Virus record (IMG/VR): IMGVR_UViG_3300046463_001154
Coordinates: 1-64,000 of that record
Source of the DNA: a virus
Strand: one strand, 5' to 3'
DNA length: 64,000 nucleotides
Shown: positions 1 to 64,000 of the stretch, piece by piece
How the letters are laid out: each line of letters begins with the position of its first letter
How positions within the stretch are numbered: the stretch's first letter is position 1
Notes under the pieces: model-generated
What the model was told of the DNA's origin: nothing
Databases searched by the model: none
Seen by the model: only the letters and a program-made list of their open reading frames with translations
Position numbers and translations under genes: made by a program

Positions 1-321
1 CAAACCCGACCGTGCCACAGCATTGCTGATTTCTGCTCGTTTGCCGCAGGAGCGACGGGCAGTGTCCGCCTGCAAGCGTTCAATCCGGGGGTGCTCGTCA
101 GCATCATCAAGGGCACGTGGTTCGGTATGGGCGCAGCCGAAATGCTGGCTGTCGCACTCGAGCATCCGCCGACCTGGCTTGCCCTTTTGATGGCTGCACA
201 CATCGAGCGCACCTACAAGAACTCCGGCCTCGCAAAGCTTGTCGAGCGTCAAGCGCATAAGGAACCGAACAAGCAGTTCCTGCGAGCTGTGCTGAATCTG
301 ACCCAATTGGCAACTGCCTAA
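1..321 (+). CDS. 3' end of a conserved phiKZ-like virion protein (gp28-like), truncated by the window start
   Basis: Frame 1 is open from base 1 to the stop at 321; lies directly upstream of the gp27/gp26/terminase run as in phiKZ-like phages. Confidence 0.6.
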   Translation, partial: QTRPCHSIADFCSFAAGATGSVRLQAFNPGVLVSIIKGTWFGMGAAEMLAVALEHPPTWLALLMAAHIERTYKNSGLAKLVERQAHKEPNKQFLRAVLNLTQLATA

Positions 322-377
322 TCCTTACTCCTGGGGTGCCGTCCGGCCCCAGGAGTATTCACCATTGGGATTGACTC

Positions 378-2990
378 ATGTTTGATTACCTCGTCGACAA
401 CGCACTGAAGAACGTTTGGTGCGCGCCGGCGCAAGACCGGCAGGACATCTTCCAGCTGGCGAGATTGACGCCCGATGGTGGCGCGATGAACACGGTTCAG
501 GTGGGCTGGAAGCAATATGACCTGCCTTCCAAGGGCGTGTACTTTCACGTGTACCAGATCGGTCAGATCAGCCCGCACATGGTCGGCCTGCTCTCGAACG
601 CGACTACTTGGACGACGTTCTCGTCTGCCATGAACGCCAACAATCTGATCGTCGATGTCTACACGAACGAGGGCTTGCAGATGCCCCGGTTCCTGTCGTA
701 CTTCATGGTCACGAAGAACAAGAACCTCATCGTGGCAGTCCAGTTTGAATCGCCTATCGCGGTCAACTTGGACACGGATGCGCTTTTTCTCCGTCTGTAC
801 AGTAACGCCTTTTTTCAGAGCCCGCGCGCCACGCTCGGCTCGACCAAGAACTACATCGAGACTGCAGGTGTCGTTCCGGCGTTCAAGAACGACATCCTCA
901 ACCTCCAGAACAAGATCGCGGTCCTGGCCAGCAAGCCCGGCGCAGTCTACGCCTTCGTCAACGGCTACAAAGTCGATCAGGTGAACGTCCTGACGGCGCA
1001 AGTTGGGGACGTCGTTGAGTACGTCTATGACAGCTCGGTCTACAAGGTCGTCGACTTCCCGTTCCTGGATCTTCCGACGTTCAACAGCACGCTCGACAAC
1101 AAGTTCAAGTACCTGCTGCACTACAACGGCACGAGTGACAACACTGTCGACTTCGAGGACGACGTCGATGTGTGGATCTACTACACGTTTCCCAGCGGGT
1201 TCTCGAAGGGTCTTTACTACCATCACAACCGGCCGGACGCGCTTCGCAACGTCACGCATCGGGATTATTCGCTCCCGACAGCGTACGTCGCGGGCTTCGT
1301 CGCCGATCAGAATGACTGGGTAGCGGCTGCTCAGGTCACGATTCGACTGCATATCCGCAAGGCCGGTTTTGCACGCCCCCTCGCTTACGAAAGCAACCGC
1401 ATCATGGAGCTGTATAAGCTGCCCGATGCCGGGATCGTGAGTGCAATGACAGGCGCGAACGCCACGCTGGACAACTGGAAAGCCGCGACGCTGGAAGCTT
1501 CTTCGTACGTCCAGATCATGGGCGCGCAGCCGGCGACGAGAGTCACGCGTCAGCTGGTCGAGGACGCCTACGGTTACAACGCGACAAGTCAGCTGGTCGG
1601 CAACAGTCCGCTCGTTCCGACCAAGCAGTCCGGTCAATTGATCGTCACCCTGCCGTACAACCTGCAGAGCAATTCGTCCGCATGGGAGTACGACAGTGAA
1701 GGCACGCTCCTCGGTTACTACAACCATGCGAGCGGTGGCGTCTACACCTGCCACAACAGCACGTGCGCTCTTGTTGAGATGTACGCCGGCACAGCAGGGC
1801 AGCAGCTCGATGACACGTATGGGATAGCCACCCAGACGATCAATCCGGCACTCGATTACCGGATGTACACCTGCCCGATCAACCCGATCACGGGTAAGCC
1901 CACGTACGCATGGGAAGACGTCACGGGTAGCAGCCAGTATTCGATCGTTGGGACGCTGCTCACGTGGTCGACCGATCCGACGAAGGTCTACACGTGCGTG
2001 CGCAGCAACAAGGTGATGCTCGCCTACACGCTGTACATCCAGCCTCAGGAAGGCTACCTGCCTATCCAGATCCAACAGGAAGGCATCCGGAACTACATCT
2101 TGCAGCTCTTCGCGATGCAGATCCCGATGGGCCAGCTCGATGTATTCGTGAATGGTCGGTCGATGATCAGCGGCCTGGACTACGTGATGCAGTTCCCGAC
2201 CATCATGATCAACAACGTGTCGGCCCTGGATTTTCCGCAGGACAAGCAGCAGCAGATCACTATTCGTTGGAGTGGCTTTTGCAACTCGGATCTGACGCCG
2301 CGCACCTACAGCGAAGTCGGTTGGGTCCAGTACGGCCTGCTCTCGAACAACAACCGCTACAACATCCGGGACGATGATGTAACCCGGATTGTCATGGGCG
2401 GAGGCGTCTATCCGAAGAGCGCACTCAAGTTCGCGGAGAACTCGGCGGACGTGCTGGGTCCGCAGACCATCAACGGTCAGCCGTATCAGATTCAGAAGGT
2501 CGTTGTGCCGATGCTAGGCGTGACCAACGAGGACACGTACGAGTATCTGGAGAAGGCGATCGCAGTCGACAAGGCGGTGGAAGATTACATGACCTTGTAC
2601 TACCCGCTTCCCACCGCGAGCGGGCCCGACACGATCACGGAGTTATATCCCGTCTTCAGTCCGTTTTGCTGCAAGATCATTTACGACCTTGTGCTCGGGA
2701 TTATCGACGAGACGCCGCTCAAGCAGTTCTATAACGACGCGTATGTCAAGCAGGTGTGCGCGCCGTATGAGTATCTGCTGGCGTACGACCCGACGCAGAC
2801 GGCGAACCGACCGGACACGAACTTCGTCGCGATCCGGCCGCACAACCTGACCGTCTCGATCTCGCTCGATCTGTACGCCTACAACTTCCTCAACCATGTC
2901 ATCCGGATCTATCTCAACGGTCTGGTACAGCTGAACAACTTCGTCTCGATCGCAAGCATCAGCAGTTCAAGCTCGATCAGCAGCAGCTAA
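378..2990 (+). CDS. phiKZ gp27-like virion structural (baseplate) protein, 870 aa
   Basis: Long ORF with strong codon bias, starts MFDYLVDNALKNVWCAPAQDRQ; size and position two genes upstream of terL match the phiKZ gp27-gp26-gp25 block. Confidence 0.75.
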   Translation: MFDYLVDNALKNVWCAPAQDRQDIFQLARLTPDGGAMNTVQVGWKQYDLPSKGVYFHVYQIGQISPHMVGLLSNATTWTTFSSAMNANNLIVDVYTNEGLQMPRFLSYFMVTKNKNLIVAVQFESPIAVNLDTDALFLRLYSNAFFQSPRATLGSTKNYIETAGVVPAFKNDILNLQNKIAVLASKPGAVYAFVNGYKVDQVNVLTAQVGDVVEYVYDSSVYKVVDFPFLDLPTFNSTLDNKFKYLLHYNGTSDNTVDFEDDVDVWIYYTFPSGFSKGLYYHHNRPDALRNVTHRDYSLPTAYVAGFVADQNDWVAAAQVTIRLHIRKAGFARPLAYESNRIMELYKLPDAGIVSAMTGANATLDNWKAATLEASSYVQIMGAQPATRVTRQLVEDAYGYNATSQLVGNSPLVPTKQSGQLIVTLPYNLQSNSSAWEYDSEGTLLGYYNHASGGVYTCHNSTCALVEMYAGTAGQQLDDTYGIATQTINPALDYRMYTCPINPITGKPTYAWEDVTGSSQYSIVGTLLTWSTDPTKVYTCVRSNKVMLAYTLYIQPQEGYLPIQIQQEGIRNYILQLFAMQIPMGQLDVFVNGRSMISGLDYVMQFPTIMINNVSALDFPQDKQQQITIRWSGFCNSDLTPRTYSEVGWVQYGLLSNNNRYNIRDDDVTRIVMGGGVYPKSALKFAENSADVLGPQTINGQPYQIQKVVVPMLGVTNEDTYEYLEKAIAVDKAVEDYMTLYYPLPTASGPDTITELYPVFSPFCCKIIYDLVLGIIDETPLKQFYNDAYVKQVCAPYEYLLAYDPTQTANRPDTNFVAIRPHNLTVSISLDLYAYNFLNHVIRIYLNGLVQLNNFVSIASISSSSSISSS

Positions 2991-3014
2991 TCATTTTCAT
3001 CTCTGGAGTCGTCA

Positions 3015-4706
3015 ATGGCTGACGCAGTCAACCTGCCGACCGGCAGCGACGGAGGCGTTCCGATCTACAACCCGAATGGGCTGTGGCAGATCTGGGCGCT
3101 TCAGTCGATCTATCAAGGTCAGGCCGGCAGCAACATGTATATCCCGAAGGTCAATGACTACGTCTGCGACTACACGACCAACGACTGGTATCGCGTTGCG
3201 GTGGTCGATCCCGTGACCTACATCCCGACGCTGGTTCCGCTCACAACGGCGCCCAACGCGGTGATGACCTCTGGCGATCTGCTGCAAGGAGTTGGTCCGG
3301 GCACCCAGGCCGACACCTATCGTGTCTATCTGGACATGAGCGTCATTCCGTACTCGCTGGCGGTCGACGCACGCCTCTGGTTCACGGGTGACGAAGCCGC
3401 GTCCGTGAAGATCTTTACAGGTGCGGATTTCTCGAACAACAACAACTGCATCTCGGCGAACTACGACCAGTCGGGTAAGTTGCTCAATCAGGCGATCCCG
3501 ACGACGCCTAAGACGGTGACGTTCCCGGATGGCTCGACGGGCACCGTGATGACGGTCCCCGTTTGCTACACCAACGTGCAGGTGGCAGATGGAACGCCGG
3601 TGACGGCCGTGGCGTATTCGAGCTCGGGGATGGTCGTCTCGAAGCGCCAACTGTTGATCGAGAACACTTCGTTCATCCGTCTGGCTGACACGGGCGTCAA
3701 GTACGTGACTGGCATCCAGCTGCTCTCGCCGTTCCTGTCGACGTCCGACCCGACGCTCATCCAGTTCCCGGTCAACGTGCTGCTGTCCGGCCTCAATCTG
3801 ATGGGTGTGGTGCAGTACAGCGACGGATCGTCGGCGACGCTGCCGGTGGATGGTACAAAGTTCCAGATCTTCGGTTTCGACAGCTTTGTCTCGACGGTCG
3901 TCGGGGAGAAGTTCGACCTGGTGCTCAAGTACAACCTGTCCTCGGACGAGGCCGTGTACGGCGCCAACTCGGTCAACAACTCCAAGTTCATCACGTCGAA
4001 GTACAGCGCGGTGACGATCAACGAAGACGGCGACTACACGCTGAAGCTCTTCGCGTTCCCGGTTTGGATCGATGCGGTGAGCGGCTACCGTCTGCAGTGG
4101 TACCTGTACGAGCTGGATCGCAGCAGCTGGTGGAATGTCACGAGCCTGGTCACGTTCTCGCCGGCCTCGCCCGCCTTCCAACCACTGGGCTATGGCATCC
4201 AGCAGAACATCGAAGGCCAGGTGCAGCTGAACAAGGTGGATCCGGGATTCACGAACTACCTGTTCACCTCGACGGTGGCGATCACGCTCCTCGCGCCGGG
4301 CACGCAGTCCTCGCCGTGGGAAGTCCAGTTCGAGCCGGGTCAGCAGCCGCCTTTCGGTCCCGGCAACTTCGCAGCGACTCAGCTTCTGGCAGCGAACAAC
4401 TACACCGTCAACCTGACGAGCGGTTACGCGTCGCAGGCGGATTGGCTGAAGGCGTTCTATTACAACACCCTGCCGCTGACGGACCTGGCACAAGAAGCAA
4501 GTCTGCCGGTGCCGACGCACTTTGCGATTCAGATGCCGGACGGCAGTTCGCCGATCGTCTGTTTGCTCTCGCAGTGGAACTCGACACAGACGTCCACCGT
4601 GCCGATCGCCGATCGCAGCACGCTTTTCGTCACGTTCTTCCTGCGCACCACCACCAACGACCTCCAGCTCTCAATCGCGGGAGTACCAGTAATCCAACAA
4701 AACTGA
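3015..4706 (+). CDS. phiKZ gp26-like virion structural protein, 563 aa
   Basis: GGAG RBS upstream; beta-rich composition; directly upstream of terL. Confidence 0.72.
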   Translation: MADAVNLPTGSDGGVPIYNPNGLWQIWALQSIYQGQAGSNMYIPKVNDYVCDYTTNDWYRVAVVDPVTYIPTLVPLTTAPNAVMTSGDLLQGVGPGTQADTYRVYLDMSVIPYSLAVDARLWFTGDEAASVKIFTGADFSNNNNCISANYDQSGKLLNQAIPTTPKTVTFPDGSTGTVMTVPVCYTNVQVADGTPVTAVAYSSSGMVVSKRQLLIENTSFIRLADTGVKYVTGIQLLSPFLSTSDPTLIQFPVNVLLSGLNLMGVVQYSDGSSATLPVDGTKFQIFGFDSFVSTVVGEKFDLVLKYNLSSDEAVYGANSVNNSKFITSKYSAVTINEDGDYTLKLFAFPVWIDAVSGYRLQWYLYELDRSSWWNVTSLVTFSPASPAFQPLGYGIQQNIEGQVQLNKVDPGFTNYLFTSTVAITLLAPGTQSSPWEVQFEPGQQPPFGPGNFAATQLLAANNYTVNLTSGYASQADWLKAFYYNTLPLTDLAQEASLPVPTHFAIQMPDGSSPIVCLLSQWNSTQTSTVPIADRSTLFVTFFLRTTTNDLQLSIAGVPVIQQN

Positions 4707-4786
4707 TCAACCTGTCGTCTGTCCCGCCTTCCCAAATCAAAAGGAGGGCGGGACGGACGGCATGTTGTCGTTCACCGAGAAAGAAA

Positions 4787-7033
4787 ATGATTCTCTTCGA
4801 ACAAGACTGGCTGAAGTATCCCAACGCCATCATCGACACCAAGACCAGCAATCAAAGCTACGTCCGCCTCGCTTCCGTCTATCGGAAGATGGGCGTAAAA
4901 AATAACGCCTTCTGTCTCGCACTCATCAACCCAGCGCTTCAGGGGCTGGATCCCTTCGCCCCCGACCTGACCATCGAAGAGATGGCTGCCGTCGCCGTCG
5001 AGATCAAGAACAACCCGTGGTACTTCATGCGCGAAGTCGCGCGGGTCCCGCCGATCGGTGGTGGTGGCTCGACGCCCTTCGAAGGCAATCGCGGCAACGT
5101 AGCCTTGTTCTGGTGCTTCTTCAACCACGTCATGACGTTCCTGATTCAGATCCGTCAGACCGGTAAGTCGCTCTCGACTGACTTGCTGATGACGCTGCTG
5201 ATGAACTTCCGCTGCGAGAACACAGAAATCAACTTGCTGACGAAGGACGAAATCCTCCGCAAGACCAACATCGACCGTCTGAAGAAGTGCATCGACGAGC
5301 TGCCGCCGTATCTCATCCAGCGTAACCCCAAGGTCGACACGAACAACACCGAGGCGATCACCATCAACTCGATGGGCAACATCTACAAGACGCACGTGCC
5401 TCAGGCGTCTGAGAAAGGTGCGTATAAGCTCGGGCGCGGTCTGACGTCGCCGATCATGCACATCGACGAGTCGCCCTTCCAACCGAACGTGAAGATCGCA
5501 GTCGGTTCGGCACTGGCGGCAACGGGTGCGGCTGTGGACAAGGTGAAGGCGAACGGTGGCGACTATGGCACCATCTTCACCACGACGGCAGGCAAGATCG
5601 ATGACAAGGACGGCTCCTTCATCTACGGACTGTTGCAGGCAGCCGCTGTCTGGACGGAGAAGTTCTTCGATGCACGGAACCAGGAAGAACTGGAGTCGAT
5701 GATCCGCAAGGCGTCCCGCGGCGACAAGGGCGGCGTCTACCGGGTGAACATCACGCTCAACCATCGTCAGTTGGGTAAGACCGATGCGTGGTTGCGCGAA
5801 AAGCTCGAAGCATCGACGGCTAGCGGCGACGACGCAAACCGAGACTACTTCAACATGTGGACGGCGGGCTCGCTGACCAACCCGCTTCCGATCGCCATCC
5901 TGAAGTCAATCACCAACAGCGTGATGGACGTGAAGCATACGGAGATCAGCCCGCAAGGCTATGTCACGCGCTGGTACATCGAGGAGGAAGAGATCGAGCA
6001 GCGGATGGCGGAAGGTCGCTTTGTCATGGGCATGGACACCTCAGAAGCATCGGGTGGCGACGACATCTCGCTCTATCTGCAGGACATTGAGACGTTGGAA
6101 ACCGTGGCGGCTGGCACGTACAACGAAACCAACCTCATCACCTTCTGCGAATGGCTCTGCAGCTGGTTCGTCCGCTTCCCGAACTTCACTGCCAACATTG
6201 AGCGGCGAAGCACTGGCGCAACCGTGCTCGATTACCTGTTGCTGATGCTGCCGACGATGGGGATCGATCCATTCGTGCGTCTGTTCAACAAGGTGGTGCA
6301 GGACTACGACGAGATGCCGGATCGCTTCAAGGAAATTCAGGTGCCGATGGGTCGGCGACCGGCCGACATCTACGTGCGGTACAAGAAAATGTTCGGCTTC
6401 ACGACGTCCGGCGGCATGGGTGCAACGTCGCGTGCCCTCCTCTACTCCGAGTCGCTCCAACTTGCAGCGAAGCGCGGTTGCAGTGTCGTGTATGACAAGA
6501 CGTTGATCGATCAGGTCACCTCCCTCGTGTCGAAGAACGGCCGTATCGATCACCCGTCAGGCGGGCATGATGACATGGTGATCGGCTGGCTGCTCAGCAA
6601 CTGGCTCCTCACGAAAGGTAAGATGCTTTCCTTCTACGGCATTGACCAGCGTCGAATCGGTTCGGCACTGGGCGGCGCAACGGAAGAGCAGATCATCGAC
6701 CGTCAAACGCGTCAGGAGCAGCAGTACATCCGGGAGCAGATCGAATCGCTCTACGAGCAGTTGTCGAAGGAGTCGAACGAGTGGATCTCGCAACGCATCG
6801 AACATCAACTGCGCATGCTGGACCGCAGGCTGGTGCTTGAACAGGGCGAGATCTTCAGCCTCGATACGCTTCTCAATAACGCGCGAGAGAAGAAGCGTGA
6901 GCGAATGCGCGAGGGTGTATCGACCATGCGGAACATGCCAGTGCACTACGACAACCTGCACGGGCATTTCAGCGACCGACCACCCACCACGTCGATGAAC
7001 TCCTACGAGCGCCGCTTCCTCCGGGCAGCGTAA
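4787..7033 (+). CDS. terL: Terminase large subunit (phiKZ gp25-like); probable start MILFEQDW at 4787
   Basis: Walker A-like QIRQTGKS, Walker B MHIDE, motif III TTTAG, nuclease GMDTSE and HDDMVIGW. Confidence 0.92.
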   Translation: MILFEQDWLKYPNAIIDTKTSNQSYVRLASVYRKMGVKNNAFCLALINPALQGLDPFAPDLTIEEMAAVAVEIKNNPWYFMREVARVPPIGGGGSTPFEGNRGNVALFWCFFNHVMTFLIQIRQTGKSLSTDLLMTLLMNFRCENTEINLLTKDEILRKTNIDRLKKCIDELPPYLIQRNPKVDTNNTEAITINSMGNIYKTHVPQASEKGAYKLGRGLTSPIMHIDESPFQPNVKIAVGSALAATGAAVDKVKANGGDYGTIFTTTAGKIDDKDGSFIYGLLQAAAVWTEKFFDARNQEELESMIRKASRGDKGGVYRVNITLNHRQLGKTDAWLREKLEASTASGDDANRDYFNMWTAGSLTNPLPIAILKSITNSVMDVKHTEISPQGYVTRWYIEEEEIEQRMAEGRFVMGMDTSEASGGDDISLYLQDIETLETVAAGTYNETNLITFCEWLCSWFVRFPNFTANIERRSTGATVLDYLLLMLPTMGIDPFVRLFNKVVQDYDEMPDRFKEIQVPMGRRPADIYVRYKKMFGFTTSGGMGATSRALLYSESLQLAAKRGCSVVYDKTLIDQVTSLVSKNGRIDHPSGGHDDMVIGWLLSNWLLTKGKMLSFYGIDQRRIGSALGGATEEQIIDRQTRQEQQYIREQIESLYEQLSKESNEWISQRIEHQLRMLDRRLVLEQGEIFSLDTLLNNAREKKRERMREGVSTMRNMPVHYDNLHGHFSDRPPTTSMNSYERRFLRAA

Positions 7034-7034
7034 G

Positions 7035-7077
7035 GGCATAAGGGCCAGAGCGGATTCCGCTCTGGCCTCTATGACGT
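7035..7077. terminator. Hairpin between convergent genes, flanked by GGCATA and TATGAC
   Basis: Stem GGCCAGAGCGG (7043-7053) / CCGCTCTGGCC (7057-7067). Confidence 0.7.
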
Positions 7078-7512
7078 TTACCGGTCGAAGATCAGTCCGC
7101 TCGGGCAGCGCGGTGTCCCGCGCCGGTCGAGTCGCCCGATGAGCAGGTCGAGGTACGCCTCAATGGCTCCTTGCTTCTGCATCATCTCGTTCGCCCACAC
7201 ATACTGTCGCGGCAGGTCCACACTGAACGTTCCCGCAATCAGCCGCAGTCGTTCAGGTGCCTCGGGGGGCACCAGCGTGTAGACGTGGTAAGTTGCCATG
7301 AGACGCGACGGCATATAGAACCGCTCATAGCTGCGCTCGAAGTACGTCGCCTCGACGCAGATGCTGAGATCGTATCCATGCACAGTGTGAATGGAGAGGC
7401 TGCTCACCTCCCCCTTCGTCGACTCTTGCACCCAACTCGGACCCTGCAATCGTGCAATTCCCCGTTGCACCACTGCCCGGCCCCATTCCCAGAAATCAAC
7501 TAGCAATGCCAT
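7078..7512 (-). CDS. Hypothetical protein, 144 aa
   Basis: Fills the space between the 409 aa gene and the hairpin; no recognised motif. Confidence 0.6.
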   Translation of the reverse strand: MALLVDFWEWGRAVVQRGIARLQGPSWVQESTKGEVSSLSIHTVHGYDLSICVEATYFERSYERFYMPSRLMATYHVYTLVPPEAPERLRLIAGTFSVDLPRQYVWANEMMQKQGAIEAYLDLLIGRLDRRGTPRCPSGLIFDR

Positions 7513-7546
7513 AAGGGCGATCCTGAGAAAACAAAGGAAACAGCGC

Positions 7547-8776
7547 CTACTTGTTCGTGTAGTGCTGCATGGTCATCGTCCGAATGACCAGGTACAACAG
7601 GACTGACGTACGGACCGATGCAATGACACTGTCATTGCGATTGCCCGTCGCTTGCTTCACGCACCATTCCGCTTTCTCTCGAAGGGAGAATAGTGCTGGA
7701 TCAATGCTGCGCGAAGACGTGTAGACGCCTTTCAGCCGCGCCAAAAGCGTCGGCAGGTCCACGTGATTGCGGACCATCGTGCGCTCTTCAGCGAGATAGT
7801 CGAAGCTGTGAATCAGCACCTCGTTCAGCAGCTCCTCAATCTTTCCGGCTCCCGACTGACGATAGTTGTCCGAGAGCCACGTGAGTGTTTCCCGGAACAG
7901 CCGCGGCGGTGTCGTGTGCATCAACTTCTCGATCACGCCCATCAGTTCCTCGCGCATGAAGGACGCTTTGTCCGAAATGAGCGAATGAAGATAACGCGTG
8001 TAGGCCAGCAGGTTCTTGCTGCGGTCTTTCAAGAAGACTTCGCCGTCGTACTCCATGAGCGATGAAGTCGACTGGATCTTGATGCCCTGGTGATGGATCT
8101 GCAGAAACACATCGTAGATGTTTTTCAGCATGTCCCGAATCCGTCCCTGCGTGTCGTTCAGCAGGTAGATCACCTCAAGATCGTTGTCCATCTTGGAGAT
8201 GGCCTTGAAGTGCAGACCTTCGGGCGAGATCAGGTCTTCCGTCCGCTGTTCAAGAACGCGATTCCAGCTGCCGAGTTGCTTGATGGCAAATTTGCCGGAG
8301 AGCGCGGCATAAGTCGCTTCGGCCGTCGCCCGATCCGCCGGGTACCGGAAGTGGCGGTAGAGCCGCGATGTCAGGAACTTGTACTGGAGCACGAGGCCCA
8401 CATCCATCATTGCATCATGCTTTTGTTGCGGATTCAGCTTGGGCGAAGTGAAGAGCGCATGCATGAGCCACGCACACGACAGGTTCATCGTGTCGCTCGA
8501 CACATTGAACGTCGGGTTCACCGTCGGCAGTGCCAGCAAACTTTCGGTCAAACTATTTTGGTCCGCCTTCAAAATTTCTTCGAACCACTGATCGCGGTCT
8601 GCGTCGGTGAAACGCACTACCTCAACGCCGATTAGATTTCCACCGAAGAACTTGATGTGGTCTTCGTTTTTCATGCAGAAGCCGCCCCTGTACGTCGCCA
8701 GTTTCTTTGCGAAACCGGCGTCCATTACTAAGCTTCGACACGCTTCAGCGAAGACGCTCTGAATGGTTCCAGACAT
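7547..8776 (-). CDS. Conserved phiKZ-like virion protein (gp32-like), 409 aa
   Basis: Motif KNEDHIKFFGGNLIGVEVVRF recalled from this chimallivirus family; GAGGGAG RBS. Confidence 0.65.
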   Translation of the reverse strand: MSGTIQSVFAEACRSLVMDAGFAKKLATYRGGFCMKNEDHIKFFGGNLIGVEVVRFTDADRDQWFEEILKADQNSLTESLLALPTVNPTFNVSSDTMNLSCAWLMHALFTSPKLNPQQKHDAMMDVGLVLQYKFLTSRLYRHFRYPADRATAEATYAALSGKFAIKQLGSWNRVLEQRTEDLISPEGLHFKAISKMDNDLEVIYLLNDTQGRIRDMLKNIYDVFLQIHHQGIKIQSTSSLMEYDGEVFLKDRSKNLLAYTRYLHSLISDKASFMREELMGVIEKLMHTTPPRLFRETLTWLSDNYRQSGAGKIEELLNEVLIHSFDYLAEERTMVRNHVDLPTLLARLKGVYTSSRSIDPALFSLREKAEWCVKQATGNRNDSVIASVRTSVLLYLVIRTMTMQHYTNK

Positions 8777-8964
8777 TGTCGCTCCCTCTGTAATTGCTCG
8801 GACCTCAACGTCCGGATCACAAGATTGGCGACGGCATAAAGCGTGGCGGGAACCCCGCCACGCCCTTAACGTGACCTACCAAAGCCACCACGGTGTCATC
8901 ATCAGCTCCATCTGCGAGCGGATCATGCACTGCTGCAACATGAAGAACTGGAGCGGGAAGACCA

Positions 8965-9510
8965 TCAAGCACCCCGCTTCTTTGCCACCCAGTCGGCAGC
9001 GAAGGCTTCGAGGCTCGGATACACCTTCACGCCGTACGCTTCCGCCAGCGCTTCTAGCGCGCTTGCGAAATACTCGACGCGCTCAGTCGGCAAGCTGCTG
9101 TCGCTGCCGTTCACCGAGGGTTGCGTCGCATCGATGACGATCGCGAAGTTGTCAGCACCATCCGACAGATCCTGGCTGACTCCCACGATGTCTTCGGGCT
9201 TGACGTCATTGGCCGCGACACCATACACAGTCGTCGCGTTCCCGTCCGACGGCGTTGCTGCGTTTGACAGTTCCACGTCGTTGACGAGCTGGGCAATTGC
9301 CAGAGCGTCGTTGGCTTGGGATTCGGTTGCGACTTCGCTTTGCGGTGCGTCAGCTGACGTGGGTCGTGCATACGCCTTTTGCAGCGCTGCAGAAAATACT
9401 TCCGAGAGCGGACCTTTCAGTTCCAGCATCTCCTTGTCCGACGCGCCTTGCGCCGGGGCTTCTTGCTGGGCGACGAGTTCGCCTTCCAGCGCAGCTTTGA
9501 GCAGGGACAT
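8965..9510 (-). CDS. Acidic putative head protein, 181 aa
   Basis: GGAGG RBS; several A-x-E sites (ALE, ATE) of the kind cleaved by phiKZ-type prohead protease; function inferred. Confidence 0.55.
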   Translation of the reverse strand: MSLLKAALEGELVAQQEAPAQGASDKEMLELKGPLSEVFSAALQKAYARPTSADAPQSEVATESQANDALAIAQLVNDVELSNAATPSDGNATTVYGVAANDVKPEDIVGVSQDLSDGADNFAIVIDATQPSVNGSDSSLPTERVEYFASALEALAEAYGVKVYPSLEAFAADWVAKKRGA

Positions 9511-9569
9511 AGTTCCTCCGGGGGAAATCGGGCGAGCACAGACCGACTGCGCTCAAACACACGATTAGG

Positions 9570-10010
9570 CGTCGGCGCCCGCCGTCCGCCGCGCCCCCGC
9601 CGCCCCTTTGGAGGTTTTGCTTTTAAGTCTTTGTCCTTTCGTTGATTCTGTTCTTGTTGTTGCTCTGTGTTGTCTGCCTATGCCTTCTTTCGATGCAAAA
9701 ATCTTAAATAATAAAGTTGGTCATCTCTCGCTAATTGACGGTCCTCTCTGGGACCGTCTTAGATACATACCACCAACCGAATAAAAAAATACAGATGCAT
9801 CCGCATTCTTTGCATCGAAAGTCACACACAACAACACCAAGAAAAAGTGACCTTCAATTTATAAAGAATAGATAGGTTTTGGGGGAGGGGGGCCGTCGAT
9901 CCTAGGAGAGGGGACGAAGGTCCCCTCTCCTCTATCTATTGCAGGAAAAAACCCCGCTTTTTCTGGGGGGAGGGGGGACCGAGTTTTCAATCGGCCACAG
10001 TCTCGCTCTT
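9570..10010. repeat. Non-coding divergent junction with nested inverted repeats and two GGGGGAGGGGGG tracts
   Basis: IR 9687-9699/9809-9821, hairpins 9737-9758 and 9904-9931, G tracts 9881-9892 and 9965-9977. Confidence 0.75.
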
Positions 10011-10018
10011 ATGCCGGT

Positions 10019-18382: not shown

Positions 18383-18913
18383 ATGGGCTATTCATTTTTC
18401 AGACCGCGCCAAGAGCCGGATAGCGTGATTCTGGAGACGCGCGCGCTGCTGGGTCCGCTCTTCAGACGACTGCCGCACCTCCGGGAAGACACCGACGAAT
18501 TCATCGGCCGGGTTCTCGACTGCCTCGCCTTCGAGAAGGAAGCACGCGACCAGCTGAGCCTTATGTGTGCCGAACTCGTCGACGACTTGTTGCATATGCC
18601 GTTGCCCGAAAGTGGTCCACGCCTTCGCCTGGGTCACTTCGATCCCGAACAAGAGCGCCAGGAACGCATTGACGTGGTTTCGCGCCATTCGAACGCGATG
18701 TATGAGTTCGGGGACGAGCTGCTGGAGCAATTGCGTGCACTACGTCTTTATCGCGGTGGCTACCTTCACTATGAGTTTGGTGAGCTGGTCGGCCATGACA
18801 TGCTGATGCATCGCCTCATGGTGCCCAAGCTCAGCACGAACGTACCCATCGACTATCTGACAGACGAAGACCTCTGGGAACGCAGCCAGGTGCACCGGAG
18901 GGGTCGTCGATAA
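18383..18913 (+). CDS. Paralogue array member 6, 176 aa
   Basis: SVILETRAL near the N-terminus; GYLHYEFGELVGHDML near the C-terminus. Confidence 0.72.
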   Translation: MGYSFFRPRQEPDSVILETRALLGPLFRRLPHLREDTDEFIGRVLDCLAFEKEARDQLSLMCAELVDDLLHMPLPESGPRLRLGHFDPEQERQERIDVVSRHSNAMYEFGDELLEQLRALRLYRGGYLHYEFGELVGHDMLMHRLMVPKLSTNVPIDYLTDEDLWERSQVHRRGRR

Positions 18914-18928
18914 ACCAAGGAGCGCAGT

Positions 18929-19336
18929 GTGCCGGAGCATGATCGAGAACTTAAAATCTCACAACGGATGGTTATCCCGGTCGCTGACCTCATCACGCAA
19001 TTCCGAGACGGTTTGGGCGGGCTGACGATCACGCCTTTCGGGTTCGAAGAACTCGTGAGGCAATGCATCGACGTCTTCATGGACTGGGAGGGAGACGAAA
19101 GCCAATTGGCGGAACTCCCGCAAATTCATCGTATAGAGATCCCAGAGTTGAGAGGGGAGGATTATCAGGCCGTGTATGAGAAAGTGACCCGCGCTACTCA
19201 GACATTCGCCTGTGAGTTGTTTGGCAGGTTGTCAGCGGCCGGCGTGTTTCTCAACAAGAACACGTACGGCAACGTCAACTACGCCTTTGACCGTTTCCTC
19301 GGCAACGACATCGTCCTCTTTCACTTTCCCTATTAG
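18929..19336 (+). CDS. Paralogue array member 7, 135 aa
   Basis: AAGGAG RBS; ends GNVNYAFDRFLGNDIVLF. Confidence 0.72.
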   Translation: MPEHDRELKISQRMVIPVADLITQFRDGLGGLTITPFGFEELVRQCIDVFMDWEGDESQLAELPQIHRIEIPELRGEDYQAVYEKVTRATQTFACELFGRLSAAGVFLNKNTYGNVNYAFDRFLGNDIVLFHFPY

Positions 19337-19357
19337 CGATTCAAACGGTGAGCGTCC

Positions 19358-19774
19358 ATGTCGTACAACTATCAGATCGGTCAGGTCATTTCTTTCGACG
19401 TCTACCCCGCAGCCATCCTTGGCAACAGCTTCGAGTATGTGACGGTGCTGGCCATCATGGACCAGTCTACCGCCAACGGCATCATCGATACCGTGGGCAA
19501 CCACATCAAGATGTATCCGTACCTGAAGCCGCAGGGAACGCCCAACGATGCGAGCCAGTACAACTACATCAAGGTCCGCACGCAGTCCGGTGCGATCACG
19601 GCACTCGGAATGCCGTGGATCAATGAAAGCACCATCAAGGTCTGGACTGCACAGACCATCACCGCGGTCATTAGCGGGGTCACGGCGAGTGACATTCCCG
19701 CCGTCCAGAACGCGCTGATCAGCAATGGCTTCAACCACATCGCGGTCACCGTGTCCGCAATGCCGGGTTCCTGA
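19358..19774 (+). CDS. Conserved phiKZ gp49-like protein, 138 aa
   Basis: FDVYPAAILG...YPYL..GTPND...GMPWI pattern; normally directly upstream of the gp50 polymerase. Confidence 0.72.
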   Translation: MSYNYQIGQVISFDVYPAAILGNSFEYVTVLAIMDQSTANGIIDTVGNHIKMYPYLKPQGTPNDASQYNYIKVRTQSGAITALGMPWINESTIKVWTAQTITAVISGVTASDIPAVQNALISNGFNHIAVTVSAMPGS

Positions 19775-19896
19775 TCGGTATATTGTGACAGAGCGCGAAT
19801 ACGCGCCGTCGCAAGACGGGAAGAACAAATGCGGTACGGGGGTTGTACGAGGAACGCAGGACCTTGGTTGTTGATTTCCTTTTCATGCTTGACCTT

Positions 19897-19926
19897 GGCC
19901 TCTCCCTTCGGGGAGAGGCTTTATTT
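19897..19926 (+). terminator. Rho-independent terminator
   Basis: GGCCTCTCCC-ttcg-GGGAGAGGCT followed by a T-rich tail. Confidence 0.75.
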
Positions 19927-20237
19927 CCTATATTTGCTTTTTTGTATAAATTTACCAGATCGCTCCATGATCTGACTGGAAGTGATGCGCCAGTTCAACT
20001 CGTGTAGTGACGTTCCAAATGCGCGAGCATGCGGGTGGTAAAAAGGGCATGACAGTGTCCGGTTTGCCTGCTGAGTGGCTTTGGCCGATAGCGGGAACTC
20101 TGATGGGGATCGGAGGGGTGTCAACGAAGACGATTTGTAGCCGGTTTGCCTCGCGGCCGCCGCGCCTTTACTTCCTTGGAGGAAGCGGCGGTCGCACCCA
20201 GGGGCACACCTGGGCTCGTCATCTTTGGCTTTGTTCT

Positions 20238-20272
20238 GGGAAGAGGCCTTCGGGTCTCTTCCCTTTTTTTTT
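20238..20272 (+). terminator. Strong hairpin with T run, convergent on the RelE-like gene
   Basis: GGGAAGAGGCC-ttcg-GGTCTCTTCCC followed by a run of T. Confidence 0.75.
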
Positions 20273-20276
20273 GCCG

Positions 20277-20585
20277 TCAGTTCGTATTTTTGTCCTTTCT
20301 TCCGACAAGTCTCGAAATGATGTTAAATGGCGACTTTTTGGTCGTTACCCCGAGGATCACTAGCGCATCATCAGTCGTCGTGAAAAACGCCCTAACGGGA
20401 CCTGATCGTAAAACATAGATACCCGCGTCAGAATCAGGAAGCCAGCTTATCAATTCTGTCGGATAGTCCCAATGGCCATCGGCTATCCGGTTCAGCGCGA
20501 CAAGCGTCTCCGCCACATGGTTCCTGTCCTCGTCCTGCAACTTGCGAAATTCTTGCGCCGCGTCTGGGGTCATGAGCGTTTTCAT
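20277..20585 (-). CDS. RelE/ParE-superfamily toxin-like protein, 102 aa
   Basis: TPDAAQEFRKL...IYVLRSGPVRAFFTTTDDALVILGV follows the RelE-type pattern (A.kel.kL...YrLRvGdyRiiy..dd..v.il.V). Confidence 0.6.
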   Translation of the reverse strand: MKTLMTPDAAQEFRKLQDEDRNHVAETLVALNRIADGHWDYPTELISWLPDSDAGIYVLRSGPVRAFFTTTDDALVILGVTTKKSPFNIISRLVGRKDKNTN

Positions 20586-20944
20586 AACTTCATCCCCAAT
20601 TCGTCGGCCAACTTTTTTACATCGAGAAGCTCGGCCTTTTCAGGATGCACCGCAATCAGACGAGCCATGGCCTCGAGTTTCTTCTCGCGAATGAAGCCGA
20701 GACAATACGCGTCGTCGGCAAATCTAGACAGTCTCTCGTCCCTGCGATAGAAGCCAACCTGCGAGGCGAGCAAAGCCAGAGACGTAAATGAAAGCAACCA
20801 AAAGGAAGGCATCTTAAAGCTCAAAGACCAATCCAGCTTACCGTTTGGCATGATCTGCGAAGCAAAAATGCTCGACAACACGCCGACGATAGTCGTCAAG
20901 CCTACCGTCACGCCAAGCCTGACCTTCGGGATGATATCCGCCAT
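20582..20944 (-). CDS. Two-TM membrane protein, 120 aa, translationally coupled to the RelE-like gene
   Basis: Hydrophobic segments LGVTVGLTTIVGVLSSIFA and FWLLSFTSLALLA; ATGA overlap. Confidence 0.7.
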   Translation of the reverse strand: MADIIPKVRLGVTVGLTTIVGVLSSIFASQIMPNGKLDWSLSFKMPSFWLLSFTSLALLASQVGFYRRDERLSRFADDAYCLGFIREKKLEAMARLIAVHPEKAELLDVKKLADELGMKL

Positions 20945-21072
20945 CGATTGCCCCGTGGATTTTCTTCGAGTTACCGGTGCTCTGATGTTATCAGAGACTC
21001 GGCGAGGCTTCGCCGTCCGTTCTTTTTTTTATTCCTGCGTCGAATCGTGTACGAGAAAGCAAGGAATCCCCA

Positions 21073-23241
21073 ATGTCCAACTTCGACAATCCCTTTGTCC
21101 TGCCCGCCAACCAGTACAAGCGTGATCTGGACGTCTTCAAGCATTACATCGATCAAAGCGTCGAGTACATCTCCGCGATGACCGGCGCACCCCGCGAGCA
21201 GTGTATGGCGTTTGTGAAGAACAGTCTGCGTCCGGACGGCAAGTTTGCGTTCAAGGATCCGGCGGTGATGTATCTCCGCCGTAACGAGCACGGCGACCGC
21301 GAGCAGGTCGAGGGTACACTCGGCGGCTACCTGTCCGAGTCGATCAAGGAACACCAGCTTATCGCCCCGACACTGACGACCTACTATCACCCGACGGTGA
21401 AGAAATCGTTGCTCGCAGGCTTCATTGACGCCAACGTTAAGCGTCGCGGTGTCGCAAAGAAAGCGATGTTCCAGGCTCGCATGGATGGCAACAAGATTCT
21501 CGAGATCCTGAAGGACAATGAGCAGACGAACATGAAGCTCTCGAACAACGCATGTTCGGGCGCTCACGTCAGTGCATCGACGCCATTGTTCAACAAGACC
21601 GCACACTCGACACTGACATCTAACTGCCGGTCGACGGCGGGCTATGGCTCCGCCAACAACGAGAAGTTTCTGAACGGCAACCGTCATTATTGGTCACCGG
21701 ACATCGTCAAGAACAACATTGTCTCGATCGTGACCAACACGGACTACGAGTCAATTCAGCTCGCGATGAACGAGTTCGGGATTCTCCATCCGAGCGTCGA
21801 AGAGACGATGGAGTGCATTCGCTACTCCACCCAGCTCTACTTCCGTGACGAAGCAGCGCACCGCTTGATCGAGCAGTATGTCAGAAAGCTCACGGACATC
21901 CAGCGCAGCGCATTCGTCTATACAGGCGATCTGTACCATCTCATGAAGTTCAACCGGGAGATTGTCTACCGGTTCGTGCATGAGCTGTCGTCCCGCGTCG
22001 GTGAGGTGCATCCGGATCCGGACAGCATCATCAAAAACGCACACGAGGATCACATTGCCCTCGCCTCGCAGTTGTGTCCGAAAGAGATGAAGGGCAAGAA
22101 AGTGAAGGACGTGGTCGGTTCCGATGCATATGGCGTCCTTGCATCGACGGTTGCGCATATCGGTCAGGTCATCACGGAGTACAAGAACCTAATCAAGGCG
22201 TTCTGGGTGACAAAGAACGTCCCGGCCTCCCTCGCGCACTTTCCGGACAGCATCCGTCGCTCGGCGCTGATGGGGGATACCGACTCCACCATCTTTACGG
22301 TCCAGGACTGGGTGGTCTGGTACAACGACGGCCGTCTCGGTTACGACGACCGCTCGTCGGGCGTGGCAGCCACGATGATCTTCCTGGCCGCACAGACCAT
22401 CACGCACGTCCTCGCCCGTATGTCCGCCAACTTCGGCATCGAGGAAAGCCGCATCTTCCAGGTGGCGATGAAGAACGAGTACAAGTTCGACGTGTTTGTT
22501 CCGACGCAGGTGGCCAAGCACTACTACGCCTCGATCGGTTGTCAGGAAGGCAACCTGTACAAGGCACAGGAACCGGAGATCAAGGGCGTGCACTTGAAGT
22601 CCTCGAATGCGCCGCCGGCGGTGATGGCGAAAGCCAAAGCGATGATGATCCGGATCATGGACACCGTGATGGCGGAGAAGCCTGTGTCCCTCAGGGACAT
22701 CATGGGCGAAATCGCAGCACTGGAGCACGACATCCGGACGTCGATTCTCGAACGCTCAAGCTACGAGTATTTCCGTATGGGTCAGATCAAGCCCGCGGCG
22801 TCGTACACGCTTCCGCCGGAGCAAAGCAACTTCGCACACTACACCTTCTGGAACGCAACGTTTGGCACGAAGTATGGTGAGGTGCAGGAACCGCCGTACA
22901 ACTCCGTCAAGATTTCCGTGGACCTCAAGTCGCCTGTGAAGATCAAGGCATGGCTTGAGAAGATGGAAGACCGTGACTTGGCTGAGAAGCTGACAAACTG
23001 GTTGCTCAAGAGCGGGAAGAAAGCAATCAGCACCTTCCACGTTCCTGAACAGATCATCCAGTCGAAGGGCATCCCGAAGGAGATCAAAAGCGAGATCGCC
23101 ATTCGGAAACTGATCACCGATACGGTCACGGTCTTCTACATCGTCCTTGAATCACTTGGCATCTACATGCAGAACAAGCACATGACTCGGCTCGTGAGTG
23201 ATCACATTCCTGCGCCAACTCCGGCGCTCGAAGCAGCATAG
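21073..23241 (+). CDS. Split family-B DNA polymerase, phiKZ gp50-like subunit, 722 aa
   Basis: MKLSNNACSGAH region, catalytic GDTDS, MKNE, EIKGVHLKSS; AAGGA RBS. Confidence 0.9.
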   Translation: MSNFDNPFVLPANQYKRDLDVFKHYIDQSVEYISAMTGAPREQCMAFVKNSLRPDGKFAFKDPAVMYLRRNEHGDREQVEGTLGGYLSESIKEHQLIAPTLTTYYHPTVKKSLLAGFIDANVKRRGVAKKAMFQARMDGNKILEILKDNEQTNMKLSNNACSGAHVSASTPLFNKTAHSTLTSNCRSTAGYGSANNEKFLNGNRHYWSPDIVKNNIVSIVTNTDYESIQLAMNEFGILHPSVEETMECIRYSTQLYFRDEAAHRLIEQYVRKLTDIQRSAFVYTGDLYHLMKFNREIVYRFVHELSSRVGEVHPDPDSIIKNAHEDHIALASQLCPKEMKGKKVKDVVGSDAYGVLASTVAHIGQVITEYKNLIKAFWVTKNVPASLAHFPDSIRRSALMGDTDSTIFTVQDWVVWYNDGRLGYDDRSSGVAATMIFLAAQTITHVLARMSANFGIEESRIFQVAMKNEYKFDVFVPTQVAKHYYASIGCQEGNLYKAQEPEIKGVHLKSSNAPPAVMAKAKAMMIRIMDTVMAEKPVSLRDIMGEIAALEHDIRTSILERSSYEYFRMGQIKPAASYTLPPEQSNFAHYTFWNATFGTKYGEVQEPPYNSVKISVDLKSPVKIKAWLEKMEDRDLAEKLTNWLLKSGKKAISTFHVPEQIIQSKGIPKEIKSEIAIRKLITDTVTVFYIVLESLGIYMQNKHMTRLVSDHIPAPTPALEAA

Positions 23242-23307
23242 CGTCGAGTCTCCATTAACAAAACAGCCCGCCTCGTGCGGGCTTTCATTTTTGCTTCGAG
23301 GTTAGCG

Positions 23308-23511
23308 ATGCCGACATGGCTTTGGGGTGGGTTGATTTGGCTTGCACTCTGCGTGCTTTTCGTCGCGCGATGGGATTGGAGTCGAGCGACGCCTCCGGCA
23401 GCGAAAGACGAGTCCGCGGAAGCGGAAACCCGAATCGACAATTCGGATTTGCACGAACTACTTGTGAAATCGACGGCCGCAGCAACCGGTGTCGATCAGG
23501 AGCAGGCATGA
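23308..23511 (+). CDS. Small membrane protein
   Basis: GAGG RBS; WLWGGLIWLALCVLFVA TM segment. Confidence 0.55.
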   Translation: MPTWLWGGLIWLALCVLFVARWDWSRATPPAAKDESAEAETRIDNSDLHELLVKSTAAATGVDQEQA

Positions 23512-23642
23512 GGTGGTTCGGGTTGTTCAACGACGGGCAAATGAAGTGCATGCGCTGCCCCAAAGTCACGCCTAAAAGCCAACCGCTTTGCGTGCGCTGT
23601 CAGCAGAAGGAACAGCTGCGGCGGGCGCGTTGCCGCAAGTAA
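23508..23642 (+). CDS. Small Cys-rich protein (two CxxC), 44 aa
   Basis: ATGA overlap, AGGAG RBS; CMRC...CVRC. Confidence 0.5.
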   Translation: MRWFGLFNDGQMKCMRCPKVTPKSQPLCVRCQQKEQLRRARCRK

Positions 23643-23688
23643 GCGCCATAAATCCCGCTCTTCGGAGCGGGACGATGAGGAACGTAAG

Positions 23689-23910
23689 ATGCCTGAAAAG
23701 AAGATGCCTGTACGGACCGTGCAGGTGAACTATCAATGCGACGCTGCGGGCTGCGATGGCTATATGAGTCCGACCGGAACGGCGAACCTCAGCTATCCCC
23801 CGCGGTATCCGCATCGCTGTTCGAAGTGCGGGTCAGAGGAGAGCTTCAAGGCAAGCTATCCGGTCATCCGCTATGAACCGATCGAGGAGTTAGCTCTTGA
23901 AGCGACCTAG
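23689..23910 (+). CDS. Small zinc-ribbon protein, 73 aa
   Basis: CDAAGC...HRCSKCG; GAGGA RBS. Confidence 0.65.
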   Translation: MPEKKMPVRTVQVNYQCDAAGCDGYMSPTGTANLSYPPRYPHRCSKCGSEESFKASYPVIRYEPIEELALEAT

Positions 23911-23914
23911 CCCA

Positions 23915-24085
23915 ATGATGACCCATGCCATCGAAACGGACATGGGACACCTCGTCGAGTTCATGGGAAACCATCCCCTTGAAACCAAAGCGGTGCGTAC
24001 TGAAGCGTGGCAGCAGATGCTCGTCTACGTGCCGAGGGACGAATTGCAGGTCCGTTTGGACAAGATCAAGAAGGAAGCGTCATGA
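23915..24085 (+). CDS. Small hypothetical protein
   Basis: Packed between neighbours; ATGA overlap with the next gene. Confidence 0.5.
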   Translation: MMTHAIETDMGHLVEFMGNHPLETKAVRTEAWQQMLVYVPRDELQVRLDKIKKEAS

Positions 24086-24495
24086 GCAAGATCAAGACCG
24101 CATACTCGATGCGTGAGCGTGCACCTTGGGAAGACCGGCCGTTCGAAACCGATGTCCTCGCTGGCGGCTGGGCAGAGACCATCATCACACTGATCGAGCG
24201 TGGGCCGGTTGACGACGGCGACATCCCAAGCAAGGCCGCTCGAGATGAACTCGTGTCACGCGGTTTCGCTGCACGGGTTATTGTCAATCAGAAGGAAGCA
24301 GGGAACGTTGCCACGTACGCTGGCCGCGAGCTCTACAAACAGCTGGTCGACGCTCCCTCCCTCGCCGAAGCGATCGCTAAGCGCCAGGCCAATCCCAGGT
24401 TCCTGAACGACCTCTGGAAGTCACAGCAGCCGCGGGAATGTGGTTCATGTGGTTACACCGCCGAGCCGGACTGCACAACCTGCAACGAGGCTTGA
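24082..24495 (+). CDS. Hypothetical protein with C-terminal CxxC pair; probable start MSKIKT
   Basis: AAGGA RBS; GPVDDGDIPSKAARDELV...G; CGSC...CTTC. Confidence 0.65.
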   Translation: MSKIKTAYSMRERAPWEDRPFETDVLAGGWAETIITLIERGPVDDGDIPSKAARDELVSRGFAARVIVNQKEAGNVATYAGRELYKQLVDAPSLAEAIAKRQANPRFLNDLWKSQQPRECGSCGYTAEPDCTTCNEA

Positions 24496-24497
24496 AC

Positions 24498-24695
24498 ATG
24501 AAAGAAGAGAAGGCAGCCCTCATCTTCTTCGGCTCATTCGTCATCGCGAGCATCGCTGGCCTGGCGCTGGGTCAACGCCTCGGCTTCAGCGCAGACGACG
24601 GCATGACCGTCGGCCAGATCGCGTGGTGTATCACGTGGGCAATGCAGCTGTTCCGCCGTAACATGAAAAAGCGTTCGTCACACCGACGCCGTTGA
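24498..24695 (+). CDS. Small two-TM membrane protein
   Basis: GAGG RBS; two hydrophobic segments and a basic tail. Confidence 0.5.
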   Translation: MKEEKAALIFFGSFVIASIAGLALGQRLGFSADDGMTVGQIAWCITWAMQLFRRNMKKRSSHRRR

Positions 24696-25805
24696 GCTGA
24701 ATGGAGTTCTCGTGGGGTTCGCCTTAGCGAGAATTCCGTCCAGTTCCTCTATGACGTCTTGCTGCACGAGCGGGTCCATGACGCCATCGAAGAGACGTTC
24801 CTGAGACCATCCGAGGAAGGTTCTGTTGATGAGATTGAGATCCGCCTGATTCCGTGTCTCTGGGGTATCCTTCGCCATCGTGAGTACGAAGTCCAGCGCG
24901 GGAAGACGAGAGATCGCCAGTCCCCACATCACCTGCCGGGTCGGCGCCATGTCAGGCACGTGCATCGCCTGTTCCATATTTTCCTTTACGGCGGCCGGGA
25001 CGCTCTGCAGAACGCCCACGAAGTCCTTGCCTGTCTTCACGAGATTGCTGAGCACGATCTCGTAGCAGCTATCCACCTTGGACGAGTAGTCAATCAGCGC
25101 AAACGGATGGCGCTTGATCGATTGTCCGACAGCATCGCCAGACCGCAACTTTCTGATGCGGTTGAAAAGTGCTTGGTCGAGGTGACTGAACAGCATGTTC
25201 GGCAGCAAGTACATGTGCACGAACATCATGGTCGACTTCTCGCTGTCCAGCCCCCCTGTGATGCGATCCTGCTCCCGTCTGAATGCCCGGTACTGAATCA
25301 TCAGCATCGGGACGTTGATCGCGATTACCACGAGCCCGGTCTCGGTCCCCGTCAGGTACCCATTCGGCACGTTCAGGTAGATGTCGCTTCTAGGATGGCG
25401 CAGCACCCGCACTGGCGTCACGTTCTCCCAGTCTCGGTCGGCCCGGTCGAAGTCGAACGGTTCGGTATGGGCGATTACGATCTCGTCATGCCCTGGACCG
25501 TAGAAGTCACCGTCGAACAAGCTTCCGCGATTGATGGACGAAGTCATTTTTAACGCCGTCGCCCGATTTAATGAAACAGCATCGACGTTCGCGTAGTAGC
25601 GCTCGAGATTGTGCGACAGCGGCACGTTCACCGTTTGGATGAGCTTCACCAGGAGGTGATTCCCCTTCACGGCCATCGGTGCGTTTCGATAGTAGCGGAT
25701 CACCTGCGTGATGTTGCGCATCAGCCCTTCCCGGACGTACGGCCATAAAGACGGGACTTGGATGCCTTGGAGTGCCCGAGGCACCAGATTGAAGAGCGTG
25801 TGCAT
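24678..25805 (-). CDS. Conserved phiKZ gp52-like protein, 375 aa
   Basis: Opposite-strand core gene between the polymerase and chimallin as in phiKZ; motifs YYR...VKGNHLLVKL and AINVPMLMIQYR. Confidence 0.7.
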   Translation of the reverse strand: MHTLFNLVPRALQGIQVPSLWPYVREGLMRNITQVIRYYRNAPMAVKGNHLLVKLIQTVNVPLSHNLERYYANVDAVSLNRATALKMTSSINRGSLFDGDFYGPGHDEIVIAHTEPFDFDRADRDWENVTPVRVLRHPRSDIYLNVPNGYLTGTETGLVVIAINVPMLMIQYRAFRREQDRITGGLDSEKSTMMFVHMYLLPNMLFSHLDQALFNRIRKLRSGDAVGQSIKRHPFALIDYSSKVDSCYEIVLSNLVKTGKDFVGVLQSVPAAVKENMEQAMHVPDMAPTRQVMWGLAISRLPALDFVLTMAKDTPETRNQADLNLINRTFLGWSQERLFDGVMDPLVQQDVIEELDGILAKANPTRTPFSSTASV

Positions 25806-25855
25806 AGCGCAGCATCCAGTTAGAAATTGATAGGTTCATAAAATTCGAGGCTGCC

Positions 25856-26110
25856 TTGAACAAGATCTTCCCTCCCCGTGCGATGCAGCCTGAGTTGCGC
25901 CGCGGCCAGAAGGTGACTATTCGACTATCGGGCGCGGAAGTCGTCCAGCAGTTGACCTTTGGCGGCTTAGAACCTGTTAGCCGTGAAAGCTATCTGGACC
26001 TGCTCGAATGCGCAGAACCGGATTCGCCGGATCAGATCCGCGCACGCGCTCGTGCGCTTGGCGACAAGAAGACACACAACGCGCGTGGGCGCCGCTGGTG
26101 GGACAGATGA
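25856..26110 (+). CDS. Small protein ending NARGRRWWDR
   Basis: TTG start after GAGG; C-terminal motif shared with two neighbours. Confidence 0.55.
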   Translation: MNKIFPPRAMQPELRRGQKVTIRLSGAEVVQQLTFGGLEPVSRESYLDLLECAEPDSPDQIRARARALGDKKTHNARGRRWWDR

Positions 26111-26589
26111 AGGCGCTCGATTCAGTGATGTTGCAGGTACTCGCCTACGGCAAACTCAAACCCGGCTGGAACACGCAGGAAAGCGTGCCGCCGACGCTGG
26201 AGGCCGTGAAGCTTGGCTGCGAATTTCTTCGCACGATTCCCGATGGCTTCCCGCTGCCCGGGACCATGTTGAGCGATAACGGATCCCTCGGCTTCTACTG
26301 GCATGCAAATCAGCGCCACTACATCGACCTAGAGATCGAAGCGGACCGGGACCTCTTCTCCTTCTTCGGAGTGAAGAAAGAGACCGGCGACGAACCTCGC
26401 GAAGAGACCTATCTTCCTGAGCTAACGATCGCGCACTTTTCCGTTCCGTTCTATATCGAGCACTTCAGTGCAATACGAGACGAATATGCGAAACAACCAG
26501 CGACAGTCCGGGATGGCGAGGCTAGCGGCGTTGACTCTCCTGACCACCGCCACCAACGGGAACGACACGACGCTTTACGGGCGGGATGA
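26107..26589 (+). CDS. Hypothetical protein; probable start MKALDS at 26107
   Basis: ATGA overlap; LKPGWN...PP...A..FL...P...DNGSLGFYW pattern seen in mobile-element hypotheticals. Confidence 0.6.
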   Translation: MKALDSVMLQVLAYGKLKPGWNTQESVPPTLEAVKLGCEFLRTIPDGFPLPGTMLSDNGSLGFYWHANQRHYIDLEIEADRDLFSFFGVKKETGDEPREETYLPELTIAHFSVPFYIEHFSAIRDEYAKQPATVRDGEASGVDSPDHRHQRERHDALRAG

Positions 26590-26719
26590 CACTTACACCG
26601 ACATGAACGCCCGGCCCTTCGGCGAGCGGCTACCTCAGCCGACCTTCGGCAACCGCGCCGAGCGACGCGGCCAGCGCGATTCGTCGAACAAGCGGGGACA
26701 GTGGTGGAACCGAAAATAA
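26486..26719 (+). CDS. Small protein ending NKRGQWWNRK
   Basis: Shared C-terminal motif and NRAERR; overlaps the tail of the previous ORF by about 100 nt. Confidence 0.5.
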   Translation: MRNNQRQSGMARLAALTLLTTATNGNDTTLYGRDDTYTDMNARPFGERLPQPTFGNRAERRGQRDSSNKRGQWWNRK

Positions 26720-27096
26720 TCATCTTTTACACGCCCGGTCGGGATGACGGGATCGTCTCGGAATTCTTGCGGACGGCGAGGCTGCCTCCCGTCTGGGTGC
26801 CGATCGAATGGTGCACTGACGAGCTGCGGCAACGCCCCCATGAAAGTACGCAGCCCACCGTGACTGCGTCCCACGAAGAGGCAGTCTCGCGCTTCGCGGG
26901 AGCCATTCAGCTAGTCGGTCGAACTACGTACCAATCCTTTCAGGGCGCGTTTAGCAGCGCGTTCGCCCTACCCGAACCGGGACCGCTGCCGGACGAGGGA
27001 GATCCGAAGACTAGAAACAAAGTCGCCCGTAAAAAGCGCGAAGCGACAAAGGCGTCGCAAAATGCCCGCGGACGTAAATGGTGGGAGCATCGATAA
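26701..27096 (+). CDS. Protein ending NARGRKWWEHR, 131 aa
   Basis: GTG start after GGGGA; shared C-terminal motif. Confidence 0.55.
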   Translation: MVEPKIIIFYTPGRDDGIVSEFLRTARLPPVWVPIEWCTDELRQRPHESTQPTVTASHEEAVSRFAGAIQLVGRTTYQSFQGAFSSAFALPEPGPLPDEGDPKTRNKVARKKREATKASQNARGRKWWEHR

Positions 27097-27386
27097 TGGG
27101 CCGTCGTAAATGCGAATTGCTTTCGGGCGAATCCGAACCGGATCCGATTATTGTTAAATCGCCGGATAATCGTCCGGTTTTACGGACTCTGATTCTCGAA
27201 TTCCCGAAACCGTCGACGGGCTATTCGTATTCGCTCTTCGCGGCGGAAGTACGGCGCGACATCCGGTGGGGCATCTTCGGTCATTTGTCGGAGCGCGACT
27301 GGGAAACTGCGCTGGCCCGCCGCGAGGTCGTGATCTCGCCGAGCGGGTCGTTCGTTACAGTCAATGCAATAGTCGGTCCGCGGTAA
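27096..27386 (+). CDS. Hypothetical protein
   Basis: TAATG coupling with the previous gene; GGGAG RBS. Confidence 0.5.
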   Translation: MGRRKCELLSGESEPDPIIVKSPDNRPVLRTLILEFPKPSTGYSYSLFAAEVRRDIRWGIFGHLSERDWETALARREVVISPSGSFVTVNAIVGPR

Positions 27387-28152
27387 TACTTACTGCTTTC
27401 TTGTAACGAGCCGCAACAATCGAAGTTTGCAAATTTTGACACGATCGGGGGTGAGCACCGTTATACGGGTGTAAGGATAGCCTAAGCTTTCGCCTACGAA
27501 CGTCCGGTCTTTTTCGATCGCTGGGCCACGGCAAAAGTTCGACAAGATCGGTAAGTCAGGGTCCGCTTAAAAGTGTGCGGCAAACGCAACACCGTATCGA
27601 TCGGCACAAATTGCCGTTGAAAGCGTTTGCGTAAGGGTGAACCCTCATAAGCCATAGGTTTCGGTGTGTCAAAGGGACAGAGTCGAAAGTTACCTTACGG
27701 TTTTATTCTTTAGCCCTCGAATTTCGCAAAAAATTATTTCTTCCTTGTGAAACATTTTGTTGCAGAGTAAGAGTAGAGTTCGACTCCAACAGCGACACTT
27801 AAGAAGTCACGTGAAGCAAGCTTTACCGGTAACAGTGAGACCGCAAGATCGCTCTACGACTACGCAATACAAAAGCACCGCCAACGCACTGCCAGCACTA
27901 TTGAAATAAACACAACCTCACGCCCAGACCCATTGAGAGTTACGTTCTCGTAACGGCAACTGACTTTTGGTAAAAAATTACGCCGCTCGGTATATGTTGT
28001 AGGAGAAGATCTCGCGATCCGACCCAGCGACCAGTCGATGAGACTCGGTCGACCGGCACCCCCGTAATCCCCTTTGAAAGATTTCCTCCTCGTTGAGGAG
28101 TGCTTAAACACGTCCGTAACAAAAGCCTTTCGGCGTCGCTGATTCTAAATAG

Positions 28153-28178
28153 TTTCAGGCACATATCACCAGCCTGAC
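28153..28178 (+). promoter_or_regulatory. Putative phage early promoter upstream of chimallin
   Basis: tttcaggca-CATATCAC (28162-28169)-cagcc-TGAC. Confidence 0.72.
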
Positions 28179-28247
28179 ACTAGACAGAAAAGGATTAGTG
28201 TTCGCGCGATCATTAACCTGATTTAGAGAAGAAAAGGAAACAAAACC

Positions 28248-30215
28248 ATGGCAGTCAATACCGGCAACAACAACCGCGCAGCGGCAGCAGAAGCGACCTC
28301 GATGGCAGCAGCATTCAGCCGTCAACAGGAGCAGTCGGCACAAGGTCAGCAGCAAGCAGCACCGAGCGCATCACAGCGCCCGCAACAGCGCACCCGTCTG
28401 TCCGATCTGGGAAGCCTCGCGCGTTCGGCAATGGGCCGCAACCCGCAAAGCGAAGTGATCACGAAGCTGAGCAAGGCGCTCGAAGCCGCGTTCGCCGGCA
28501 TCGACAAGAGCTACGAAGTCACGCTCATCCCCATCGACTACAACAACACGCAGTCGCTGGTGAAGTCGGTGATCGTCGTCGCAATGCGCGACCTGATGAA
28601 CAAGGACACGGGCGTGGCCTGCCACACCCTGATCCTGGAAGGGTCGAGCGAGCCGCTGCAAGTCGGCTACCAGATGATCAACAACCAGAACGTCGAAATC
28701 CTGCGCGTGGCCGGCGACGTCAACAACAAGACGCTGTCTGACGAAGTGCTGGCAGCCGTGTCGCGCACCTTCCCCGGCATGCCGATTTGGCCGGTGGACG
28801 CATGCGTGGTGCCGCGTGACTTCAACGTCGATGACGTGACGCTGGTTCACGAGCTGGCAGCGAACGCTGCAACGGCTTGCACGACTGAACTCGAAGTGCG
28901 TCAGCCGGGCGGCTTCGCGGACCTGGACCTGGGCACCGTTGAGCAAGAGAACTCGCTGACCGTTCAGCCGACGTTCGGCAACGGCCAGTCGCGTGACATG
29001 GTCGGCGCACCGGTTCGTTCGGACATCGTGATCGACTTCCGTGCAGGCGGCCAGGAGATTCCGGGTCAGCAAGGCGTGACGCAGCGCGTGTCGCAGATCT
29101 CGCGCATCAGCGGCTACATGGACCTCGCATGGGCACCGGCCGAGCAGCAGACGCAAGCGTTCAATCCGTGGGTCGCACCGCAGGCGCAGCCGGCGTCGCC
29201 CGACGAGTTCAAGCGCTATCGTCCGCGCTTCGTGATGACCGATCTCGAGTCGGTCAAGCTGCTCACGATTCCGGCGCAACTGCTGGCACTCGTGACGGCG
29301 TTCACGCTGGCTGAGAACAACGCATGGGTTGAAGCGTTCCGTCCGGCTCCGATGAGCAACAGCGCGGAAGTGGACTGGAAGGACATCGGCGCGATCGGCA
29401 TCGAAGCGAACTTCGAGAAGAACCCGAACGGCTTCGGCTCGCGCGTCGATACGAAGTCGGATGCGTTCCAGCGCGGTCAAGGTCAAGCAGGCGATCACCT
29501 CCTGCGTCTGGTCGGCTCGGTCATCACGCCGAAACTGATCCTGTCGCTGGACGTGCCCGAGTGCGGTCCGCAGACGTGGTTCAACGGCATCTTCGCAGCA
29601 TCCGGTGAACTGACCGGCAACAACTGGCAGAAGGCGAATGAGATCATCGTCCGCGCGGCGAACGTGCTCACGCACGGCAACTTCAGCCGTTACTTCCAGG
29701 CCGGTGGCCGCGTGGCGTCCGACGAATTCAACCGCATCCATCTGGGTTGGTACGTCGACCGTCATGGCGTGAAGCGTGACCTGCGTGACATCGATTACCT
29801 GGCCGTGCTCAACATGGTCGGCGATCGTGATCCGGAAGTTGCCCGCGAATGGTCGGACTCGTTCGCACGTACGAACATGGACCTGCAAGTTCGTCTGGCG
29901 AAGCGCAAGCAGATCATCGAAGGCGTGCTCGGCAAGAACAACGTCGAGTTCACCGGCTTCGCGCGTCGCGTGACGTTCGACCCGGCGTTCATCGTCGCGC
30001 TGCTGAATGCGTGCAAGGACACGGGCCTCTCGGTCCGCACCATCGCACCGATGACGGATCTGAACCAGTACGAGCGCGCGGTGAACCCGTACGTGATCTC
30101 GGCTGGTCTGGATACGGCGTCGCTCAACGGCTCGGTGTTCAACCGCGGCTTCGCGCATTCGCAGCAACAGCAGTACGGCGCTCGCGCGGGCTTCAGCCGC
30201 TGGTCGCAGCAGTAA
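28248..30215 (+). CDS. chmA: Chimallin, the phage nuclear shell protein (phiKZ gp54-like), 655 aa
   Basis: Size, very strong codon bias, motifs VRSDIVI, DIGAIGIE and RIHLGWYVD...RDLRDIDYLAVLN, aromatic/Gly-rich tail; directly upstream of the nvRNAP beta' N subunit. Confidence 0.9.
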   Translation: MAVNTGNNNRAAAAEATSMAAAFSRQQEQSAQGQQQAAPSASQRPQQRTRLSDLGSLARSAMGRNPQSEVITKLSKALEAAFAGIDKSYEVTLIPIDYNNTQSLVKSVIVVAMRDLMNKDTGVACHTLILEGSSEPLQVGYQMINNQNVEILRVAGDVNNKTLSDEVLAAVSRTFPGMPIWPVDACVVPRDFNVDDVTLVHELAANAATACTTELEVRQPGGFADLDLGTVEQENSLTVQPTFGNGQSRDMVGAPVRSDIVIDFRAGGQEIPGQQGVTQRVSQISRISGYMDLAWAPAEQQTQAFNPWVAPQAQPASPDEFKRYRPRFVMTDLESVKLLTIPAQLLALVTAFTLAENNAWVEAFRPAPMSNSAEVDWKDIGAIGIEANFEKNPNGFGSRVDTKSDAFQRGQGQAGDHLLRLVGSVITPKLILSLDVPECGPQTWFNGIFAASGELTGNNWQKANEIIVRAANVLTHGNFSRYFQAGGRVASDEFNRIHLGWYVDRHGVKRDLRDIDYLAVLNMVGDRDPEVAREWSDSFARTNMDLQVRLAKRKQIIEGVLGKNNVEFTGFARRVTFDPAFIVALLNACKDTGLSVRTIAPMTDLNQYERAVNPYVISAGLDTASLNGSVFNRGFAHSQQQQYGARAGFSRWSQQ

Positions 30216-30256
30216 GCAGTAGTGCCTGCGCCTCGCTCACGCGGGGTGCAGTTGGG

Positions 30257-30307
30257 CGGAGGGGGCGAAAGCCCTCTCCCCTCTCTTTATGCCGTCTTTC
30301 TTTTTTT
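30257..30307 (+). terminator. Terminator after chimallin with TATGCCGT flank
   Basis: GGAGGGGGC-gaaa-GCCCTCTCC, TATGCCGT at 30288-30295, then a T run. Confidence 0.75.
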
Positions 30308-30354
30308 GGTCATCACACGCGGCTAGACCACCGCAGCTGTAGAGAAAAACGAAG

Positions 30355-30495
30355 ATGAACGTGTGGATGATGGTCGGTACGGCTGGACTGACAGCCGTTT
30401 CCCTTGCCCTGGTGATCAGTGGCGTGCTCGCTTACACCTCGATCGCTCCTCAACGAGGAGTTGGAAACAAGAAGTCGATTGACTCGTCGGGTTGA
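30355..30495 (+). CDS. Small single-TM protein, 46 aa (below the ORF-track cutoff)
   Basis: MNVWMMVGTAGLTAVSLALVISGVLAYTSIAPQRGVGNKKSIDSSG, translated by hand. Confidence 0.45.
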   Translation: MNVWMMVGTAGLTAVSLALVISGVLAYTSIAPQRGVGNKKSIDSSG

Positions 30496-30501
30496 AACGA
30501 A

Positions 30502-30527
30502 ATTCGGCGATATATCACTAGCTTGAA
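30502..30527 (+). promoter_or_regulatory. Putative phage early promoter upstream of nvRNAP beta' N
   Basis: attcggcga-TATATCAC (30511-30518)-tagct-TGAA. Confidence 0.75.
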
Positions 30528-30619
30528 TAGATTGCAAGGCGATTTTTATTTCACCACGCAATCGTAAGAGCAGCAAAACGATCCCCAATCAAGCAGTTGC
30601 ACCAAGCAAGGAGAACACG

Positions 30620-32149
30620 GTGGGCGTATTCCTCCAACTCGTGAACCAGGACGAAGTTTTCAACCATTTCTCGTCCAAGGAACCGATCATCATCAACGAC
30701 CTCTCGGACACGTCCGAAGAGGAAAAAGAACACATCTACAACCTGATTTTCACGAAGTACGATCTCATCAACTCGGATCTGCTTTCGAACATCCCGTCGT
30801 GCGATTGCGGCAACACGGTCGGTGTCGACAAGCTCGGGGATGGGACGTACATCAAGGCGGTTGTTTGCCCGGACTGCCATACCGAAGTGACCGCGCCGCA
30901 TCAGCGCGATCTCGAACCGCTGATCTGGCTGCGCGCACCAAAGGGCGTGACTGCGCTGATCAACCCGACGGTCTGGACGATGATTGCGGAGCGCTTCGAG
31001 AAGAGCAACTTCGACGTGATGCGCTGGATCGTGGACGTCAATTACAAGTCGGCCGTGAAAGAGCCGCCTGTGATGGAGTACATCCGCAAGGCGAACATTC
31101 CGCGAGGCTACAACAACTTCGTGGAGAACTTCGATCAGATCATGGACTTCATGTTCAATCTGAAGTTCTACAGCAAGAAGAAGCTCGCTCCGCTCAAGCA
31201 GCTGCTGCAAGAACAGCGCGACTGCATCTTCTCAAAGTACATGCCGCTGCCCAACCGGTCGCTGCTCGTGTTGGAAGACACGAACCACGGCTCGTACACG
31301 GACGCAACCGCACCTGTCGCTGTGGACGCGATCCTGATGATGGTGGGTATCGACGCGCCCCTCTCCGTTCACTCCGAGCGAGTGAAGGAGAACCGCACGA
31401 TCAAGATGATCATCCAGACGGCGCAGTACTACGACGAGACGATGCGTACGGTCCTCGCGAAGAAGGAAGGCATTTTCCGCAAGCACGTCTATGGAACGCG
31501 CGCGCACTTCAGCTTTCGCGCAGTGATTAGCTCGCTCACGGATAGCCATGACTACGACGAAGTGCACATTCCCTGGGGCATCGGTATCGCGGTGTTCGAA
31601 CTGCATCTGAAGAACCGGATGATGCGCCAGGGCATGACGCCGTCCGAAGCGGATGCGTACCTGCTCGATCACGCGGCGAAGTACTGCCCGATGCTCGAAC
31701 AGATGTTCCACGACTTCATCGAACGTTCGCCGTACAAGGGCGTTCCAATCGTGCTGCAACGGAACCCGTCGCTCGCCCGTTCCTCGGCGCAGGCCATGTT
31801 CATCACGAAGGTGAAGAGCGAGCCGGCGATCCCCACGATCTCGATGAGTATTCTGTCGGTGGTGGGCTTCAACGCAGACTTCGACGGCGACCAGCTCAAC
31901 GCAACGTTGTCGCTCGATTTCGTGACGGCCGAAGAGCTGTATCGACTTGCACCGCACCAGAGCGTGTTCGACATGAACGCCCCGCGTACGGTGTCGCGCA
32001 ACCTGTCGATGCCGAAGACCGTGATTGCGACGATCAGCAACTGGATTCACTGGGACGAGCCGGAACAGCCCGATCCCGAAGTTCTGCGTCGCATGGCCGC
32101 TATTCCCGAAGCACCGCCTGCTTCGGAACCGGTTCCTGCTATCCATTAA
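30620..32149 (+). CDS. Non-virion RNA polymerase beta' N-terminal subunit (phiKZ gp55-like), 509 aa
   Basis: Catalytic NADFDGD, Zn ligands CDCG...CPDC, KEGIFRKHVYGTR, FRAVI, LQRNPSL; AAGGAG RBS. Confidence 0.95.
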   Translation: MGVFLQLVNQDEVFNHFSSKEPIIINDLSDTSEEEKEHIYNLIFTKYDLINSDLLSNIPSCDCGNTVGVDKLGDGTYIKAVVCPDCHTEVTAPHQRDLEPLIWLRAPKGVTALINPTVWTMIAERFEKSNFDVMRWIVDVNYKSAVKEPPVMEYIRKANIPRGYNNFVENFDQIMDFMFNLKFYSKKKLAPLKQLLQEQRDCIFSKYMPLPNRSLLVLEDTNHGSYTDATAPVAVDAILMMVGIDAPLSVHSERVKENRTIKMIIQTAQYYDETMRTVLAKKEGIFRKHVYGTRAHFSFRAVISSLTDSHDYDEVHIPWGIGIAVFELHLKNRMMRQGMTPSEADAYLLDHAAKYCPMLEQMFHDFIERSPYKGVPIVLQRNPSLARSSAQAMFITKVKSEPAIPTISMSILSVVGFNADFDGDQLNATLSLDFVTAEELYRLAPHQSVFDMNAPRTVSRNLSMPKTVIATISNWIHWDEPEQPDPEVLRRMAAIPEAPPASEPVPAIH

Positions 32150-32162
32150 CGCGAGGTGAGAA

Positions 32163-32783
32163 ATGGTAATGATCGTTCAGGGTAATTCCCAGACGTTCAA
32201 CAGTCTCGTGTACGGCGCCCAGAAGCATCCGGGCACCCTCTCGTTTCTGGAGAACCAGGTGCAGCAGTTCAGCGGAGCGTTGACGGAGTTTGGCCAAGCG
32301 TTTTTCAACTCGGCGAAGCATCTCTACGAGAGCTTCAACAGTTCGGAAGCGATGCGGATTGCGCGTGCAGCGACGCGTAAGTTCGATAGCTTGTTCATGA
32401 GCGACAAAATCCAGAGCATCTGGGATCTGGGTCGGCTGCAGCATGCCCCGCTCACAATGCAGCGCTGGATCATGGCGCAGGAAGACGTGCGTACGCTCTA
32501 TCACCAGCAGCGATGCGACGGTTACTCGCAGACGTACTTCGACGTCGAGCCGGGTCGTCGCGGTGTGGAGCAGTACGATTGGCGCCGCATTCATCACGGC
32601 GTGGTGCAGGACACGGAAGACGGTGGCTGGGTGGTTCACCACTATCTCGACGAGATCCACGAAGGTGATCGCGAACTGGAATTCGAGGAGAAGGTTGACA
32701 TCCTGAACACCCACGACGTGATCCGTGCCTACGTCGAGATGGGGCAGGACGATCCGACCTCGAAGTGGAACGAAAGGCTGTAA
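32163..32783 (+). CDS. Conserved phiKZ gp59-like protein, 206 aa
   Basis: LQHAPLTMQRWIMA...CDGYSQTY...DPTS pattern; GAGGTG RBS; synteny. Confidence 0.7.
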   Translation: MVMIVQGNSQTFNSLVYGAQKHPGTLSFLENQVQQFSGALTEFGQAFFNSAKHLYESFNSSEAMRIARAATRKFDSLFMSDKIQSIWDLGRLQHAPLTMQRWIMAQEDVRTLYHQQRCDGYSQTYFDVEPGRRGVEQYDWRRIHHGVVQDTEDGGWVVHHYLDEIHEGDRELEFEEKVDILNTHDVIRAYVEMGQDDPTSKWNERL

Positions 32784-32903
32784 GAAGGTGATCCCGGGAG
32801 ATGAAAGTCTTCCGGGCTACCCTTCGTTATCCTTTCTTTTTTGCTTGGCCGAAGGTATCGATCGGCAGATTTTATGTTCCCCTTTGATACTGTGAGTCCC
32901 GCC

Positions 32904-33338
32904 ATGCCAATTCCCGTGCCGTCACTTTCTACCGGTGGTTGGGTAGTGTCACCGCAGCAGAAAGCCGACTTGCTGATGGCGCACATCTACGAGTCGATGA
33001 ACAACCAGACGTACACCTACCCGGGCAACATCACCAGTATTCAGTATGTCATCGAAAAGCATGCTGGTGACATTCCCGGCACGTGCGAGGGCGTTCAGGT
33101 CGCGATGGAGGCGTACCTCCAGCGCTACTACGACGACGTGAGCGTCCAGGTTGGAAGCGATAACAGCGACGGAACCGGTCTTGTGACGTTGATGGTCTAC
33201 GCGCAGGTAACCGAGGACGGCGTGACATATCCGTACTCCGGTCTCATCCAGGCAAGCAATTCCAAGTTCATCAAAGCCGTGAATCTGAACAACACCGGAC
33301 AGTCGGTGGCGGCCAACGTCATTCAGCAAGCACCATGA
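32904..33338 (+). CDS. Conserved phiKZ gp61-like protein; probable start MPIPVPSL
   Basis: PSLSTGGWV...KADLL...Q...YPGNITSI pattern; synteny. Confidence 0.62.
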   Translation: MPIPVPSLSTGGWVVSPQQKADLLMAHIYESMNNQTYTYPGNITSIQYVIEKHAGDIPGTCEGVQVAMEAYLQRYYDDVSVQVGSDNSDGTGLVTLMVYAQVTEDGVTYPYSGLIQASNSKFIKAVNLNNTGQSVAANVIQQAP

Positions 33339-33931
33339 TTTCCGACATCAAACCGATCACGCCCCAGGGTCCCGCGTTCGAAGAGGTGCCCACGCCGGGT
33401 CAGGCACCGGCATGGCTCGAAAGCCTGTTCCGTCGAATCAACAAGTCGATCCTCGACGTCGTGCACTTCGAGCAACATGAATACCTCGATATCCGCAAGC
33501 TGCCGCATGCACTGAAACCCAGTGAAGTGCTGACCAAGCCGCACCTGATGCAGGACGGCTCGATCATCGTTCAGACGGTGTTCCCTATCGCGGTCGACAA
33601 CTGTTTCGTGGTCGTCTATACGCCGATCTTCGAGAACGGCGACGACGCAATGATGGGTCAGCAGCCGGACGATGTCTCCGTCATCGACTTCAAGCTCTTC
33701 TGTTATCAGGAGCGCGGCCGCTTCGCCTACGAGAACGTACCGCAGACGCCTTCACCTGCAATCGCAGCGGAACTCAAGCGTCAGTCCCATGCACTGGGAC
33801 TTCGCAACATGCAGTTCCTGTACTTCACCGTGCTCAAGCCGAACGTTGCGGAAGCTTTCGATGATCCGAACGGTTACGGCAAAGCGGCGGCCTCTGCTGT
33901 GTCGGACGGTCCGACGCCCGCAGCCGACTAA
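33335..33931 (+). CDS. Hypothetical protein, 198 aa
   Basis: ATGA overlap; phage-like codon bias. Confidence 0.65.
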   Translation: MISDIKPITPQGPAFEEVPTPGQAPAWLESLFRRINKSILDVVHFEQHEYLDIRKLPHALKPSEVLTKPHLMQDGSIIVQTVFPIAVDNCFVVVYTPIFENGDDAMMGQQPDDVSVIDFKLFCYQERGRFAYENVPQTPSPAIAAELKRQSHALGLRNMQFLYFTVLKPNVAEAFDDPNGYGKAAASAVSDGPTPAAD

Positions 33932-33942
33932 GGAGCGCGAGC

Positions 33943-34572
33943 ATGAATCAACCCCTCAATAAGTTCGAGGCAGCGCGCGCTCGTATAACGCACGGCCGTG
34001 ACGAGGGTCAGGCGAACTTCATCAACACAATCGCTGCCAGTCTCAACGTCATCGCGTCGGAAGATGTCGCACGACTGCCCGAGGATCTTTTCTCGAAAGT
34101 CTTCCTCCCATTGCTCGCCGGCGATACCGAACTGCCGCACAAGGTCACGGTCGCAGACTGGATCTCGATCGCCGGTACGCCGTACAAGCCCGTCGACGTG
34201 TTTGATCCTGCAACCGGTGCGGTGCTGTTCCGGGTACCCCCTGTATTTGATTACCAGGGGGTGAACCCGGTCCGCGATCCAGCGGACCGGCGCCAAACGC
34301 CGATTCAGGATGTCGTGACGCTGGCCGATCAGTATTCGCATCTGCACCCGATGGCGGGCGTGAATTATTTGCGCAACGTTTTGGGTCAACGCGCGACGAT
34401 CATGAACACGAGCGACAAGCTCCGCAAACACGCTGTGGTGTGGAACGAAATCCTCACGCGTTACGGACGCCCTCCTCTTTTCGCAGCAGAGCAATCTGCC
34501 ACCACTCCTGCCGCCCCGGCAGCGGGGTCGGTGCCCGCACAGGGAGATGAGCCCGAGTATGAGGACTTCTGA
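33943..34572 (+). CDS. Conserved phiKZ gp62-like protein, 209 aa
   Basis: LPEDLF...FLP...WISIAGTPYKPVDV...VLFRVPP; AAGGAG RBS. Confidence 0.65.
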   Translation: MNQPLNKFEAARARITHGRDEGQANFINTIAASLNVIASEDVARLPEDLFSKVFLPLLAGDTELPHKVTVADWISIAGTPYKPVDVFDPATGAVLFRVPPVFDYQGVNPVRDPADRRQTPIQDVVTLADQYSHLHPMAGVNYLRNVLGQRATIMNTSDKLRKHAVVWNEILTRYGRPPLFAAEQSATTPAAPAAGSVPAQGDEPEYEDF

Positions 34573-35680
34573 CCTCAAGATCGCGACGGTTTCGGACGTG
34601 CACCTCGGTGCCAAGCGCACACCGACGCGTGACATTATCAAGAACCTGAAGGCCGCCTTCCCGGATAACGCGGAGACGGCCGAACTCGACATGATCTGCC
34701 TCGTAGGCGACGTGTTCGATACGTTGTTGTCGTTGAATGACGAAGATTTGGTAGAGATCGATTTCTGGATCGCTCACCTGCTGCGCCTGTGCAAAAAGCA
34801 CGAAATCGTGCTGTACGTCCTCGAGGGGACGCCCAGTCACGATTGGCGGCAGTCGGAGCGGTTCGTCTCTATCAATGAGATCGCAGGCATTGGCGCTAAT
34901 CTCAAATATGTTAAAGACATTTCCGTCGAGTACGAACCCTCCCTGGACATATGGGTTGGGTTCGTACCCGACGAGAGTGCGCCGACAACAGACCAAACTC
35001 TTAGCCAAATCTACGACCTGCTCCGAGACAAAGGACTCGAACAGGTAGATTTGATGTTCATGCACGGGCAATTCGAGTACCAACTCCCGCCCCACGTCAA
35101 AGCACAGAAGCACGATTCGGAAGCGTATCTGCGGATCACGCGCATGGGTGTGTTCATCGGACACGTCCATATCCAGTCGACCTACAAGTGGATCTACGCG
35201 CAGGGTTCCTTTGACCGGCTTGGCCACGGCGAAGAAGAGCCAAAGGGGCACTTCCGCGCGACCTTCCGTCCGAACGGAGACCGCGATGTCGTTTTCGTGG
35301 AGAACACCGGTGCGCGCAAGTTCATCACGGTGTACTGCATGCACATGTCAGTCGAGGACTCGCTGCTCGAAATCGAGCGTCGTGTGAAGAACTTGCCGGA
35401 CAACTCGGCGGTGCGTCTGGAAGCCAATCATGACCATCCGCTTTTCGCGGACATGGATGCGCTGATGCGGATCTATCCGCAGTTTGTCTGGAGCAAGAAT
35501 CCGAAGGACGCCGATGAGGAGGAGGCCCCGGCGCTCGAAGAAGGAACGGTGGAGTTCGTGCCTATCACGATCACACGCGAAAACATTGTCGAACTGCTCT
35601 CCGAACGCCTCGTAGCCATGGGTGTCTCGGCGGACATGATCGCCATTGCACAACAGAAAATCAACGAAGTGAGGGGATAA
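34547..35680 (+). CDS. sbcD: SbcD/Mre11-like metallophosphoesterase nuclease (phiKZ gp65-like)
   Basis: SDVHLG, GDVFD, GTPSHD, MHG, GHVH and GSFDRL motifs. Confidence 0.92.
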   Translation: MSPSMRTSDLKIATVSDVHLGAKRTPTRDIIKNLKAAFPDNAETAELDMICLVGDVFDTLLSLNDEDLVEIDFWIAHLLRLCKKHEIVLYVLEGTPSHDWRQSERFVSINEIAGIGANLKYVKDISVEYEPSLDIWVGFVPDESAPTTDQTLSQIYDLLRDKGLEQVDLMFMHGQFEYQLPPHVKAQKHDSEAYLRITRMGVFIGHVHIQSTYKWIYAQGSFDRLGHGEEEPKGHFRATFRPNGDRDVVFVENTGARKFITVYCMHMSVEDSLLEIERRVKNLPDNSAVRLEANHDHPLFADMDALMRIYPQFVWSKNPKDADEEEAPALEEGTVEFVPITITRENIVELLSERLVAMGVSADMIAIAQQKINEVRG

Positions 35681-36544
35681 ATGCAGCTGATGAATGCTGG
35701 CATTGCCGAGCGTGCTGTTGGTCAGTACCCCCTCTCCGTCGCCACGTCGCTGGCGATTGAGAGCGCCAACGGAATTCACCCGGAAATCCCGGTCGACTCG
35801 CCGCCTATCCTCAAGTACGAGGAGTTGTGGGTCAACCTGAAGACCTTGTTCCGCAACTTCATTGGTGCGCTCGACAAGGTCACCGCCGGAAGTGTGGTGC
35901 CGGAAGAGATCGCCGCGAACCTTGACGATGAGATGGAGCAGATCAGCCAGATCATCGCCGAGAGCAGCAGCGGTCGCTGCAAGGTGGTGTTCTATGTGAA
36001 CAACATGACCAACCTTGCAACACGGTATCGCTACTCCACTCTGCGTAAGGACAACACGCCGAAGCAGATGGAGTACACGGCCATCCTGAAGAAGACGCTC
36101 GCGCTCATGCTGGCTGACAACAAGACCCGGCCGTTGCCGATCTTGACGTTCGATCGCCTGCTCAGTCCGCCTCAAGAAGTCACGCCGAAGATTCTGCTGT
36201 TGACGCATGTCGCGTACGACCTGCTCTCGGCCAAAAACTTTCGCAGCGTCACGCTGCTGGAATCGCATACGGGACGACTCAAGGACAGGGCCCTTTGGTA
36301 CACGAAGTACGCCAACGGTCGTGACCTTGTCATGCTGCCGTTTCGCGAAGACTTGATGCAGGTCTTCGGCGATAACGAGACGTTTGTTCCGATGCCGATC
36401 AAAGTTCGAAAGGAGGTTATCGAGATCGCCAACCGTTTCCACTGGACGAGCGTTACCACCACCGACAAGGTGCGCTTGGGACTTGAGTTCATCCAGGACC
36501 CGCTCACACGGGAAATCTTGAAGAGCATCGTAACCAGTCAATAG
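35681..36544 (+). CDS. Conserved phiKZ gp66-like protein, 287 aa
   Basis: LWVNLKTLFRN, LLTH..YDLL, LLESHTG, WYTK, FGD; synteny. Confidence 0.7.
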   Translation: MQLMNAGIAERAVGQYPLSVATSLAIESANGIHPEIPVDSPPILKYEELWVNLKTLFRNFIGALDKVTAGSVVPEEIAANLDDEMEQISQIIAESSSGRCKVVFYVNNMTNLATRYRYSTLRKDNTPKQMEYTAILKKTLALMLADNKTRPLPILTFDRLLSPPQEVTPKILLLTHVAYDLLSAKNFRSVTLLESHTGRLKDRALWYTKYANGRDLVMLPFREDLMQVFGDNETFVPMPIKVRKEVIEIANRFHWTSVTTTDKVRLGLEFIQDPLTREILKSIVTSQ

Positions 36545-36630
36545 GTGCGGGGAAACACGATTCGACTGGGGATTTTTTATTCATCGTGGGTATCGTTTGT
36601 CACCCCACAGAACATCGGATTACAAAGAAA

Positions 36631-37362
36631 ATGAGCGACTTCCGCAAAGAACGAAAGAAGATTGCCTTCGACAATCGCAAGCTGCACCTGTCGACTCCCT
36701 GCCCCACGGCGAAGGGGAAGTGGTCGAGCCTGCAGGTCAATCTCTTCTCGAACAATCCCCGCATCACGGTCTACACCAACGACCCGGACGATCAGGGCGA
36801 ATCGAAGCAGTACGGCAAGATCACCGCGAACCTGGATGCACAAGTCTTCTTCGTGTTCCTCGGCAAGCTGACCGAAATCATCAACGGTCCCGCTGGCGTT
36901 GAAGACAAGGTGAAGATCGAAAACAAGAACTTCATCTTCCCGGGCGGCAAGCGCAGCGAATCGCCGGTCGTCCAGTCCGAACTCCATTTCGGTAAGGACG
37001 CTGAAGGCGTTGTGTGGGTGTCTGTCACCGCGCGTGATCGGCCCCGCATCAAGTTCGCATTCGGTCGCAGCGACTTCCACACGCTCTTCCACAAGTCGGG
37101 CGAGCAATACAGCGCCGGCGAAGCATCGGTTCTCTTCGCGCGCGGCTGGGTGCGCATCATGGAAAACATGATGACCCACTTGCTCGTGACGGAATGGGTC
37201 GAGCCCGAGAAGAAGGACAACGGTAACCGCGGCGGTGGCGGCGGCGGTGGCTTCAACCGTAACAACGGTGGTGGCAATCGTGGCAACAGCTACGGCGGTG
37301 GCGCTGCCGGCGGTGGCGGTGGCGGTTCGACCGAAGAAGTGTCGGACGACATTCCCTGGTAA
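36631..37362 (+). CDS. chmC: ChmC-like nucleic-acid-binding protein (phiKZ gp67-like) with a Gly/Asn/Arg-rich tail ending DDIPW
   Basis: Directly upstream of the gp68-gp69 pair; NNPRITVYTN motif; disordered C-terminal tail; probable start MSDFRK. Confidence 0.72.
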   Translation: MSDFRKERKKIAFDNRKLHLSTPCPTAKGKWSSLQVNLFSNNPRITVYTNDPDDQGESKQYGKITANLDAQVFFVFLGKLTEIINGPAGVEDKVKIENKNFIFPGGKRSESPVVQSELHFGKDAEGVVWVSVTARDRPRIKFAFGRSDFHTLFHKSGEQYSAGEASVLFARGWVRIMENMMTHLLVTEWVEPEKKDNGNRGGGGGGGFNRNNGGGNRGNSYGGGAAGGGGGGSTEEVSDDIPW

Positions 37363-37459
37363 GTAGGTGCAAGGCAGTTGAAATGCAGAGTTAGTTGAGG
37401 AACCGGTCAGGCTTACAGAGCTTGGCCGGTTCTTTGACCCCAGACCGCATTGAAACTGG

Positions 37460-37485
37460 CTTCGGTGATATATCACCACCCTGAA
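37460..37485 (+). promoter_or_regulatory. Putative phage early promoter upstream of the gp68-like gene
   Basis: cttcggtga-TATATCAC (37469-37476)-caccc-TGAA; here embedded in the palindrome GGTGATATATCACC. Confidence 0.75.
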
Positions 37486-37520
37486 GCTTTAGAGTTAGGT
37501 GCTCCTTAGGAGATTGAGTT

Positions 37521-39083
37521 TTGGAACTGCAAATCAGCAAAATCGGTCTGGTCGACAACAGTCGGACCGAGGTGACACTTACGCATCAGGGACAAAGTAT
37601 CGATTGGAATATTTCGGAATTCAAAGGCATAATTAAGGATCTCGAATATGACATCTTCGAGCAGATCAACGCGTTCTGGAAGCATCTGCCGATGGAGCGG
37701 CAGAACGAGATTTTTGCGATCTACCGTCAGCTGAAGGACGTGTTCGGGATGTACTACGGCACGAGCCAACTGACCCTCTATTTGTACGAATTGGTGGCCA
37801 AGCTTTACCAGCTGCACGAGCTCGAAGACGTCAAGCACTGGATCGACTTCCGCGCGAACATCTACTACCCGGCTGACCTCAAAGAGCATTTCGTCATGCA
37901 CGAGATGCCGGGCACGCGTGAAGGCACGTATCTCCGTGAAGACTACGGTTGGCTTATCGCAATCTCTGTCGCGCTGCGCGTGATTTTCCCGATCTGGGGC
38001 GAATTCATCGCGCAAGTGAAGGAAGAGTGCGGGACTAACTGGAAAGAGTTTCACGCGTATCAACTGCTGTCGCAAACGCGCATGGCGCAATCGCCGCACA
38101 TGGAGCGGCTGCGCACGTACGTTGAGTCGATGATCCCGAGCGATCCCAAGAAGATGGATGTCGCCAATAGTGCGCACATTTTCAAGGGCATTAGCGTCGA
38201 AGACTTTCCTGCGTTGATCATGGGTCAGGTGCTCGTTCGCAAGCTCGCCTTTGGCGACGTGCGCGGCGTGGATCCGAACTCGCACTTGGTGAGCCGCATC
38301 TTCAACTTCATCAAGTACAAGACGCGCGGCGGTTCCGATAGCGGTTTCAGCGGAATCGTGAAAGAAAAGAAAGTCGAGGGTCAGAACCAAGACACCGAGA
38401 ACCAGCAGTCGAAACTCGAAAGCTGCAAGGTTAAGTTGCCCGTTGCGGAAGGCAAGATCGCGCCCATCCGCATGTATGCGCGCGACATGCGTCACATCGT
38501 CAAGCAGATTGCCCCGGACATGCCGCCGGAGTATCTGGAGATGTCGTTCGAATCCGTGAAAGCGCTCGAGAACGAGATCCATTTCAAGCCGCAGACTCTG
38601 CTCGTGATGTACGCGCTCCGGAGTCAAAAGCAGCTACAACCGCGTGGTATCCATCACCTGAAGATCTCCTCCAAGCTTCAGGCGGTCGCTGCTGCGCAAG
38701 CCATTTATTGGCACAAGGGCTATCCCGAGCTCGCCGGCCTCGTGAGTGCAATCGCACGATCGAACGAGGACGTGATGCATCTGACGAGTACCGATTCGAA
38801 GGCGAAAATCCCCACGCCGATGATCGAGCAACTCGCAGCGCTCTACAAGCATCCGCGGCGTCAGCCCGGTAAGCAAAAAGCACCCCGACTTCCGACCTCT
38901 GCCGAGATCGCGATTGACCTTGTCTCGAAGCAGCTGAGCGAGCACGACTGGCGACTCACGTTGCCTGCCGAATGGGTTGGTCAACTCACTGGTAACCAGC
39001 ACGACCGTTTCTACGCCGTGCCCGGCAACATCAAAATTAAACTTGCGCAACTATCAATTGCGCTCGCATCAAGGAGTTTCTAA
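37521..39083 (+). CDS. nvRNAP promoter-specificity (sigma-like) subunit, phiKZ gp68-like, 520 aa
   Basis: Size and synteny; TYLREDY..L...LRVIFPIWGEFI motif; TTG start with AGGAG RBS. Confidence 0.8.
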   Translation: MELQISKIGLVDNSRTEVTLTHQGQSIDWNISEFKGIIKDLEYDIFEQINAFWKHLPMERQNEIFAIYRQLKDVFGMYYGTSQLTLYLYELVAKLYQLHELEDVKHWIDFRANIYYPADLKEHFVMHEMPGTREGTYLREDYGWLIAISVALRVIFPIWGEFIAQVKEECGTNWKEFHAYQLLSQTRMAQSPHMERLRTYVESMIPSDPKKMDVANSAHIFKGISVEDFPALIMGQVLVRKLAFGDVRGVDPNSHLVSRIFNFIKYKTRGGSDSGFSGIVKEKKVEGQNQDTENQQSKLESCKVKLPVAEGKIAPIRMYARDMRHIVKQIAPDMPPEYLEMSFESVKALENEIHFKPQTLLVMYALRSQKQLQPRGIHHLKISSKLQAVAAAQAIYWHKGYPELAGLVSAIARSNEDVMHLTSTDSKAKIPTPMIEQLAALYKHPRRQPGKQKAPRLPTSAEIAIDLVSKQLSEHDWRLTLPAEWVGQLTGNQHDRFYAVPGNIKIKLAQLSIALASRSF

Positions 39084-39085
39084 TA

Positions 39086-40594
39086 ATGAACGCATCCGCC
39101 CGCATGCACGTCAAACGCCTGTTCCTGATGGAGACCGGCACCTACAACACGCAGTATCGTCGTCCTTACGAGACGAACCTTCAGGGCCATACGCTCAACC
39201 AGCTCGGTGAGGCGCTGGCTGGTACGCAGAAGTACACGCCGGCGCTGTTGGCAGGTGTGGCGAATCAGGTGATCGCGCCGTCGGCCACGGCCGAACAAGC
39301 GGCCGGCATTGTGAACGGCTGGAACGAGCGCCGCATGCGTTTCATGATGGAAGTGGAAACGAAGTTTATGGCGGGCGGCACGTCCACGAGCATCATCTTG
39401 GGCTACACGAACTATCCCGGCGTGATCTTCCAGACGCGGGCTATTGACCCGAGAATGGAATTCTTCGTGAACTCCATCGTCACCGTTCGCACCACGCTCG
39501 AACATACGCCGTTCGGAAATCAGGCGTACACGAATGTCGCCGAGAATGCACACGTACTCGTGGACCCGTCATTCATCGACGCTTACACACCGAACCGGAC
39601 TCACCGCATGCGTCCGGAAGATGTGTACTCGACGATGCAGCTGAACCATCTTTCCGGCCTGGGCGATGTGGTCGATTGCCGTACGGTGTTGTCGGGAACC
39701 CCCGTCGCGTCACGTCGGGGCAACAACCTCGCAGCGGACTACGCAGCGAGCCTCCTCGACAACTACAAGAAGGCGACCGTGGACAACGCGTTCGGCGTGC
39801 AGCAAGAAACCGATGTGCTGGAGACCGCACGCGGCTTTGCGCAAGAACAGCCGCTCGGCTACAACTCGTTCTTTTCGGCGATGACCAAGTTCCGGGACGG
39901 CGTCGTGTCGAACTTCTTCACGTGGCAAGATCTGCAGCGCTTCGATCCGAATGTCGACAACGTGACGGTCGTCGCGGCAACTGGGCAAACGAACCACGCG
40001 GCACCGGCGCTGGGTGAGGTGCACGTCGCAGGCTCCGGCATGTCGCAGGATTGGGGCGGATCGGATCGCCTCACGCAAGTAGCGACCATTCTCAGCCAGG
40101 CAGTTCCGGCATTGATGATGGAGCTCACGTTGACGCAGATCGCGTTCACCACGACCAACCGTCGGGTATTGGCCGGCGCGATGCACACGGGTCTTTCGCT
40201 GGATTCCAGTTCTCCGGTTAATACGGTCATCGGCAATGCGGAGGGTTTCAGCTCGAACGACCTGGGTCCGTATCTGCAGCACTTCATCGTGAAGCTCGAG
40301 CACATGGTCCTGAACGACATCTCGTTCAAGAATGCCGTCGACTTCTACATCGAAATGCGTGCCGACCTGCTGGGCGAGACATGGATCAAGATTTCGCTCG
40401 ACGGAGGTCCGCTGATCGATTACGTAACGCCGAGCTTCGCGGACGCCCTGATGGTGCCCGTCATCACGAACAACGAGAACCTCAACATGCAGCTCTCACG
40501 CGACTTCGAACAGGTGTTCCATCACCTGAACGACCACGCCGGGATGCCCGGAACGTCGGAAGGACTCGCAACGCCGCAGTTCGGTCTCATCTAA
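39086..40594 (+). CDS. picA: Phage nuclear import factor PicA/Imp1 (phiKZ gp69-like), 502 aa
   Basis: Follows gp68; TGTY..QYRRPY, IVNGWNERRMRF, ILGYT, RPEDV and C-terminal PSFADAL..P motifs. Confidence 0.78.
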   Translation: MNASARMHVKRLFLMETGTYNTQYRRPYETNLQGHTLNQLGEALAGTQKYTPALLAGVANQVIAPSATAEQAAGIVNGWNERRMRFMMEVETKFMAGGTSTSIILGYTNYPGVIFQTRAIDPRMEFFVNSIVTVRTTLEHTPFGNQAYTNVAENAHVLVDPSFIDAYTPNRTHRMRPEDVYSTMQLNHLSGLGDVVDCRTVLSGTPVASRRGNNLAADYAASLLDNYKKATVDNAFGVQQETDVLETARGFAQEQPLGYNSFFSAMTKFRDGVVSNFFTWQDLQRFDPNVDNVTVVAATGQTNHAAPALGEVHVAGSGMSQDWGGSDRLTQVATILSQAVPALMMELTLTQIAFTTTNRRVLAGAMHTGLSLDSSSPVNTVIGNAEGFSSNDLGPYLQHFIVKLEHMVLNDISFKNAVDFYIEMRADLLGETWIKISLDGGPLIDYVTPSFADALMVPVITNNENLNMQLSRDFEQVFHHLNDHAGMPGTSEGLATPQFGLI

Positions 40595-40630
40595 CAAGGA
40601 AGGGGCTCGCCAACGAGCCCTGAATAAACC

Positions 40631-42142
40631 ATGACAAGTCCCAATCTGATCGATCTGTACAAGTGGCTCATGCAGACCGCGAACCTGGTCGTCACAAGCG
40701 ACAACCTGGTGTCCGGGAAGCTCATGAAGCAGGCGATGCCTGTTCTGATCAAGGGCAAGCGTCTCGCGCTGCCGACGCCGGAGCACCTCGCGAATCCGGA
40801 CAAGAGCCAGATCGTACTGTTCCACCCGCTGGCAGAATCGATCACGCGCGGCGAATCCGAAGTGCTCGAGAAGTTCCGGGCACTGCTGATGGTGCGCTTC
40901 AACTTGGTCGCGGCCGAGCTGATGCTGCAATTGATCTCCATCGCAATCTCGACGGACCTGCACGCGCAGCTTGCACCCGATCAGTCGGAATTCCTGTCGA
41001 AGGTGAAGAACGCCGATGACAAGACCTACGACTTGTTCAAGAAGGTGCTGGCAGCAATGCCGTCCGATCAGACCGCGCGTCGCATCATCACCATCTTCCT
41101 CAAGAAGACGGGCTCGGTCGGCGGAAAGCGTCACAAGCGTGTCGGTGTCGTGACCTTCCCGCTGTATCAGGAACTCAAGAAAGACGGCAACGACATCTAC
41201 GGTATCAAGTGCCGCGTGAAGGACAAGGAGACGCTGGTCGCACTGATGGAATTCATGTTCCCTCAGATCGACGTCGAAGGTTCATATCACCGTGGATCGG
41301 ATTCGGACGTAGCACCGAACCTGGATGCGCTGATGCAGGCTTCGCTCGCCGTGATTGCGCCGTTGAACGACTTGACGACCACTTTCGAGAATCAGCTCGG
41401 TGACGAAACCAACCCGGGATCTGACCTGATGATCAACTGCGAGTGGGAGCGCACCTTCGACAACCTGGGCGTGATGCTGTCGGAAATCCGCAAGGTTCCG
41501 ATGCAAGCGGGCAACGAGGGATCGTCGGGCGAACCGCCGGTGACCACGCAACCCGCAGCTGCGACGGTGCCTGCTTCGTATCCGCAACCGACGCAATCTG
41601 CAGCACCTGCTCCGGTCGTGCATGCTGCGCCGGCACCGGCACCTGCCCCCGTTGCCGCACCGATCGCAGCACAGCCGGTCGCCACCACGCCTGTGAACCG
41701 TCAGCCTCTCGACGGATTCCTCGCTCAGCGCGAAGTAGAACGCATGATGCATCAGCAACATCAGCAAGCGTGGATGGCAGCAACGCATCAGGCTCCGGTT
41801 TCACCGCCACCGCATCAGCCGGTCTATCAACAGCCGACCGTTACGAATGGCTTCTACCCGAACGCAGCGATGCAACCCCCTGTACCGCAGCAGCAGCAGC
41901 CGCACATCGTGCACACGGGTCGTGGGCTGGACTTCAACTCGGTGTTGGCCTCGAATCCGTCCGTTGCCTATGCGACCGGTGGTTATCCGGCCCAGCATCA
42001 GCAAGTCCCCGCTCAGCCGCAAGGGTCGCGTTGGGCACAGCAACAGAGCCAGCCGATGTATCCGCAGCAACCGGCGTATCCGCAGCAAGGGTACCCGCAG
42101 CAAGGGGGTTACTTCCCGCCCCAGAATGGCCGCTTGGTCTAA
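40631..42142 (+). CDS. phiKZ gp70-like protein with a long Pro/Gln/Ala low-complexity tail, 503 aa
   Basis: KRLALPT...FHPLAESITRGESEV motif; synteny; YPQQ repeats at the C-terminus. Confidence 0.75.
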   Translation: MTSPNLIDLYKWLMQTANLVVTSDNLVSGKLMKQAMPVLIKGKRLALPTPEHLANPDKSQIVLFHPLAESITRGESEVLEKFRALLMVRFNLVAAELMLQLISIAISTDLHAQLAPDQSEFLSKVKNADDKTYDLFKKVLAAMPSDQTARRIITIFLKKTGSVGGKRHKRVGVVTFPLYQELKKDGNDIYGIKCRVKDKETLVALMEFMFPQIDVEGSYHRGSDSDVAPNLDALMQASLAVIAPLNDLTTTFENQLGDETNPGSDLMINCEWERTFDNLGVMLSEIRKVPMQAGNEGSSGEPPVTTQPAAATVPASYPQPTQSAAPAPVVHAAPAPAPAPVAAPIAAQPVATTPVNRQPLDGFLAQREVERMMHQQHQQAWMAATHQAPVSPPPHQPVYQQPTVTNGFYPNAAMQPPVPQQQQPHIVHTGRGLDFNSVLASNPSVAYATGGYPAQHQQVPAQPQGSRWAQQQSQPMYPQQPAYPQQGYPQQGGYFPPQNGRLV

Positions 42143-42152
42143 ACCGGACCTG

Positions 42153-42208
42153 ACGGCATAAGCCGGAGAAGAGAGCTCACGCCCTCTTCTCCGACTCTTT
42201 CTTTTTTT
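42153..42208 (+). terminator. Terminator with ACGGCATA 5' flank
   Basis: ACGGCATAAG, stem CGGAGAAGAG/CTCTTCTCCG, T run. Confidence 0.72.
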
Positions 42209-42211
42209 GCG

Positions 42212-42580
42212 TTACGACGTCAAGACATTGCTGGTCATGTAGGCGGAACGCAGTTGTTCGAGGACAACGTTTGACGGAATAAGTAGTTGGGTAACGCTGG
42301 CGACAAACTCCGCCGGTGATGAAAAGTTGTTCATCCGCATGGTCACCCAATGAAACTGCGGCTGCAGATTCATTACCTGCAAGAAGCCAAAGAGATCCTG
42401 ATCGTTCTGCCAGGCGGCCTGTGGGGTCACCACCATGATGCGCGTCGACTGATGTTGGCGCAGATAGGTCATGTGGTCCTCGAGCACCTGGCGAAAGCCG
42501 TCCGTGTAATAGACGGAGGGGCCGGGATCGAACATGAGGGCGTTAATCGCGTTGCTGGAAGTGCTGGAAGTCAAGGCCAT
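42212..42580 (-). CDS. Conserved small chimallivirus protein (possible LysM/T4 gp53-like fold), 122 aa
   Basis: FRQVLEDHMTYLR...DLFGFL...HWVTMRMN...LLIP; fold assignment is inference. Confidence 0.6.
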   Translation of the reverse strand: MALTSSTSSNAINALMFDPGPSVYYTDGFRQVLEDHMTYLRQHQSTRIMVVTPQAAWQNDQDLFGFLQVMNLQPQFHWVTMRMNNFSSPAEFVASVTQLLIPSNVVLEQLRSAYMTSNVLTS

Positions 42581-42604
42581 TGTTAGAAATCCGTCTCAAA
42601 AGAA

Positions 42605-42630
42605 TCACGGTTACATATCACTACTCTGAA
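42605..42630 (+). promoter_or_regulatory. Putative phage early promoter upstream of nvRNAP beta C
   Basis: tcacggtta-CATATCAC (42614-42621)-tactc-TGAA. Confidence 0.72.
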
Positions 42631-42699
42631 GCGGCGCAGCTGCTTTATCAGAGTGGAAAACACTGATAACAAATTCAAGCATCTTCACAAGGAATACGC

Positions 42700-44949
42700 A
42701 TGATGGACACCGCCAGTCTGACTGCGAGCATGAAGCCCATGGCATCCGCGATCCGTCGCTCGGGTGTGCTGTTGGAAGAACCGAATGAGCTGGACCCGGA
42801 GCTCATGAACGTTTGCGGGTTGAACCCCTGGGATGGCCATAACTCGGCAGCCCGCAAACAGATGTTTTCGTCGCACGTCGGTCAGTGTCTCGTGATCAAG
42901 GGCTCGACCGAGCGCCGCTGCCAGAGCGGTACTGAACGCGAGTTCGGCAAGTACACCTTCTCGACGAAGGTGCCGGTCGATTGCGAAGTGATCAAGGTGA
43001 TCGACCGCTATCGCGAAACGTTCGGTCAAGACACAGTGCTGAAACGCCGTCAGGACAATCCGCACAGCGTGATCATTTACGAGAACGTTCACACGAAGGA
43101 AATCGGCTGCATCAACATCACGACGCACACGTCGTACCACTCGTATTTCGGATTCCGCAACGCGATCAAGCCTGCGCTCTCCGACATCCGTGTGGGCAGC
43201 TATCTGAAGGAAGGCACGATCCTCGCTGACTCGCCGTCGGTGACGGACACGGGCGGATACAAGTACGGGCGCGAATGCAACGTCGCCTACATGAGTCATC
43301 CGGCCACCTCTGAGGACGGCATCATGATCAGTGCGGAGGTCCTCAAAGAATTCGGCTTCAAGAAGTACGAGACGCGGGTGGTGGAGTTCGGCAGCAAGGC
43401 GTATCCGCTGAACCTCTACGGCGACGAAGACAACTTCAAGGCGTTCCCGGACATCGGCGAATTTGTGCGTGAGGATGGCGTGCTGATGGCACTGCGTCCG
43501 CATGACAAAGATCCGAAGAGCTTCGACCGCGAACTGGCGATCGTCGAGCAAGGTACGTACGACCTGATGGAGATCGATCACGTCTTTGACAAGATGATTT
43601 ACGCAGACGGTGCGGGCGGACGAGTAATCGACATCCGTGTTCACCATGACACGCAGGCGAACAATTCGCCGACGCCCATTGGCATGGACGCTCAGGCAGA
43701 TCGATACGATCGGGCCCGTCGTCAGTTCTATTCGGACATCGTCTACGAATCGCGGCGCCTCGAGCGCGAGCGCAAGGAATCGCTACGCCTCACGCCCGAG
43801 TTTCATCGTCTCGTAGTTGAAGCACTGTCCGTGGTGCAGGAATCCAAGGAGCGCATCTACAAGCTGTATCGCAAGGCTCCGCTGGATGACTGGCGCATCG
43901 AGTTCACGATCGAGTACGACGTCACGCCGACGATCGGCTTCAAGCTGACCGACACGCATGGCGGTAAGGGCGTGATCTGTAACGTCGTGCCGGCGGATCA
44001 CATGCCGGTCGATGCAGACGGCAATCGTGCGGACATCGTGATGGATCCGAACTCGACGGTGTCGCGAATGAATCTTGGCCGGAAGTACGAGATCTACATC
44101 AACGCGCACTCGCGTGACGTTGCCAAGCAAATTCGCGCATGGTTCGGCATCGCGGAGAACGATCGCCAGGCTTTAGCCAAGGCGCAGGAGATCGAGGCGA
44201 CCAACAAGCCAGTGTTCGACCACGCATGGAACTACTTGATGCGCTACTACGAAATTGTGGCGCCTGTCATGCATTCGTGGTTCGACGGCGGTGCGTATCT
44301 CAAGACACGTGCTGAGCATCTGGCTCAGGTGATTCGTAACGGCATCTATCTGCATCTGCCGACGAACAATCCGCGCGAGTCCAGCGACATCGTTCGGATG
44401 CTCGAAGCCAGCTATCCGTCGACCTACGGGCCCGTGACTTACGTCGGCAACTCCGGGCGTCGCGTGACGACTAAGGTCCCGGTCCGTATTGGCAGCGTCT
44501 ACATCATCCTGCTGGAAAAGATCGCGGACGACTGGACGGCAGTCTCGTCTGGCAAGACGCAGCACTACGGCGTCCTGTCTCAGGTGACCAACGCAGACAA
44601 GCACGCCCTGCCCTACCGCGCTCAATCGATTCGTGCATGGGGTGAAGCAGAAAAGCGGATCTTGGCGTCCTATGTTGGACCGCGTGCATCGGCCGAGGTC
44701 ATGGACCGCAACAACAACCCGCAAACGCACGAGATGGTGTGCAACGCGATTCTCGATGCCGACCAACCGACCAACATCCACAGCGCCGTGGATCGCTCGG
44801 TCATTCCGTATGGCAACTCTCGTCCGTTGCAGCTGGTGAAGCACATCCTCGCGTGTGCGGGCGTCCAGTTCGTCTATCGACCCTACTCACCCCCCTGGAA
44901 AGGGCGGAGCGGGAACCTGGCACAAGAGCAAGCAGCACTCAATCATTGA
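42700..44949 (+). CDS. Non-virion RNA polymerase beta C-terminal subunit (phiKZ gp71-73-like), uninterrupted, 749 aa
   Basis: SAARKQM, SEDG, GFKLTDTHGGKGV, DIVMDPNSTVSRMNLG, LLEK and RAWGEAE motifs. Confidence 0.95.
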   Translation: MMDTASLTASMKPMASAIRRSGVLLEEPNELDPELMNVCGLNPWDGHNSAARKQMFSSHVGQCLVIKGSTERRCQSGTEREFGKYTFSTKVPVDCEVIKVIDRYRETFGQDTVLKRRQDNPHSVIIYENVHTKEIGCINITTHTSYHSYFGFRNAIKPALSDIRVGSYLKEGTILADSPSVTDTGGYKYGRECNVAYMSHPATSEDGIMISAEVLKEFGFKKYETRVVEFGSKAYPLNLYGDEDNFKAFPDIGEFVREDGVLMALRPHDKDPKSFDRELAIVEQGTYDLMEIDHVFDKMIYADGAGGRVIDIRVHHDTQANNSPTPIGMDAQADRYDRARRQFYSDIVYESRRLERERKESLRLTPEFHRLVVEALSVVQESKERIYKLYRKAPLDDWRIEFTIEYDVTPTIGFKLTDTHGGKGVICNVVPADHMPVDADGNRADIVMDPNSTVSRMNLGRKYEIYINAHSRDVAKQIRAWFGIAENDRQALAKAQEIEATNKPVFDHAWNYLMRYYEIVAPVMHSWFDGGAYLKTRAEHLAQVIRNGIYLHLPTNNPRESSDIVRMLEASYPSTYGPVTYVGNSGRRVTTKVPVRIGSVYIILLEKIADDWTAVSSGKTQHYGVLSQVTNADKHALPYRAQSIRAWGEAEKRILASYVGPRASAEVMDRNNNPQTHEMVCNAILDADQPTNIHSAVDRSVIPYGNSRPLQLVKHILACAGVQFVYRPYSPPWKGRSGNLAQEQAALNH

Positions 44950-44999
44950 AGACGATGTCCGGCCAGCGCATCGGCCGGACAGCTTAACAAGGAAAACAA

Positions 45000-46991
45000 A
45001 TGAGACGCATCAGCGCGCGAACTCTCATCGGCACGAGCACAGAAGAACTGTGGAACTCGCTGTGGGGGTCGTTCATCTGTGTGTTCGACGACGGGGAAAT
45101 GGAAGTCGACTTTCGGTCGACCATCTATAGCTCGTATGTTTGGCAGTTCCATCGCGAGTTTCCCCGGACTCCGGTGTTGAAGAAGCATCACGTTCTCTCG
45201 GTGCTGGGGGACAAGCGCCTAGGCTCCAACACTCACCTGGATCTTCTCGCCAGCGTGGTGTGGGATACGTTCGACGCCTATCAGGGCGATCCGGCAGTCA
45301 CACTCGATCGACTGGCGAAGCGCACGTACGAGATCACGAACGAGATGTACAACGAACTCTCGTATCGACTCGAAGAGTACGTGGTGTCGCTCGACATTAC
45401 CGACTTCATCGAAGTGCTCGACCATCCGAAGATCATCGAGGCGAAGAAGCCGTTGTTCTCTGTGCCACTGGAAAAGGTCACCGACAAGATGCTCGAGGAC
45501 AGCTATCAGGCAGTCGGTGCAGTCATCAAGGGCGGCGTCGAGTTGAAGAAGAATCCGCTCGCACTCGCAGCACGTGCAGGTACGGTGAAGTTCGACCAGT
45601 TGCTCCAGTGCGTCTCCGCTCGCGGGCGCGTCACGGAAATCGACTCGAACGTCTTCGAACTGCCGATCTTGCGCAGCTACACCGAAGGCTATCGGAACTT
45701 CCGCGACTCGCTGGTCGAATCGCGTTCGGCCGCGAAATCCTTGATCTTCTCGAAGGCACCGTTGCAGCAGGCCGAGTACTTCTCGCGTCGTCTGCAGCTC
45801 ATGTCGATGAACGTGCAGAACTTGCACAAGGGCGACTGCGGGACGACCAAGTACCTGAAGTGGCCGATGCGCAAGTCGGATCTCGGTCGTCTGGCCGGCA
45901 AGTTCTATCTGGACGAAAAGGAGAACAAGCTCAAGATCATCCGGAGGAAAGACGAGCACCTCGTCGGCAAGACGGTTCGGATTCGCTCCGTGATGCGATG
46001 CGCCCATCCCGACCCGGTCGGTGTGTGTTCGACGTGCTTTGGCGAACTCGCCAACTCGGTACCGGACTTCACGAATATCGGTCACATGTGCTGCATGTTG
46101 TTGACTGAGAAGTCGTCGCAGTCGGTGTTGTCGGTCAAACACTTGGATAGCTCCGCATCGATCGAGGCAATCGTCTTGCGGGACGCGGACAAGCTGTACC
46201 TGAAGGTTGGGTCGGACGACAACTCGTATCTGATGGCAGATCGGCTGAAGGACATGCCTGTGAAGCTCGTGATTGCGGCGGAATCGGCGCCGAATCTGAA
46301 CGACGTGAACGAGATCGACGACCCGGACAACCTCAACATCGCGCGCTTCTCCGAGCTCGAGAAAGTTGGGCTGCTGGTTGGCGAATACGGTCAGGCCGAA
46401 GGTCTAGACATCCTGACGGAGGTGAGTGGTCGCAAGGCTTCGATGACGCACTCGCTCTTGCATCACATCCGCCGCGTTGGCTGGGATCTCGATCCGGACA
46501 CTGGGAATTACGTCATCGATATGAGGGATTGGGACTGGTCGCTGCCGATTCTGGCGCTTCCCCTCAAGCACTTCAACATGTCGGACCACTCGCGGGACAT
46601 CGCGAAGATGTTGGAGTCGAGCGTCAAGATGATGCAAGACCGGGATACGAACGTCCGGGCGGATGACGCCTTGATCGAACTGTACGACCTGGTCAACAGC
46701 AAGCTTGACGTGAACCTCACGGTGCTTGATGTCGTTCTCTACGAAGCGATGATTGTTTCGGCGGAGGACGGAGACTACAGCTTGCCGAAGCCATGGACTG
46801 ATGAAGGTCTCGGCGTGATGTCGCTTTCGATGTTGCATCGATCGGGTGCCCAAACGATGGCCTTCGAAGACCATCGTGAATTCATCACCGATCCGGTGAG
46901 CTACATCAACACTAACCGGATGGACCACCCGTTTGACGTCGCGCTCTGTCCGCGCGAAGTCTTCGAGCATCTGGAGCGTGGCAGCGCATAA
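45000..46991 (+). CDS. Non-virion RNA polymerase beta' C-terminal subunit (phiKZ gp74-like), 663 aa
   Basis: ESRSAAKSL, bridge helix EYFSRRLQL, DCGT, RS...C...GVCSTCFG, trigger loop SQSVLSVKH. Confidence 0.93.
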   Translation: MRRISARTLIGTSTEELWNSLWGSFICVFDDGEMEVDFRSTIYSSYVWQFHREFPRTPVLKKHHVLSVLGDKRLGSNTHLDLLASVVWDTFDAYQGDPAVTLDRLAKRTYEITNEMYNELSYRLEEYVVSLDITDFIEVLDHPKIIEAKKPLFSVPLEKVTDKMLEDSYQAVGAVIKGGVELKKNPLALAARAGTVKFDQLLQCVSARGRVTEIDSNVFELPILRSYTEGYRNFRDSLVESRSAAKSLIFSKAPLQQAEYFSRRLQLMSMNVQNLHKGDCGTTKYLKWPMRKSDLGRLAGKFYLDEKENKLKIIRRKDEHLVGKTVRIRSVMRCAHPDPVGVCSTCFGELANSVPDFTNIGHMCCMLLTEKSSQSVLSVKHLDSSASIEAIVLRDADKLYLKVGSDDNSYLMADRLKDMPVKLVIAAESAPNLNDVNEIDDPDNLNIARFSELEKVGLLVGEYGQAEGLDILTEVSGRKASMTHSLLHHIRRVGWDLDPDTGNYVIDMRDWDWSLPILALPLKHFNMSDHSRDIAKMLESSVKMMQDRDTNVRADDALIELYDLVNSKLDVNLTVLDVVLYEAMIVSAEDGDYSLPKPWTDEGLGVMSLSMLHRSGAQTMAFEDHREFITDPVSYINTNRMDHPFDVALCPREVFEHLERGSA

Positions 46992-47059
46992 GCATCGTGG
47001 TGCGGGGGATTGCAACCGTCCGCTCAATCCCCTTCCTCCCGTTCTATGCAGGTTTGATT

Positions 47060-48586
47060 ATGGCTGAGCTTCTGATTCGTCTTCATTCGCATCACTTCGT
47101 TGTCAGCAAGGTGACGCCGCGTGCCATGCCCGCGGTGATCGGGTTCACCAAGCAATTCGTGCAACCACTTCGGACCAAGCCGAGTCCTTACTCGAAAAAG
47201 CCGCCGCCTAAGCCGGCCGTGTACGCAGCGCACTGTAGTGATACTGGGGAGTATCGCTACCACATCAACGTCTTCAAGAAGTTCGAGGAACATCTCGGCT
47301 ACCACAATCTCAAGGACTCACTGATCGAAATCGAACGTCCGGAGCTGCCAGCCGTACGTGAAGTGGAGCTGCCCATTTTCGACAAGTGGGATCTTCGCGA
47401 CTATCAGGACGAGGGCGTCGAGTATGTGCTGAAACCCGATGGCTCGGTGTCGAAATTGATCGAGTTCCAGACTGGTAAGGGTAAGGGCGTGACGTCTTTG
47501 TTTGCGGTGTCGAAGACCGGTCTCGCGCCGGTCATCATCGTGAAGCCGATGTACCTCGAGAAGTGGGTCGAAGAAATCCGCGACGTCTATGACATCGCTA
47601 TCGAAGACCTCATGGTTATTCGCGGGAGCGAACACCTGATGGCACTTCTTGAGATGGCTGCCGCCGGCGAGCTCACGAGCAAGATCGTCCTCATCAGTAA
47701 CAAGACGATCCAGAACTGGCTCAAGTTGTACGAGCGGTTCGGCGATCAGACGCTTGAGATGGGTTACGTGTGCCGTCCTTCGGAGCTCATGCAGACACTG
47801 CGTTCGGGCTTTCGCTTGATTGATGAAGTGCACCAGGACTTCCATCTGAACTTCAAGCTCGACCTGTACACGCACTGCCAACGTTCGCTCTCACTGTCGG
47901 CGACGCTCGAAAAGGAAGATGCGTTCATCAACCGCATGTACGAGATCGCGTATCCGACGCCCGACCGTCACAAGGGACCGGCGTACGACCGATACACGAA
48001 TGCGACCGCCCTCTTCTACCGAATCCAGCGTCCTGAAAAGATTCGATGCGTAGAGAACGGCAACTACTCGAACCATGTGTACGAGAAGTATCTGATGAAC
48101 AATCCGCAGGTGTGCTCTAACTACCTGCATTTGATCGATCAGGTGTTGAAGGCGAAATATCTCAGGAACTACCAGCCCACCGAAAAGGCAATCATCTTCT
48201 GCGCGTCGATCGAGTTTTGCACGCTCGTGACGGAGTTCATGCGCAAGCAGTATCCGAACATGGACGTGCGGCGATACGTCGAAGATGACCCGTTCGAAAA
48301 CTGTATCGAGGCAGACATTCGCGTGACGACTCCGCAGTCGGCAGGCACGGCAGTCGACATCCCGAACTTGACCACGAACATCATGTCGGTGGCGATTTCG
48401 AGTCAGCAGTCGATCCTGCAGATCTTCGGCCGTACGCGAAAGCTGAAATCCGGTAAGACTCCCGAGTGTGTTTCGCTGTACTGCTCGGATGTCGATAAGC
48501 ACGTGAGCTATCAGCAGAAGAACCAAGAACTGCTGCGCAACCGTGCTTTGAACTACTCGTCAGTTTTCATCCCCAACGCATTGTGA
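47060..48586 (+). CDS. SF2 (DEVH) helicase, phiKZ gp75-like; probable start MAELLI
   Basis: LRDYQ, QTGKGKG, DEVH, SAT, AGTAVDIPNL, QIFGRTR. Confidence 0.92.
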   Translation: MAELLIRLHSHHFVVSKVTPRAMPAVIGFTKQFVQPLRTKPSPYSKKPPPKPAVYAAHCSDTGEYRYHINVFKKFEEHLGYHNLKDSLIEIERPELPAVREVELPIFDKWDLRDYQDEGVEYVLKPDGSVSKLIEFQTGKGKGVTSLFAVSKTGLAPVIIVKPMYLEKWVEEIRDVYDIAIEDLMVIRGSEHLMALLEMAAAGELTSKIVLISNKTIQNWLKLYERFGDQTLEMGYVCRPSELMQTLRSGFRLIDEVHQDFHLNFKLDLYTHCQRSLSLSATLEKEDAFINRMYEIAYPTPDRHKGPAYDRYTNATALFYRIQRPEKIRCVENGNYSNHVYEKYLMNNPQVCSNYLHLIDQVLKAKYLRNYQPTEKAIIFCASIEFCTLVTEFMRKQYPNMDVRRYVEDDPFENCIEADIRVTTPQSAGTAVDIPNLTTNIMSVAISSQQSILQIFGRTRKLKSGKTPECVSLYCSDVDKHVSYQQKNQELLRNRALNYSSVFIPNAL

Positions 48587-48760
48587 AGCTAGGAGGTAGC
48601 AAGGAAACGTAGGAAACGAATCAAGGATCAACAAGAAAAAGAACGTAGGCCAGTACGGGGCCGGGCCATAGGGCGGCCCGGTTATAAATAGCTTTTTCGA
48701 TACGAGTATCACACTTGAACAGCAGCTGAATAACAATTCTTATAAACGAGGAAGTCAAGC

Positions 48761-49201
48761 ATGAATCGCGTTGTCATTAATCGCATCACCCCCGTCGGTA
48801 CCGCTATCGTGGAAATGTTGTATCTCATGTTCCAACATCAGGGATCACCTCGCGGCAATACGCACATCACTCAGCACACTGAGCGGAGCATGCGTGTCAC
48901 GCGCTTAAAGATGTTCGTCGAGAAGCATCCCGGAGGCCGCCACTTCGGCTGCCGTAACGCCTGGATCTGCGAGACGGACCGCAATGTGTTCAGTGTCTAT
49001 TTGACGGACTATGAGCAAACGACTGATCTCTTCAAGGATCACCAGTGCTTGGAAGATGGACTGGAGTTCTTGAACGGCTATGAGTATCAGTTGTCCGAAC
49101 TGTATCAGGCATGCCAGGACGTTCAAGATTTCCTGGTGAAAGAAAAGCTTCCGATGCGTGGTTTCCAACGCACGCCGGAGCTCGTCCAGAAAGCGGCTTA
49201 A
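48761..49201 (+). CDS. Hypothetical protein, 146 aa
   Basis: GAGGA RBS; followed by a terminator. Confidence 0.65.
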   Translation: MNRVVINRITPVGTAIVEMLYLMFQHQGSPRGNTHITQHTERSMRVTRLKMFVEKHPGGRHFGCRNAWICETDRNVFSVYLTDYEQTTDLFKDHQCLEDGLEFLNGYEYQLSELYQACQDVQDFLVKEKLPMRGFQRTPELVQKAA

Positions 49202-49215
49202 TACCGTAACGCAGG

Positions 49216-49260
49216 CTGCCAGGGGGAGACCCCTGGCAGTTATGCCGTCTTTGTTTTTTT
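49216..49260 (+). terminator. Terminator with TATGCCGT 3' flank
   Basis: CTGCCAGGGG-gaga-CCCCTGGCAG, TATGCCGT at 49241-49248, T run. Confidence 0.78.
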
Positions 49261-49275
49261 GCTGATCCTAGAAAG

Positions 49276-49301
49276 TTTCAGTCACATATGACGTCCCTGA
49301 A
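49276..49301 (+). promoter_or_regulatory. Putative phage early promoter (one mismatch)
   Basis: tttcagtca-CATATGAC (49285-49292)-gtccc-TGAA. Confidence 0.6.
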
Positions 49302-49362
49302 CCAGATCGAGTGTCGCCGAGCGCGGTGGCCTCGCTTATCGATTTCTTCAGGGACGTCAATC

Positions 49363-49704
49363 ATGAACGCAGAGAACAAGAAAGTGTTGGAACACATCAA
49401 GCTTCGCGGTGCGGAAATTGGCCACGTCTATAACTGCCAGTTCGGGGAACAGGGCGAGGCTCGCTACGAGGAAAACGCGCCGTGCGAAGTGCTCGCCATC
49501 AAGAAGGACGATGTCGGCAGGCCGGTTCTTTTGGTCCGCAAGCTGCAGCAGAAAAGACATATCGGGATCGCCACGCTCGGCGATGAAGGCACACACGGTG
49601 CGGTGTACTGCGCCCGCAGCCGGGTCATCGGTGCAGAAGGACCCGGCTGGCTTCGGCTCAATGGCCTTGCAGATGCCAAGCGCGCACTGGGCTGGCAAGA
49701 CTGA
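49363..49704 (+). CDS. Hypothetical protein; probable start MNAENK
   Basis: AGGGA RBS; downstream of the promoter motif. Confidence 0.6.
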   Translation: MNAENKKVLEHIKLRGAEIGHVYNCQFGEQGEARYEENAPCEVLAIKKDDVGRPVLLVRKLQQKRHIGIATLGDEGTHGAVYCARSRVIGAEGPGWLRLNGLADAKRALGWQD

Positions 49705-49761
49705 TCGACAACGTCGTCCAGCACGAATATTCTAACCACATCGAAAACAAGGAGTATCACC

Positions 49762-50250
49762 ATGAGCAAGAGAACGCCGGACCAAATCCACCGGGCAGCG
49801 GAAAGCCTTCGCGCAGAGTTGGCGGGCAAGATCGAGAAGTTCGGTTACACGCAACTCGTCATCTTCCCGACGGAAGAGGATCCTGACACCGTGAAGTTCA
49901 TGTACACCATCGGTCTGACCAAGAAGGGCTTCCCGGAGATTCTGGTCTCTGGCAACCTGACCAACCAGGGTGCAATGGACATCATTGCTGAAGTCGCAAG
50001 CGATCTGGAGCGCAACAACGGCCAGATTGAGATGGGCGTACGCGACGACCTGTTCAGCGTGCGTGTTGAACTGCGCGACGTAACCAGTCCCGTGGCACGG
50101 AACGAGTATGTCTGCCAAGCCGTGGAAATGTACGGCGAGCAGGTGCGCGTCATTCAAGTCGTTTGGGCGGATCCGAACAACTTCCTGCCAAACGAGGAGG
50201 GCTACGACTCCGCGAAGTGCGTGCAGGAATTCTTGCCGATGGTCCAGTAA
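49762..50250 (+). CDS. DUF4262-like protein, 162 aa
   Basis: FMYTIGLT..GFPEIL..G and QVVWAD...FLPNEEGY match the DUF4262 pattern; AAGGAG RBS. Confidence 0.75.
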   Translation: MSKRTPDQIHRAAESLRAELAGKIEKFGYTQLVIFPTEEDPDTVKFMYTIGLTKKGFPEILVSGNLTNQGAMDIIAEVASDLERNNGQIEMGVRDDLFSVRVELRDVTSPVARNEYVCQAVEMYGEQVRVIQVVWADPNNFLPNEEGYDSAKCVQEFLPMVQ

Positions 50251-50307
50251 AACGACTGCGGCGGGAAGACCATCCGTGTCCGATCTAACCTGAGAGAGGG
50301 TAAAATC

Positions 50308-50628
50308 ATGCGTGAGAAGCAGTTCAGCGCTACACAGCGCACAGTGTTGAATATGCTGTTGATGGACCCACCGACCTGCGCGGTCGAGATCAAAGCGGCG
50401 GCCGAGTATCTGACCGTACTCGCTGACCACATCAAGTTAGAAACGGAAGTTCGCAAACACGTCTGGTCCGAACGAGATCTTGAACTCGTCGCGAGCCTGT
50501 CGCAATCACTGGTCTCATCCACGTCGCAGCACATCGATCAAGAACAGCGTAACGCGCTGATTACTCACGCCCAGCTTGCGCTCATTCATCCCCGACTTGT
50601 CGTCTGTCTGGGCGACGAAATCGAATAA
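50308..50628 (+). CDS. Hypothetical protein, 106 aa
   Basis: GAGGG RBS; part of the + strand run. Confidence 0.55.
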   Translation: MREKQFSATQRTVLNMLLMDPPTCAVEIKAAAEYLTVLADHIKLETEVRKHVWSERDLELVASLSQSLVSSTSQHIDQEQRNALITHAQLALIHPRLVVCLGDEIE

Positions 50629-50640
50629 GGCATTACCTCC

Positions 50641-51168
50641 ATGAACGATACATTTGGCGAGGACATTCTCGCAATCAATCAACGCGCTTTCAATGAGCTG
50701 CGCGAATATCTCGCTGGACAGACTACTGACCATAAAGGCGTGGTGCTTGTCCCGTCGACGTCTGTCGCTCGCATCGGTAATGTGAAAGACGCGGCTGAAC
50801 AGATCCTGCTCGTGGCGAAGTATCTGAAGTTGAAGGTCTGGTCAGGCCTCATGGCCTGCTGCCTCGTCAACGGCGTGCTTCCCGTCGAGGGCAGTCTCGA
50901 TGCGGTCGATGCACTCACGACGTTCGACGGCCGTCAGCTCTCTGTCGCGAGCACGACAGCACATCGGATCCGCAGGGACCTGAGCGAATGGCGGACGTCC
51001 GAGCGCAACGTTGGGTTAGTAGATCCAGTTTCCTTCTTCGCGTGGTGCGAGGAAGAGGACATCGATACCAACTACGTTCGACTGTTCCGCGAGGTTGCCG
51101 GGTGCGGTGCAGGAAAGATGATCGGTGTCCTTCCGCTCGTCGACGTCGTGCGCTACAGCTACGATTGA
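50641..51168 (+). CDS. Hypothetical protein, 175 aa
   Basis: Part of the + strand run; followed by a terminator. Confidence 0.6.
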   Translation: MNDTFGEDILAINQRAFNELREYLAGQTTDHKGVVLVPSTSVARIGNVKDAAEQILLVAKYLKLKVWSGLMACCLVNGVLPVEGSLDAVDALTTFDGRQLSVASTTAHRIRRDLSEWRTSERNVGLVDPVSFFAWCEEEDIDTNYVRLFREVAGCGAGKMIGVLPLVDVVRYSYD

Positions 51169-51183
51169 TCTCCCCTGCTTGGG

Positions 51184-51223
51184 GGCATAGACGGCCTGGG
51201 AAAACCCAGGCCGTTTTTTATTT
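51184..51223 (+). terminator. Terminator with GGCATA 5' flank
   Basis: GGCATAG-ACGGCCTGGG-aaaa-CCCAGGCCGT followed by a T run. Confidence 0.78.
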
Positions 51224-51340
51224 GTCAGTTTCCTAAAGATTTGCTTCAGCGTTCCGATAACCGTCTGAGATGCGGCGGCCTCCGACTCCCTGTGTCCCCT
51301 GCCCTTTCGGGCAAACGTTTTCAAATAGAAAGGAACGAAC

Positions 51341-51994
51341 ATGTTGATTAAGTGCGCCGGCATTGGCCGGCTGGCTCTGTGTGCCTCACTGATTACCGCC
51401 TTGGCTGCCTGCTCGCATTCGCCGTCGGAGAGCGACGCGAAAGCGGTTATCAAGAGTCGTCTGGAAAACTGCGATTACCTTTCGCTCGATAGCTTCGATC
51501 GCGTGAACGGCATCGCTCAGGGAGACCAGTACTACAACGTCGCCGTCGCGTATTCCATTTCGCTTTCGAAGCCCGACAGCGACATCCGTGATCGGTTCAA
51601 GGAGCAGGCCAAGCTCACCAATCGAATTGCTGAGTTGCAGAAGGAATCTGCGGACAGCATGAAGGCGAGCCAGGAACAGTTCCACGAATACGAGCAGGCT
51701 CACCCTGACGATACCGATGCATCCGTCCACTTTGACGCAGAGGACTCGGGCAAGACCCTACGGGACAAGAACCGCGATGAAATCAACGAACTGAGCACCC
51801 AGCTCGCACAGGACAATGCCGCAGCGACCTGGTTGAATCGGCTTCGGAGCAGCTGCCCTCGCGCTGCAGACTCGTGGTTGTACACCATCAAACAGGTCCC
51901 GATGCAGGCTCTCCTCGATGGTGATGGCAAGATGAACTTCACGGAGACCATCGCAATGATCAAGACCGACAACGGGTGGCAGGCAGCACGCTGA
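51341..51994 (+). CDS. Lipoprotein with a coiled-coil insert, 217 aa
   Basis: Signal peptide with lipobox LAAC; AAGGA RBS; C-terminal IKTDNGWQ. Confidence 0.75.
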   Translation: MLIKCAGIGRLALCASLITALAACSHSPSESDAKAVIKSRLENCDYLSLDSFDRVNGIAQGDQYYNVAVAYSISLSKPDSDIRDRFKEQAKLTNRIAELQKESADSMKASQEQFHEYEQAHPDDTDASVHFDAEDSGKTLRDKNRDEINELSTQLAQDNAAATWLNRLRSSCPRAADSWLYTIKQVPMQALLDGDGKMNFTETIAMIKTDNGWQAAR

Positions 51995-52038
51995 GTGAAA
52001 CACGACGGGTCTCCGGACCCGTTTTTTTTGCTCAAAAA

Positions 52039-53187
52039 CTAAGCAGTCCTCATTAGATGCTTGGCTTCCAACAGGCTCCGCAGGCCGGCGATGTGTTCCC
52101 GAATCTGTGCCGTCACCGGCGGCCGTGCGCGTTCCTCGTTCGGCTTCGTGTACGAGTTGAGCGCTGGCTGGAACAAGTCGAGATCTGATGGCGTGGCGAG
52201 ACGGATCTGTCCGCGGGTGATCGCGTCAGCAAAGCCTGCCTTCCATGCAGCGGCCTGACGTCCGATGCCCTCATCGCGGTTGTAGATGACCATGCCCTCG
52301 CCTTCCGCGTCGATCACGTACTTGCGCTGACCGGAGACGTCGACAAAGGTCTGGCCTGCGCTATGACGAGCGATCTGGTCTGCCTCAAACTTGCGCTTGA
52401 GCTGGACCTCTGCCCTCACCTTCGCTTCATTGCGGTGGCGGAGCAGGTGACCGAAGTCCACTGTGCCGCGTAGGAGGCTCCGGAGATAGTTGATCGGGGC
52501 CTTGGCGCGCTTCAGGTGCTCCCACGTTACCTCGACCACATCGGAAAGTCGCTTGCCGTGCTCGCCCGCTTCCCGCATGAGTTTGAAAATCAAGAAATCA
52601 AAAAAACCCAGGGACCGCAGGCGTTGAAGATCCTCAGGCACTTGCCCCGGTTGTCTCTTTTGAAAAACAGAAGGGCTTAGATCCTTATATATACCACCGT
52701 CTGCCAACTTGGCAGACGGGTGCTCAAACGAAGGTGAGGGCGCTTGTGCGGGCTGCACTACCTTCGCTTCCATGGGCTCAACGAGGCCCAGCAAAGCGGC
52801 AGCGTGCTCTGTGAGATGGATGTAGGCACGGCCGAAGAGACCGGCTTCTACGTAGCGCGCTTGGGCGCGGCGATCGATTAGACCGGCAGACTCCAGATCG
52901 TCGAGGCTCCGGTAGAACGTCCGCATGGATTGCAACGCGCGCCCCGTCAGCAACTCGCGACGGGCGAAGATTGCAGCGTAGGGTTTAGCGGCGTCCACGG
53001 TGCGGGCGAGGGCGGATAGAACCGCTCGGGCACGAGGAGGGATCTCTTCGATGTGCGAGGCCCGGAACGCTGCACGGAAGATAACCCAGGGCAGGTTGGT
53101 CGTGTCGCAGCGAAAGGCGGTAAGGGCGGCTGAATCGTCGGGGTGTGTGTCACCCTCGCCAGCAACGAACTGTTGCGCGATAGACAT
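52039..53187 (-). CDS. Plasmid/chromid replication initiator (Burkholderiales 'replication protein O'-type Rep), 382 aa
   Basis: N-terminal winged HTH (RARAVLSALARTVD...SMRTFYRSLDDLESAGLI); directly downstream of parA-parB on the same strand; AT-rich internal linker. Confidence 0.8.
   Translation of the reverse strand: MSIAQQFVAGEGDTHPDDSAALTAFRCDTTNLPWVIFRAAFRASHIEEIPPRARAVLSALARTVDAAKPYAAIFARRELLTGRALQSMRTFYRSLDDLESAGLIDRRAQARYVEAGLFGRAYIHLTEHAAALLGLVEPMEAKVVQPAQAPSPSFEHPSAKLADGGIYKDLSPSVFQKRQPGQVPEDLQRLRSLGFFDFLIFKLMREAGEHGKRLSDVVEVTWEHLKRAKAPINYLRSLLRGTVDFGHLLRHRNEAKVRAEVQLKRKFEADQIARHSAGQTFVDVSGQRKYVIDAEGEGMVIYNRDEGIGRQAAAWKAGFADAITRGQIRLATPSDLDLFQPALNSYTKPNEERARPPVTAQIREHIAGLRSLLEAKHLMRTA
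52697..52719. promoter_or_regulatory. Perfect 11-bp inverted repeat inside rep beside an AT-rich stretch (candidate oriV)
   Basis: CCGTCTGCCAA-C-TTGGCAGACGG; AT-rich from about 52580 to 52695. Confidence 0.5.
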
Positions 53188-53224
53188 GTCGAGCGGTCCA
53201 TTTTCAAAAATGGATTGAAGACGC

Positions 53225-53360
53225 TTGACTGTCTCTCGCTATCCGTTACACTCGGGTCTGTTGAGGTCCGCTACCGGTTGGCGCCGGGAGTGTGACGGGT
53301 GAGGTTGAGTCAACCAAGCCCTCGAAAGCCTTCGGTTCGCCCCGAAGGCTTTTGTTTTTT
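53225..53360 (+). ncRNA. Predicted counter-transcribed (antisense) RNA of about 100 nt in the parB-rep gap, with its promoter and terminator
   Basis: TTGACT (53225-53230)-16 nt-TACACT (53247-53252); terminator AAAGCCTTCGG-ttcgcc-CCGAAGGCTTT plus T run; opposite strand to rep; no ORF. Confidence 0.65.
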
Positions 53361-53410
53361 CTACGTGGGTTAGTGCATGGCGGTTCCGTTTAAGTTAAAC
53401 GCCGTTGAAT

Positions 53411-54409
53411 TTAAAGGGTTTTATTTTCAGAACCCTCTTGCAGCACCTTCTGAATGGCTGCCTGAAGACGTTCTGCTTCCGCTTCCGACGCGAATTGCAG
53501 GCGCATGACATTCTTAGCGCGCCTCAGTTCGCAATACACCGACTTCCCTTGCTTTACTTTGACCGTGACCGGTACGGCTGCCGGCGACGCGGCTTTGGTC
53601 GGCTCAGCCGCCGCGAGCTTGACCGTCTGGCCTTGGTCGATTTCTCCAGCCGCCAGTCGCTTAAATGCCGCTGTTACTTGTTCGCCCCTGCCCTTCTTGG
53701 TCAGTCCAGCAAGCTGAAAAGCAGCCGCGGAGCCGAGGAGGGTGGGGCGTTCCGCGACCGAAGCCAAGACTTCCGTCGGCAGGTTCTCGAAGGCCAAAAG
53801 AAACGAGATGACGGTCTCAGAAACGCCCGTCCGCTCGGAGAGCTGCCCTCTGGTGAGATTGGGCTGCCTCGCAAGGATCCCCTTCAGTCCGACGTACTTC
53901 TCGTAATCCGTTAAGTCCGACTGCATCAAGTTGGCGAAGAACGCGCTGTCTGTGACCTCAGGATCAGTGCCTTCCAAGATGACCGCTTGAATGCTGGATC
54001 GCCCTAGTTCCCGGTAAGCATCGATTCGGTGGTGACCGGAGACGATTTCGTATCGTCCTTCGGCACCACGGCGCACGACGACAGGATGCACGAGCTGGTT
54101 ATGCCGGAGGTTCTCACGCAGTTCGGCGAACTTTTCTGGCGGCATGTGACGCCGCCGCCCCGCTACCTCCACGAGCTCTTGCAACTTAACTTCCATCGCC
54201 GCGTTTCCACCGTTTGCCACCTGGTCACGCAGCGCGGCCATTTCCGCAGACATCGCGTCGATTTCCGCTTGCTTCTCCTTGAGAAGTGGCATGGCGTGCA
54301 ACATCGCGCCTGGTGCTGTTTTCGGCTGGCGCGGTAGCGGCGGGTTCGGAAGGTCGACCACCGGAGCGATCAGTGCGGTTTTTGCCGCTAGCCTATCTTT
54401 GATGCTCAC
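53411..54409 (-). CDS. parB: ParB/RepB partition protein; probable GTG start at 54409
   Basis: HPVVVRR...YEIVSGHHRIDAY ParB box, ANLMQSDLTDYE, HTH; GTGA overlap with the parA stop and AAGGAG RBS. Confidence 0.92.
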   Translation of the reverse strand: MSIKDRLAAKTALIAPVVDLPNPPLPRQPKTAPGAMLHAMPLLKEKQAEIDAMSAEMAALRDQVANGGNAAMEVKLQELVEVAGRRRHMPPEKFAELRENLRHNQLVHPVVVRRGAEGRYEIVSGHHRIDAYRELGRSSIQAVILEGTDPEVTDSAFFANLMQSDLTDYEKYVGLKGILARQPNLTRGQLSERTGVSETVISFLLAFENLPTEVLASVAERPTLLGSAAAFQLAGLTKKGRGEQVTAAFKRLAAGEIDQGQTVKLAAAEPTKAASPAAVPVTVKVKQGKSVYCELRRAKNVMRLQFASEAEAERLQAAIQKVLQEGSENKTL

Positions 54410-55641
54410 AATGACTCCTTCTGCGCTTCCCACAGCGCTACGATTTCTTGATCGATCATTTCAGCGAACCGATCGTACGCCTCGCGGGCCCGTTGGTAAG
54501 TTCTAGTGCTTCCGTCGTACTTGGCTATGTCATAAACCGTCCCGAACTCTGCCGCAGCACTCGCTGTCACCGTTGTCGTCGGGATCTCAACCGGAAGAAC
54601 GAAGGATTCATAGGTCCGATTAATCCAGTCACGGACGGCGTGCGTCGAGGCCAGGCTGGAATCGACCTTCGACAGAAGCACATGGATGAAGTCGAACCGT
54701 TTGTTATCGACCTCAGGTACCAACCCCTTCATGCTGTCGGCAAGGTCCGCGAAGAGATTCCAAAATTGGGTCGACGAGGCGTAGTCCAGCGCGCTCGGGG
54801 GCGTGGGCACGATAAGAGCATCGGCCGCCATAAACGCATTGATGGTCATGTACGACAGTGCGGGCGGCGTATCAATGATGACGACGTCGTAATCATCCAA
54901 GCACGGCTCGAGCCCTTTGTTTAGGACGTTCCAAAATTCGAAGGTAGGATCCTTCGACTGCTTGAAAGGTAGGAAGAATTCGGCCCCAAACAGCGCGGCA
55001 CTCGCCGAGATTAGATCAATTCCGTCCCAGTACGTCGATTTGATCGCGTACTCCACGCTCTGATGTTCTCCGTAGACGAGGGGTAGGACGGTCTGGTCTT
55101 CCTCCACCTCGCTGTCCGCCAAGATACCCGTGAGCGCCGTCAGCGAAGCTTGCGGGTCCAGGTCAATCAGCAACACACGTCGCCCGTAGAGAGACAGGCC
55201 TTGGGCCAACGTCATCGCAGTGGTAGTCTTGCTGACTCCGCCCTTGAAGTTGCCGATGGCGATCTTTTTGCCCTTCACGCCCGGGGGCCGTTTGGTGAAC
55301 GGTCCGAGCTTTGCGATCCATTCGCGCGTTTCTGTTAGAGTGAACTCACGCGTCCGGTTCGCTGCAGTCCCCGGCGGAAGTCCGAGCTCGGGCTTGTCCC
55401 ACGAGTAAATAACTTTTTTGCGGTCCACCCGACAGAGCGCCGCTACCTGCGAAGTCGTAAAGACCGGAGAGCGCTTGCGGGGGTGGGGCGCGAGCATGCT
55501 TTCACGGACGTTGACCAGCATCTGGCTTGCGTGATCCGCAACCTTTCGAAGGTCGCTTAGCGGAACCCCTGGCAGAACGTGTTTCACCGCGGGTGCGATG
55601 GAAACGATTGGTTTATCAACACGGAGACGTGCGTCAGCCAT
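54406..55641 (-). CDS. parA: Type Ia ParA partition ATPase with N-terminal HTH; probable start MADARL
   Basis: Deviant Walker A NFKGGVSKTT, IDLDPQASLT, IIDTPP; long N-terminal extension (FTTSQVAALC) typical of plasmid ParA. Confidence 0.95.
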   Translation of the reverse strand: MADARLRVDKPIVSIAPAVKHVLPGVPLSDLRKVADHASQMLVNVRESMLAPHPRKRSPVFTTSQVAALCRVDRKKVIYSWDKPELGLPPGTAANRTREFTLTETREWIAKLGPFTKRPPGVKGKKIAIGNFKGGVSKTTTAMTLAQGLSLYGRRVLLIDLDPQASLTALTGILADSEVEEDQTVLPLVYGEHQSVEYAIKSTYWDGIDLISASAALFGAEFFLPFKQSKDPTFEFWNVLNKGLEPCLDDYDVVIIDTPPALSYMTINAFMAADALIVPTPPSALDYASSTQFWNLFADLADSMKGLVPEVDNKRFDFIHVLLSKVDSSLASTHAVRDWINRTYESFVLPVEIPTTTVTASAAAEFGTVYDIAKYDGSTRTYQRAREAYDRFAEMIDQEIVALWEAQKESL

Positions 55642-55939
55642 AATTGGCGCCTCTGTCCTTCGGACACAATAAAGCGATTCGTTCAAGTCGGTTTGTTTTC
55701 GCCAAAAACGCGTACCAAAGACAGAACATTGGCGAAAGTGCTTCGAACTGTAAACGGTAAACCGGAAGGTGACAAGGTAAACCGTTGTTGCGAAGCCGCG
55801 CCGGGACTAGCTTTCGCGGATAAACCTCGAATCAGTCTTAAGATGGATCGCCGACGTGAAACAACGACTGTCAAGGTTGAAGGCTGTCGATGTCGTGCCA
55901 AATCAAAGACTTAGGTCCCCGGCGGCGATTTTGTTTCAC

Positions 55940-55957
55940 GAGTTCGGAACCGAACTC
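55940..55957. promoter_or_regulatory. Candidate parS centromere palindrome upstream of parA
   Basis: GAGTTCGG-AA-CCGAACTC. Confidence 0.5.
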
Positions 55958-56123
55958 CGCCGGGCGGCAGCATATTCGGCATCCAGACCACCCGTAGCGT
56001 GCCCAAGAGGGCTACAGAGCTAGAAACGTAACGAACAGTACGTTTTTTGTAGTGCAAGGGCTTGCAACTAACCGTCTACCAATTTGAGGCGCGCAACGAC
56101 GGTCGACGAAAGCGTGTAGGATA

Positions 56124-56139
56124 CTGTTCACCCATACAG
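56124..56139. promoter_or_regulatory. LexA (SOS) box upstream of imuA
   Basis: CTGT-TCACCCAT-ACAG matches the beta/gamma-proteobacterial CTGT-N8-ACAG; ends 14 nt before the imuA ATG. Confidence 0.85.
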
Positions 56140-56153
56140 TGCTTGTTGCCGTC

Positions 56154-56867
56154 ATGTCCGCACTACCGAAAAACATTGAAGAGATCCATCCGTCGTTGTG
56201 GCGAGCCAATCAACTGGCTCGCAGGGCAGGGCGCACCGTGGACACCGGTTACGAGAAGCTCTCCGCCGAGTTGCCCGGTGGTGGATGGCCAGTTGGCAAT
56301 CTCGTCGAGTTGTTAGTTCAGCAGCCGGGGATAGGGGAGATCCGGATGCTCCAGCCCGCGCTCGCAGCCGTAGCGAAAAGGCCGGTCGTCTTCGTCAAAC
56401 CGCCGCATGTCCCTGACGCAATGGGTCTCTCGTATATTGGCCTGCCCATCGATAAGCTAATTCGGCTGGAAGTCGGTAGGACCGCCGATGTGCTGTGGGC
56501 GACCGAGCAGATACTGAAGGCCAACACGTGCGGGGCAGTGTTGCTTTGGCAGCAGCACATTCGCCCTGAGTCTCTCCGCCGACTTCTGCTTTGCTCGCAA
56601 TCGTCGGAGATGCTGTTCTTTGTCCTGCGCCCGCTCGTCGCTGAGAACGACACATCGCCCGCGGTCCTACGACTGGCTATTCGTCCGGCCGCAGGTGGCG
56701 TATCGGTCGACATCGTAAAGCGCAAAGGCCCGGTCGGCGTTGAACCCTTCAACCTTGCGTTGAGGCCTTCGCCCATTCTACTGAGCCCATATGGTCGCTC
56801 GAACAAGCCTGCTCGAAAGCTAGAACCTGTGGCGATCCTGGCAAACACGCAAGCAACGGTGGAGTGA
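56154..56867 (+). CDS. imuA: ImuA (RecA/SulA-like translesion synthesis-associated protein)
   Basis: IHPSLWRANQL...TGYEKLSAELPGGGWPVGNLVELL...GIGEIRML...LWATEQIL...LRRL...SPAVLRL...IVKRKG. Confidence 0.92.
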   Translation: MSALPKNIEEIHPSLWRANQLARRAGRTVDTGYEKLSAELPGGGWPVGNLVELLVQQPGIGEIRMLQPALAAVAKRPVVFVKPPHVPDAMGLSYIGLPIDKLIRLEVGRTADVLWATEQILKANTCGAVLLWQQHIRPESLRRLLLCSQSSEMLFFVLRPLVAENDTSPAVLRLAIRPAAGGVSVDIVKRKGPVGVEPFNLALRPSPILLSPYGRSNKPARKLEPVAILANTQATVE

Positions 56868-56868
56868 G

Positions 56869-57189
56869 ATGCCGCGCAAGTTGCCGCGCTTTGAGCCCGT
56901 AGGCGTGGAGGAGGGCAGGGCGCTCTGGAAGAAGTACCGCAATAATGCAGACATCCAGCGTCTGCTCTTGGAGATAGCACACGGCCGGCAGGTCTTCGCG
57001 GATCTCGACGGCTACTTTTCCGTGGTGCAAAAAGTCTGGCAAGAACAAGGTCTCGGGCAGCTCGTTGCCATGGAGAAGATGCGGTTACTGCTCGTCGAAC
57101 AGAGCCTGCGTCAGCGCACACTCACGGGGCTGAAACCAGCGCCCAGGAAAGATGAACCTGGAGAACCTGAGCCCGCGCTAGTCGACTAG
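56869..57189 (+). CDS. Hypothetical protein co-transcribed with imuA, 106 aa
   Basis: Starts 1 nt after the imuA stop; GGAG RBS. Confidence 0.65.
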   Translation: MPRKLPRFEPVGVEEGRALWKKYRNNADIQRLLLEIAHGRQVFADLDGYFSVVQKVWQEQGLGQLVAMEKMRLLLVEQSLRQRTLTGLKPAPRKDEPGEPEPALVD

Positions 57190-57190
57190 T

Positions 57191-57844
57191 TCAATGACCG
57201 GAAGATCTGCGTCCAAAACCGAGAGCGGCAGGGCGGCTGTACTTCGAATTCTTTACTTTGAGCCAGTCGCGAGAACGCCCCGCTTGGTAGGGCGAGTCTA
57301 GACGCTTCGCCATCAGACCCTCGAGGTCGTGCGCGATGGCTTGCTCGAATACCCACTCTCCCGCGGTTTCAATGCCGACTGGACAAACCAGCACTGGCGT
57401 GTCATCGAAGGTCTCTCGAAGAATCTTTTTGCGCTCGTTGAGCGGCATGCCACGGAGGTCATCGTTCCCCGCCGCAAGGATGTCGAAAACGTAGAGACGG
57501 GCAGGGTGCTCGCGAGCAGCCGCCCGCACGCGCATCGGGATGCGAGTCCGGGCACGTGTCTGGAGTCGTTCGAATGAAGGGCGCCCGTTCTGTTCGTCAA
57601 CGGTCAGTTCAGCGTCCCAAATGAAATTGCCCGGCACTGCCTCAACGGCCTCGATTATGTCTGGAAAGGTCGAATTGAGCGGCGTGCCGTGACGGGAGAA
57701 AAGATCCACCCTTTCCTCGCACTTTCGTACGAACGCCCTGTATCCATCGTATTTGATTTCAAAAATCCATCCTTCGCGAGAGAAGGGTGCACGCGCAAGA
57801 ACGCCATGCATCAGGTCGCTTGGCTCGATCACCGGCAGACCCAC
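57191..57844 (-). CDS. ATP-dependent DNA ligase, adenylation domain only (LigC/LigD-like), 217 aa
   Basis: EIKYDGYR (motif I), DAEL, YVFDIL, EGLMAKR, WLKVK; no OB domain. Confidence 0.88.
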   Translation of the reverse strand: MGLPVIEPSDLMHGVLARAPFSREGWIFEIKYDGYRAFVRKCEERVDLFSRHGTPLNSTFPDIIEAVEAVPGNFIWDAELTVDEQNGRPSFERLQTRARTRIPMRVRAAAREHPARLYVFDILAAGNDDLRGMPLNERKKILRETFDDTPVLVCPVGIETAGEWVFEQAIAHDLEGLMAKRLDSPYQAGRSRDWLKVKNSKYSRPAALGFGRRSSGH

Positions 57845-57846
57845 GC

Positions 57847-58344
57847 CTAGCCGCCCGCTTCGTGCGGGGGCGCGTCCTTAAGCCAAGTGAGGATTGTCGG
57901 CCTAAGCGTGAACGCGGGCGCTTTCAGCCAATCTTCAACGGCTTCCGGAATCTCCGGCAGTACCTCGTCGACGTCGAACGGCTCGTCCGGTTCACCCGGC
58001 TGATCGACGGAAAGATGGGCACCAGCCAACCGGTCACCGTCCCAGTACAGCACGCAATACTCCGCGATGTCGGCCGTTGTTCCAGGCGGATGGTCGCGCA
58101 GCAGCATGCTGATATTCGAGCATTGCTTCTTGAGATCGTCGCTCATTGCGTAGCCGCTAGGGTTCGCCGGTGGAAAGCTGGCTGTCACGAACGCTAGCTT
58201 GGCCCAAGCGTTGTCTGGATGGCAGCCCGAGTAGGCGCAGAAATGCTCGAAGTCGTCGAGCGCATTATGACCATATTGGTTCGCCTTAAGTGGGCGCGCT
58301 CGCAGAAGCTCCGCAAGCATCTCGTCAGGTTTTCCGTAGCACAT
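57847..58344 (-). CDS. Hypothetical protein; probable start MCYGKP
   Basis: GGGAGG RBS; ends 2 nt before the ligase start. Confidence 0.55.
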   Translation of the reverse strand: MCYGKPDEMLAELLRARPLKANQYGHNALDDFEHFCAYSGCHPDNAWAKLAFVTASFPPANPSGYAMSDDLKKQCSNISMLLRDHPPGTTADIAEYCVLYWDGDRLAGAHLSVDQPGEPDEPFDVDEVLPEIPEAVEDWLKAPAFTLRPTILTWLKDAPPHEAGG

Positions 58345-58403
58345 GTCGACCTCCCTCTGATAATCTGCCCGCAGCAAGGCTGATACCCGCAACGGAGACA
58401 GCG

Positions 58404-58658
58404 ATGGTCAAGGTTGAGTTAGATCTGAGCGACGACATATATCGCAGCTTGGTCATGGTCGCCGAGGCTTGCAGCGTCGCAAATAAGCAACGCGACGGCG
58501 CGACCACTCACGGTCCACTGGATGTCAAAGCGCTGCTTATGATGCTTGCCGAGGATGCAGCCATGGTTCACAGCCGGCCCGGCTCATGGGAAGGTTCGAA
58601 TGCGTCCGAGCTCTTGGCGTCACACGGCTACTGCGTGTCAAGAAATAGGGACAGGTAA
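58404..58658 (+). CDS. Small hypothetical protein (possible RHH-like N-terminus)
   Basis: GGAG RBS; MVKVELDLSDDIY...RPGSWEG. Confidence 0.55.
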   Translation: MVKVELDLSDDIYRSLVMVAEACSVANKQRDGATTHGPLDVKALLMMLAEDAAMVHSRPGSWEGSNASELLASHGYCVSRNRDR

Positions 58659-58677
58659 AAGTTCGATAGAAACAATT

Positions 58678-59277
58678 ATGTCAAATCAAAGTGCGATTCT
58701 GGTTTTTCTGACATCTTCAATTGTCTTTACGCTGTGCATCTTTGCCATACTTAGAACCCAGCGAAACCTTGGCCGCCTCAGACTTTCGGTAATGCTCGCG
58801 GTCACTGCGGTTTGTTACTTCATCATTGCCACACTCTTGTGGTTCGCGATACACGACTGGCTATCATACGGCCGCGATCTCATCCCGGCGATTCTTCTGC
58901 TCATTTGGGAGTTCGTTGTACTTGCGGTCCTGTACTACAGATCGCCGCTGACAAAGCTGACTGCAATAGGCGTGATCGTAGCCTGGACCATTTTCATGTA
59001 CACCCGTTTCTACATGACCTCTGGGGTATGCAGCGACGCTGACTGTCTGGCGATCAACGTAAAGCACGACTGGCGCAGTGCGCTGTACTTTAGTGTGATC
59101 ACCTTCACCACGACCGGCTACGGCGACTACCACCCGCGCGAGCCGGATAGACTCATCGCCGCTTCCGAAGCTCTCGTCGGCTATATTTTTTTCGGCCTTT
59201 TTGTGTCGCTGCTCGCTTCATATTTCTCACGTTCGGAATCCCGCGAAGATCGAGGGGAAGGACATTTCAGCGGGTAA
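58678..59277 (+). CDS. Potassium channel-like membrane protein (Ion_trans_2 pore domain)
   Basis: ALYFSVITFTTTGYGDYHP selectivity filter; several upstream TM helices. Confidence 0.85.
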   Translation: MSNQSAILVFLTSSIVFTLCIFAILRTQRNLGRLRLSVMLAVTAVCYFIIATLLWFAIHDWLSYGRDLIPAILLLIWEFVVLAVLYYRSPLTKLTAIGVIVAWTIFMYTRFYMTSGVCSDADCLAINVKHDWRSALYFSVITFTTTGYGDYHPREPDRLIAASEALVGYIFFGLFVSLLASYFSRSESREDRGEGHFSG

Positions 59278-59301
59278 TGTCTTGCTTTGTCCCGCTTGGG
59301 G

Positions 59302-59628
59302 TTACTCTGCGATCAAAAACTTCTCGCGCTTCTTTCCCTTAATCCAAAGGGGCTCACGGCCGCGGCCGCTCCAAGTCGCGCCCGTCTTCGGATCCTGATA
59401 CTTCGCTGCGACCCGTTTCTTAGCGACAGATTTCGATCCCTTCTTCGCCGGCCCTCGCTTTCCTTTCGTGTCGATGTCCGCGATCGTCAGTCCGTACTGA
59501 GCCATCAGCGAACTGATCTGTTCGAGCGCCGCCTTGCGTCGCGCCTCTTCTTCTTTAGCCACCTGTCCCTGCACCTTCGCCAATTGTTCACGCAGTTTGT
59601 CGAGCCGCGCATTCGGTTGCATTGCCAT
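59302..59628 (-). CDS. hns: H-NS family nucleoid protein (Burkholderiales type)
   Basis: N-terminal coiled coil, MAQYGLT, KYQDPKTGATWSGRGREPLWI; AGGAG RBS. Confidence 0.93.
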   Translation of the reverse strand: MAMQPNARLDKLREQLAKVQGQVAKEEEARRKAALEQISSLMAQYGLTIADIDTKGKRGPAKKGSKSVAKKRVAAKYQDPKTGATWSGRGREPLWIKGKKREKFLIAE

Positions 59629-59760
59629 GCTGTTTTCTCCTGAGGAATGCGGGATTGTAGCAACCGGCGGATCCGGATTCAAAACAATCTCAGACCTATA
59701 TGACTCGCCCGAAGCCATCGAGAGATCGATAGCGAAATCAATCTAACCTCGGAGCGAATC

Positions 59761-59937
59761 ATGATCGACTTTGCAAACAACAACTACCATTCTGGCAAGA
59801 AGGCAAACACGGGCTCAACGAAGCGTGGCTTCATCATTACCCTTTTCTTCATCTTCGGTGGCCTCTCGCTCGTCGTCGCTGACCACGTCGGTCACCACAT
59901 GGCGTCGCAGCGCGCGGCTGAAGTCGCGAGCCGTTAA
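59761..59937 (+). CDS. Small single-TM protein, 58 aa
   Basis: GGAG RBS; MIDFANNNY...GFIITLFFIFGGLSLVVA, translated by hand. Confidence 0.5.
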   Translation: MIDFANNNYHSGKKANTGSTKRGFIITLFFIFGGLSLVVADHVGHHMASQRAAEVASR

Positions 59938-59961
59938 AATCAGCGCACTTCAGGAATATCC

Positions 59962-60495
59962 ATGTTTCACAAATCCAATCCAACACCCATATCCAGGACC
60001 ATGGCTCTGATGTCCATGGTCTGCCCCATCTGCGACAGCGGCTTCACCCGATACGCTTCGAAGGTACGGCGATGCGATGTGTGTTGTTGTAGTCGAGCAT
60101 GCTCAGCCAAGGCTCGAGAAGTTCGCATATCGGTCAGCTGCGCAGTATGCGAAAAAGAGATGGAGCTGATACCGTCAAACGTCGGTAAAGTGACCACGTG
60201 CAGCAAGAAGTGCTCTAGTCTGCGGCGCCGATCCGCGAATCCTAAAGCACAATCGTTGCGCGCTTACAAGGACGCTGTCGATCGAATCGCAGCTGGACAG
60301 TTATGCGAAAAGTGCGGAAGGAAACACGGCCCGTTTGTAGTAAAGGATCTTAAAGCAACGTTTGGAGACGATGGAGAACTGGCAATCGATGATGCTCGAG
60401 CCAAACTCTGGTGTCGTCAGTGTCACCTACAGAGCATCGCGCTGGTCGGTGGCAATGCCAACGGAGCGCGTCTCGGTGGAATTAGGAAAACGTAA
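59962..60495 (+). CDS. Zn-finger repeat protein with a degenerate HNH-like C-terminus
   Basis: Two CxxC...CSxxC repeats, then CEKCG...LWCRQCH. Confidence 0.65.
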   Translation: MFHKSNPTPISRTMALMSMVCPICDSGFTRYASKVRRCDVCCCSRACSAKAREVRISVSCAVCEKEMELIPSNVGKVTTCSKKCSSLRRRSANPKAQSLRAYKDAVDRIAAGQLCEKCGRKHGPFVVKDLKATFGDDGELAIDDARAKLWCRQCHLQSIALVGGNANGARLGGIRKT

Positions 60496-60509
60496 GACAT
60501 CAAACTGAG

Positions 60510-60562
60510 ACGGCATATCGGGAGGGTGCGAGCCCTCCCGATATGACTTTCCTTCTTTTTTT
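60510..60562. terminator. Hairpin between convergent genes, flanked by ACGGCATA and TATGAC
   Basis: CATATCGGGAGGG-tgcgag-CCCTCCCGATATG followed by a T-rich tail. Confidence 0.75.
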
Positions 60563-60566
60563 GATT

Positions 60567-61016
60567 TCAGCGTGGCGACAAGCAGATCCGAACCCGCAAC
60601 TCCAATGGGTCGAGCCACTCCACGATCAAGGGATAGACATCATCCCATCGCAGCTTGCCTTCCCCACATCCGATCATCGGCATCGCGATAGACCGGATCT
60701 GATACTTTTCGAAATCGCGCGCGAGTCGTTTTAGACCTTCGTCGATCCAGTGAAGTCGAGATGGGTTGGCCCAATGACGCTTCGTCGGAAAGCAGACAAT
60801 CAGTTTCCCGTTCTCCGCTTCCCACACAAAGAGCCCGTGGTTTGAAAACACTCGCCGGCGGCACGCATCTCGATACGCTGCTTCAAGACCTGGATACCGC
60901 AAAGCGAAGGCTCTCGCCAAACCCTTGCCCATTGTACCCACTACGTTCACCGGCACCACCAACGCCTGACATGCCGAAGTGAAGACATCTTGCACAGATA
61001 CCTGCTCGATCATCAT
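60567..61016 (-). CDS. Macrodomain protein (DarG/TARG1-like ADP-ribose glycohydrolase), 149 aa
   Basis: PVNVVGTMGKGLA, FPTKRHW, SIAMPMIGCGEGKL motifs. Confidence 0.9.
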   Translation of the reverse strand: MMIEQVSVQDVFTSACQALVVPVNVVGTMGKGLARAFALRYPGLEAAYRDACRRRVFSNHGLFVWEAENGKLIVCFPTKRHWANPSRLHWIDEGLKRLARDFEKYQIRSIAMPMIGCGEGKLRWDDVYPLIVEWLDPLELRVRICLSPR

Positions 61017-61369
61017 CCCTCCGCCATGCGCTGAATCTCATCGACCACGTCTTCCTGCGTCTTCGCGTTGCTCTGTTGACGCTTGAGCGACATCTCTAAA
61101 ACGAACCGTACGATGTCTGACGGCAGCTCAAGGAACTCCACCAGGTTCAGACCAAAGTGCTTGTAGACTTGCCGCTCTTCGAATCGCCGAATCTGCTCGT
61201 ACAGAAGACCGCCCGACGAACTATCTTCCGCCTCCCGCATCGCGACCAAAGAGAGCGCGTCATTGGGACCCGATCGCGAGTGATCGTAAATGCGGTAGGT
61301 GGTTTCGTAGCAGTCGCGCAGCGCCAGCTGCAGGTCCGAAGAATTGAGCACGGTGGGCGCGCGTTCCAT
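61013..61369 (-). CDS. Tail-assembly-chaperone 'T'-like ORF, possibly translated as a -1 frameshift extension of the gp77-like gene
   Basis: VYKHFGLNLVEFLELP motif; its frame stays open upstream to the T7 run at 61483-61489. Confidence 0.6.
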   Translation of the reverse strand: MERAPTVLNSSDLQLALRDCYETTYRIYDHSRSGPNDALSLVAMREAEDSSSGGLLYEQIRRFEERQVYKHFGLNLVEFLELPSDIVRFVLEMSLKRQQSNAKTQEDVVDEIQRMAEG

Positions 61370-61437
61370 TGCGGCCTTCAGTGGATTCTCTTCCTCGACG
61401 TGCTCGCCAAAGTCTGGCTGCGCGACGTGCCGCGGTC

Positions 61438-63030
61438 TTAGTTCCGGAGGGAGATCTGGCTGATTTTCTGTTCGAGCAGGGTAAAAAAAGTCTGCTCGAC
61501 GTTCATCGGCAGCAGATGCGGGAAGCGCGGCAACTGGTGCTCTTCCTTCGTGTTCGCCGTCGGCGTTGCGATCACAGCCATCGTCGAATCGTTGATGTAC
61601 TTCTTCACCTCGTCGAAGTACTTGCGACGAACTTCGTCGTTGCTCGACAGGTCATCGATAATCTTCTCGATGGTTTCGCGATCCACGATCGTGCCTGCGC
61701 CGGGATGAACTTCAGCCACCCAGTGGATGTACTGGCGCATGTTGGTCGCCTTGCCGTGCTGAATGATGAAGTTCGTGCGGCGCTGATCTTCCGGAGGCAA
61801 CTGGAACGCTTCATCGACCACGCGCGTGATCTCGCTGATCCACTTGTAACCCGAGAGCACGTAGTCGTTGGCCGCCGGCACCTTGAGCGTTACCGCGATA
61901 TGCTCCGACAACTGAACGCGACGCGGCTGACCCAGCGTGAACTCGGTCTTGTAACGCTTCACTGCGTCCGCCGTCATCGTGCCGCTGCCGCGATGTGCCA
62001 TGTGCGAGATCTGCCACGACGTGAGCGCCTTGGTGTCGACCCAGAGCAGCTTGCCGACCGCGAGCTTCTCACGCAGCATCTTTTCCTCGTTCGTGATCGG
62101 ATCGAGGTACGGGCGAGCGTATTGGAAACCACGCGGCCAGATGGCACATGCGAGACCCCAGAACAGCAACGGCAAGTCGGGCGTTTCGATCATCGACTTG
62201 ACGCGATTCATGTCCTTCTCTTGGAGCGACGTGTCGTACACATGTTCCATGGCGAAGTCGAGCAACGCGCCGCTGAGATAAGAAGAGGTATTCGCGAAGG
62301 CCAGGCCGTTGGTGGTCCGACCCATGACGATCTTCTCGTCGAGCATGCGACGGTTCAGTTCGAGCAGACCGATCTCGGACGGCGCCTTGACCGTGATATG
62401 GAAGCCCGAATGCCACAAGGGCACTTGGATCGTGCTGCCCATGCCGAGCAGTGCGCGGACCTGCAGGACCGCCTTCTCACCGGTGAGCAGTTCGCCGCCG
62501 ACGTTCTTGAACGACATCGCGCCCATGGCGATATTGCCGCGCTCGGACTTCACACCCTGACGCCACTCGCTGCCGGAGCGATCGACCGCGTCACGCCACT
62601 GATCTTTGTTGGGTGCGCTCATCATGCTTTCACGCATGTAGTCGACCCACTCGCGACCGCTTTCCGTATCGGTCAGATCGAGGTTCGGCATGGCGGCGAT
62701 TGCGCGCGATGCACGGTCCTGCGTGTCGGCCTGGCCGATCAGGAACACGCCGTTCGTGTCCCACTCGCCATCGAGCGCGAAGAACACCTCAGCGTCCTGC
62801 TGGGTAGTTTCCGACGGCGACAAGTGACCGATGCCGGCGATCTCCTGCTCTTCGGACTTGTCTTCAGCTTCGGCTTCCGGAGCGAACGTCGCCTCGTAGT
62901 CCGTTTCGATCGTGTCCATACCGAGGACAGGCGCGCTGTGGCTCTCGACCGCCGGAATGACCGCCGAACCGTCGATAGGCTCGGCGTGGGTGAACGATGC
63001 GTTCACCGGATGTTCTTTGTGACCACTCAC
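61438..63030 (-). CDS. Conserved phiKZ gp77-like protein (putative tail/baseplate assembly chaperone), 530 aa
   Basis: VPLWHSGF, GRTTNGLAFAN, LACAIWPRGF, RQYIHWV and C-terminal FFTL motifs; GAGG RBS; core synteny resumes here. Confidence 0.75.
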   Translation of the reverse strand: MSGHKEHPVNASFTHAEPIDGSAVIPAVESHSAPVLGMDTIETDYEATFAPEAEAEDKSEEQEIAGIGHLSPSETTQQDAEVFFALDGEWDTNGVFLIGQADTQDRASRAIAAMPNLDLTDTESGREWVDYMRESMMSAPNKDQWRDAVDRSGSEWRQGVKSERGNIAMGAMSFKNVGGELLTGEKAVLQVRALLGMGSTIQVPLWHSGFHITVKAPSEIGLLELNRRMLDEKIVMGRTTNGLAFANTSSYLSGALLDFAMEHVYDTSLQEKDMNRVKSMIETPDLPLLFWGLACAIWPRGFQYARPYLDPITNEEKMLREKLAVGKLLWVDTKALTSWQISHMAHRGSGTMTADAVKRYKTEFTLGQPRRVQLSEHIAVTLKVPAANDYVLSGYKWISEITRVVDEAFQLPPEDQRRTNFIIQHGKATNMRQYIHWVAEVHPGAGTIVDRETIEKIIDDLSSNDEVRRKYFDEVKKYINDSTMAVIATPTANTKEEHQLPRFPHLLPMNVEQTFFTLLEQKISQISLRN

Positions 63031-63058
63031 AACAGACCTCTCTTTCTTGATTGGTGAC

Positions 63059-63760
63059 TTAGACGGTCGGCACGCCGACGACCTGACCGACGTTCTCGTC
63101 GTTGAAGGTCACATCGGTGATCTGGTTCACGTCGAGCACAGCCGGATCGACTGCGAGTTCCGGCGCATCGCCGTTGAGCTGGCCGCCTGCCGCACGAGCG
63201 CGGCCGCGTGCGAGTTCTGCCTGGTTCGTCGCTTCGAGGATGTGATAGACCGTCGGCATAAGGACGCCGTCGTGCTTCGTCATCCACAGGTTGTACTGCT
63301 CGAAAATGTGGATCGAGTGCAGAACTTCTTCCGGATCATCGCTACCGCCGACCTTGCCCGCGTGGAGCGCGCGCAGCTTCTGCAGCTCATCGCTCAGTTG
63401 GCGCAGGTCGCTCGCGAACTGCTTCACGTTCGTCTTGAACGTGTCCTTTTCCTCGACGAAGGTCATCAGCTCGGCGTCGTTCAGCACGAGCGAGATGTCC
63501 GTGTGACGAAGCAGCATGCCCGACATCTGCTGGTAGACGCCGACGAGGTCGTCCCAGCAGGTGTTCTGCTCTTGCTGCGAGTTCGTGCCCGCACGGCATT
63601 CCGCAAGGATGCGATCGGCTGCCGACATCGTGAACGAGCCATCCGTGTTCTTCGTCGGCTTGATCGGCTGATTCACCGCCATGCTTACCGAATGGATGGC
63701 CGGCTTGCGCTTGCCCTTTGCGATGTCGCGCTGAATGCGTGCTTGACTCTTCTTGGTCAT
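63059..63760 (-). CDS. Hypothetical helical protein, 233 aa
   Basis: Strong phage codon bias; upstream of the gp77-like gene. Confidence 0.7.
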   Translation of the reverse strand: MTKKSQARIQRDIAKGKRKPAIHSVSMAVNQPIKPTKNTDGSFTMSAADRILAECRAGTNSQQEQNTCWDDLVGVYQQMSGMLLRHTDISLVLNDAELMTFVEEKDTFKTNVKQFASDLRQLSDELQKLRALHAGKVGGSDDPEEVLHSIHIFEQYNLWMTKHDGVLMPTVYHILEATNQAELARGRARAAGGQLNGDAPELAVDPAVLDVNQITDVTFNDENVGQVVGVPTV

Positions 63761-63919
63761 GAGTGAAACGTCCTGAAAATGTTAGTTGTACTGTTTCTGC
63801 GATCCATTATTTGACCGTTCCATTTCCCTGGCTCGATCAAAAGAGATCGGGTTGGCGTCGATGGTTTTCGCTACAGCATTAATACCGTCTGTATTTTTCT
63901 ATTTCGAGACTCGCCATTT

Positions 63920-64000
63920 ATGATTGACATCTTGCGGGACTATCTGGCGGGGGCAGCCTCGCCCGAATTCACCCAAACCATAGAAGAAGCGCACGCTGCG
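63920..64000 (+). CDS. 5' end of a probable gp79-like gene, truncated by the window end
   Basis: ATG at 63920, MIDILRDYLAGAASPEF..., open to the window end. Confidence 0.45.
   Translation, partial: MIDILRDYLAGAASPEFTQTIEEAHAA

Follow-up and report, generated by a model that had tools for sequence, protein, structure and literature searches.

A chimallivirus carrying a Burkholderiaceae megaplasmid replicon: a candidate plasmid prophage

Results

A ~280-kb chimallivirus infecting Caballeronia appears, judging from its sequence, to keep a working Burkholderiaceae megaplasmid replicon, and can probably persist as a plasmid prophage or a stabilised carrier (probability roughly 0.6). This reading draws on gene content, conservation, selection, the plasmid ancestry of a parA-parB-rep cassette, and the presence of related phages as separate contigs in cultured strains. 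The window analysed here covers positions 1 to 64,000 of a viral contig of 79.8 kb from a rhizosphere metagenome. The source contig is a fragment (~30% complete by CheckV), not a closed replicon. A circularly assembled metagenomic sister genome, G001 (278,988 bp, CheckV 100%), is collinear with it and carries the cassette at the same site.

The phage identity of the window is clear from its core genes. Chimallin, the phage nuclear shell protein and a core marker of chimalliviruses, is encoded at 28248-30215 on the plus strand (phrog_4795, E 6e-102), and shares 45% identity with that of Burkholderia phage FLC9 and 91% with the copies in G001 and C. arationis. DNA polymerase (21073-23241), the large terminase (within 4064-7033), and the beta-type subunits of a split nvRNAP (30620-32149, 42700-44949, and 45000-46991) were also matched. 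The sequence-only reading had listed PhuZ and PicA as well. PhuZ found a weak match (13095-14099; Tubulin, E 3.5e-6, and phage TubZ_C_2, E 3.5e-5, neither of which reaches its Pfam cut-off), and PicA was not confirmed by name; three ~500-aa proteins at 37521-42142 matched only unnamed phiKZ-type PHROGs. The last core gene to the left of the accessory island encodes a phiKZ gp75-like helicase (46997-48586, plus strand; phrog_16, E 1e-29; 82% amino acid identity to G001, dN/dS 0.11). The first core gene to the right encodes a gp77-like protein (61438-63030, minus strand; phrog_4585, E 5e-102), which is 42% identical to FLC9 gp360 and 91% identical to its G001 counterpart. Core synteny continues on both sides of the island, as had been proposed, and it does so in the complete sister genome too.

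Between these two genes, parA, parB, and rep lie intact and co-oriented on the minus strand (52039-55641), just as first described. parA (54406-55641, 411 aa from its ATG, in a reading frame that stays open up to 55686) encodes a Walker-type partition ATPase (AAA_31, E 3e-37; phrog_164, E 2e-58) with an ~130-aa N-terminal extension, and its top NCBIfam match, to repABC RepA (TIGR03453, 203 bits), falls below cut-off. parB (53411-54433, 340 aa) encodes a centromere-binding partition protein (ParB_N, E 1e-11; TIGR00180, 64.6 bits, above cut-off). The product of rep (52039-53187) is a putative replication initiator of the "Replication protein O" type of Burkholderiaceae megaplasmids: it is 77-79% identical to Caballeronia proteins bearing that name at NCBI, and ~65% identical to plasmid-borne relatives (Burkholderia sp. 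KK1, SFA1). No family was found for it in Pfam, PHROG, or NCBIfam. Its AF2 model (pLDDT 74.8) has a winged-helix N-domain and a low-confidence linker (residues 140-177), and a fold search returned a generic winged helix alone (Z about 7), with weak similarity to RepC and HTH_36. Context and annotation are what point to an initiator role.

The "plausible cis elements" noted earlier proved better than expected. An antisense RNA, palindromes, and the parA promoter are common to phage and plasmid copies. A candidate intragenic origin lies within rep (52562-52719), in the part encoding the low-confidence linker. It consists of an AT-rich tract (65-70% AT) followed by a perfect 23-bp palindrome, CCGTCTGCCA-N3-TGGCAGACGG (52697-52719), whose arms do not vary among the phage and plasmid copies examined, although the coding sequence around them is only ~70-78% identical. 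Just upstream of the rep start codon, the palindrome TCCATTTTCAAAAATGGA (53197-53214), a candidate operator or translation-control site, is kept in alignments of the plasmid homologues. Between parB and rep, on the plus strand, we found a gene for a predicted antisense (counter-transcribed) RNA (53225-53362). A scan detected its promoter (TTGACT-16-TACACT, 53225-53252) and, beyond two hairpins, its terminator (53323-53354), which has a T-run. This RNA is conserved in seven phage and plasmid copies; RNAalifold gave 20 pairs, 7 of them with compensatory changes, the minimum free energy is -50.5 kcal/mol (z -4.25), and no Rfam family matched. On the minus strand upstream of parA lies a promoter (TTGTCA-17-TACAGT, 55775-55747), with GTGAAACA/TGTTTCAC half-sites nearby; promoter and half-sites alike are retained in alignments with G001 and plasmid PAMC 28687 p1. 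The half-sites, the palindrome GAGTTCGGAACCGAACTC upstream of the promoter (55940-55957), and an AAACGTA..TACGTTT inverted repeat (~56025-56047) are each candidates for an operator or for parS, a site that was not identified as such among these repeats upstream of parA.

The island around the cassette is a variable hot spot for accessory genes. Five small plus-strand ORFs (48761-51168; 146, 138, 162 [DUF4262], 106, and 175 aa) are closed by a terminator hairpin (51189-51216), and this run is partly conserved in G001. They are followed by a predicted lipoprotein of 217 aa with an LAAC lipobox (51341-51994, plus strand), which has no family match; its locus is variable, and a contig from soil run X14 replaces 51542-51896 with 359 other letters. 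Family profiles matched both the LexA-boxed imuA and the H-NS gene of the sequence-only reading. The solo imuA (56139-56867, plus strand, 242 aa; NF033429, 211 bits against a cut-off of 150) is directly preceded by a LexA box (CTGT-N8-ACAG, 56124-56139). Such a box lies upstream of imuA in every genome examined, and the strong ACTGT..ACAGT form occurs in G000, G001, and the three C. arationis contigs. A single conserved LexA box was found in each genome, and it serves imuA rather than a lytic regulator. The H-NS family nucleoid-associated protein (59302-59718, minus strand; Histone_HNS, E 7e-14) is kept in G001 and C. arationis, and its gene has its own sigma-70-like promoter (59682-59654). 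Across the island, sigma-70-like sites occur no more often than in shuffled sequence. A LigD-type ATP-dependent DNA ligase of 217 aa (57191-57844, minus strand; DNA_ligase_A_M, E 2e-34) comprises the adenylation domain only (TIGR02779 match to model positions 7-188 of 302) and is kept in G001 and G003. The remaining island genes encode an Ion_trans_2 potassium-channel-like membrane protein (58546-59277, plus strand) in a variable segment of lower depth (57.9-60.3 kb), an HNH-like Cys-rich protein (59962-60495, plus strand; phrog_1271, E 1e-10), a macro-domain protein (60567-61016, minus strand; Macro domain, E 1e-10), and a 118-aa ORF (61013-61369, minus strand).

In PLSDB, parA-parB-rep is the replicon cassette of 140-600-kb plasmids of Burkholderia, Caballeronia, and Paraburkholderia; rep is its third gene, and in B. 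glumae plasmids the cassette stands at the start of the record. The phage cassette therefore appears to be a whole replicon of plasmid ancestry rather than a set of stray genes. No closed plasmid bearing chimallin was found in PLSDB.

Further replicons combining chimallin with parAB-rep, which had been suggested as something to search for, do exist: besides the circular G001, there are three more in bacterial assemblies. In Paraburkholderia sp. BCC1886 the element is a contig of 286,074 bp that has no host flank and closes into a circle, its ends overlapping exactly over 125 bp; such a circular assembly is equally expected of a circularly permuted virion genome. In C. arationis LMG 29324, two contigs (143.7 and 74.1 kb) consist of phage sequence throughout and share 82-93% nucleotide identity with the source contig, which sharpens the proposed Burkholderiales host to Caballeronia. 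In the third, a Paraburkholderia species-representative genome (G079), chimallin, parB, and rep lie on one contig. The module is thus present in 3/3 phages from these bacterial assemblies, although in C. arationis its contig is not joined to the phage contigs. The cassette is missing from FLC9, a lytic relative in culture, and from two metagenomic relatives with complete genomes.

Discussion

Might a carrier-state lytic infection account for the presence of these phages in isolates, with the cassette a selfish hitchhiker or recent cargo of little consequence for lifestyle? Isolate assemblies often contain chimalliviruses that lack a replicon (Seoulvirus, Goslarvirus), and these have been read as persistent infections (10.1101/2024.12.31.630880; PMC12768965), and carriage in isolates is therefore weaker, non-specific evidence. 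No switch between lysis and lysogeny was found: neither a tyrosine integrase nor an S24-type repressor was detected in the source contig or in complete G001, so the earlier remark that no integrase is visible was borne out. The hot spot is only ~3.4 kb long in FLC9, and the GC3 of the cassette (0.65-0.69, against 0.74-0.80 for core genes) marks it as foreign. However, cargo without a use would decay in a phage, and this cassette has not: rep is under purifying selection (dN/dS 0.14, dS 0.86 against G001), within the ranges measured for phage core genes (dN/dS 0.04-0.18, dS 0.3-1.1), and none of the control RNA, the origin-like palindrome, and the promoters has been lost. Moreover, four phage lineages, with chimallin identities that fall to ~60% or lower, have the cassette at the same locus, ~21-22 kb away from the chimallin gene. 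ParA and ParB are only 45% and 48% identical to their G001 alleles, with the genes intact in both phages; this amounts to a swap of parAB alleles between the sisters, as expected for incompatibility determinants. We consider the carrier-state account unlikely.

It is a long shot that the cassette instead has its role in the lytic cycle or in competition among elements, for example by providing an alternative start of replication before shell closure, by positioning early phage DNA, or by displacing same-type megaplasmids through incompatibility. C. arationis has several paralogous rep-parB-parA-imuA contigs and another two Rep genes, which means that replicon types are shared between the phage and resident plasmids. 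Phage Reps fall inside the group of Reps from plasmids of the genus they infect, and some lytic jumbo phages do carry a ParB gene alone. Yet ParA plus Rep was found in no lytic chimallivirus of the phage collection searched, and a copy-limiting antisense RNA with a partition system runs directly counter to the needs of runaway lytic replication. Contact with the replisome and the nucleoid would not be expected within the shell either.

It is very improbable that the elements carried by bacterial genomes are chimallivirus-derived megaplasmids, domesticated or defective, that no longer make virions. It is true that those of the carrier strains are known from assemblies alone rather than from virions, and that the window's contig covers only ~30% of a genome. 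But the window has intact genes for terminase, chimallin, nvRNAP, and DNA polymerase, and the loss of capsid, tail, or vRNAP genes that would have marked a relic is not seen: G001 has intact genes for the major head protein, the tail sheath, fibres, and a virion RNA polymerase of 1452 aa and is therefore no relic, and the major head, sheath, fibres, and vRNAP are conserved at full length in the BCC1886 element. The low dN/dS of the core genes and the abundance of the phage in at least 17 rhizosphere and soil studies (depth 9-57 in four runs) also argue against domestication.

An assembly chimera fusing a phage with a plasmid is effectively refuted: the source is a metagenome contig, and the module is repeated in related hosts whose isolate assemblies break at exactly that point, but contigs from other runs bridge the helicase-to-rep junction (X5 record 24, 47620-52692), rep through par to imuA (X3 record 19, 53175-57065), and the right junction (X3 record 21, 60556-62730) at flat depth across bridged junctions, core, and module, and the identical join recurs in G001, BCC1886, and G079.

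With both junctions bridged, further chimallin-bearing replicons found, and virion genes intact, the proposal of an extrachromosomal, actively partitioned prophage is supported. Partition of the ParA type requires the host nucleoid as a matrix, and Rep depends on the host replisome. DNA enclosed by the chimallin shell is expected to have access to neither, so the cassette would make sense only in a shell-free state. We envisage that in some infections the shell never forms or is abandoned. The naked genome would then be copied by the host replisome, recruited by Rep; the antisense RNA would throttle rep expression and hold the genome at low copy, and ParABS would segregate it on the host nucleoid. 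Host RNA polymerase could read the sigma-70 promoters of the island, expressing par, rep, H-NS, and the LexA-controlled imuA. Because it depends on virion-delivered and phage-encoded RNA polymerases, the lytic programme would stay largely silent. Induction, by a trigger that the model does not specify, would later return the phage to its nucleus-forming lytic cycle.

Our literature search found no publication describing a chimallivirus with a plasmid replicon, and to our knowledge the nucleus-forming phage family is regarded as strictly lytic. The intact cassette, together with relatives that occur as separate contigs in cultured strains, makes plasmid-living chimalliviruses probable. If so, a family regarded as strictly lytic would have members able to live as plasmids.

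A replication and partition module lies inside a chimallivirus core

The window spans bases 1–64000 of a 79,841-bp viral contig from IMG/VR, which has no end repeats and is ~30% complete by CheckV. PHROG scans recognised a chimallivirus core in the window. Chimallin is encoded at 28248–30215 (phrog_4795, E 6e-102, residues 5–636), a helicase at 46997–48586, and a gp77-like protein (phrog_4585) on the minus strand at 61438–63030. Further core genes encode a DNA polymerase, the large terminase, an SbcD-like nuclease, a virion protein, and three beta-type subunits of the nvRNAP (phrog_2987, phrog_3295, and phrog_3015). The vRNAP gene falls outside the window, and G001, a complete sister genome in IMG/VR, carries one (phrog_3148, 1452 aa). 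The sequence-only reading had listed chimallin, PhuZ, PicA, nvRNAP, DNA polymerase, and terminase; this list stood except that PhuZ is represented by a weak match only, in a tubulin/TubZ_C_2 protein at 13095–14099, and that the PHROG scans found no protein in the window assignable to PicA by name. Chimallin matched 135 phiKZ-like phage records by tblastn, the nearest named phage being Burkholderia phage FLC9, whose chimallin is just 45% identical. Judged by gene content, that is, chimallin and a split nvRNAP/vRNAP, the phage classes as a chimallivirus.

An island at 48587–61437 separates the helicase gene from the gp77-like gene and contains three co-oriented genes on the minus strand: parA (54406–55641, ORF open to 55686), parB (53411–54433), and rep (52039–53187, 382 aa). 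Domain scans and homologues bore out this module, which had been proposed from the sequence, as lying inside the phage core. From their sequences, the identity of ParA and ParB is unambiguous. ParA is of the Walker type, with an ATPase domain that begins at approximately residue 140 of the 426-aa ORF (~residue 125 from the ATG), and the ParB_N and TIGR00180 scores exceed their cut-offs. With its N-terminal extension and an adjoining ParB that has a ParB_N domain, the pair is predicted to form a ParABS system with a long, type Ia-like ParA. Both proteins score best against RepA/RepB models, yet below the cut-offs of those models.

Rep had no match in Pfam, PHROGs, or NCBIfam, but is 77–79% identical to Caballeronia proteins and 55–70% identical to hundreds of Paraburkholderia and Burkholderia proteins, which NCBI names "Replication protein O" and several of which are plasmid-borne. 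Metagenomic homologues include proteins on an 85-kb (P0003) and a 320-kb contig (P0091). An AF2 model of Rep (pLDDT 74.8) has an N-terminal winged helix, a generic fold that resembles MarR-like proteins at Z ~7 and one plasmid initiator (4pta) at Z 6.2. A PDB sequence profile search returned nothing below E 0.2, and Foldseek and a wide VIA search gave generic winged-helix matches only. Similarity to RepC/HTH_36 is faint: RP-C matched two of 31 Rep homologues (E 0.028) and did not match the Rep of the window, and RepC clusters were language-model neighbours just at 0.90–0.91. Our literature search found no experiment on this type of Rep; we infer that it is a replication initiator. Among deposited phages, the island had no nucleotide match by megablast and Rep had no match by tblastn.

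A plasmid replication gene and a partition system (52039–55641) are on one molecule with a phage core, and this linkage recurs in three other genomes, G001, an element of Paraburkholderia sp. BCC1886, and a further Paraburkholderia genome, so the search for further chmA replicons with parAB-rep that had been proposed was fruitful. The reading we favour, at a probability of about 60%, is that the phage can exist in Caballeronia as an episome of low copy number that is actively partitioned, and that it remains able to make nucleus-forming lytic infections.

Module-bearing phages appear in bacterial genome assemblies

One genome of each prokaryote species was scanned for a chimallin pattern, and two matched. 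Caballeronia arationis LMG 29324 encodes one chimallin, 91% identical. Two of its contigs, 143.7 and 74.1 kb long, align collinearly with G001 over their full length and carry no host sequence at the ends; each of them stops at the island, exactly at the module. Three other contigs of this assembly (C145, C413, and C445) each carry rep-parB-parA-imuA and a LexA box, with Reps 85–92% identical to one another, and two more (C323 and C591) carry further Rep homologues. The end of contig C275 is only 93.5% identical to C145, and any one of C145, C413, and C445 may connect the two phage contigs; either several plasmids of C. arationis share the replicon type of the phage, or the assembly holds variants. 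In Paraburkholderia sp. BCC1886, a 286,074-bp contig (58% GC) whose ends overlap by exactly 125 bp shows collinearity with G001 along its whole length, and its parA, parB, and rep lie ~22 kb away from chimallin. When the species genomes of Caballeronia (69) and Paraburkholderia (213) were scanned with HMMs, another Paraburkholderia genome emerged, with chimallin, parB, and rep on a single contig; 399 other genomes sampled from the same bacterial family contained no more chimallin matches.

FLC9, which is cultured and lytic, has no ParA and just ~3.4 kb at the locus, and two complete metagenomic relatives lack ParA and Rep. An isolate-derived 172-kb fragment (G004) ends ~1.7 kb before the helicase and so does not cover the module locus. 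The module therefore accompanies all three phages found in bacterial assemblies (in C. arationis on separate small contigs) and is absent from all three relatives found elsewhere, an association with source that is suggestive, given small numbers and counts that ignore kinship.

The rival that survives best is a carrier state in which the cassette is a passenger. In the three bacterial assemblies the phage is present as separate contigs without host flanks, one of them circular, and replicon-less chimalliviruses show the same pattern. Such Goslar- and Seoul-like phages are common in isolate assemblies, where they were read as persistent infections (10.1101/2024.12.31.630880; PMC12768965), so carriage in culture is no proof of a plasmid state. 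Circular assembly is also expected from a circularly permuted virion genome. These persistent chimalliviruses, which likewise appear as whole genomes in separate contigs of cultured-bacteria assemblies, were explicitly screened and had no ParA and no plasmid replication genes (10.1101/2024.12.31.630880). By contrast, the phage described here carries a full replicon together with its predicted copy control, and hence a possible means of persisting.

Predicted control elements are those of a low-copy plasmid

The parB-rep gap is 223 bp long. On the strand opposite rep it contains a promoter (TTGACT-16-TACACT) followed ~100 nt downstream by a 13-pair hairpin and a T-run, both recovered independently by a consensus scan, and the element is kept in seven phage and plasmid copies. 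Sites resembling sigma-70 promoters or terminators were as frequent in shuffled sequence; hence only the conservation of these sites carries weight. The predicted antisense RNA, in which two covarying hairpins precede a terminator, folds at -50.5 kcal/mol (z -4.25), and an alignment fold has 20 pairs, of which seven are changed on both sides. Rfam gave no match at E <= 1 across 48–62 kb, and thus none to a ctRNA family; its position between the second and third genes follows the logic of the repABC ctRNA, by analogy and not by membership.

A conserved palindrome lies at the rep start codon, and a perfect 23-bp palindrome, CCGTCTGCCA-N3-TGGCAGACGG, lies inside rep next to a tract of 65–70% AT. 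The arms of the latter are identical in every copy examined, while the flanking coding sequence is just 70–78% identical. Because this palindrome falls where rep codes for a low-confidence linker in the AF2 model, constraint at the DNA level is the simplest reading, and by analogy with repC the palindrome and AT tract are a candidate origin. The 51–56.4 kb interval has no iteron-like direct repeats, and one DnaA-box-like site was found, with one mismatch. The parA promoter and nearby half-sites are common to the window, G001, and one plasmid. Candidate parS palindromes are at 55940–55957 and 53387–53401, in addition to GTGAAACA half-sites; none is repeated.

A second rival holds that the cassette is used during lytic growth or in competition. 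An antisense RNA that limits copy number, however, like a partition system, belongs to the equipment of low-copy plasmids and is useless for runaway lytic replication.

The cassette derives from Burkholderiaceae plasmids, and its rep has probably diverged with the phage

A search of PLSDB with the co-oriented parA-parB-rep block matched 159 plasmid records, mainly from Burkholderia, Paraburkholderia, and Caballeronia; among the matches listed, plasmids of 141–601 kb are 68–73% identical at the nucleotide level, and B. glumae plasmids have the block at the start of the record. Chimallin had no tblastn match in PLSDB. GC3 of the cassette (0.65–0.69) lies between that of plasmid copies (0.52–0.69) and that of the phage core (0.74–0.80).

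Between the phage of the window and G001, rep has a dN/dS of 0.14 (dS 0.86), which is within the range measured for core genes (helicase 0.11, dS 1.12; chimallin 0.18, dS 0.30; gp77-like gene 0.12, dS 0.43) and so fits co-divergence of rep with the phage under purifying selection. Selection was judged by these pairwise values and not by population SNPs, since the 19 listed in rep and parB (8 synonymous, 11 not) are a weak, biased sample. ParA and ParB are only 45% and 48% identical between the two phages, intact in each, and saturated in dS. This is an exchange of the partition allele in one phage, an outcome of incompatibility pressure among plasmids. In a Rep tree, where many neighbouring sequences were placed without their genomic context being read, the four phage copies are not monophyletic; each nests among plasmid-type Reps of its host genus.

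The Rep family (59% identical) also occurs on two large viral contigs that are not among the chimallin matches, IMGVR_UViG_3300047321_000298 (245,517 bp) and L124 (153,706 bp), so replicon capture by jumbo phages of Burkholderiaceae looks recurrent. Other IMG/VR records from isolate genomes, classed as viral (L024–L025 and L126–L127; 138,880 and 140,992 bp), carry ParB (48–49%) and Rep (58–60%); in size they resemble the 141-kb plasmids of B. glumae, and could represent plasmids or a different sort of phage-plasmid.

The lineage is a complete phage with supported junctions

G001 is 278,988 bp long, has a 127-bp end overlap, and is 100% complete by CheckV. It is collinear with the entire 79.8-kb contig at 75–88% nucleotide identity (chimallin 91%), with the cassette at the same place. 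A domesticated relic is a third rival, for which the sequence-only reading had named loss of the capsid, tail, or vRNAP genes as the mark. The terminase is present in the window, the major head protein, tail sheath, tail fibres, and 1452-aa vRNAP subunit are all intact in G001, and these same four are conserved in the BCC1886 element; the intact virion genes of G001 indicate that the lineage is a complete phage.

The stretch is present in approximately 20 metagenome runs of rhizosphere or soil, which belong to 17 studies and include no isolate and no RNA run. Three intervals are spanned by Logan contigs that come from runs other than the likely source: from the helicase gene into rep, from rep across parB and parA into imuA, and from the macro-domain gene into the gp77-like gene. 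Both junctions, which had been flagged for checking, are thus supported. Summed depth is flat over core and module (for example, ~57 versus 47–67 in run X2). These bridging contigs, the flat depth, and the same cassette site in G001 exclude an assembly chimera of phage and plasmid.

Other genes of the island

Rightward, the island begins with five small ORFs and a lipoprotein gene, followed by the minus-strand module. A DUF4262 protein (E 3e-20) is encoded at 49762–50250. The lipoprotein gene (51341–51994) lies beside rep, and a variant from a soil run has unrelated sequence of about the same length in its place; speculatively, the gene may serve superinfection exclusion or surface modification, as such genes do in temperate phages.

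Divergent from parA is imuA, behind a canonical LexA box (CTGT-N8-ACAG at 56124). The ImuA assignment is an equivalog match (NF033429; score 211 bits, cut-off 150), and it, the box, and an H-NS gene agree with what had been noticed in the sequence. imuA is normally part of an imuA-imuB-dnaE2 cassette; here imuB and dnaE2 are absent beside it, and a 106-aa ORF comes next. The arrangement of solo imuA with its LexA box (56124–57189) is kept in G001, the BCC1886 element, and the C. arationis module contigs.

Beyond imuA are genes for a LigD-type ligase adenylation domain, a K-channel-like protein, H-NS, an HNH-like protein, and a macro-domain protein. The ligase (57191–57844, 217 aa) comprises the adenylation domain only, model positions 7–188 of 302, and its length is kept in sister genomes. 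Other metagenome runs show a depth of one-third to one-half of the flanks over 57940–60330, and one soil run shows zero; in one contig, 852 other letters replace 58474–58663. This strain-variable segment holds the K-channel-like gene and H-NS. A soil-run contig that joins 47574 to 61511 was not counted as an island-less variant, as the joint rests on 23 letters at 90% likeness.

Discussion

Phage-plasmids such as P1, N15/PY54/phiKO2, and SSU5 are known, and pBtic235 is a jumbo plasmid-prophage of Bacillus thuringiensis. Like them, this phage combines a full tailed-phage genome with a plasmid replication gene and ParA/ParB, and has no integrase; among phage proteins, its ParA is closest to the ParAs found in the N15/PY54/phiKO2 group (31–33% identity). 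Unlike them, it has a chimallivirus core with a shell protein and its own multisubunit RNA polymerases, a core that to our knowledge is in no known phage-plasmid group. We identified no C1/CI-type repressor, antirepressor, or addiction module. Its replicon is the parA-parB-ctRNA-rep of Burkholderiaceae megaplasmids rather than the RepA-iteron system of P1 or the RepA/telomerase system of N15. The plasmids (for instance, plasmid 1 of Burkholderia sp. PAMC 28687, p2 of Burkholderia sp. RPE67, and the 141-kb plasmids of B. glumae) match the phage in all three genes and in how these are ordered and oriented, at ~68–73% nucleotide identity, and they share its antisense RNA as well as the palindromes at the rep start and within rep; here, by contrast, the cassette sits within a phage genome and its GC3 is intermediate. 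We found no experimental characterisation of this replicon type in the literature. Alphaproteobacterial repABC has a partition ATPase, a partition DNA-binding protein, a ctRNA in the gap, and an initiator with an internal origin, an operon logic that the cassette would share, but Rep fails the RepC Pfam models (RP-C, RP-C_C) and the RNA fits no Rfam ctRNA family, so that the likeness is one of analogy or, at best, of very remote kinship.

With Chimalliviridae such as phiKZ, 201phi2-1, Goslar, and Seoulvirus, the phage shares chimallin, a split nvRNAP/vRNAP, a PhuZ-like tubulin, a phiKZ-type head, sheath, and terminase, and core gene order. It differs from FLC9 (LC667451, 321.8 kb), in which ~3.4 kb without ParA separates the helicase from the gp77-like gene. 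The characterised members of the family are, as far as we know, lytic. A 2025 Annual Review of the field does not mention a temperate or plasmid state in its main text. Phage-plasmids and chimalliviruses are each known; we found no paper describing their combination, which is new as far as the literature found goes.

In the episome reading, Rep would drive host replication from the origin inside rep, the antisense RNA would hold copy number, ParABS would segregate the genome on the nucleoid, and the lytic genes would be silent for want of phage polymerases. Searches for a tyrosine integrase, none having been visible in the sequence-only reading, and for a Peptidase_S24-type repressor (that type only) were empty in the window's contig and G001, and the sole conserved LexA box serves imuA. 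A more tentative extension, which we consider rather doubtful, is a repressor-less lysogeny with two genome states: a shell-enclosed lytic state run by the phage's own RNA polymerases, and a naked plasmid-prophage that would be host-replicated via Rep, limited in copy by the antisense RNA, and partitioned by ParABS. Lytic genes would be silent in the latter state without a dedicated repressor because their promoters would depend on a polymerase supplied by the incoming virion alone, and the phage's own H-NS could add silencing. If this is true, C. arationis LMG 29324 and Paraburkholderia sp. BCC1886 would be natural lysogens already available. The question is directly testable since this public type strain and BCC1886 appear to carry such phages.

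Nucleus-forming phages have been studied as strictly lytic, with a shell that hides their DNA from host enzymes. A regulated low-copy replicon would imply a stage in which a 280-kb genome is unprotected in the cytoplasm and dependent on the host for replication, partition, and transcription. Such a stage raises the questions of how the choice between shell and plasmid is made, how lytic genes are kept off and turned on without an injected polymerase, and how a naked genome survives restriction and CRISPR. It may explain recurrent chimalliviruses in "pure" cultures, and it bears on biocontrol and on phage therapy, both of which take it that jumbo phages cannot lysogenise. It would also add a very large gene-transfer vehicle among plant-associated Burkholderiaceae.

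Follow-up and report, generated by a model that had tools for sequence, protein, structure and literature searches.

A probable -1 ribosomal frameshift site at a conserved T run in the gp77-like core gene of phiKZ-like phages

We suggest that a T run near the 3' end of the gp77-like gene of a phiKZ-like phage is probably a programmed -1 ribosomal frameshift site, at which a short and a long protein with a common N-terminus would be made. The gene lies in the window, a stretch of 64,000 nucleotides of viral DNA analysed as a whole, and it was compared in 84 distinct loci, namely the window, 12 named phages (including phiKZ, PhiPA3, RSL2, AgentSmith, Moabite and phiEaH2) and IMG/VR contigs, with GC contents of 25-59%. 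This comparison revealed the slippery site and a -1 frame that is both open and conserved; it also showed that most relatives have no separate start for this frame and that the T run is under selection. From these observations we infer that the shift would be made by the ribosome, how efficient it may be, and that both protein forms would be needed.

Slippery site and reading frames in the window

Direct reading of the minus strand at the 3' end of the gp77-like gene gives ...GAG CAG ACT TTT TTT ACC CTG..., in which a T7 run at 61489-61483 (A7 on the plus strand) forms the heptamer T_TTT_TTT (61483..61489, minus strand) over the 0-frame codons ACT TTT TTT. We propose this heptamer as the -1 shift site. 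The ORF and its translation show that the 0-frame gene, which corresponds to the phiKZ gp77-like core gene cg18, occupies 61438..63030 of the minus strand including its stop and encodes a short product of 530 aa. The two Phe residues at the run are residues 515-516, and they are followed by 14 codons and then by TAA at 61440-61438. Open reading in the -1 frame begins 214 nt ahead of the 0-frame stop, continues to TGA at 61015-61013 and gives FFYPARTENQPDLPPELRPRHVAQPDFGEHVEEENPLKAAMER..., and the -1-frame extension comprises 156 codons and the TGA (61013..61483, minus strand). When the 516 residues of the 0 frame are joined to the 156 residues of the -1 frame, the predicted long product is 672 aa.

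The two frames overlap at 61438..61482 of the minus strand, and both readings of this dual-coding stretch are conserved in relatives. Its 0 frame encodes the last 14 residues of the short form and the stop, which form the end of the C-terminal helix, and its -1 frame encodes the start of the extension (YPARTEN...). Further downstream, the -1 frame contains an HVAQPDFG motif (61406..61429, minus strand) within what appears to be an intergenic spacer between the gp77 stop and an ATG at 61369. This ATG is in the -1 frame relative to the gp77-like gene (61440-61369 = 71) and starts the small ORF as gene-called (61013..61369, minus strand; 118 aa, phrog_12109), which lacks about the N-terminal quarter of the conserved extension. 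The sequence AAGG is found seven bases upstream of ATG 61369, and given this a separate 118-aa product may be made from it. In the window, no ATG, GTG or TTG is present from the point where the -1 frame opens up to the HV....FG motif.

The gp77-like gene uses TTT only twice, both times at the slippery site, vs 16 TTC codons, and the long ORFs of the window contain 94 TTT vs 373 TTC. The GC content of the window is 57%, and the chance of such an open -1 frame from composition is ~2e-3, which is not rare by itself; the +1 frame is likewise open, for 74 codons. Since an open -1 frame alone is not rare at this GC content, the case for recoding rests on conservation. These results bear out an earlier note made from the same DNA, which had pointed to a T TTT TTT heptamer close to the gp77-like stop, a -1 frame open from the run into ATG 61369, an unusual use of TTT in this gene and a frameshifted product of about 670 aa.

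Conservation in relatives and selection on the T run

A tblastn search with the gp77-like protein retrieved PHIKZ077 of phiKZ and 171 other jumbo-phage records, and the protein matches phrog_4585 with an E-value of 4.6e-102. When the 3' ends of the 84 distinct loci were compared, a single T5-T8 run was found at the homologous FF position, 30-118 nt before the stop, in 84/84, and the -1 frame was open for 151-193 codons from the run in every one of them. In the +1 control frame the median was 13 codons, and 4 codons in AT-rich loci. The chance of such an open -1 frame is ~3e-6 for each of the 27 loci with GC <0.40, and in these loci the frame opens only 1-20 codons ahead of the run. A comparison of this kind is the check that the earlier note had recommended, and the note's central proposal, a -1 frameshift that links the gp77-like gene with the ORF after it, gains from it: the layout is universal in the 84 loci, the conserved spacer is start-less in most loci, and the T run appears to be selected.

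The extension is conserved at the protein level over its whole length in an alignment of 73 extension sequences, from the run onward and also in the stretch that precedes all annotated ATGs. An HV....FG-like motif is present in most loci, and the F of its FG is kept in >90% of the 73 sequences. From the opening of the -1 frame to this motif, 80 of 87 loci contain no ATG, and 64 of the 87 contain no ATG, GTG or TTG. A profile search with the extension revealed that the N-termini of gene-called relatives are scattered over profile positions 1-55; in phiKZ, the annotated gp76.4 start omits ~90 conserved codons. The extension family comprises at least 1851 clusters in metagenomes. Among the best 150 of these 1851 clusters, where the proteins are 106-186 aa long, no in-frame fusion with the extension was found, and a separate search, which is weak evidence, found no protein of >339 aa that carries it. 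Since no fused protein was found, the two-frame layout seems to be maintained and not resolved into a fusion. The 14-residue tail of the short form is also conserved in relatives.

We then compared codon usage at the site with that elsewhere. In loci with GC >=0.5, the TTT:TTC ratio was 62:11 at the site vs 101:473 elsewhere, and the 121.6 kb of gp77 genes contained just 3 further T runs of six or more. The run is kept despite changed 0-frame residues, as in AgentSmith, where GTT TTT TTA encodes VFL. Judged from these sequence comparisons, the T run is under nucleotide-level selection and is held against codon bias. As for the quality of the motif, 65 of the 84 distinct loci were classed as T_TTT_TTN and two as G_GGT_TTT, where the T8 run also contains T_TTT_TTT, and the remaining 17 carry an in-frame T_TTY tetramer. 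H_HH.U_UU.Y belongs to the most efficient heptamers in E. coli, where the second and third best tetramers are U_UU.C and U_UU.U (PMC4066793). Eight loci have T5 only, and some of the P-site codons (GTT, CTT) re-pair poorly, an observation that goes against frameshifting.

Proposed mechanism and competing explanations

In the mechanism that we propose, most ribosomes would pass T_TTT_TTT and stop 14 codons on, giving the 530-aa short form, which would end in a conserved amphipathic helix. At the two Phe codons, a fraction of ribosomes would instead move back by one nucleotide, tRNA-Phe now pairing with the -1-frame UUU. Translation by this fraction would go on for 156 codons and give the 672-aa long form, in which a linker with the HV....FG motif and a helical domain would take the place of the last 14 residues. 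A common N-terminal body with a form-specific C-terminus would fix a ratio of the two forms, as in lambda G/GT.

Downstream RNA structure in the 75 nt after the run was not enriched (mean z -0.28 vs -0.16 to -0.47 in controls), nor were upstream Shine-Dalgarno-like 4-mers (11% vs 18%), and because neither stimulator is enriched the frameshift efficiency may be low. Stimulatory elements are not obligatory for -1 frameshift sites. Some GC-rich loci contain a small CUGC-NNNN-GCAG hairpin 3 nt past the run, which we rejected as evidence because conserved codons explain it.

The same short and long proteins would also be obtained if the phage or host RNA polymerase added one U in the T run, so that some mRNAs were in frame. 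We consider such transcriptional slippage unlikely, even though T7-T8 homopolymers are classic slippage sites, a pure homopolymer of this length is present in 62 of 87 loci, and chimalliviruses use unusual multisubunit RNA polymerases. It has also been reported that E. coli genes avoid U7 in every frame, and slippage may be the reason (PMC4066793). However, 25 of the 87 loci have T5-T6 only, which is short for efficient polymerase slippage, and all of these carry the in-frame U_UUY motif; moreover, the place of the run relative to the reading frame is constrained, which polymerase slippage does not require. In RNA contigs of phiKZ from four independent infection RNA-seq studies, the T7 run is unedited and crossed without an indel, a bulk result since contigs hide minority variants. 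In phiKZ-infection RNA-seq, gp77 and the extension are found on one RNA contig.

It seems very improbable that there is no recoding at all, with the small ORF being an ordinary separate gene that has a start of its own, here ATG 61369, and the run and the open frame being by-products of FF and of composition. Two separate genes are annotated in all public records examined, a usable ATG preceded by AAGG is present in the window, and an open frame alone is not rare in GC-rich genomes (2e-3), all of which agree with such a reading, but it leaves unexplained the 151-193-codon open frame of the 27 AT-rich loci (~3e-6 each), the protein-level conservation of the start-less region, and the constant -1 phase in 84/84 loci though the 0-frame tails end 30-118 nt after the run. 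The use of TTT against codon bias and the conserved codons left out by the phiKZ gp76.4 start also argue against it. We regard as negligible the chance that the two parts are a single 672-aa gene, broken in a metagenomic contig by a recent frameshift mutation or by an error in sequencing the homopolymer. The window is an IMG/VR metagenome contig and homopolymers are error-prone, and a sequencing error had been named in the earlier note as a result that would refute its proposal. However, every relative is split alike, including the finished isolate genomes of phiKZ, PhiPA3 and RSL2, and a 91%-identical contig carries the same T7 run. The searches with the extension, over the best 150 of 1851 clusters and over longer proteins, gave no in-frame fused version, and the short form has its own conserved 14-residue tail.

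Structure, comparison with known systems and possible function

The AF2 model of the gp77-like body has a pLDDT of 85.7 and a pTM of 0.84 and contains a C-terminal helix at residues 511-528, and the extension is predicted to be helical with a pLDDT of 82. A sequence search of the PDB with both proteins gave no match, Foldseek against the PDB gave none at E <= 0.001 for either the body or the extension, and no specific structural or profile match was found for the extension. The best hits of a wide VIA-align search (Z 5.2-6.0) concerned isolated helices only and were rejected as non-specific. The window proteins gave no hit to any Pfam family, including those of chaperones, and the 13 Pfam families hit by one or more of 73 relatives do not include one for tail assembly chaperones. 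In the window, the gp77-like gene is adjacent to a gp78-like gene and a Macro-domain gene; its neighbours in phiKZ are the gp75 helicase, gp78 and gp79/gp80, and in relatives RNA polymerase subunits.

Long-tailed phages, lambda (gpG/gpGT) and P2 (E/E+E') among them, are known to have conserved -1 frameshifts in their tail assembly chaperone genes. As in lambda G/GT, the slippery site of the gp77-like gene is only a few codons away from where the first ORF stops, the two products would have a common N-terminus, with the longer one extended at its C-terminus, no RNA stimulator is evident, and the layout is kept across the phage group while the sequences diverge. By analogy, the probable role would be that of a non-virion assembly factor at a fixed ratio. 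However, the gp77-like body is 530 aa long while the first ORF of the lambda type encodes about 100-150 aa, the gene is not located between tail tube and tape measure genes, and the slippery motif is U_UUU_UUY here vs G_GGA_AAG. Judged by size, position and family, gp77 is thus probably not a lambda G/GT-type chaperone, although remote kinship would still be compatible with the absent match. Of the earlier proposal that gp77 is the tail assembly chaperone, the short/long -1 layout stood, the lambda-like size and position did not, and no match to such a family was found; its T-domain-like motif FGLNLVEFLELP found no support in a helical extension that has no specific match.

E. coli dnaX (tau/gamma) and IS3-family orfA/orfAB also use a -1 shift on an X_XXY_YYZ heptamer to make two proteins with a common N-terminus. 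Unlike the gp77 site, where none was detected, the dnaX and IS3 sites need flanking stimulators (a Shine-Dalgarno-like element, hairpin or pseudoknot), and dnaX makes its shorter product by the shift, in contrast to what we propose for gp77. U_UU.U_UU.C is used by some IS elements (PMC4066793).

T4 gp26 and gp51 are baseplate hub assembly chaperones (Pfam PF12322 T4_baseplate; PMC3004832 Table 2). When the gp77 body was searched with Foldseek against BFVD, ~20 T4-like 'baseplate hub assembly' or 'hub subunit' models were matched with E-values of 1e-4 to 1e-2; these gp26/gp51-type matches (probability 0.97-1.0, target TM 0.41-0.55) cover part of the 530-aa body and compare predicted models. PF12322 is matched by 2 of 73 relatives (best E 5.3e-5), and the window protein did not match it at E up to 0.1. 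The window's own record also gave no PF12322 match, which carries no information because the controls gave no signal. Using hhalign, the gp77 family aligned with the gp26 family over 71 columns (probability 16%, E 0.0016) and with T4 gp51 only in a 14-column CxxC match (probability 3%), profile-profile probabilities between the gp77 family and T4 chaperones were a weak 16-31%, and no relation of the extension to T4 gp51 or gp26 was found. The C-terminal regions of gp77 and the T4 proteins align, with CPxC ... FFxLL at the very end, both families have four cysteines as two pairs, and T4 gene 26 too gives two products. By contrast, the T4 proteins are 208 and 249 aa long, and 26' is annotated as a product of internal in-frame initiation, which leaves the C-terminus and not the N-terminus in common. 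T4 gp26 is also without a T run at its similar C-terminal FF, which is coded TTC TTT and in this way agrees with selection on the run in gp77 genes, and T4 has no homologue of the extension. Based on these model and profile comparisons, the gp77 body may weakly and distantly resemble the T4 gp26/gp51 chaperones. The likeness to gp26/gp51 that the earlier note had wished to see examined is accordingly one of body fold, with hhalign probabilities as above, and does not extend to the extension.

From the fold likeness to T4 gp26/gp51, the short/long pair would most likely help to assemble the baseplate hub or tail without being part of the virion, a view with modest support. gp77 is not mentioned in a phiKZ virion atlas of 40 proteins (PMC13250141). 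On the other hand, the Churi homologue is among the early-expressed proteins in one proteomic study (PMC11849849), which argues against an assembly-chaperone role.

The core of the nucleus-forming phage family comprises 72 genes; gp77 (cg18) is one of them and is listed as 'hypothetical', and the extension is absent as a gene from this list (PMC10299810, Table S3); in the public records examined, the extension is annotated as a truncated small ORF. In agreement with the earlier note, which was aware of no such description for phiKZ-like phages, we found no paper in a full-text literature search that ties phiKZ gp77, cg18 or chimalliviruses to frameshifting, and no description of a frameshift among the genome records examined. 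We tentatively put forward, without quite favouring it, a broader proposal: all Chimalliviridae and at least 1851 metagenome clusters may rely on an undescribed, stimulator-free U-run -1 frameshift in cg18, which would give a fixed two-form ratio of a giant gp26/gp51-type assembly chaperone. The G/GT principle would then be either independent or ancestrally shared in a T4-like baseplate-hub pathway, and the extension would encode a 'missing' core gene that was overlooked because it is start-less.

If recognised, the frameshift would add a conserved domain of ~160 residues to the core proteome and correct the annotation of every phiKZ-like genome. It would carry the lambda G/GT logic of a short plus a frameshifted long chaperone to another protein family, in contractile-tailed jumbo phages, and the site would offer work on intrinsic ribosomal slippage a natural stimulator-free U_UUU_UUY sequence conserved over hosts from Bacillus to Pseudomonas. 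It would also give a handle on tail and baseplate assembly in the model phages phiKZ, Goslar and PhiPA3 and in therapy phages. The genes named 'gp77' in the Goslar and PCH45 papers are unrelated genes.

Proposed slip site and open -1 frame at the gp77 locus

In the window, the gp77-like gene is an ORF of 530 aa on the minus strand (63030..61438), which matched phrog_4585 with an E value of 4.6e-102 and no family in a Pfam search. Reading of the sequence placed a T7 run at 61489-61483 (minus strand), within GAG CAG ACT TTT TTT ACC near the 3' end of the gene, and the TAA lies fourteen codons past the run at 61440-61438. The downstream ORF of 118 aa (ATG 61369 to TGA 61013, minus strand; phrog_12109) is in the -1 frame relative to the gp77-like gene, and this frame is already open well upstream of the run. 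With a -1 shift on both Phe codons, residues 1-516 would be extended by another 156 codons to a computed long form of 672 aa. The earlier note had described the T run, the -1 frame and the next ORF accurately, and its remark that TTT is unusual in this gene was borne out, since the only two TTT codons are both at the site and the other 16 Phe codons are TTC (94 TTT versus 373 TTC in the long ORFs of the window). Elsewhere in the window, whose GC content is 57%, T runs were seen on the plus strand at 20264 (T9), 21023 (T8) and 52022 (T8), together with nine other homopolymers of at least 7 nt.

When the gp77-like protein was used in tblastn, 172 phage records were found, all from phiKZ-like jumbo phages and including PHIKZ077. 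In the nucleus-forming phage family, phiKZ gp077 counts as core gene cg18; it is labelled 'hypothetical protein', with Goslar gp081 and RAY gp267 as counterparts, and the small ORF downstream of gp77 is absent from the core-gene list (PMC10299810 Table S3). The window itself comes from a 79.8-kb IMG/VR contig, and L011 is a relative with 91% identity.

The gp77 3' ends were compared across relatives, as the earlier note had proposed, using 12 annotated loci (FLC9, FLC1-1B, RP12, RSL2, phiKZ, PhiPA3, Noxifer, AgentSmith, Deimos-Minion, Moabite, phiEaH2 and Caitlin) and 77 from IMG/VR; the counts are for the 84 distinct loci whose 3' end was readable. All 84 contain a single T5-T8 run 30-118 nt (median 49) ahead of the stop of the gp77 homologue, and in all of them the -1 frame is open from the run for 151-193 codons (median 164), compared with a median of 13 codons for the +1 frame from the same point as control. 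Among the 27 loci whose GC is below 0.40, the +1 median was 4 codons and the -1 frame opens just 1-20 codons ahead of the run; judged from base composition, each locus would have an open frame like this by chance with a probability of about 3e-6. In phiKZ (35% GC), the -1 frame becomes open 12 nt ahead of a T7 run and is about 170 codons long, of which the gp76.4 annotation covers only the last 80. The proposed frameshift is unannotated in the records of all 12 annotated relatives, and full-text literature searches found no description of a gp77, cg18 or chimallivirus frameshift.

Selection on the run and probable mode of slippage

At the site, the TTT:TTC ratio was 62:11 in loci with GC of at least 0.5, versus 101:473 in the rest of the same genes, and in 121.6 kb of gp77 genes no more than three further T runs reach 6 nt or more. 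Depending on the codon ahead of it (ACT, GTT, ATT or GGT), the run differs in phase, and whatever the phase, every locus has an in-frame slippery motif: T_TTT_TTN in 65 of the 84 distinct loci, G_GGT_TTT in 2 (a T8 run that also contains T_TTT_TTT) and a T_TTY tetramer in the remaining 17. AgentSmith keeps the run although its 0 frame reads VFL (GTT TTT TTA). Judging from these comparisons, the T run is selected at the nucleotide level. The most efficient -1 motifs in E. coli include H_HH.U_UU.Y heptamers, and among tetramers U_UU.C ranks second and U_UU.U third; IS elements use U_UU.U_UU.C (PMC4066793).

Slippage might also occur during transcription. L078, a phiKZ-like locus with 99.15% identity to phiKZ over the locus, has a T7 run that was spanned without indel by RNA-seq contigs from four infected-cell studies, and gp77 and the extension (the -1-frame stretch after the run) are on one piece in such contigs. 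Since RNA contigs cannot reveal minority variants, the unedited contigs rule out bulk editing only. Ribosomal slippage is favoured by the T5-T6 runs of 25 loci and by the position of the motif, which is constrained by frame. Neither a downstream RNA structure nor an upstream Shine-Dalgarno-like element was enriched around the run; the lambda G/GT site is likewise not known to need a stimulator. Contigs from two independent RNA-seq studies end no more than 16 nt apart at L078 3768-3784, the end of the -1 ORF, where genes switch strand, which weakly suggests that transcripts end there.

When we aligned 73 extensions, conservation started at the run and proceeded in the order FYP.R, HV....FG and a domain carrying a motif like E(F/Y)L.LP. 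The window has HVAQPDFG at 61429-61406, between the gp77-like stop and the ATG. From the point where the -1 frame opens up to this motif, 80 of 87 loci have no ATG and 64 of 87 have no ATG, GTG or TTG. A profile search of 1.84 billion representative proteins gave 1851 extension-domain clusters; among the best 150, every protein is 106-186 aa and the called N-termini are scattered over profile positions 1-55, as expected if gene callers choose arbitrary internal starts. No longer protein holding the domain was found, either among these best 150 of 1851 clusters or in a search among longer proteins, and therefore the two-frame layout appears to be maintained rather than replaced by a fusion.

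Likeness to known assembly chaperones

The gp77-like gene had been proposed to be a lambda G/GT-like tail assembly chaperone. Like the lambda G/GT pair, the predicted short and long forms would have a common N-terminus, the long one arising by a frameshift at a site near the 3' end, and this part of the proposal stands. Membership in the G/GT family is unlikely: size and genomic position are unfitting and no family match was found. The gp77 locus is best described as a predicted -1 frameshift at a U run, conserved and stimulator-free, in a large core gene of the Chimalliviridae that resembles gp26/gp51.

The gp77-like body was modelled confidently (pLDDT 85.7, pTM 0.84) and had no PDB structure match. 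Among predicted viral structures it matched its own family and then about 20 T4-like proteins, 245-290 aa in length and labelled 'baseplate hub assembly chaperone / hub subunit' (E from 1e-4 to 1e-2, target TM about 0.5, probability about 1.0). An ESM Atlas lead, PF12322, was matched by 2 of 73 relatives (best E 5.3e-5). Table 2 of PMC3004832 places T4 gp26 and gp51 among the hub assembly chaperones, and gp26 is named 'baseplate hub assembly chaperone' at NCBI. A comparison with these two families, listed as a check in the earlier note, gave a partial likeness: besides the structural matches, hhalign aligned the C-terminal 70-90 residues of the gp77 family, CPxC and the FFxLL at the end among them, with T4 gp26 and with the gp26 family, at a probability of only 16-31%. 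The extension showed no relation to gp26 or gp51. T4 gp26 (L090, 5803-5830, minus strand) ends in ...CPECGKTHAHVIRGLKEFFELL before its stop, echoing CPxC ... FFTLL of the gp77 family. Gene 26 differs in having no T run, the FF of its FFELL motif being encoded TTC TTT. Gene 25 has an ATG that overlaps the stop of gene 26, whose second product (26') arises by internal initiation.

The extension model is helical (pLDDT 82), with no specific structure match. In the model of the short form, the proposed slip site is at the start of the last helix (H511-528), and therefore the long form would swap the helix tail for a linker and a helical domain.

gp77 goes unmentioned in the atlas of the phiKZ virion, which covers 40 proteins (PMC13250141); this is consistent with a non-virion factor and is no proof of it. 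The Churi homologue is among early-expressed proteins in a proteomic study (PMC11849849), which is hard to square with an exclusively late role in morphogenesis.

In the alignment of 73 gp77-family sequences (A3), four Cys columns (C..6..C and CPxC) occur together in 49 sequences, and the other 24 lack all four. The window is among these 24, and the columns correspond to residues about 308, 315 and 494 of its protein (61441-63030, minus strand). This all-or-none pattern suggests that one clade has lost a putative Cys4 metal site as a whole; two invariant Cys pairs (CxC and CxxC) are likewise seen in the T4 gp26 family.

The upstream neighbour of the gp77-like gene (63059-63760, minus strand; 233 aa, phrog_28433, no Pfam match) has the position of phiKZ gp78, and in the 12 annotated relatives this gene also lies ahead of the gp77 homologue, in the same orientation. 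After the extension lies a gene for a Macro-domain protein (60567-61016, minus strand; PF01661, E 1.1e-10; phrog_335 'phosphatase'), whose ATG overlaps the extension TGA (ATGATGA) and which looks like a clade-specific insertion, because relatives carry other genes at that position.
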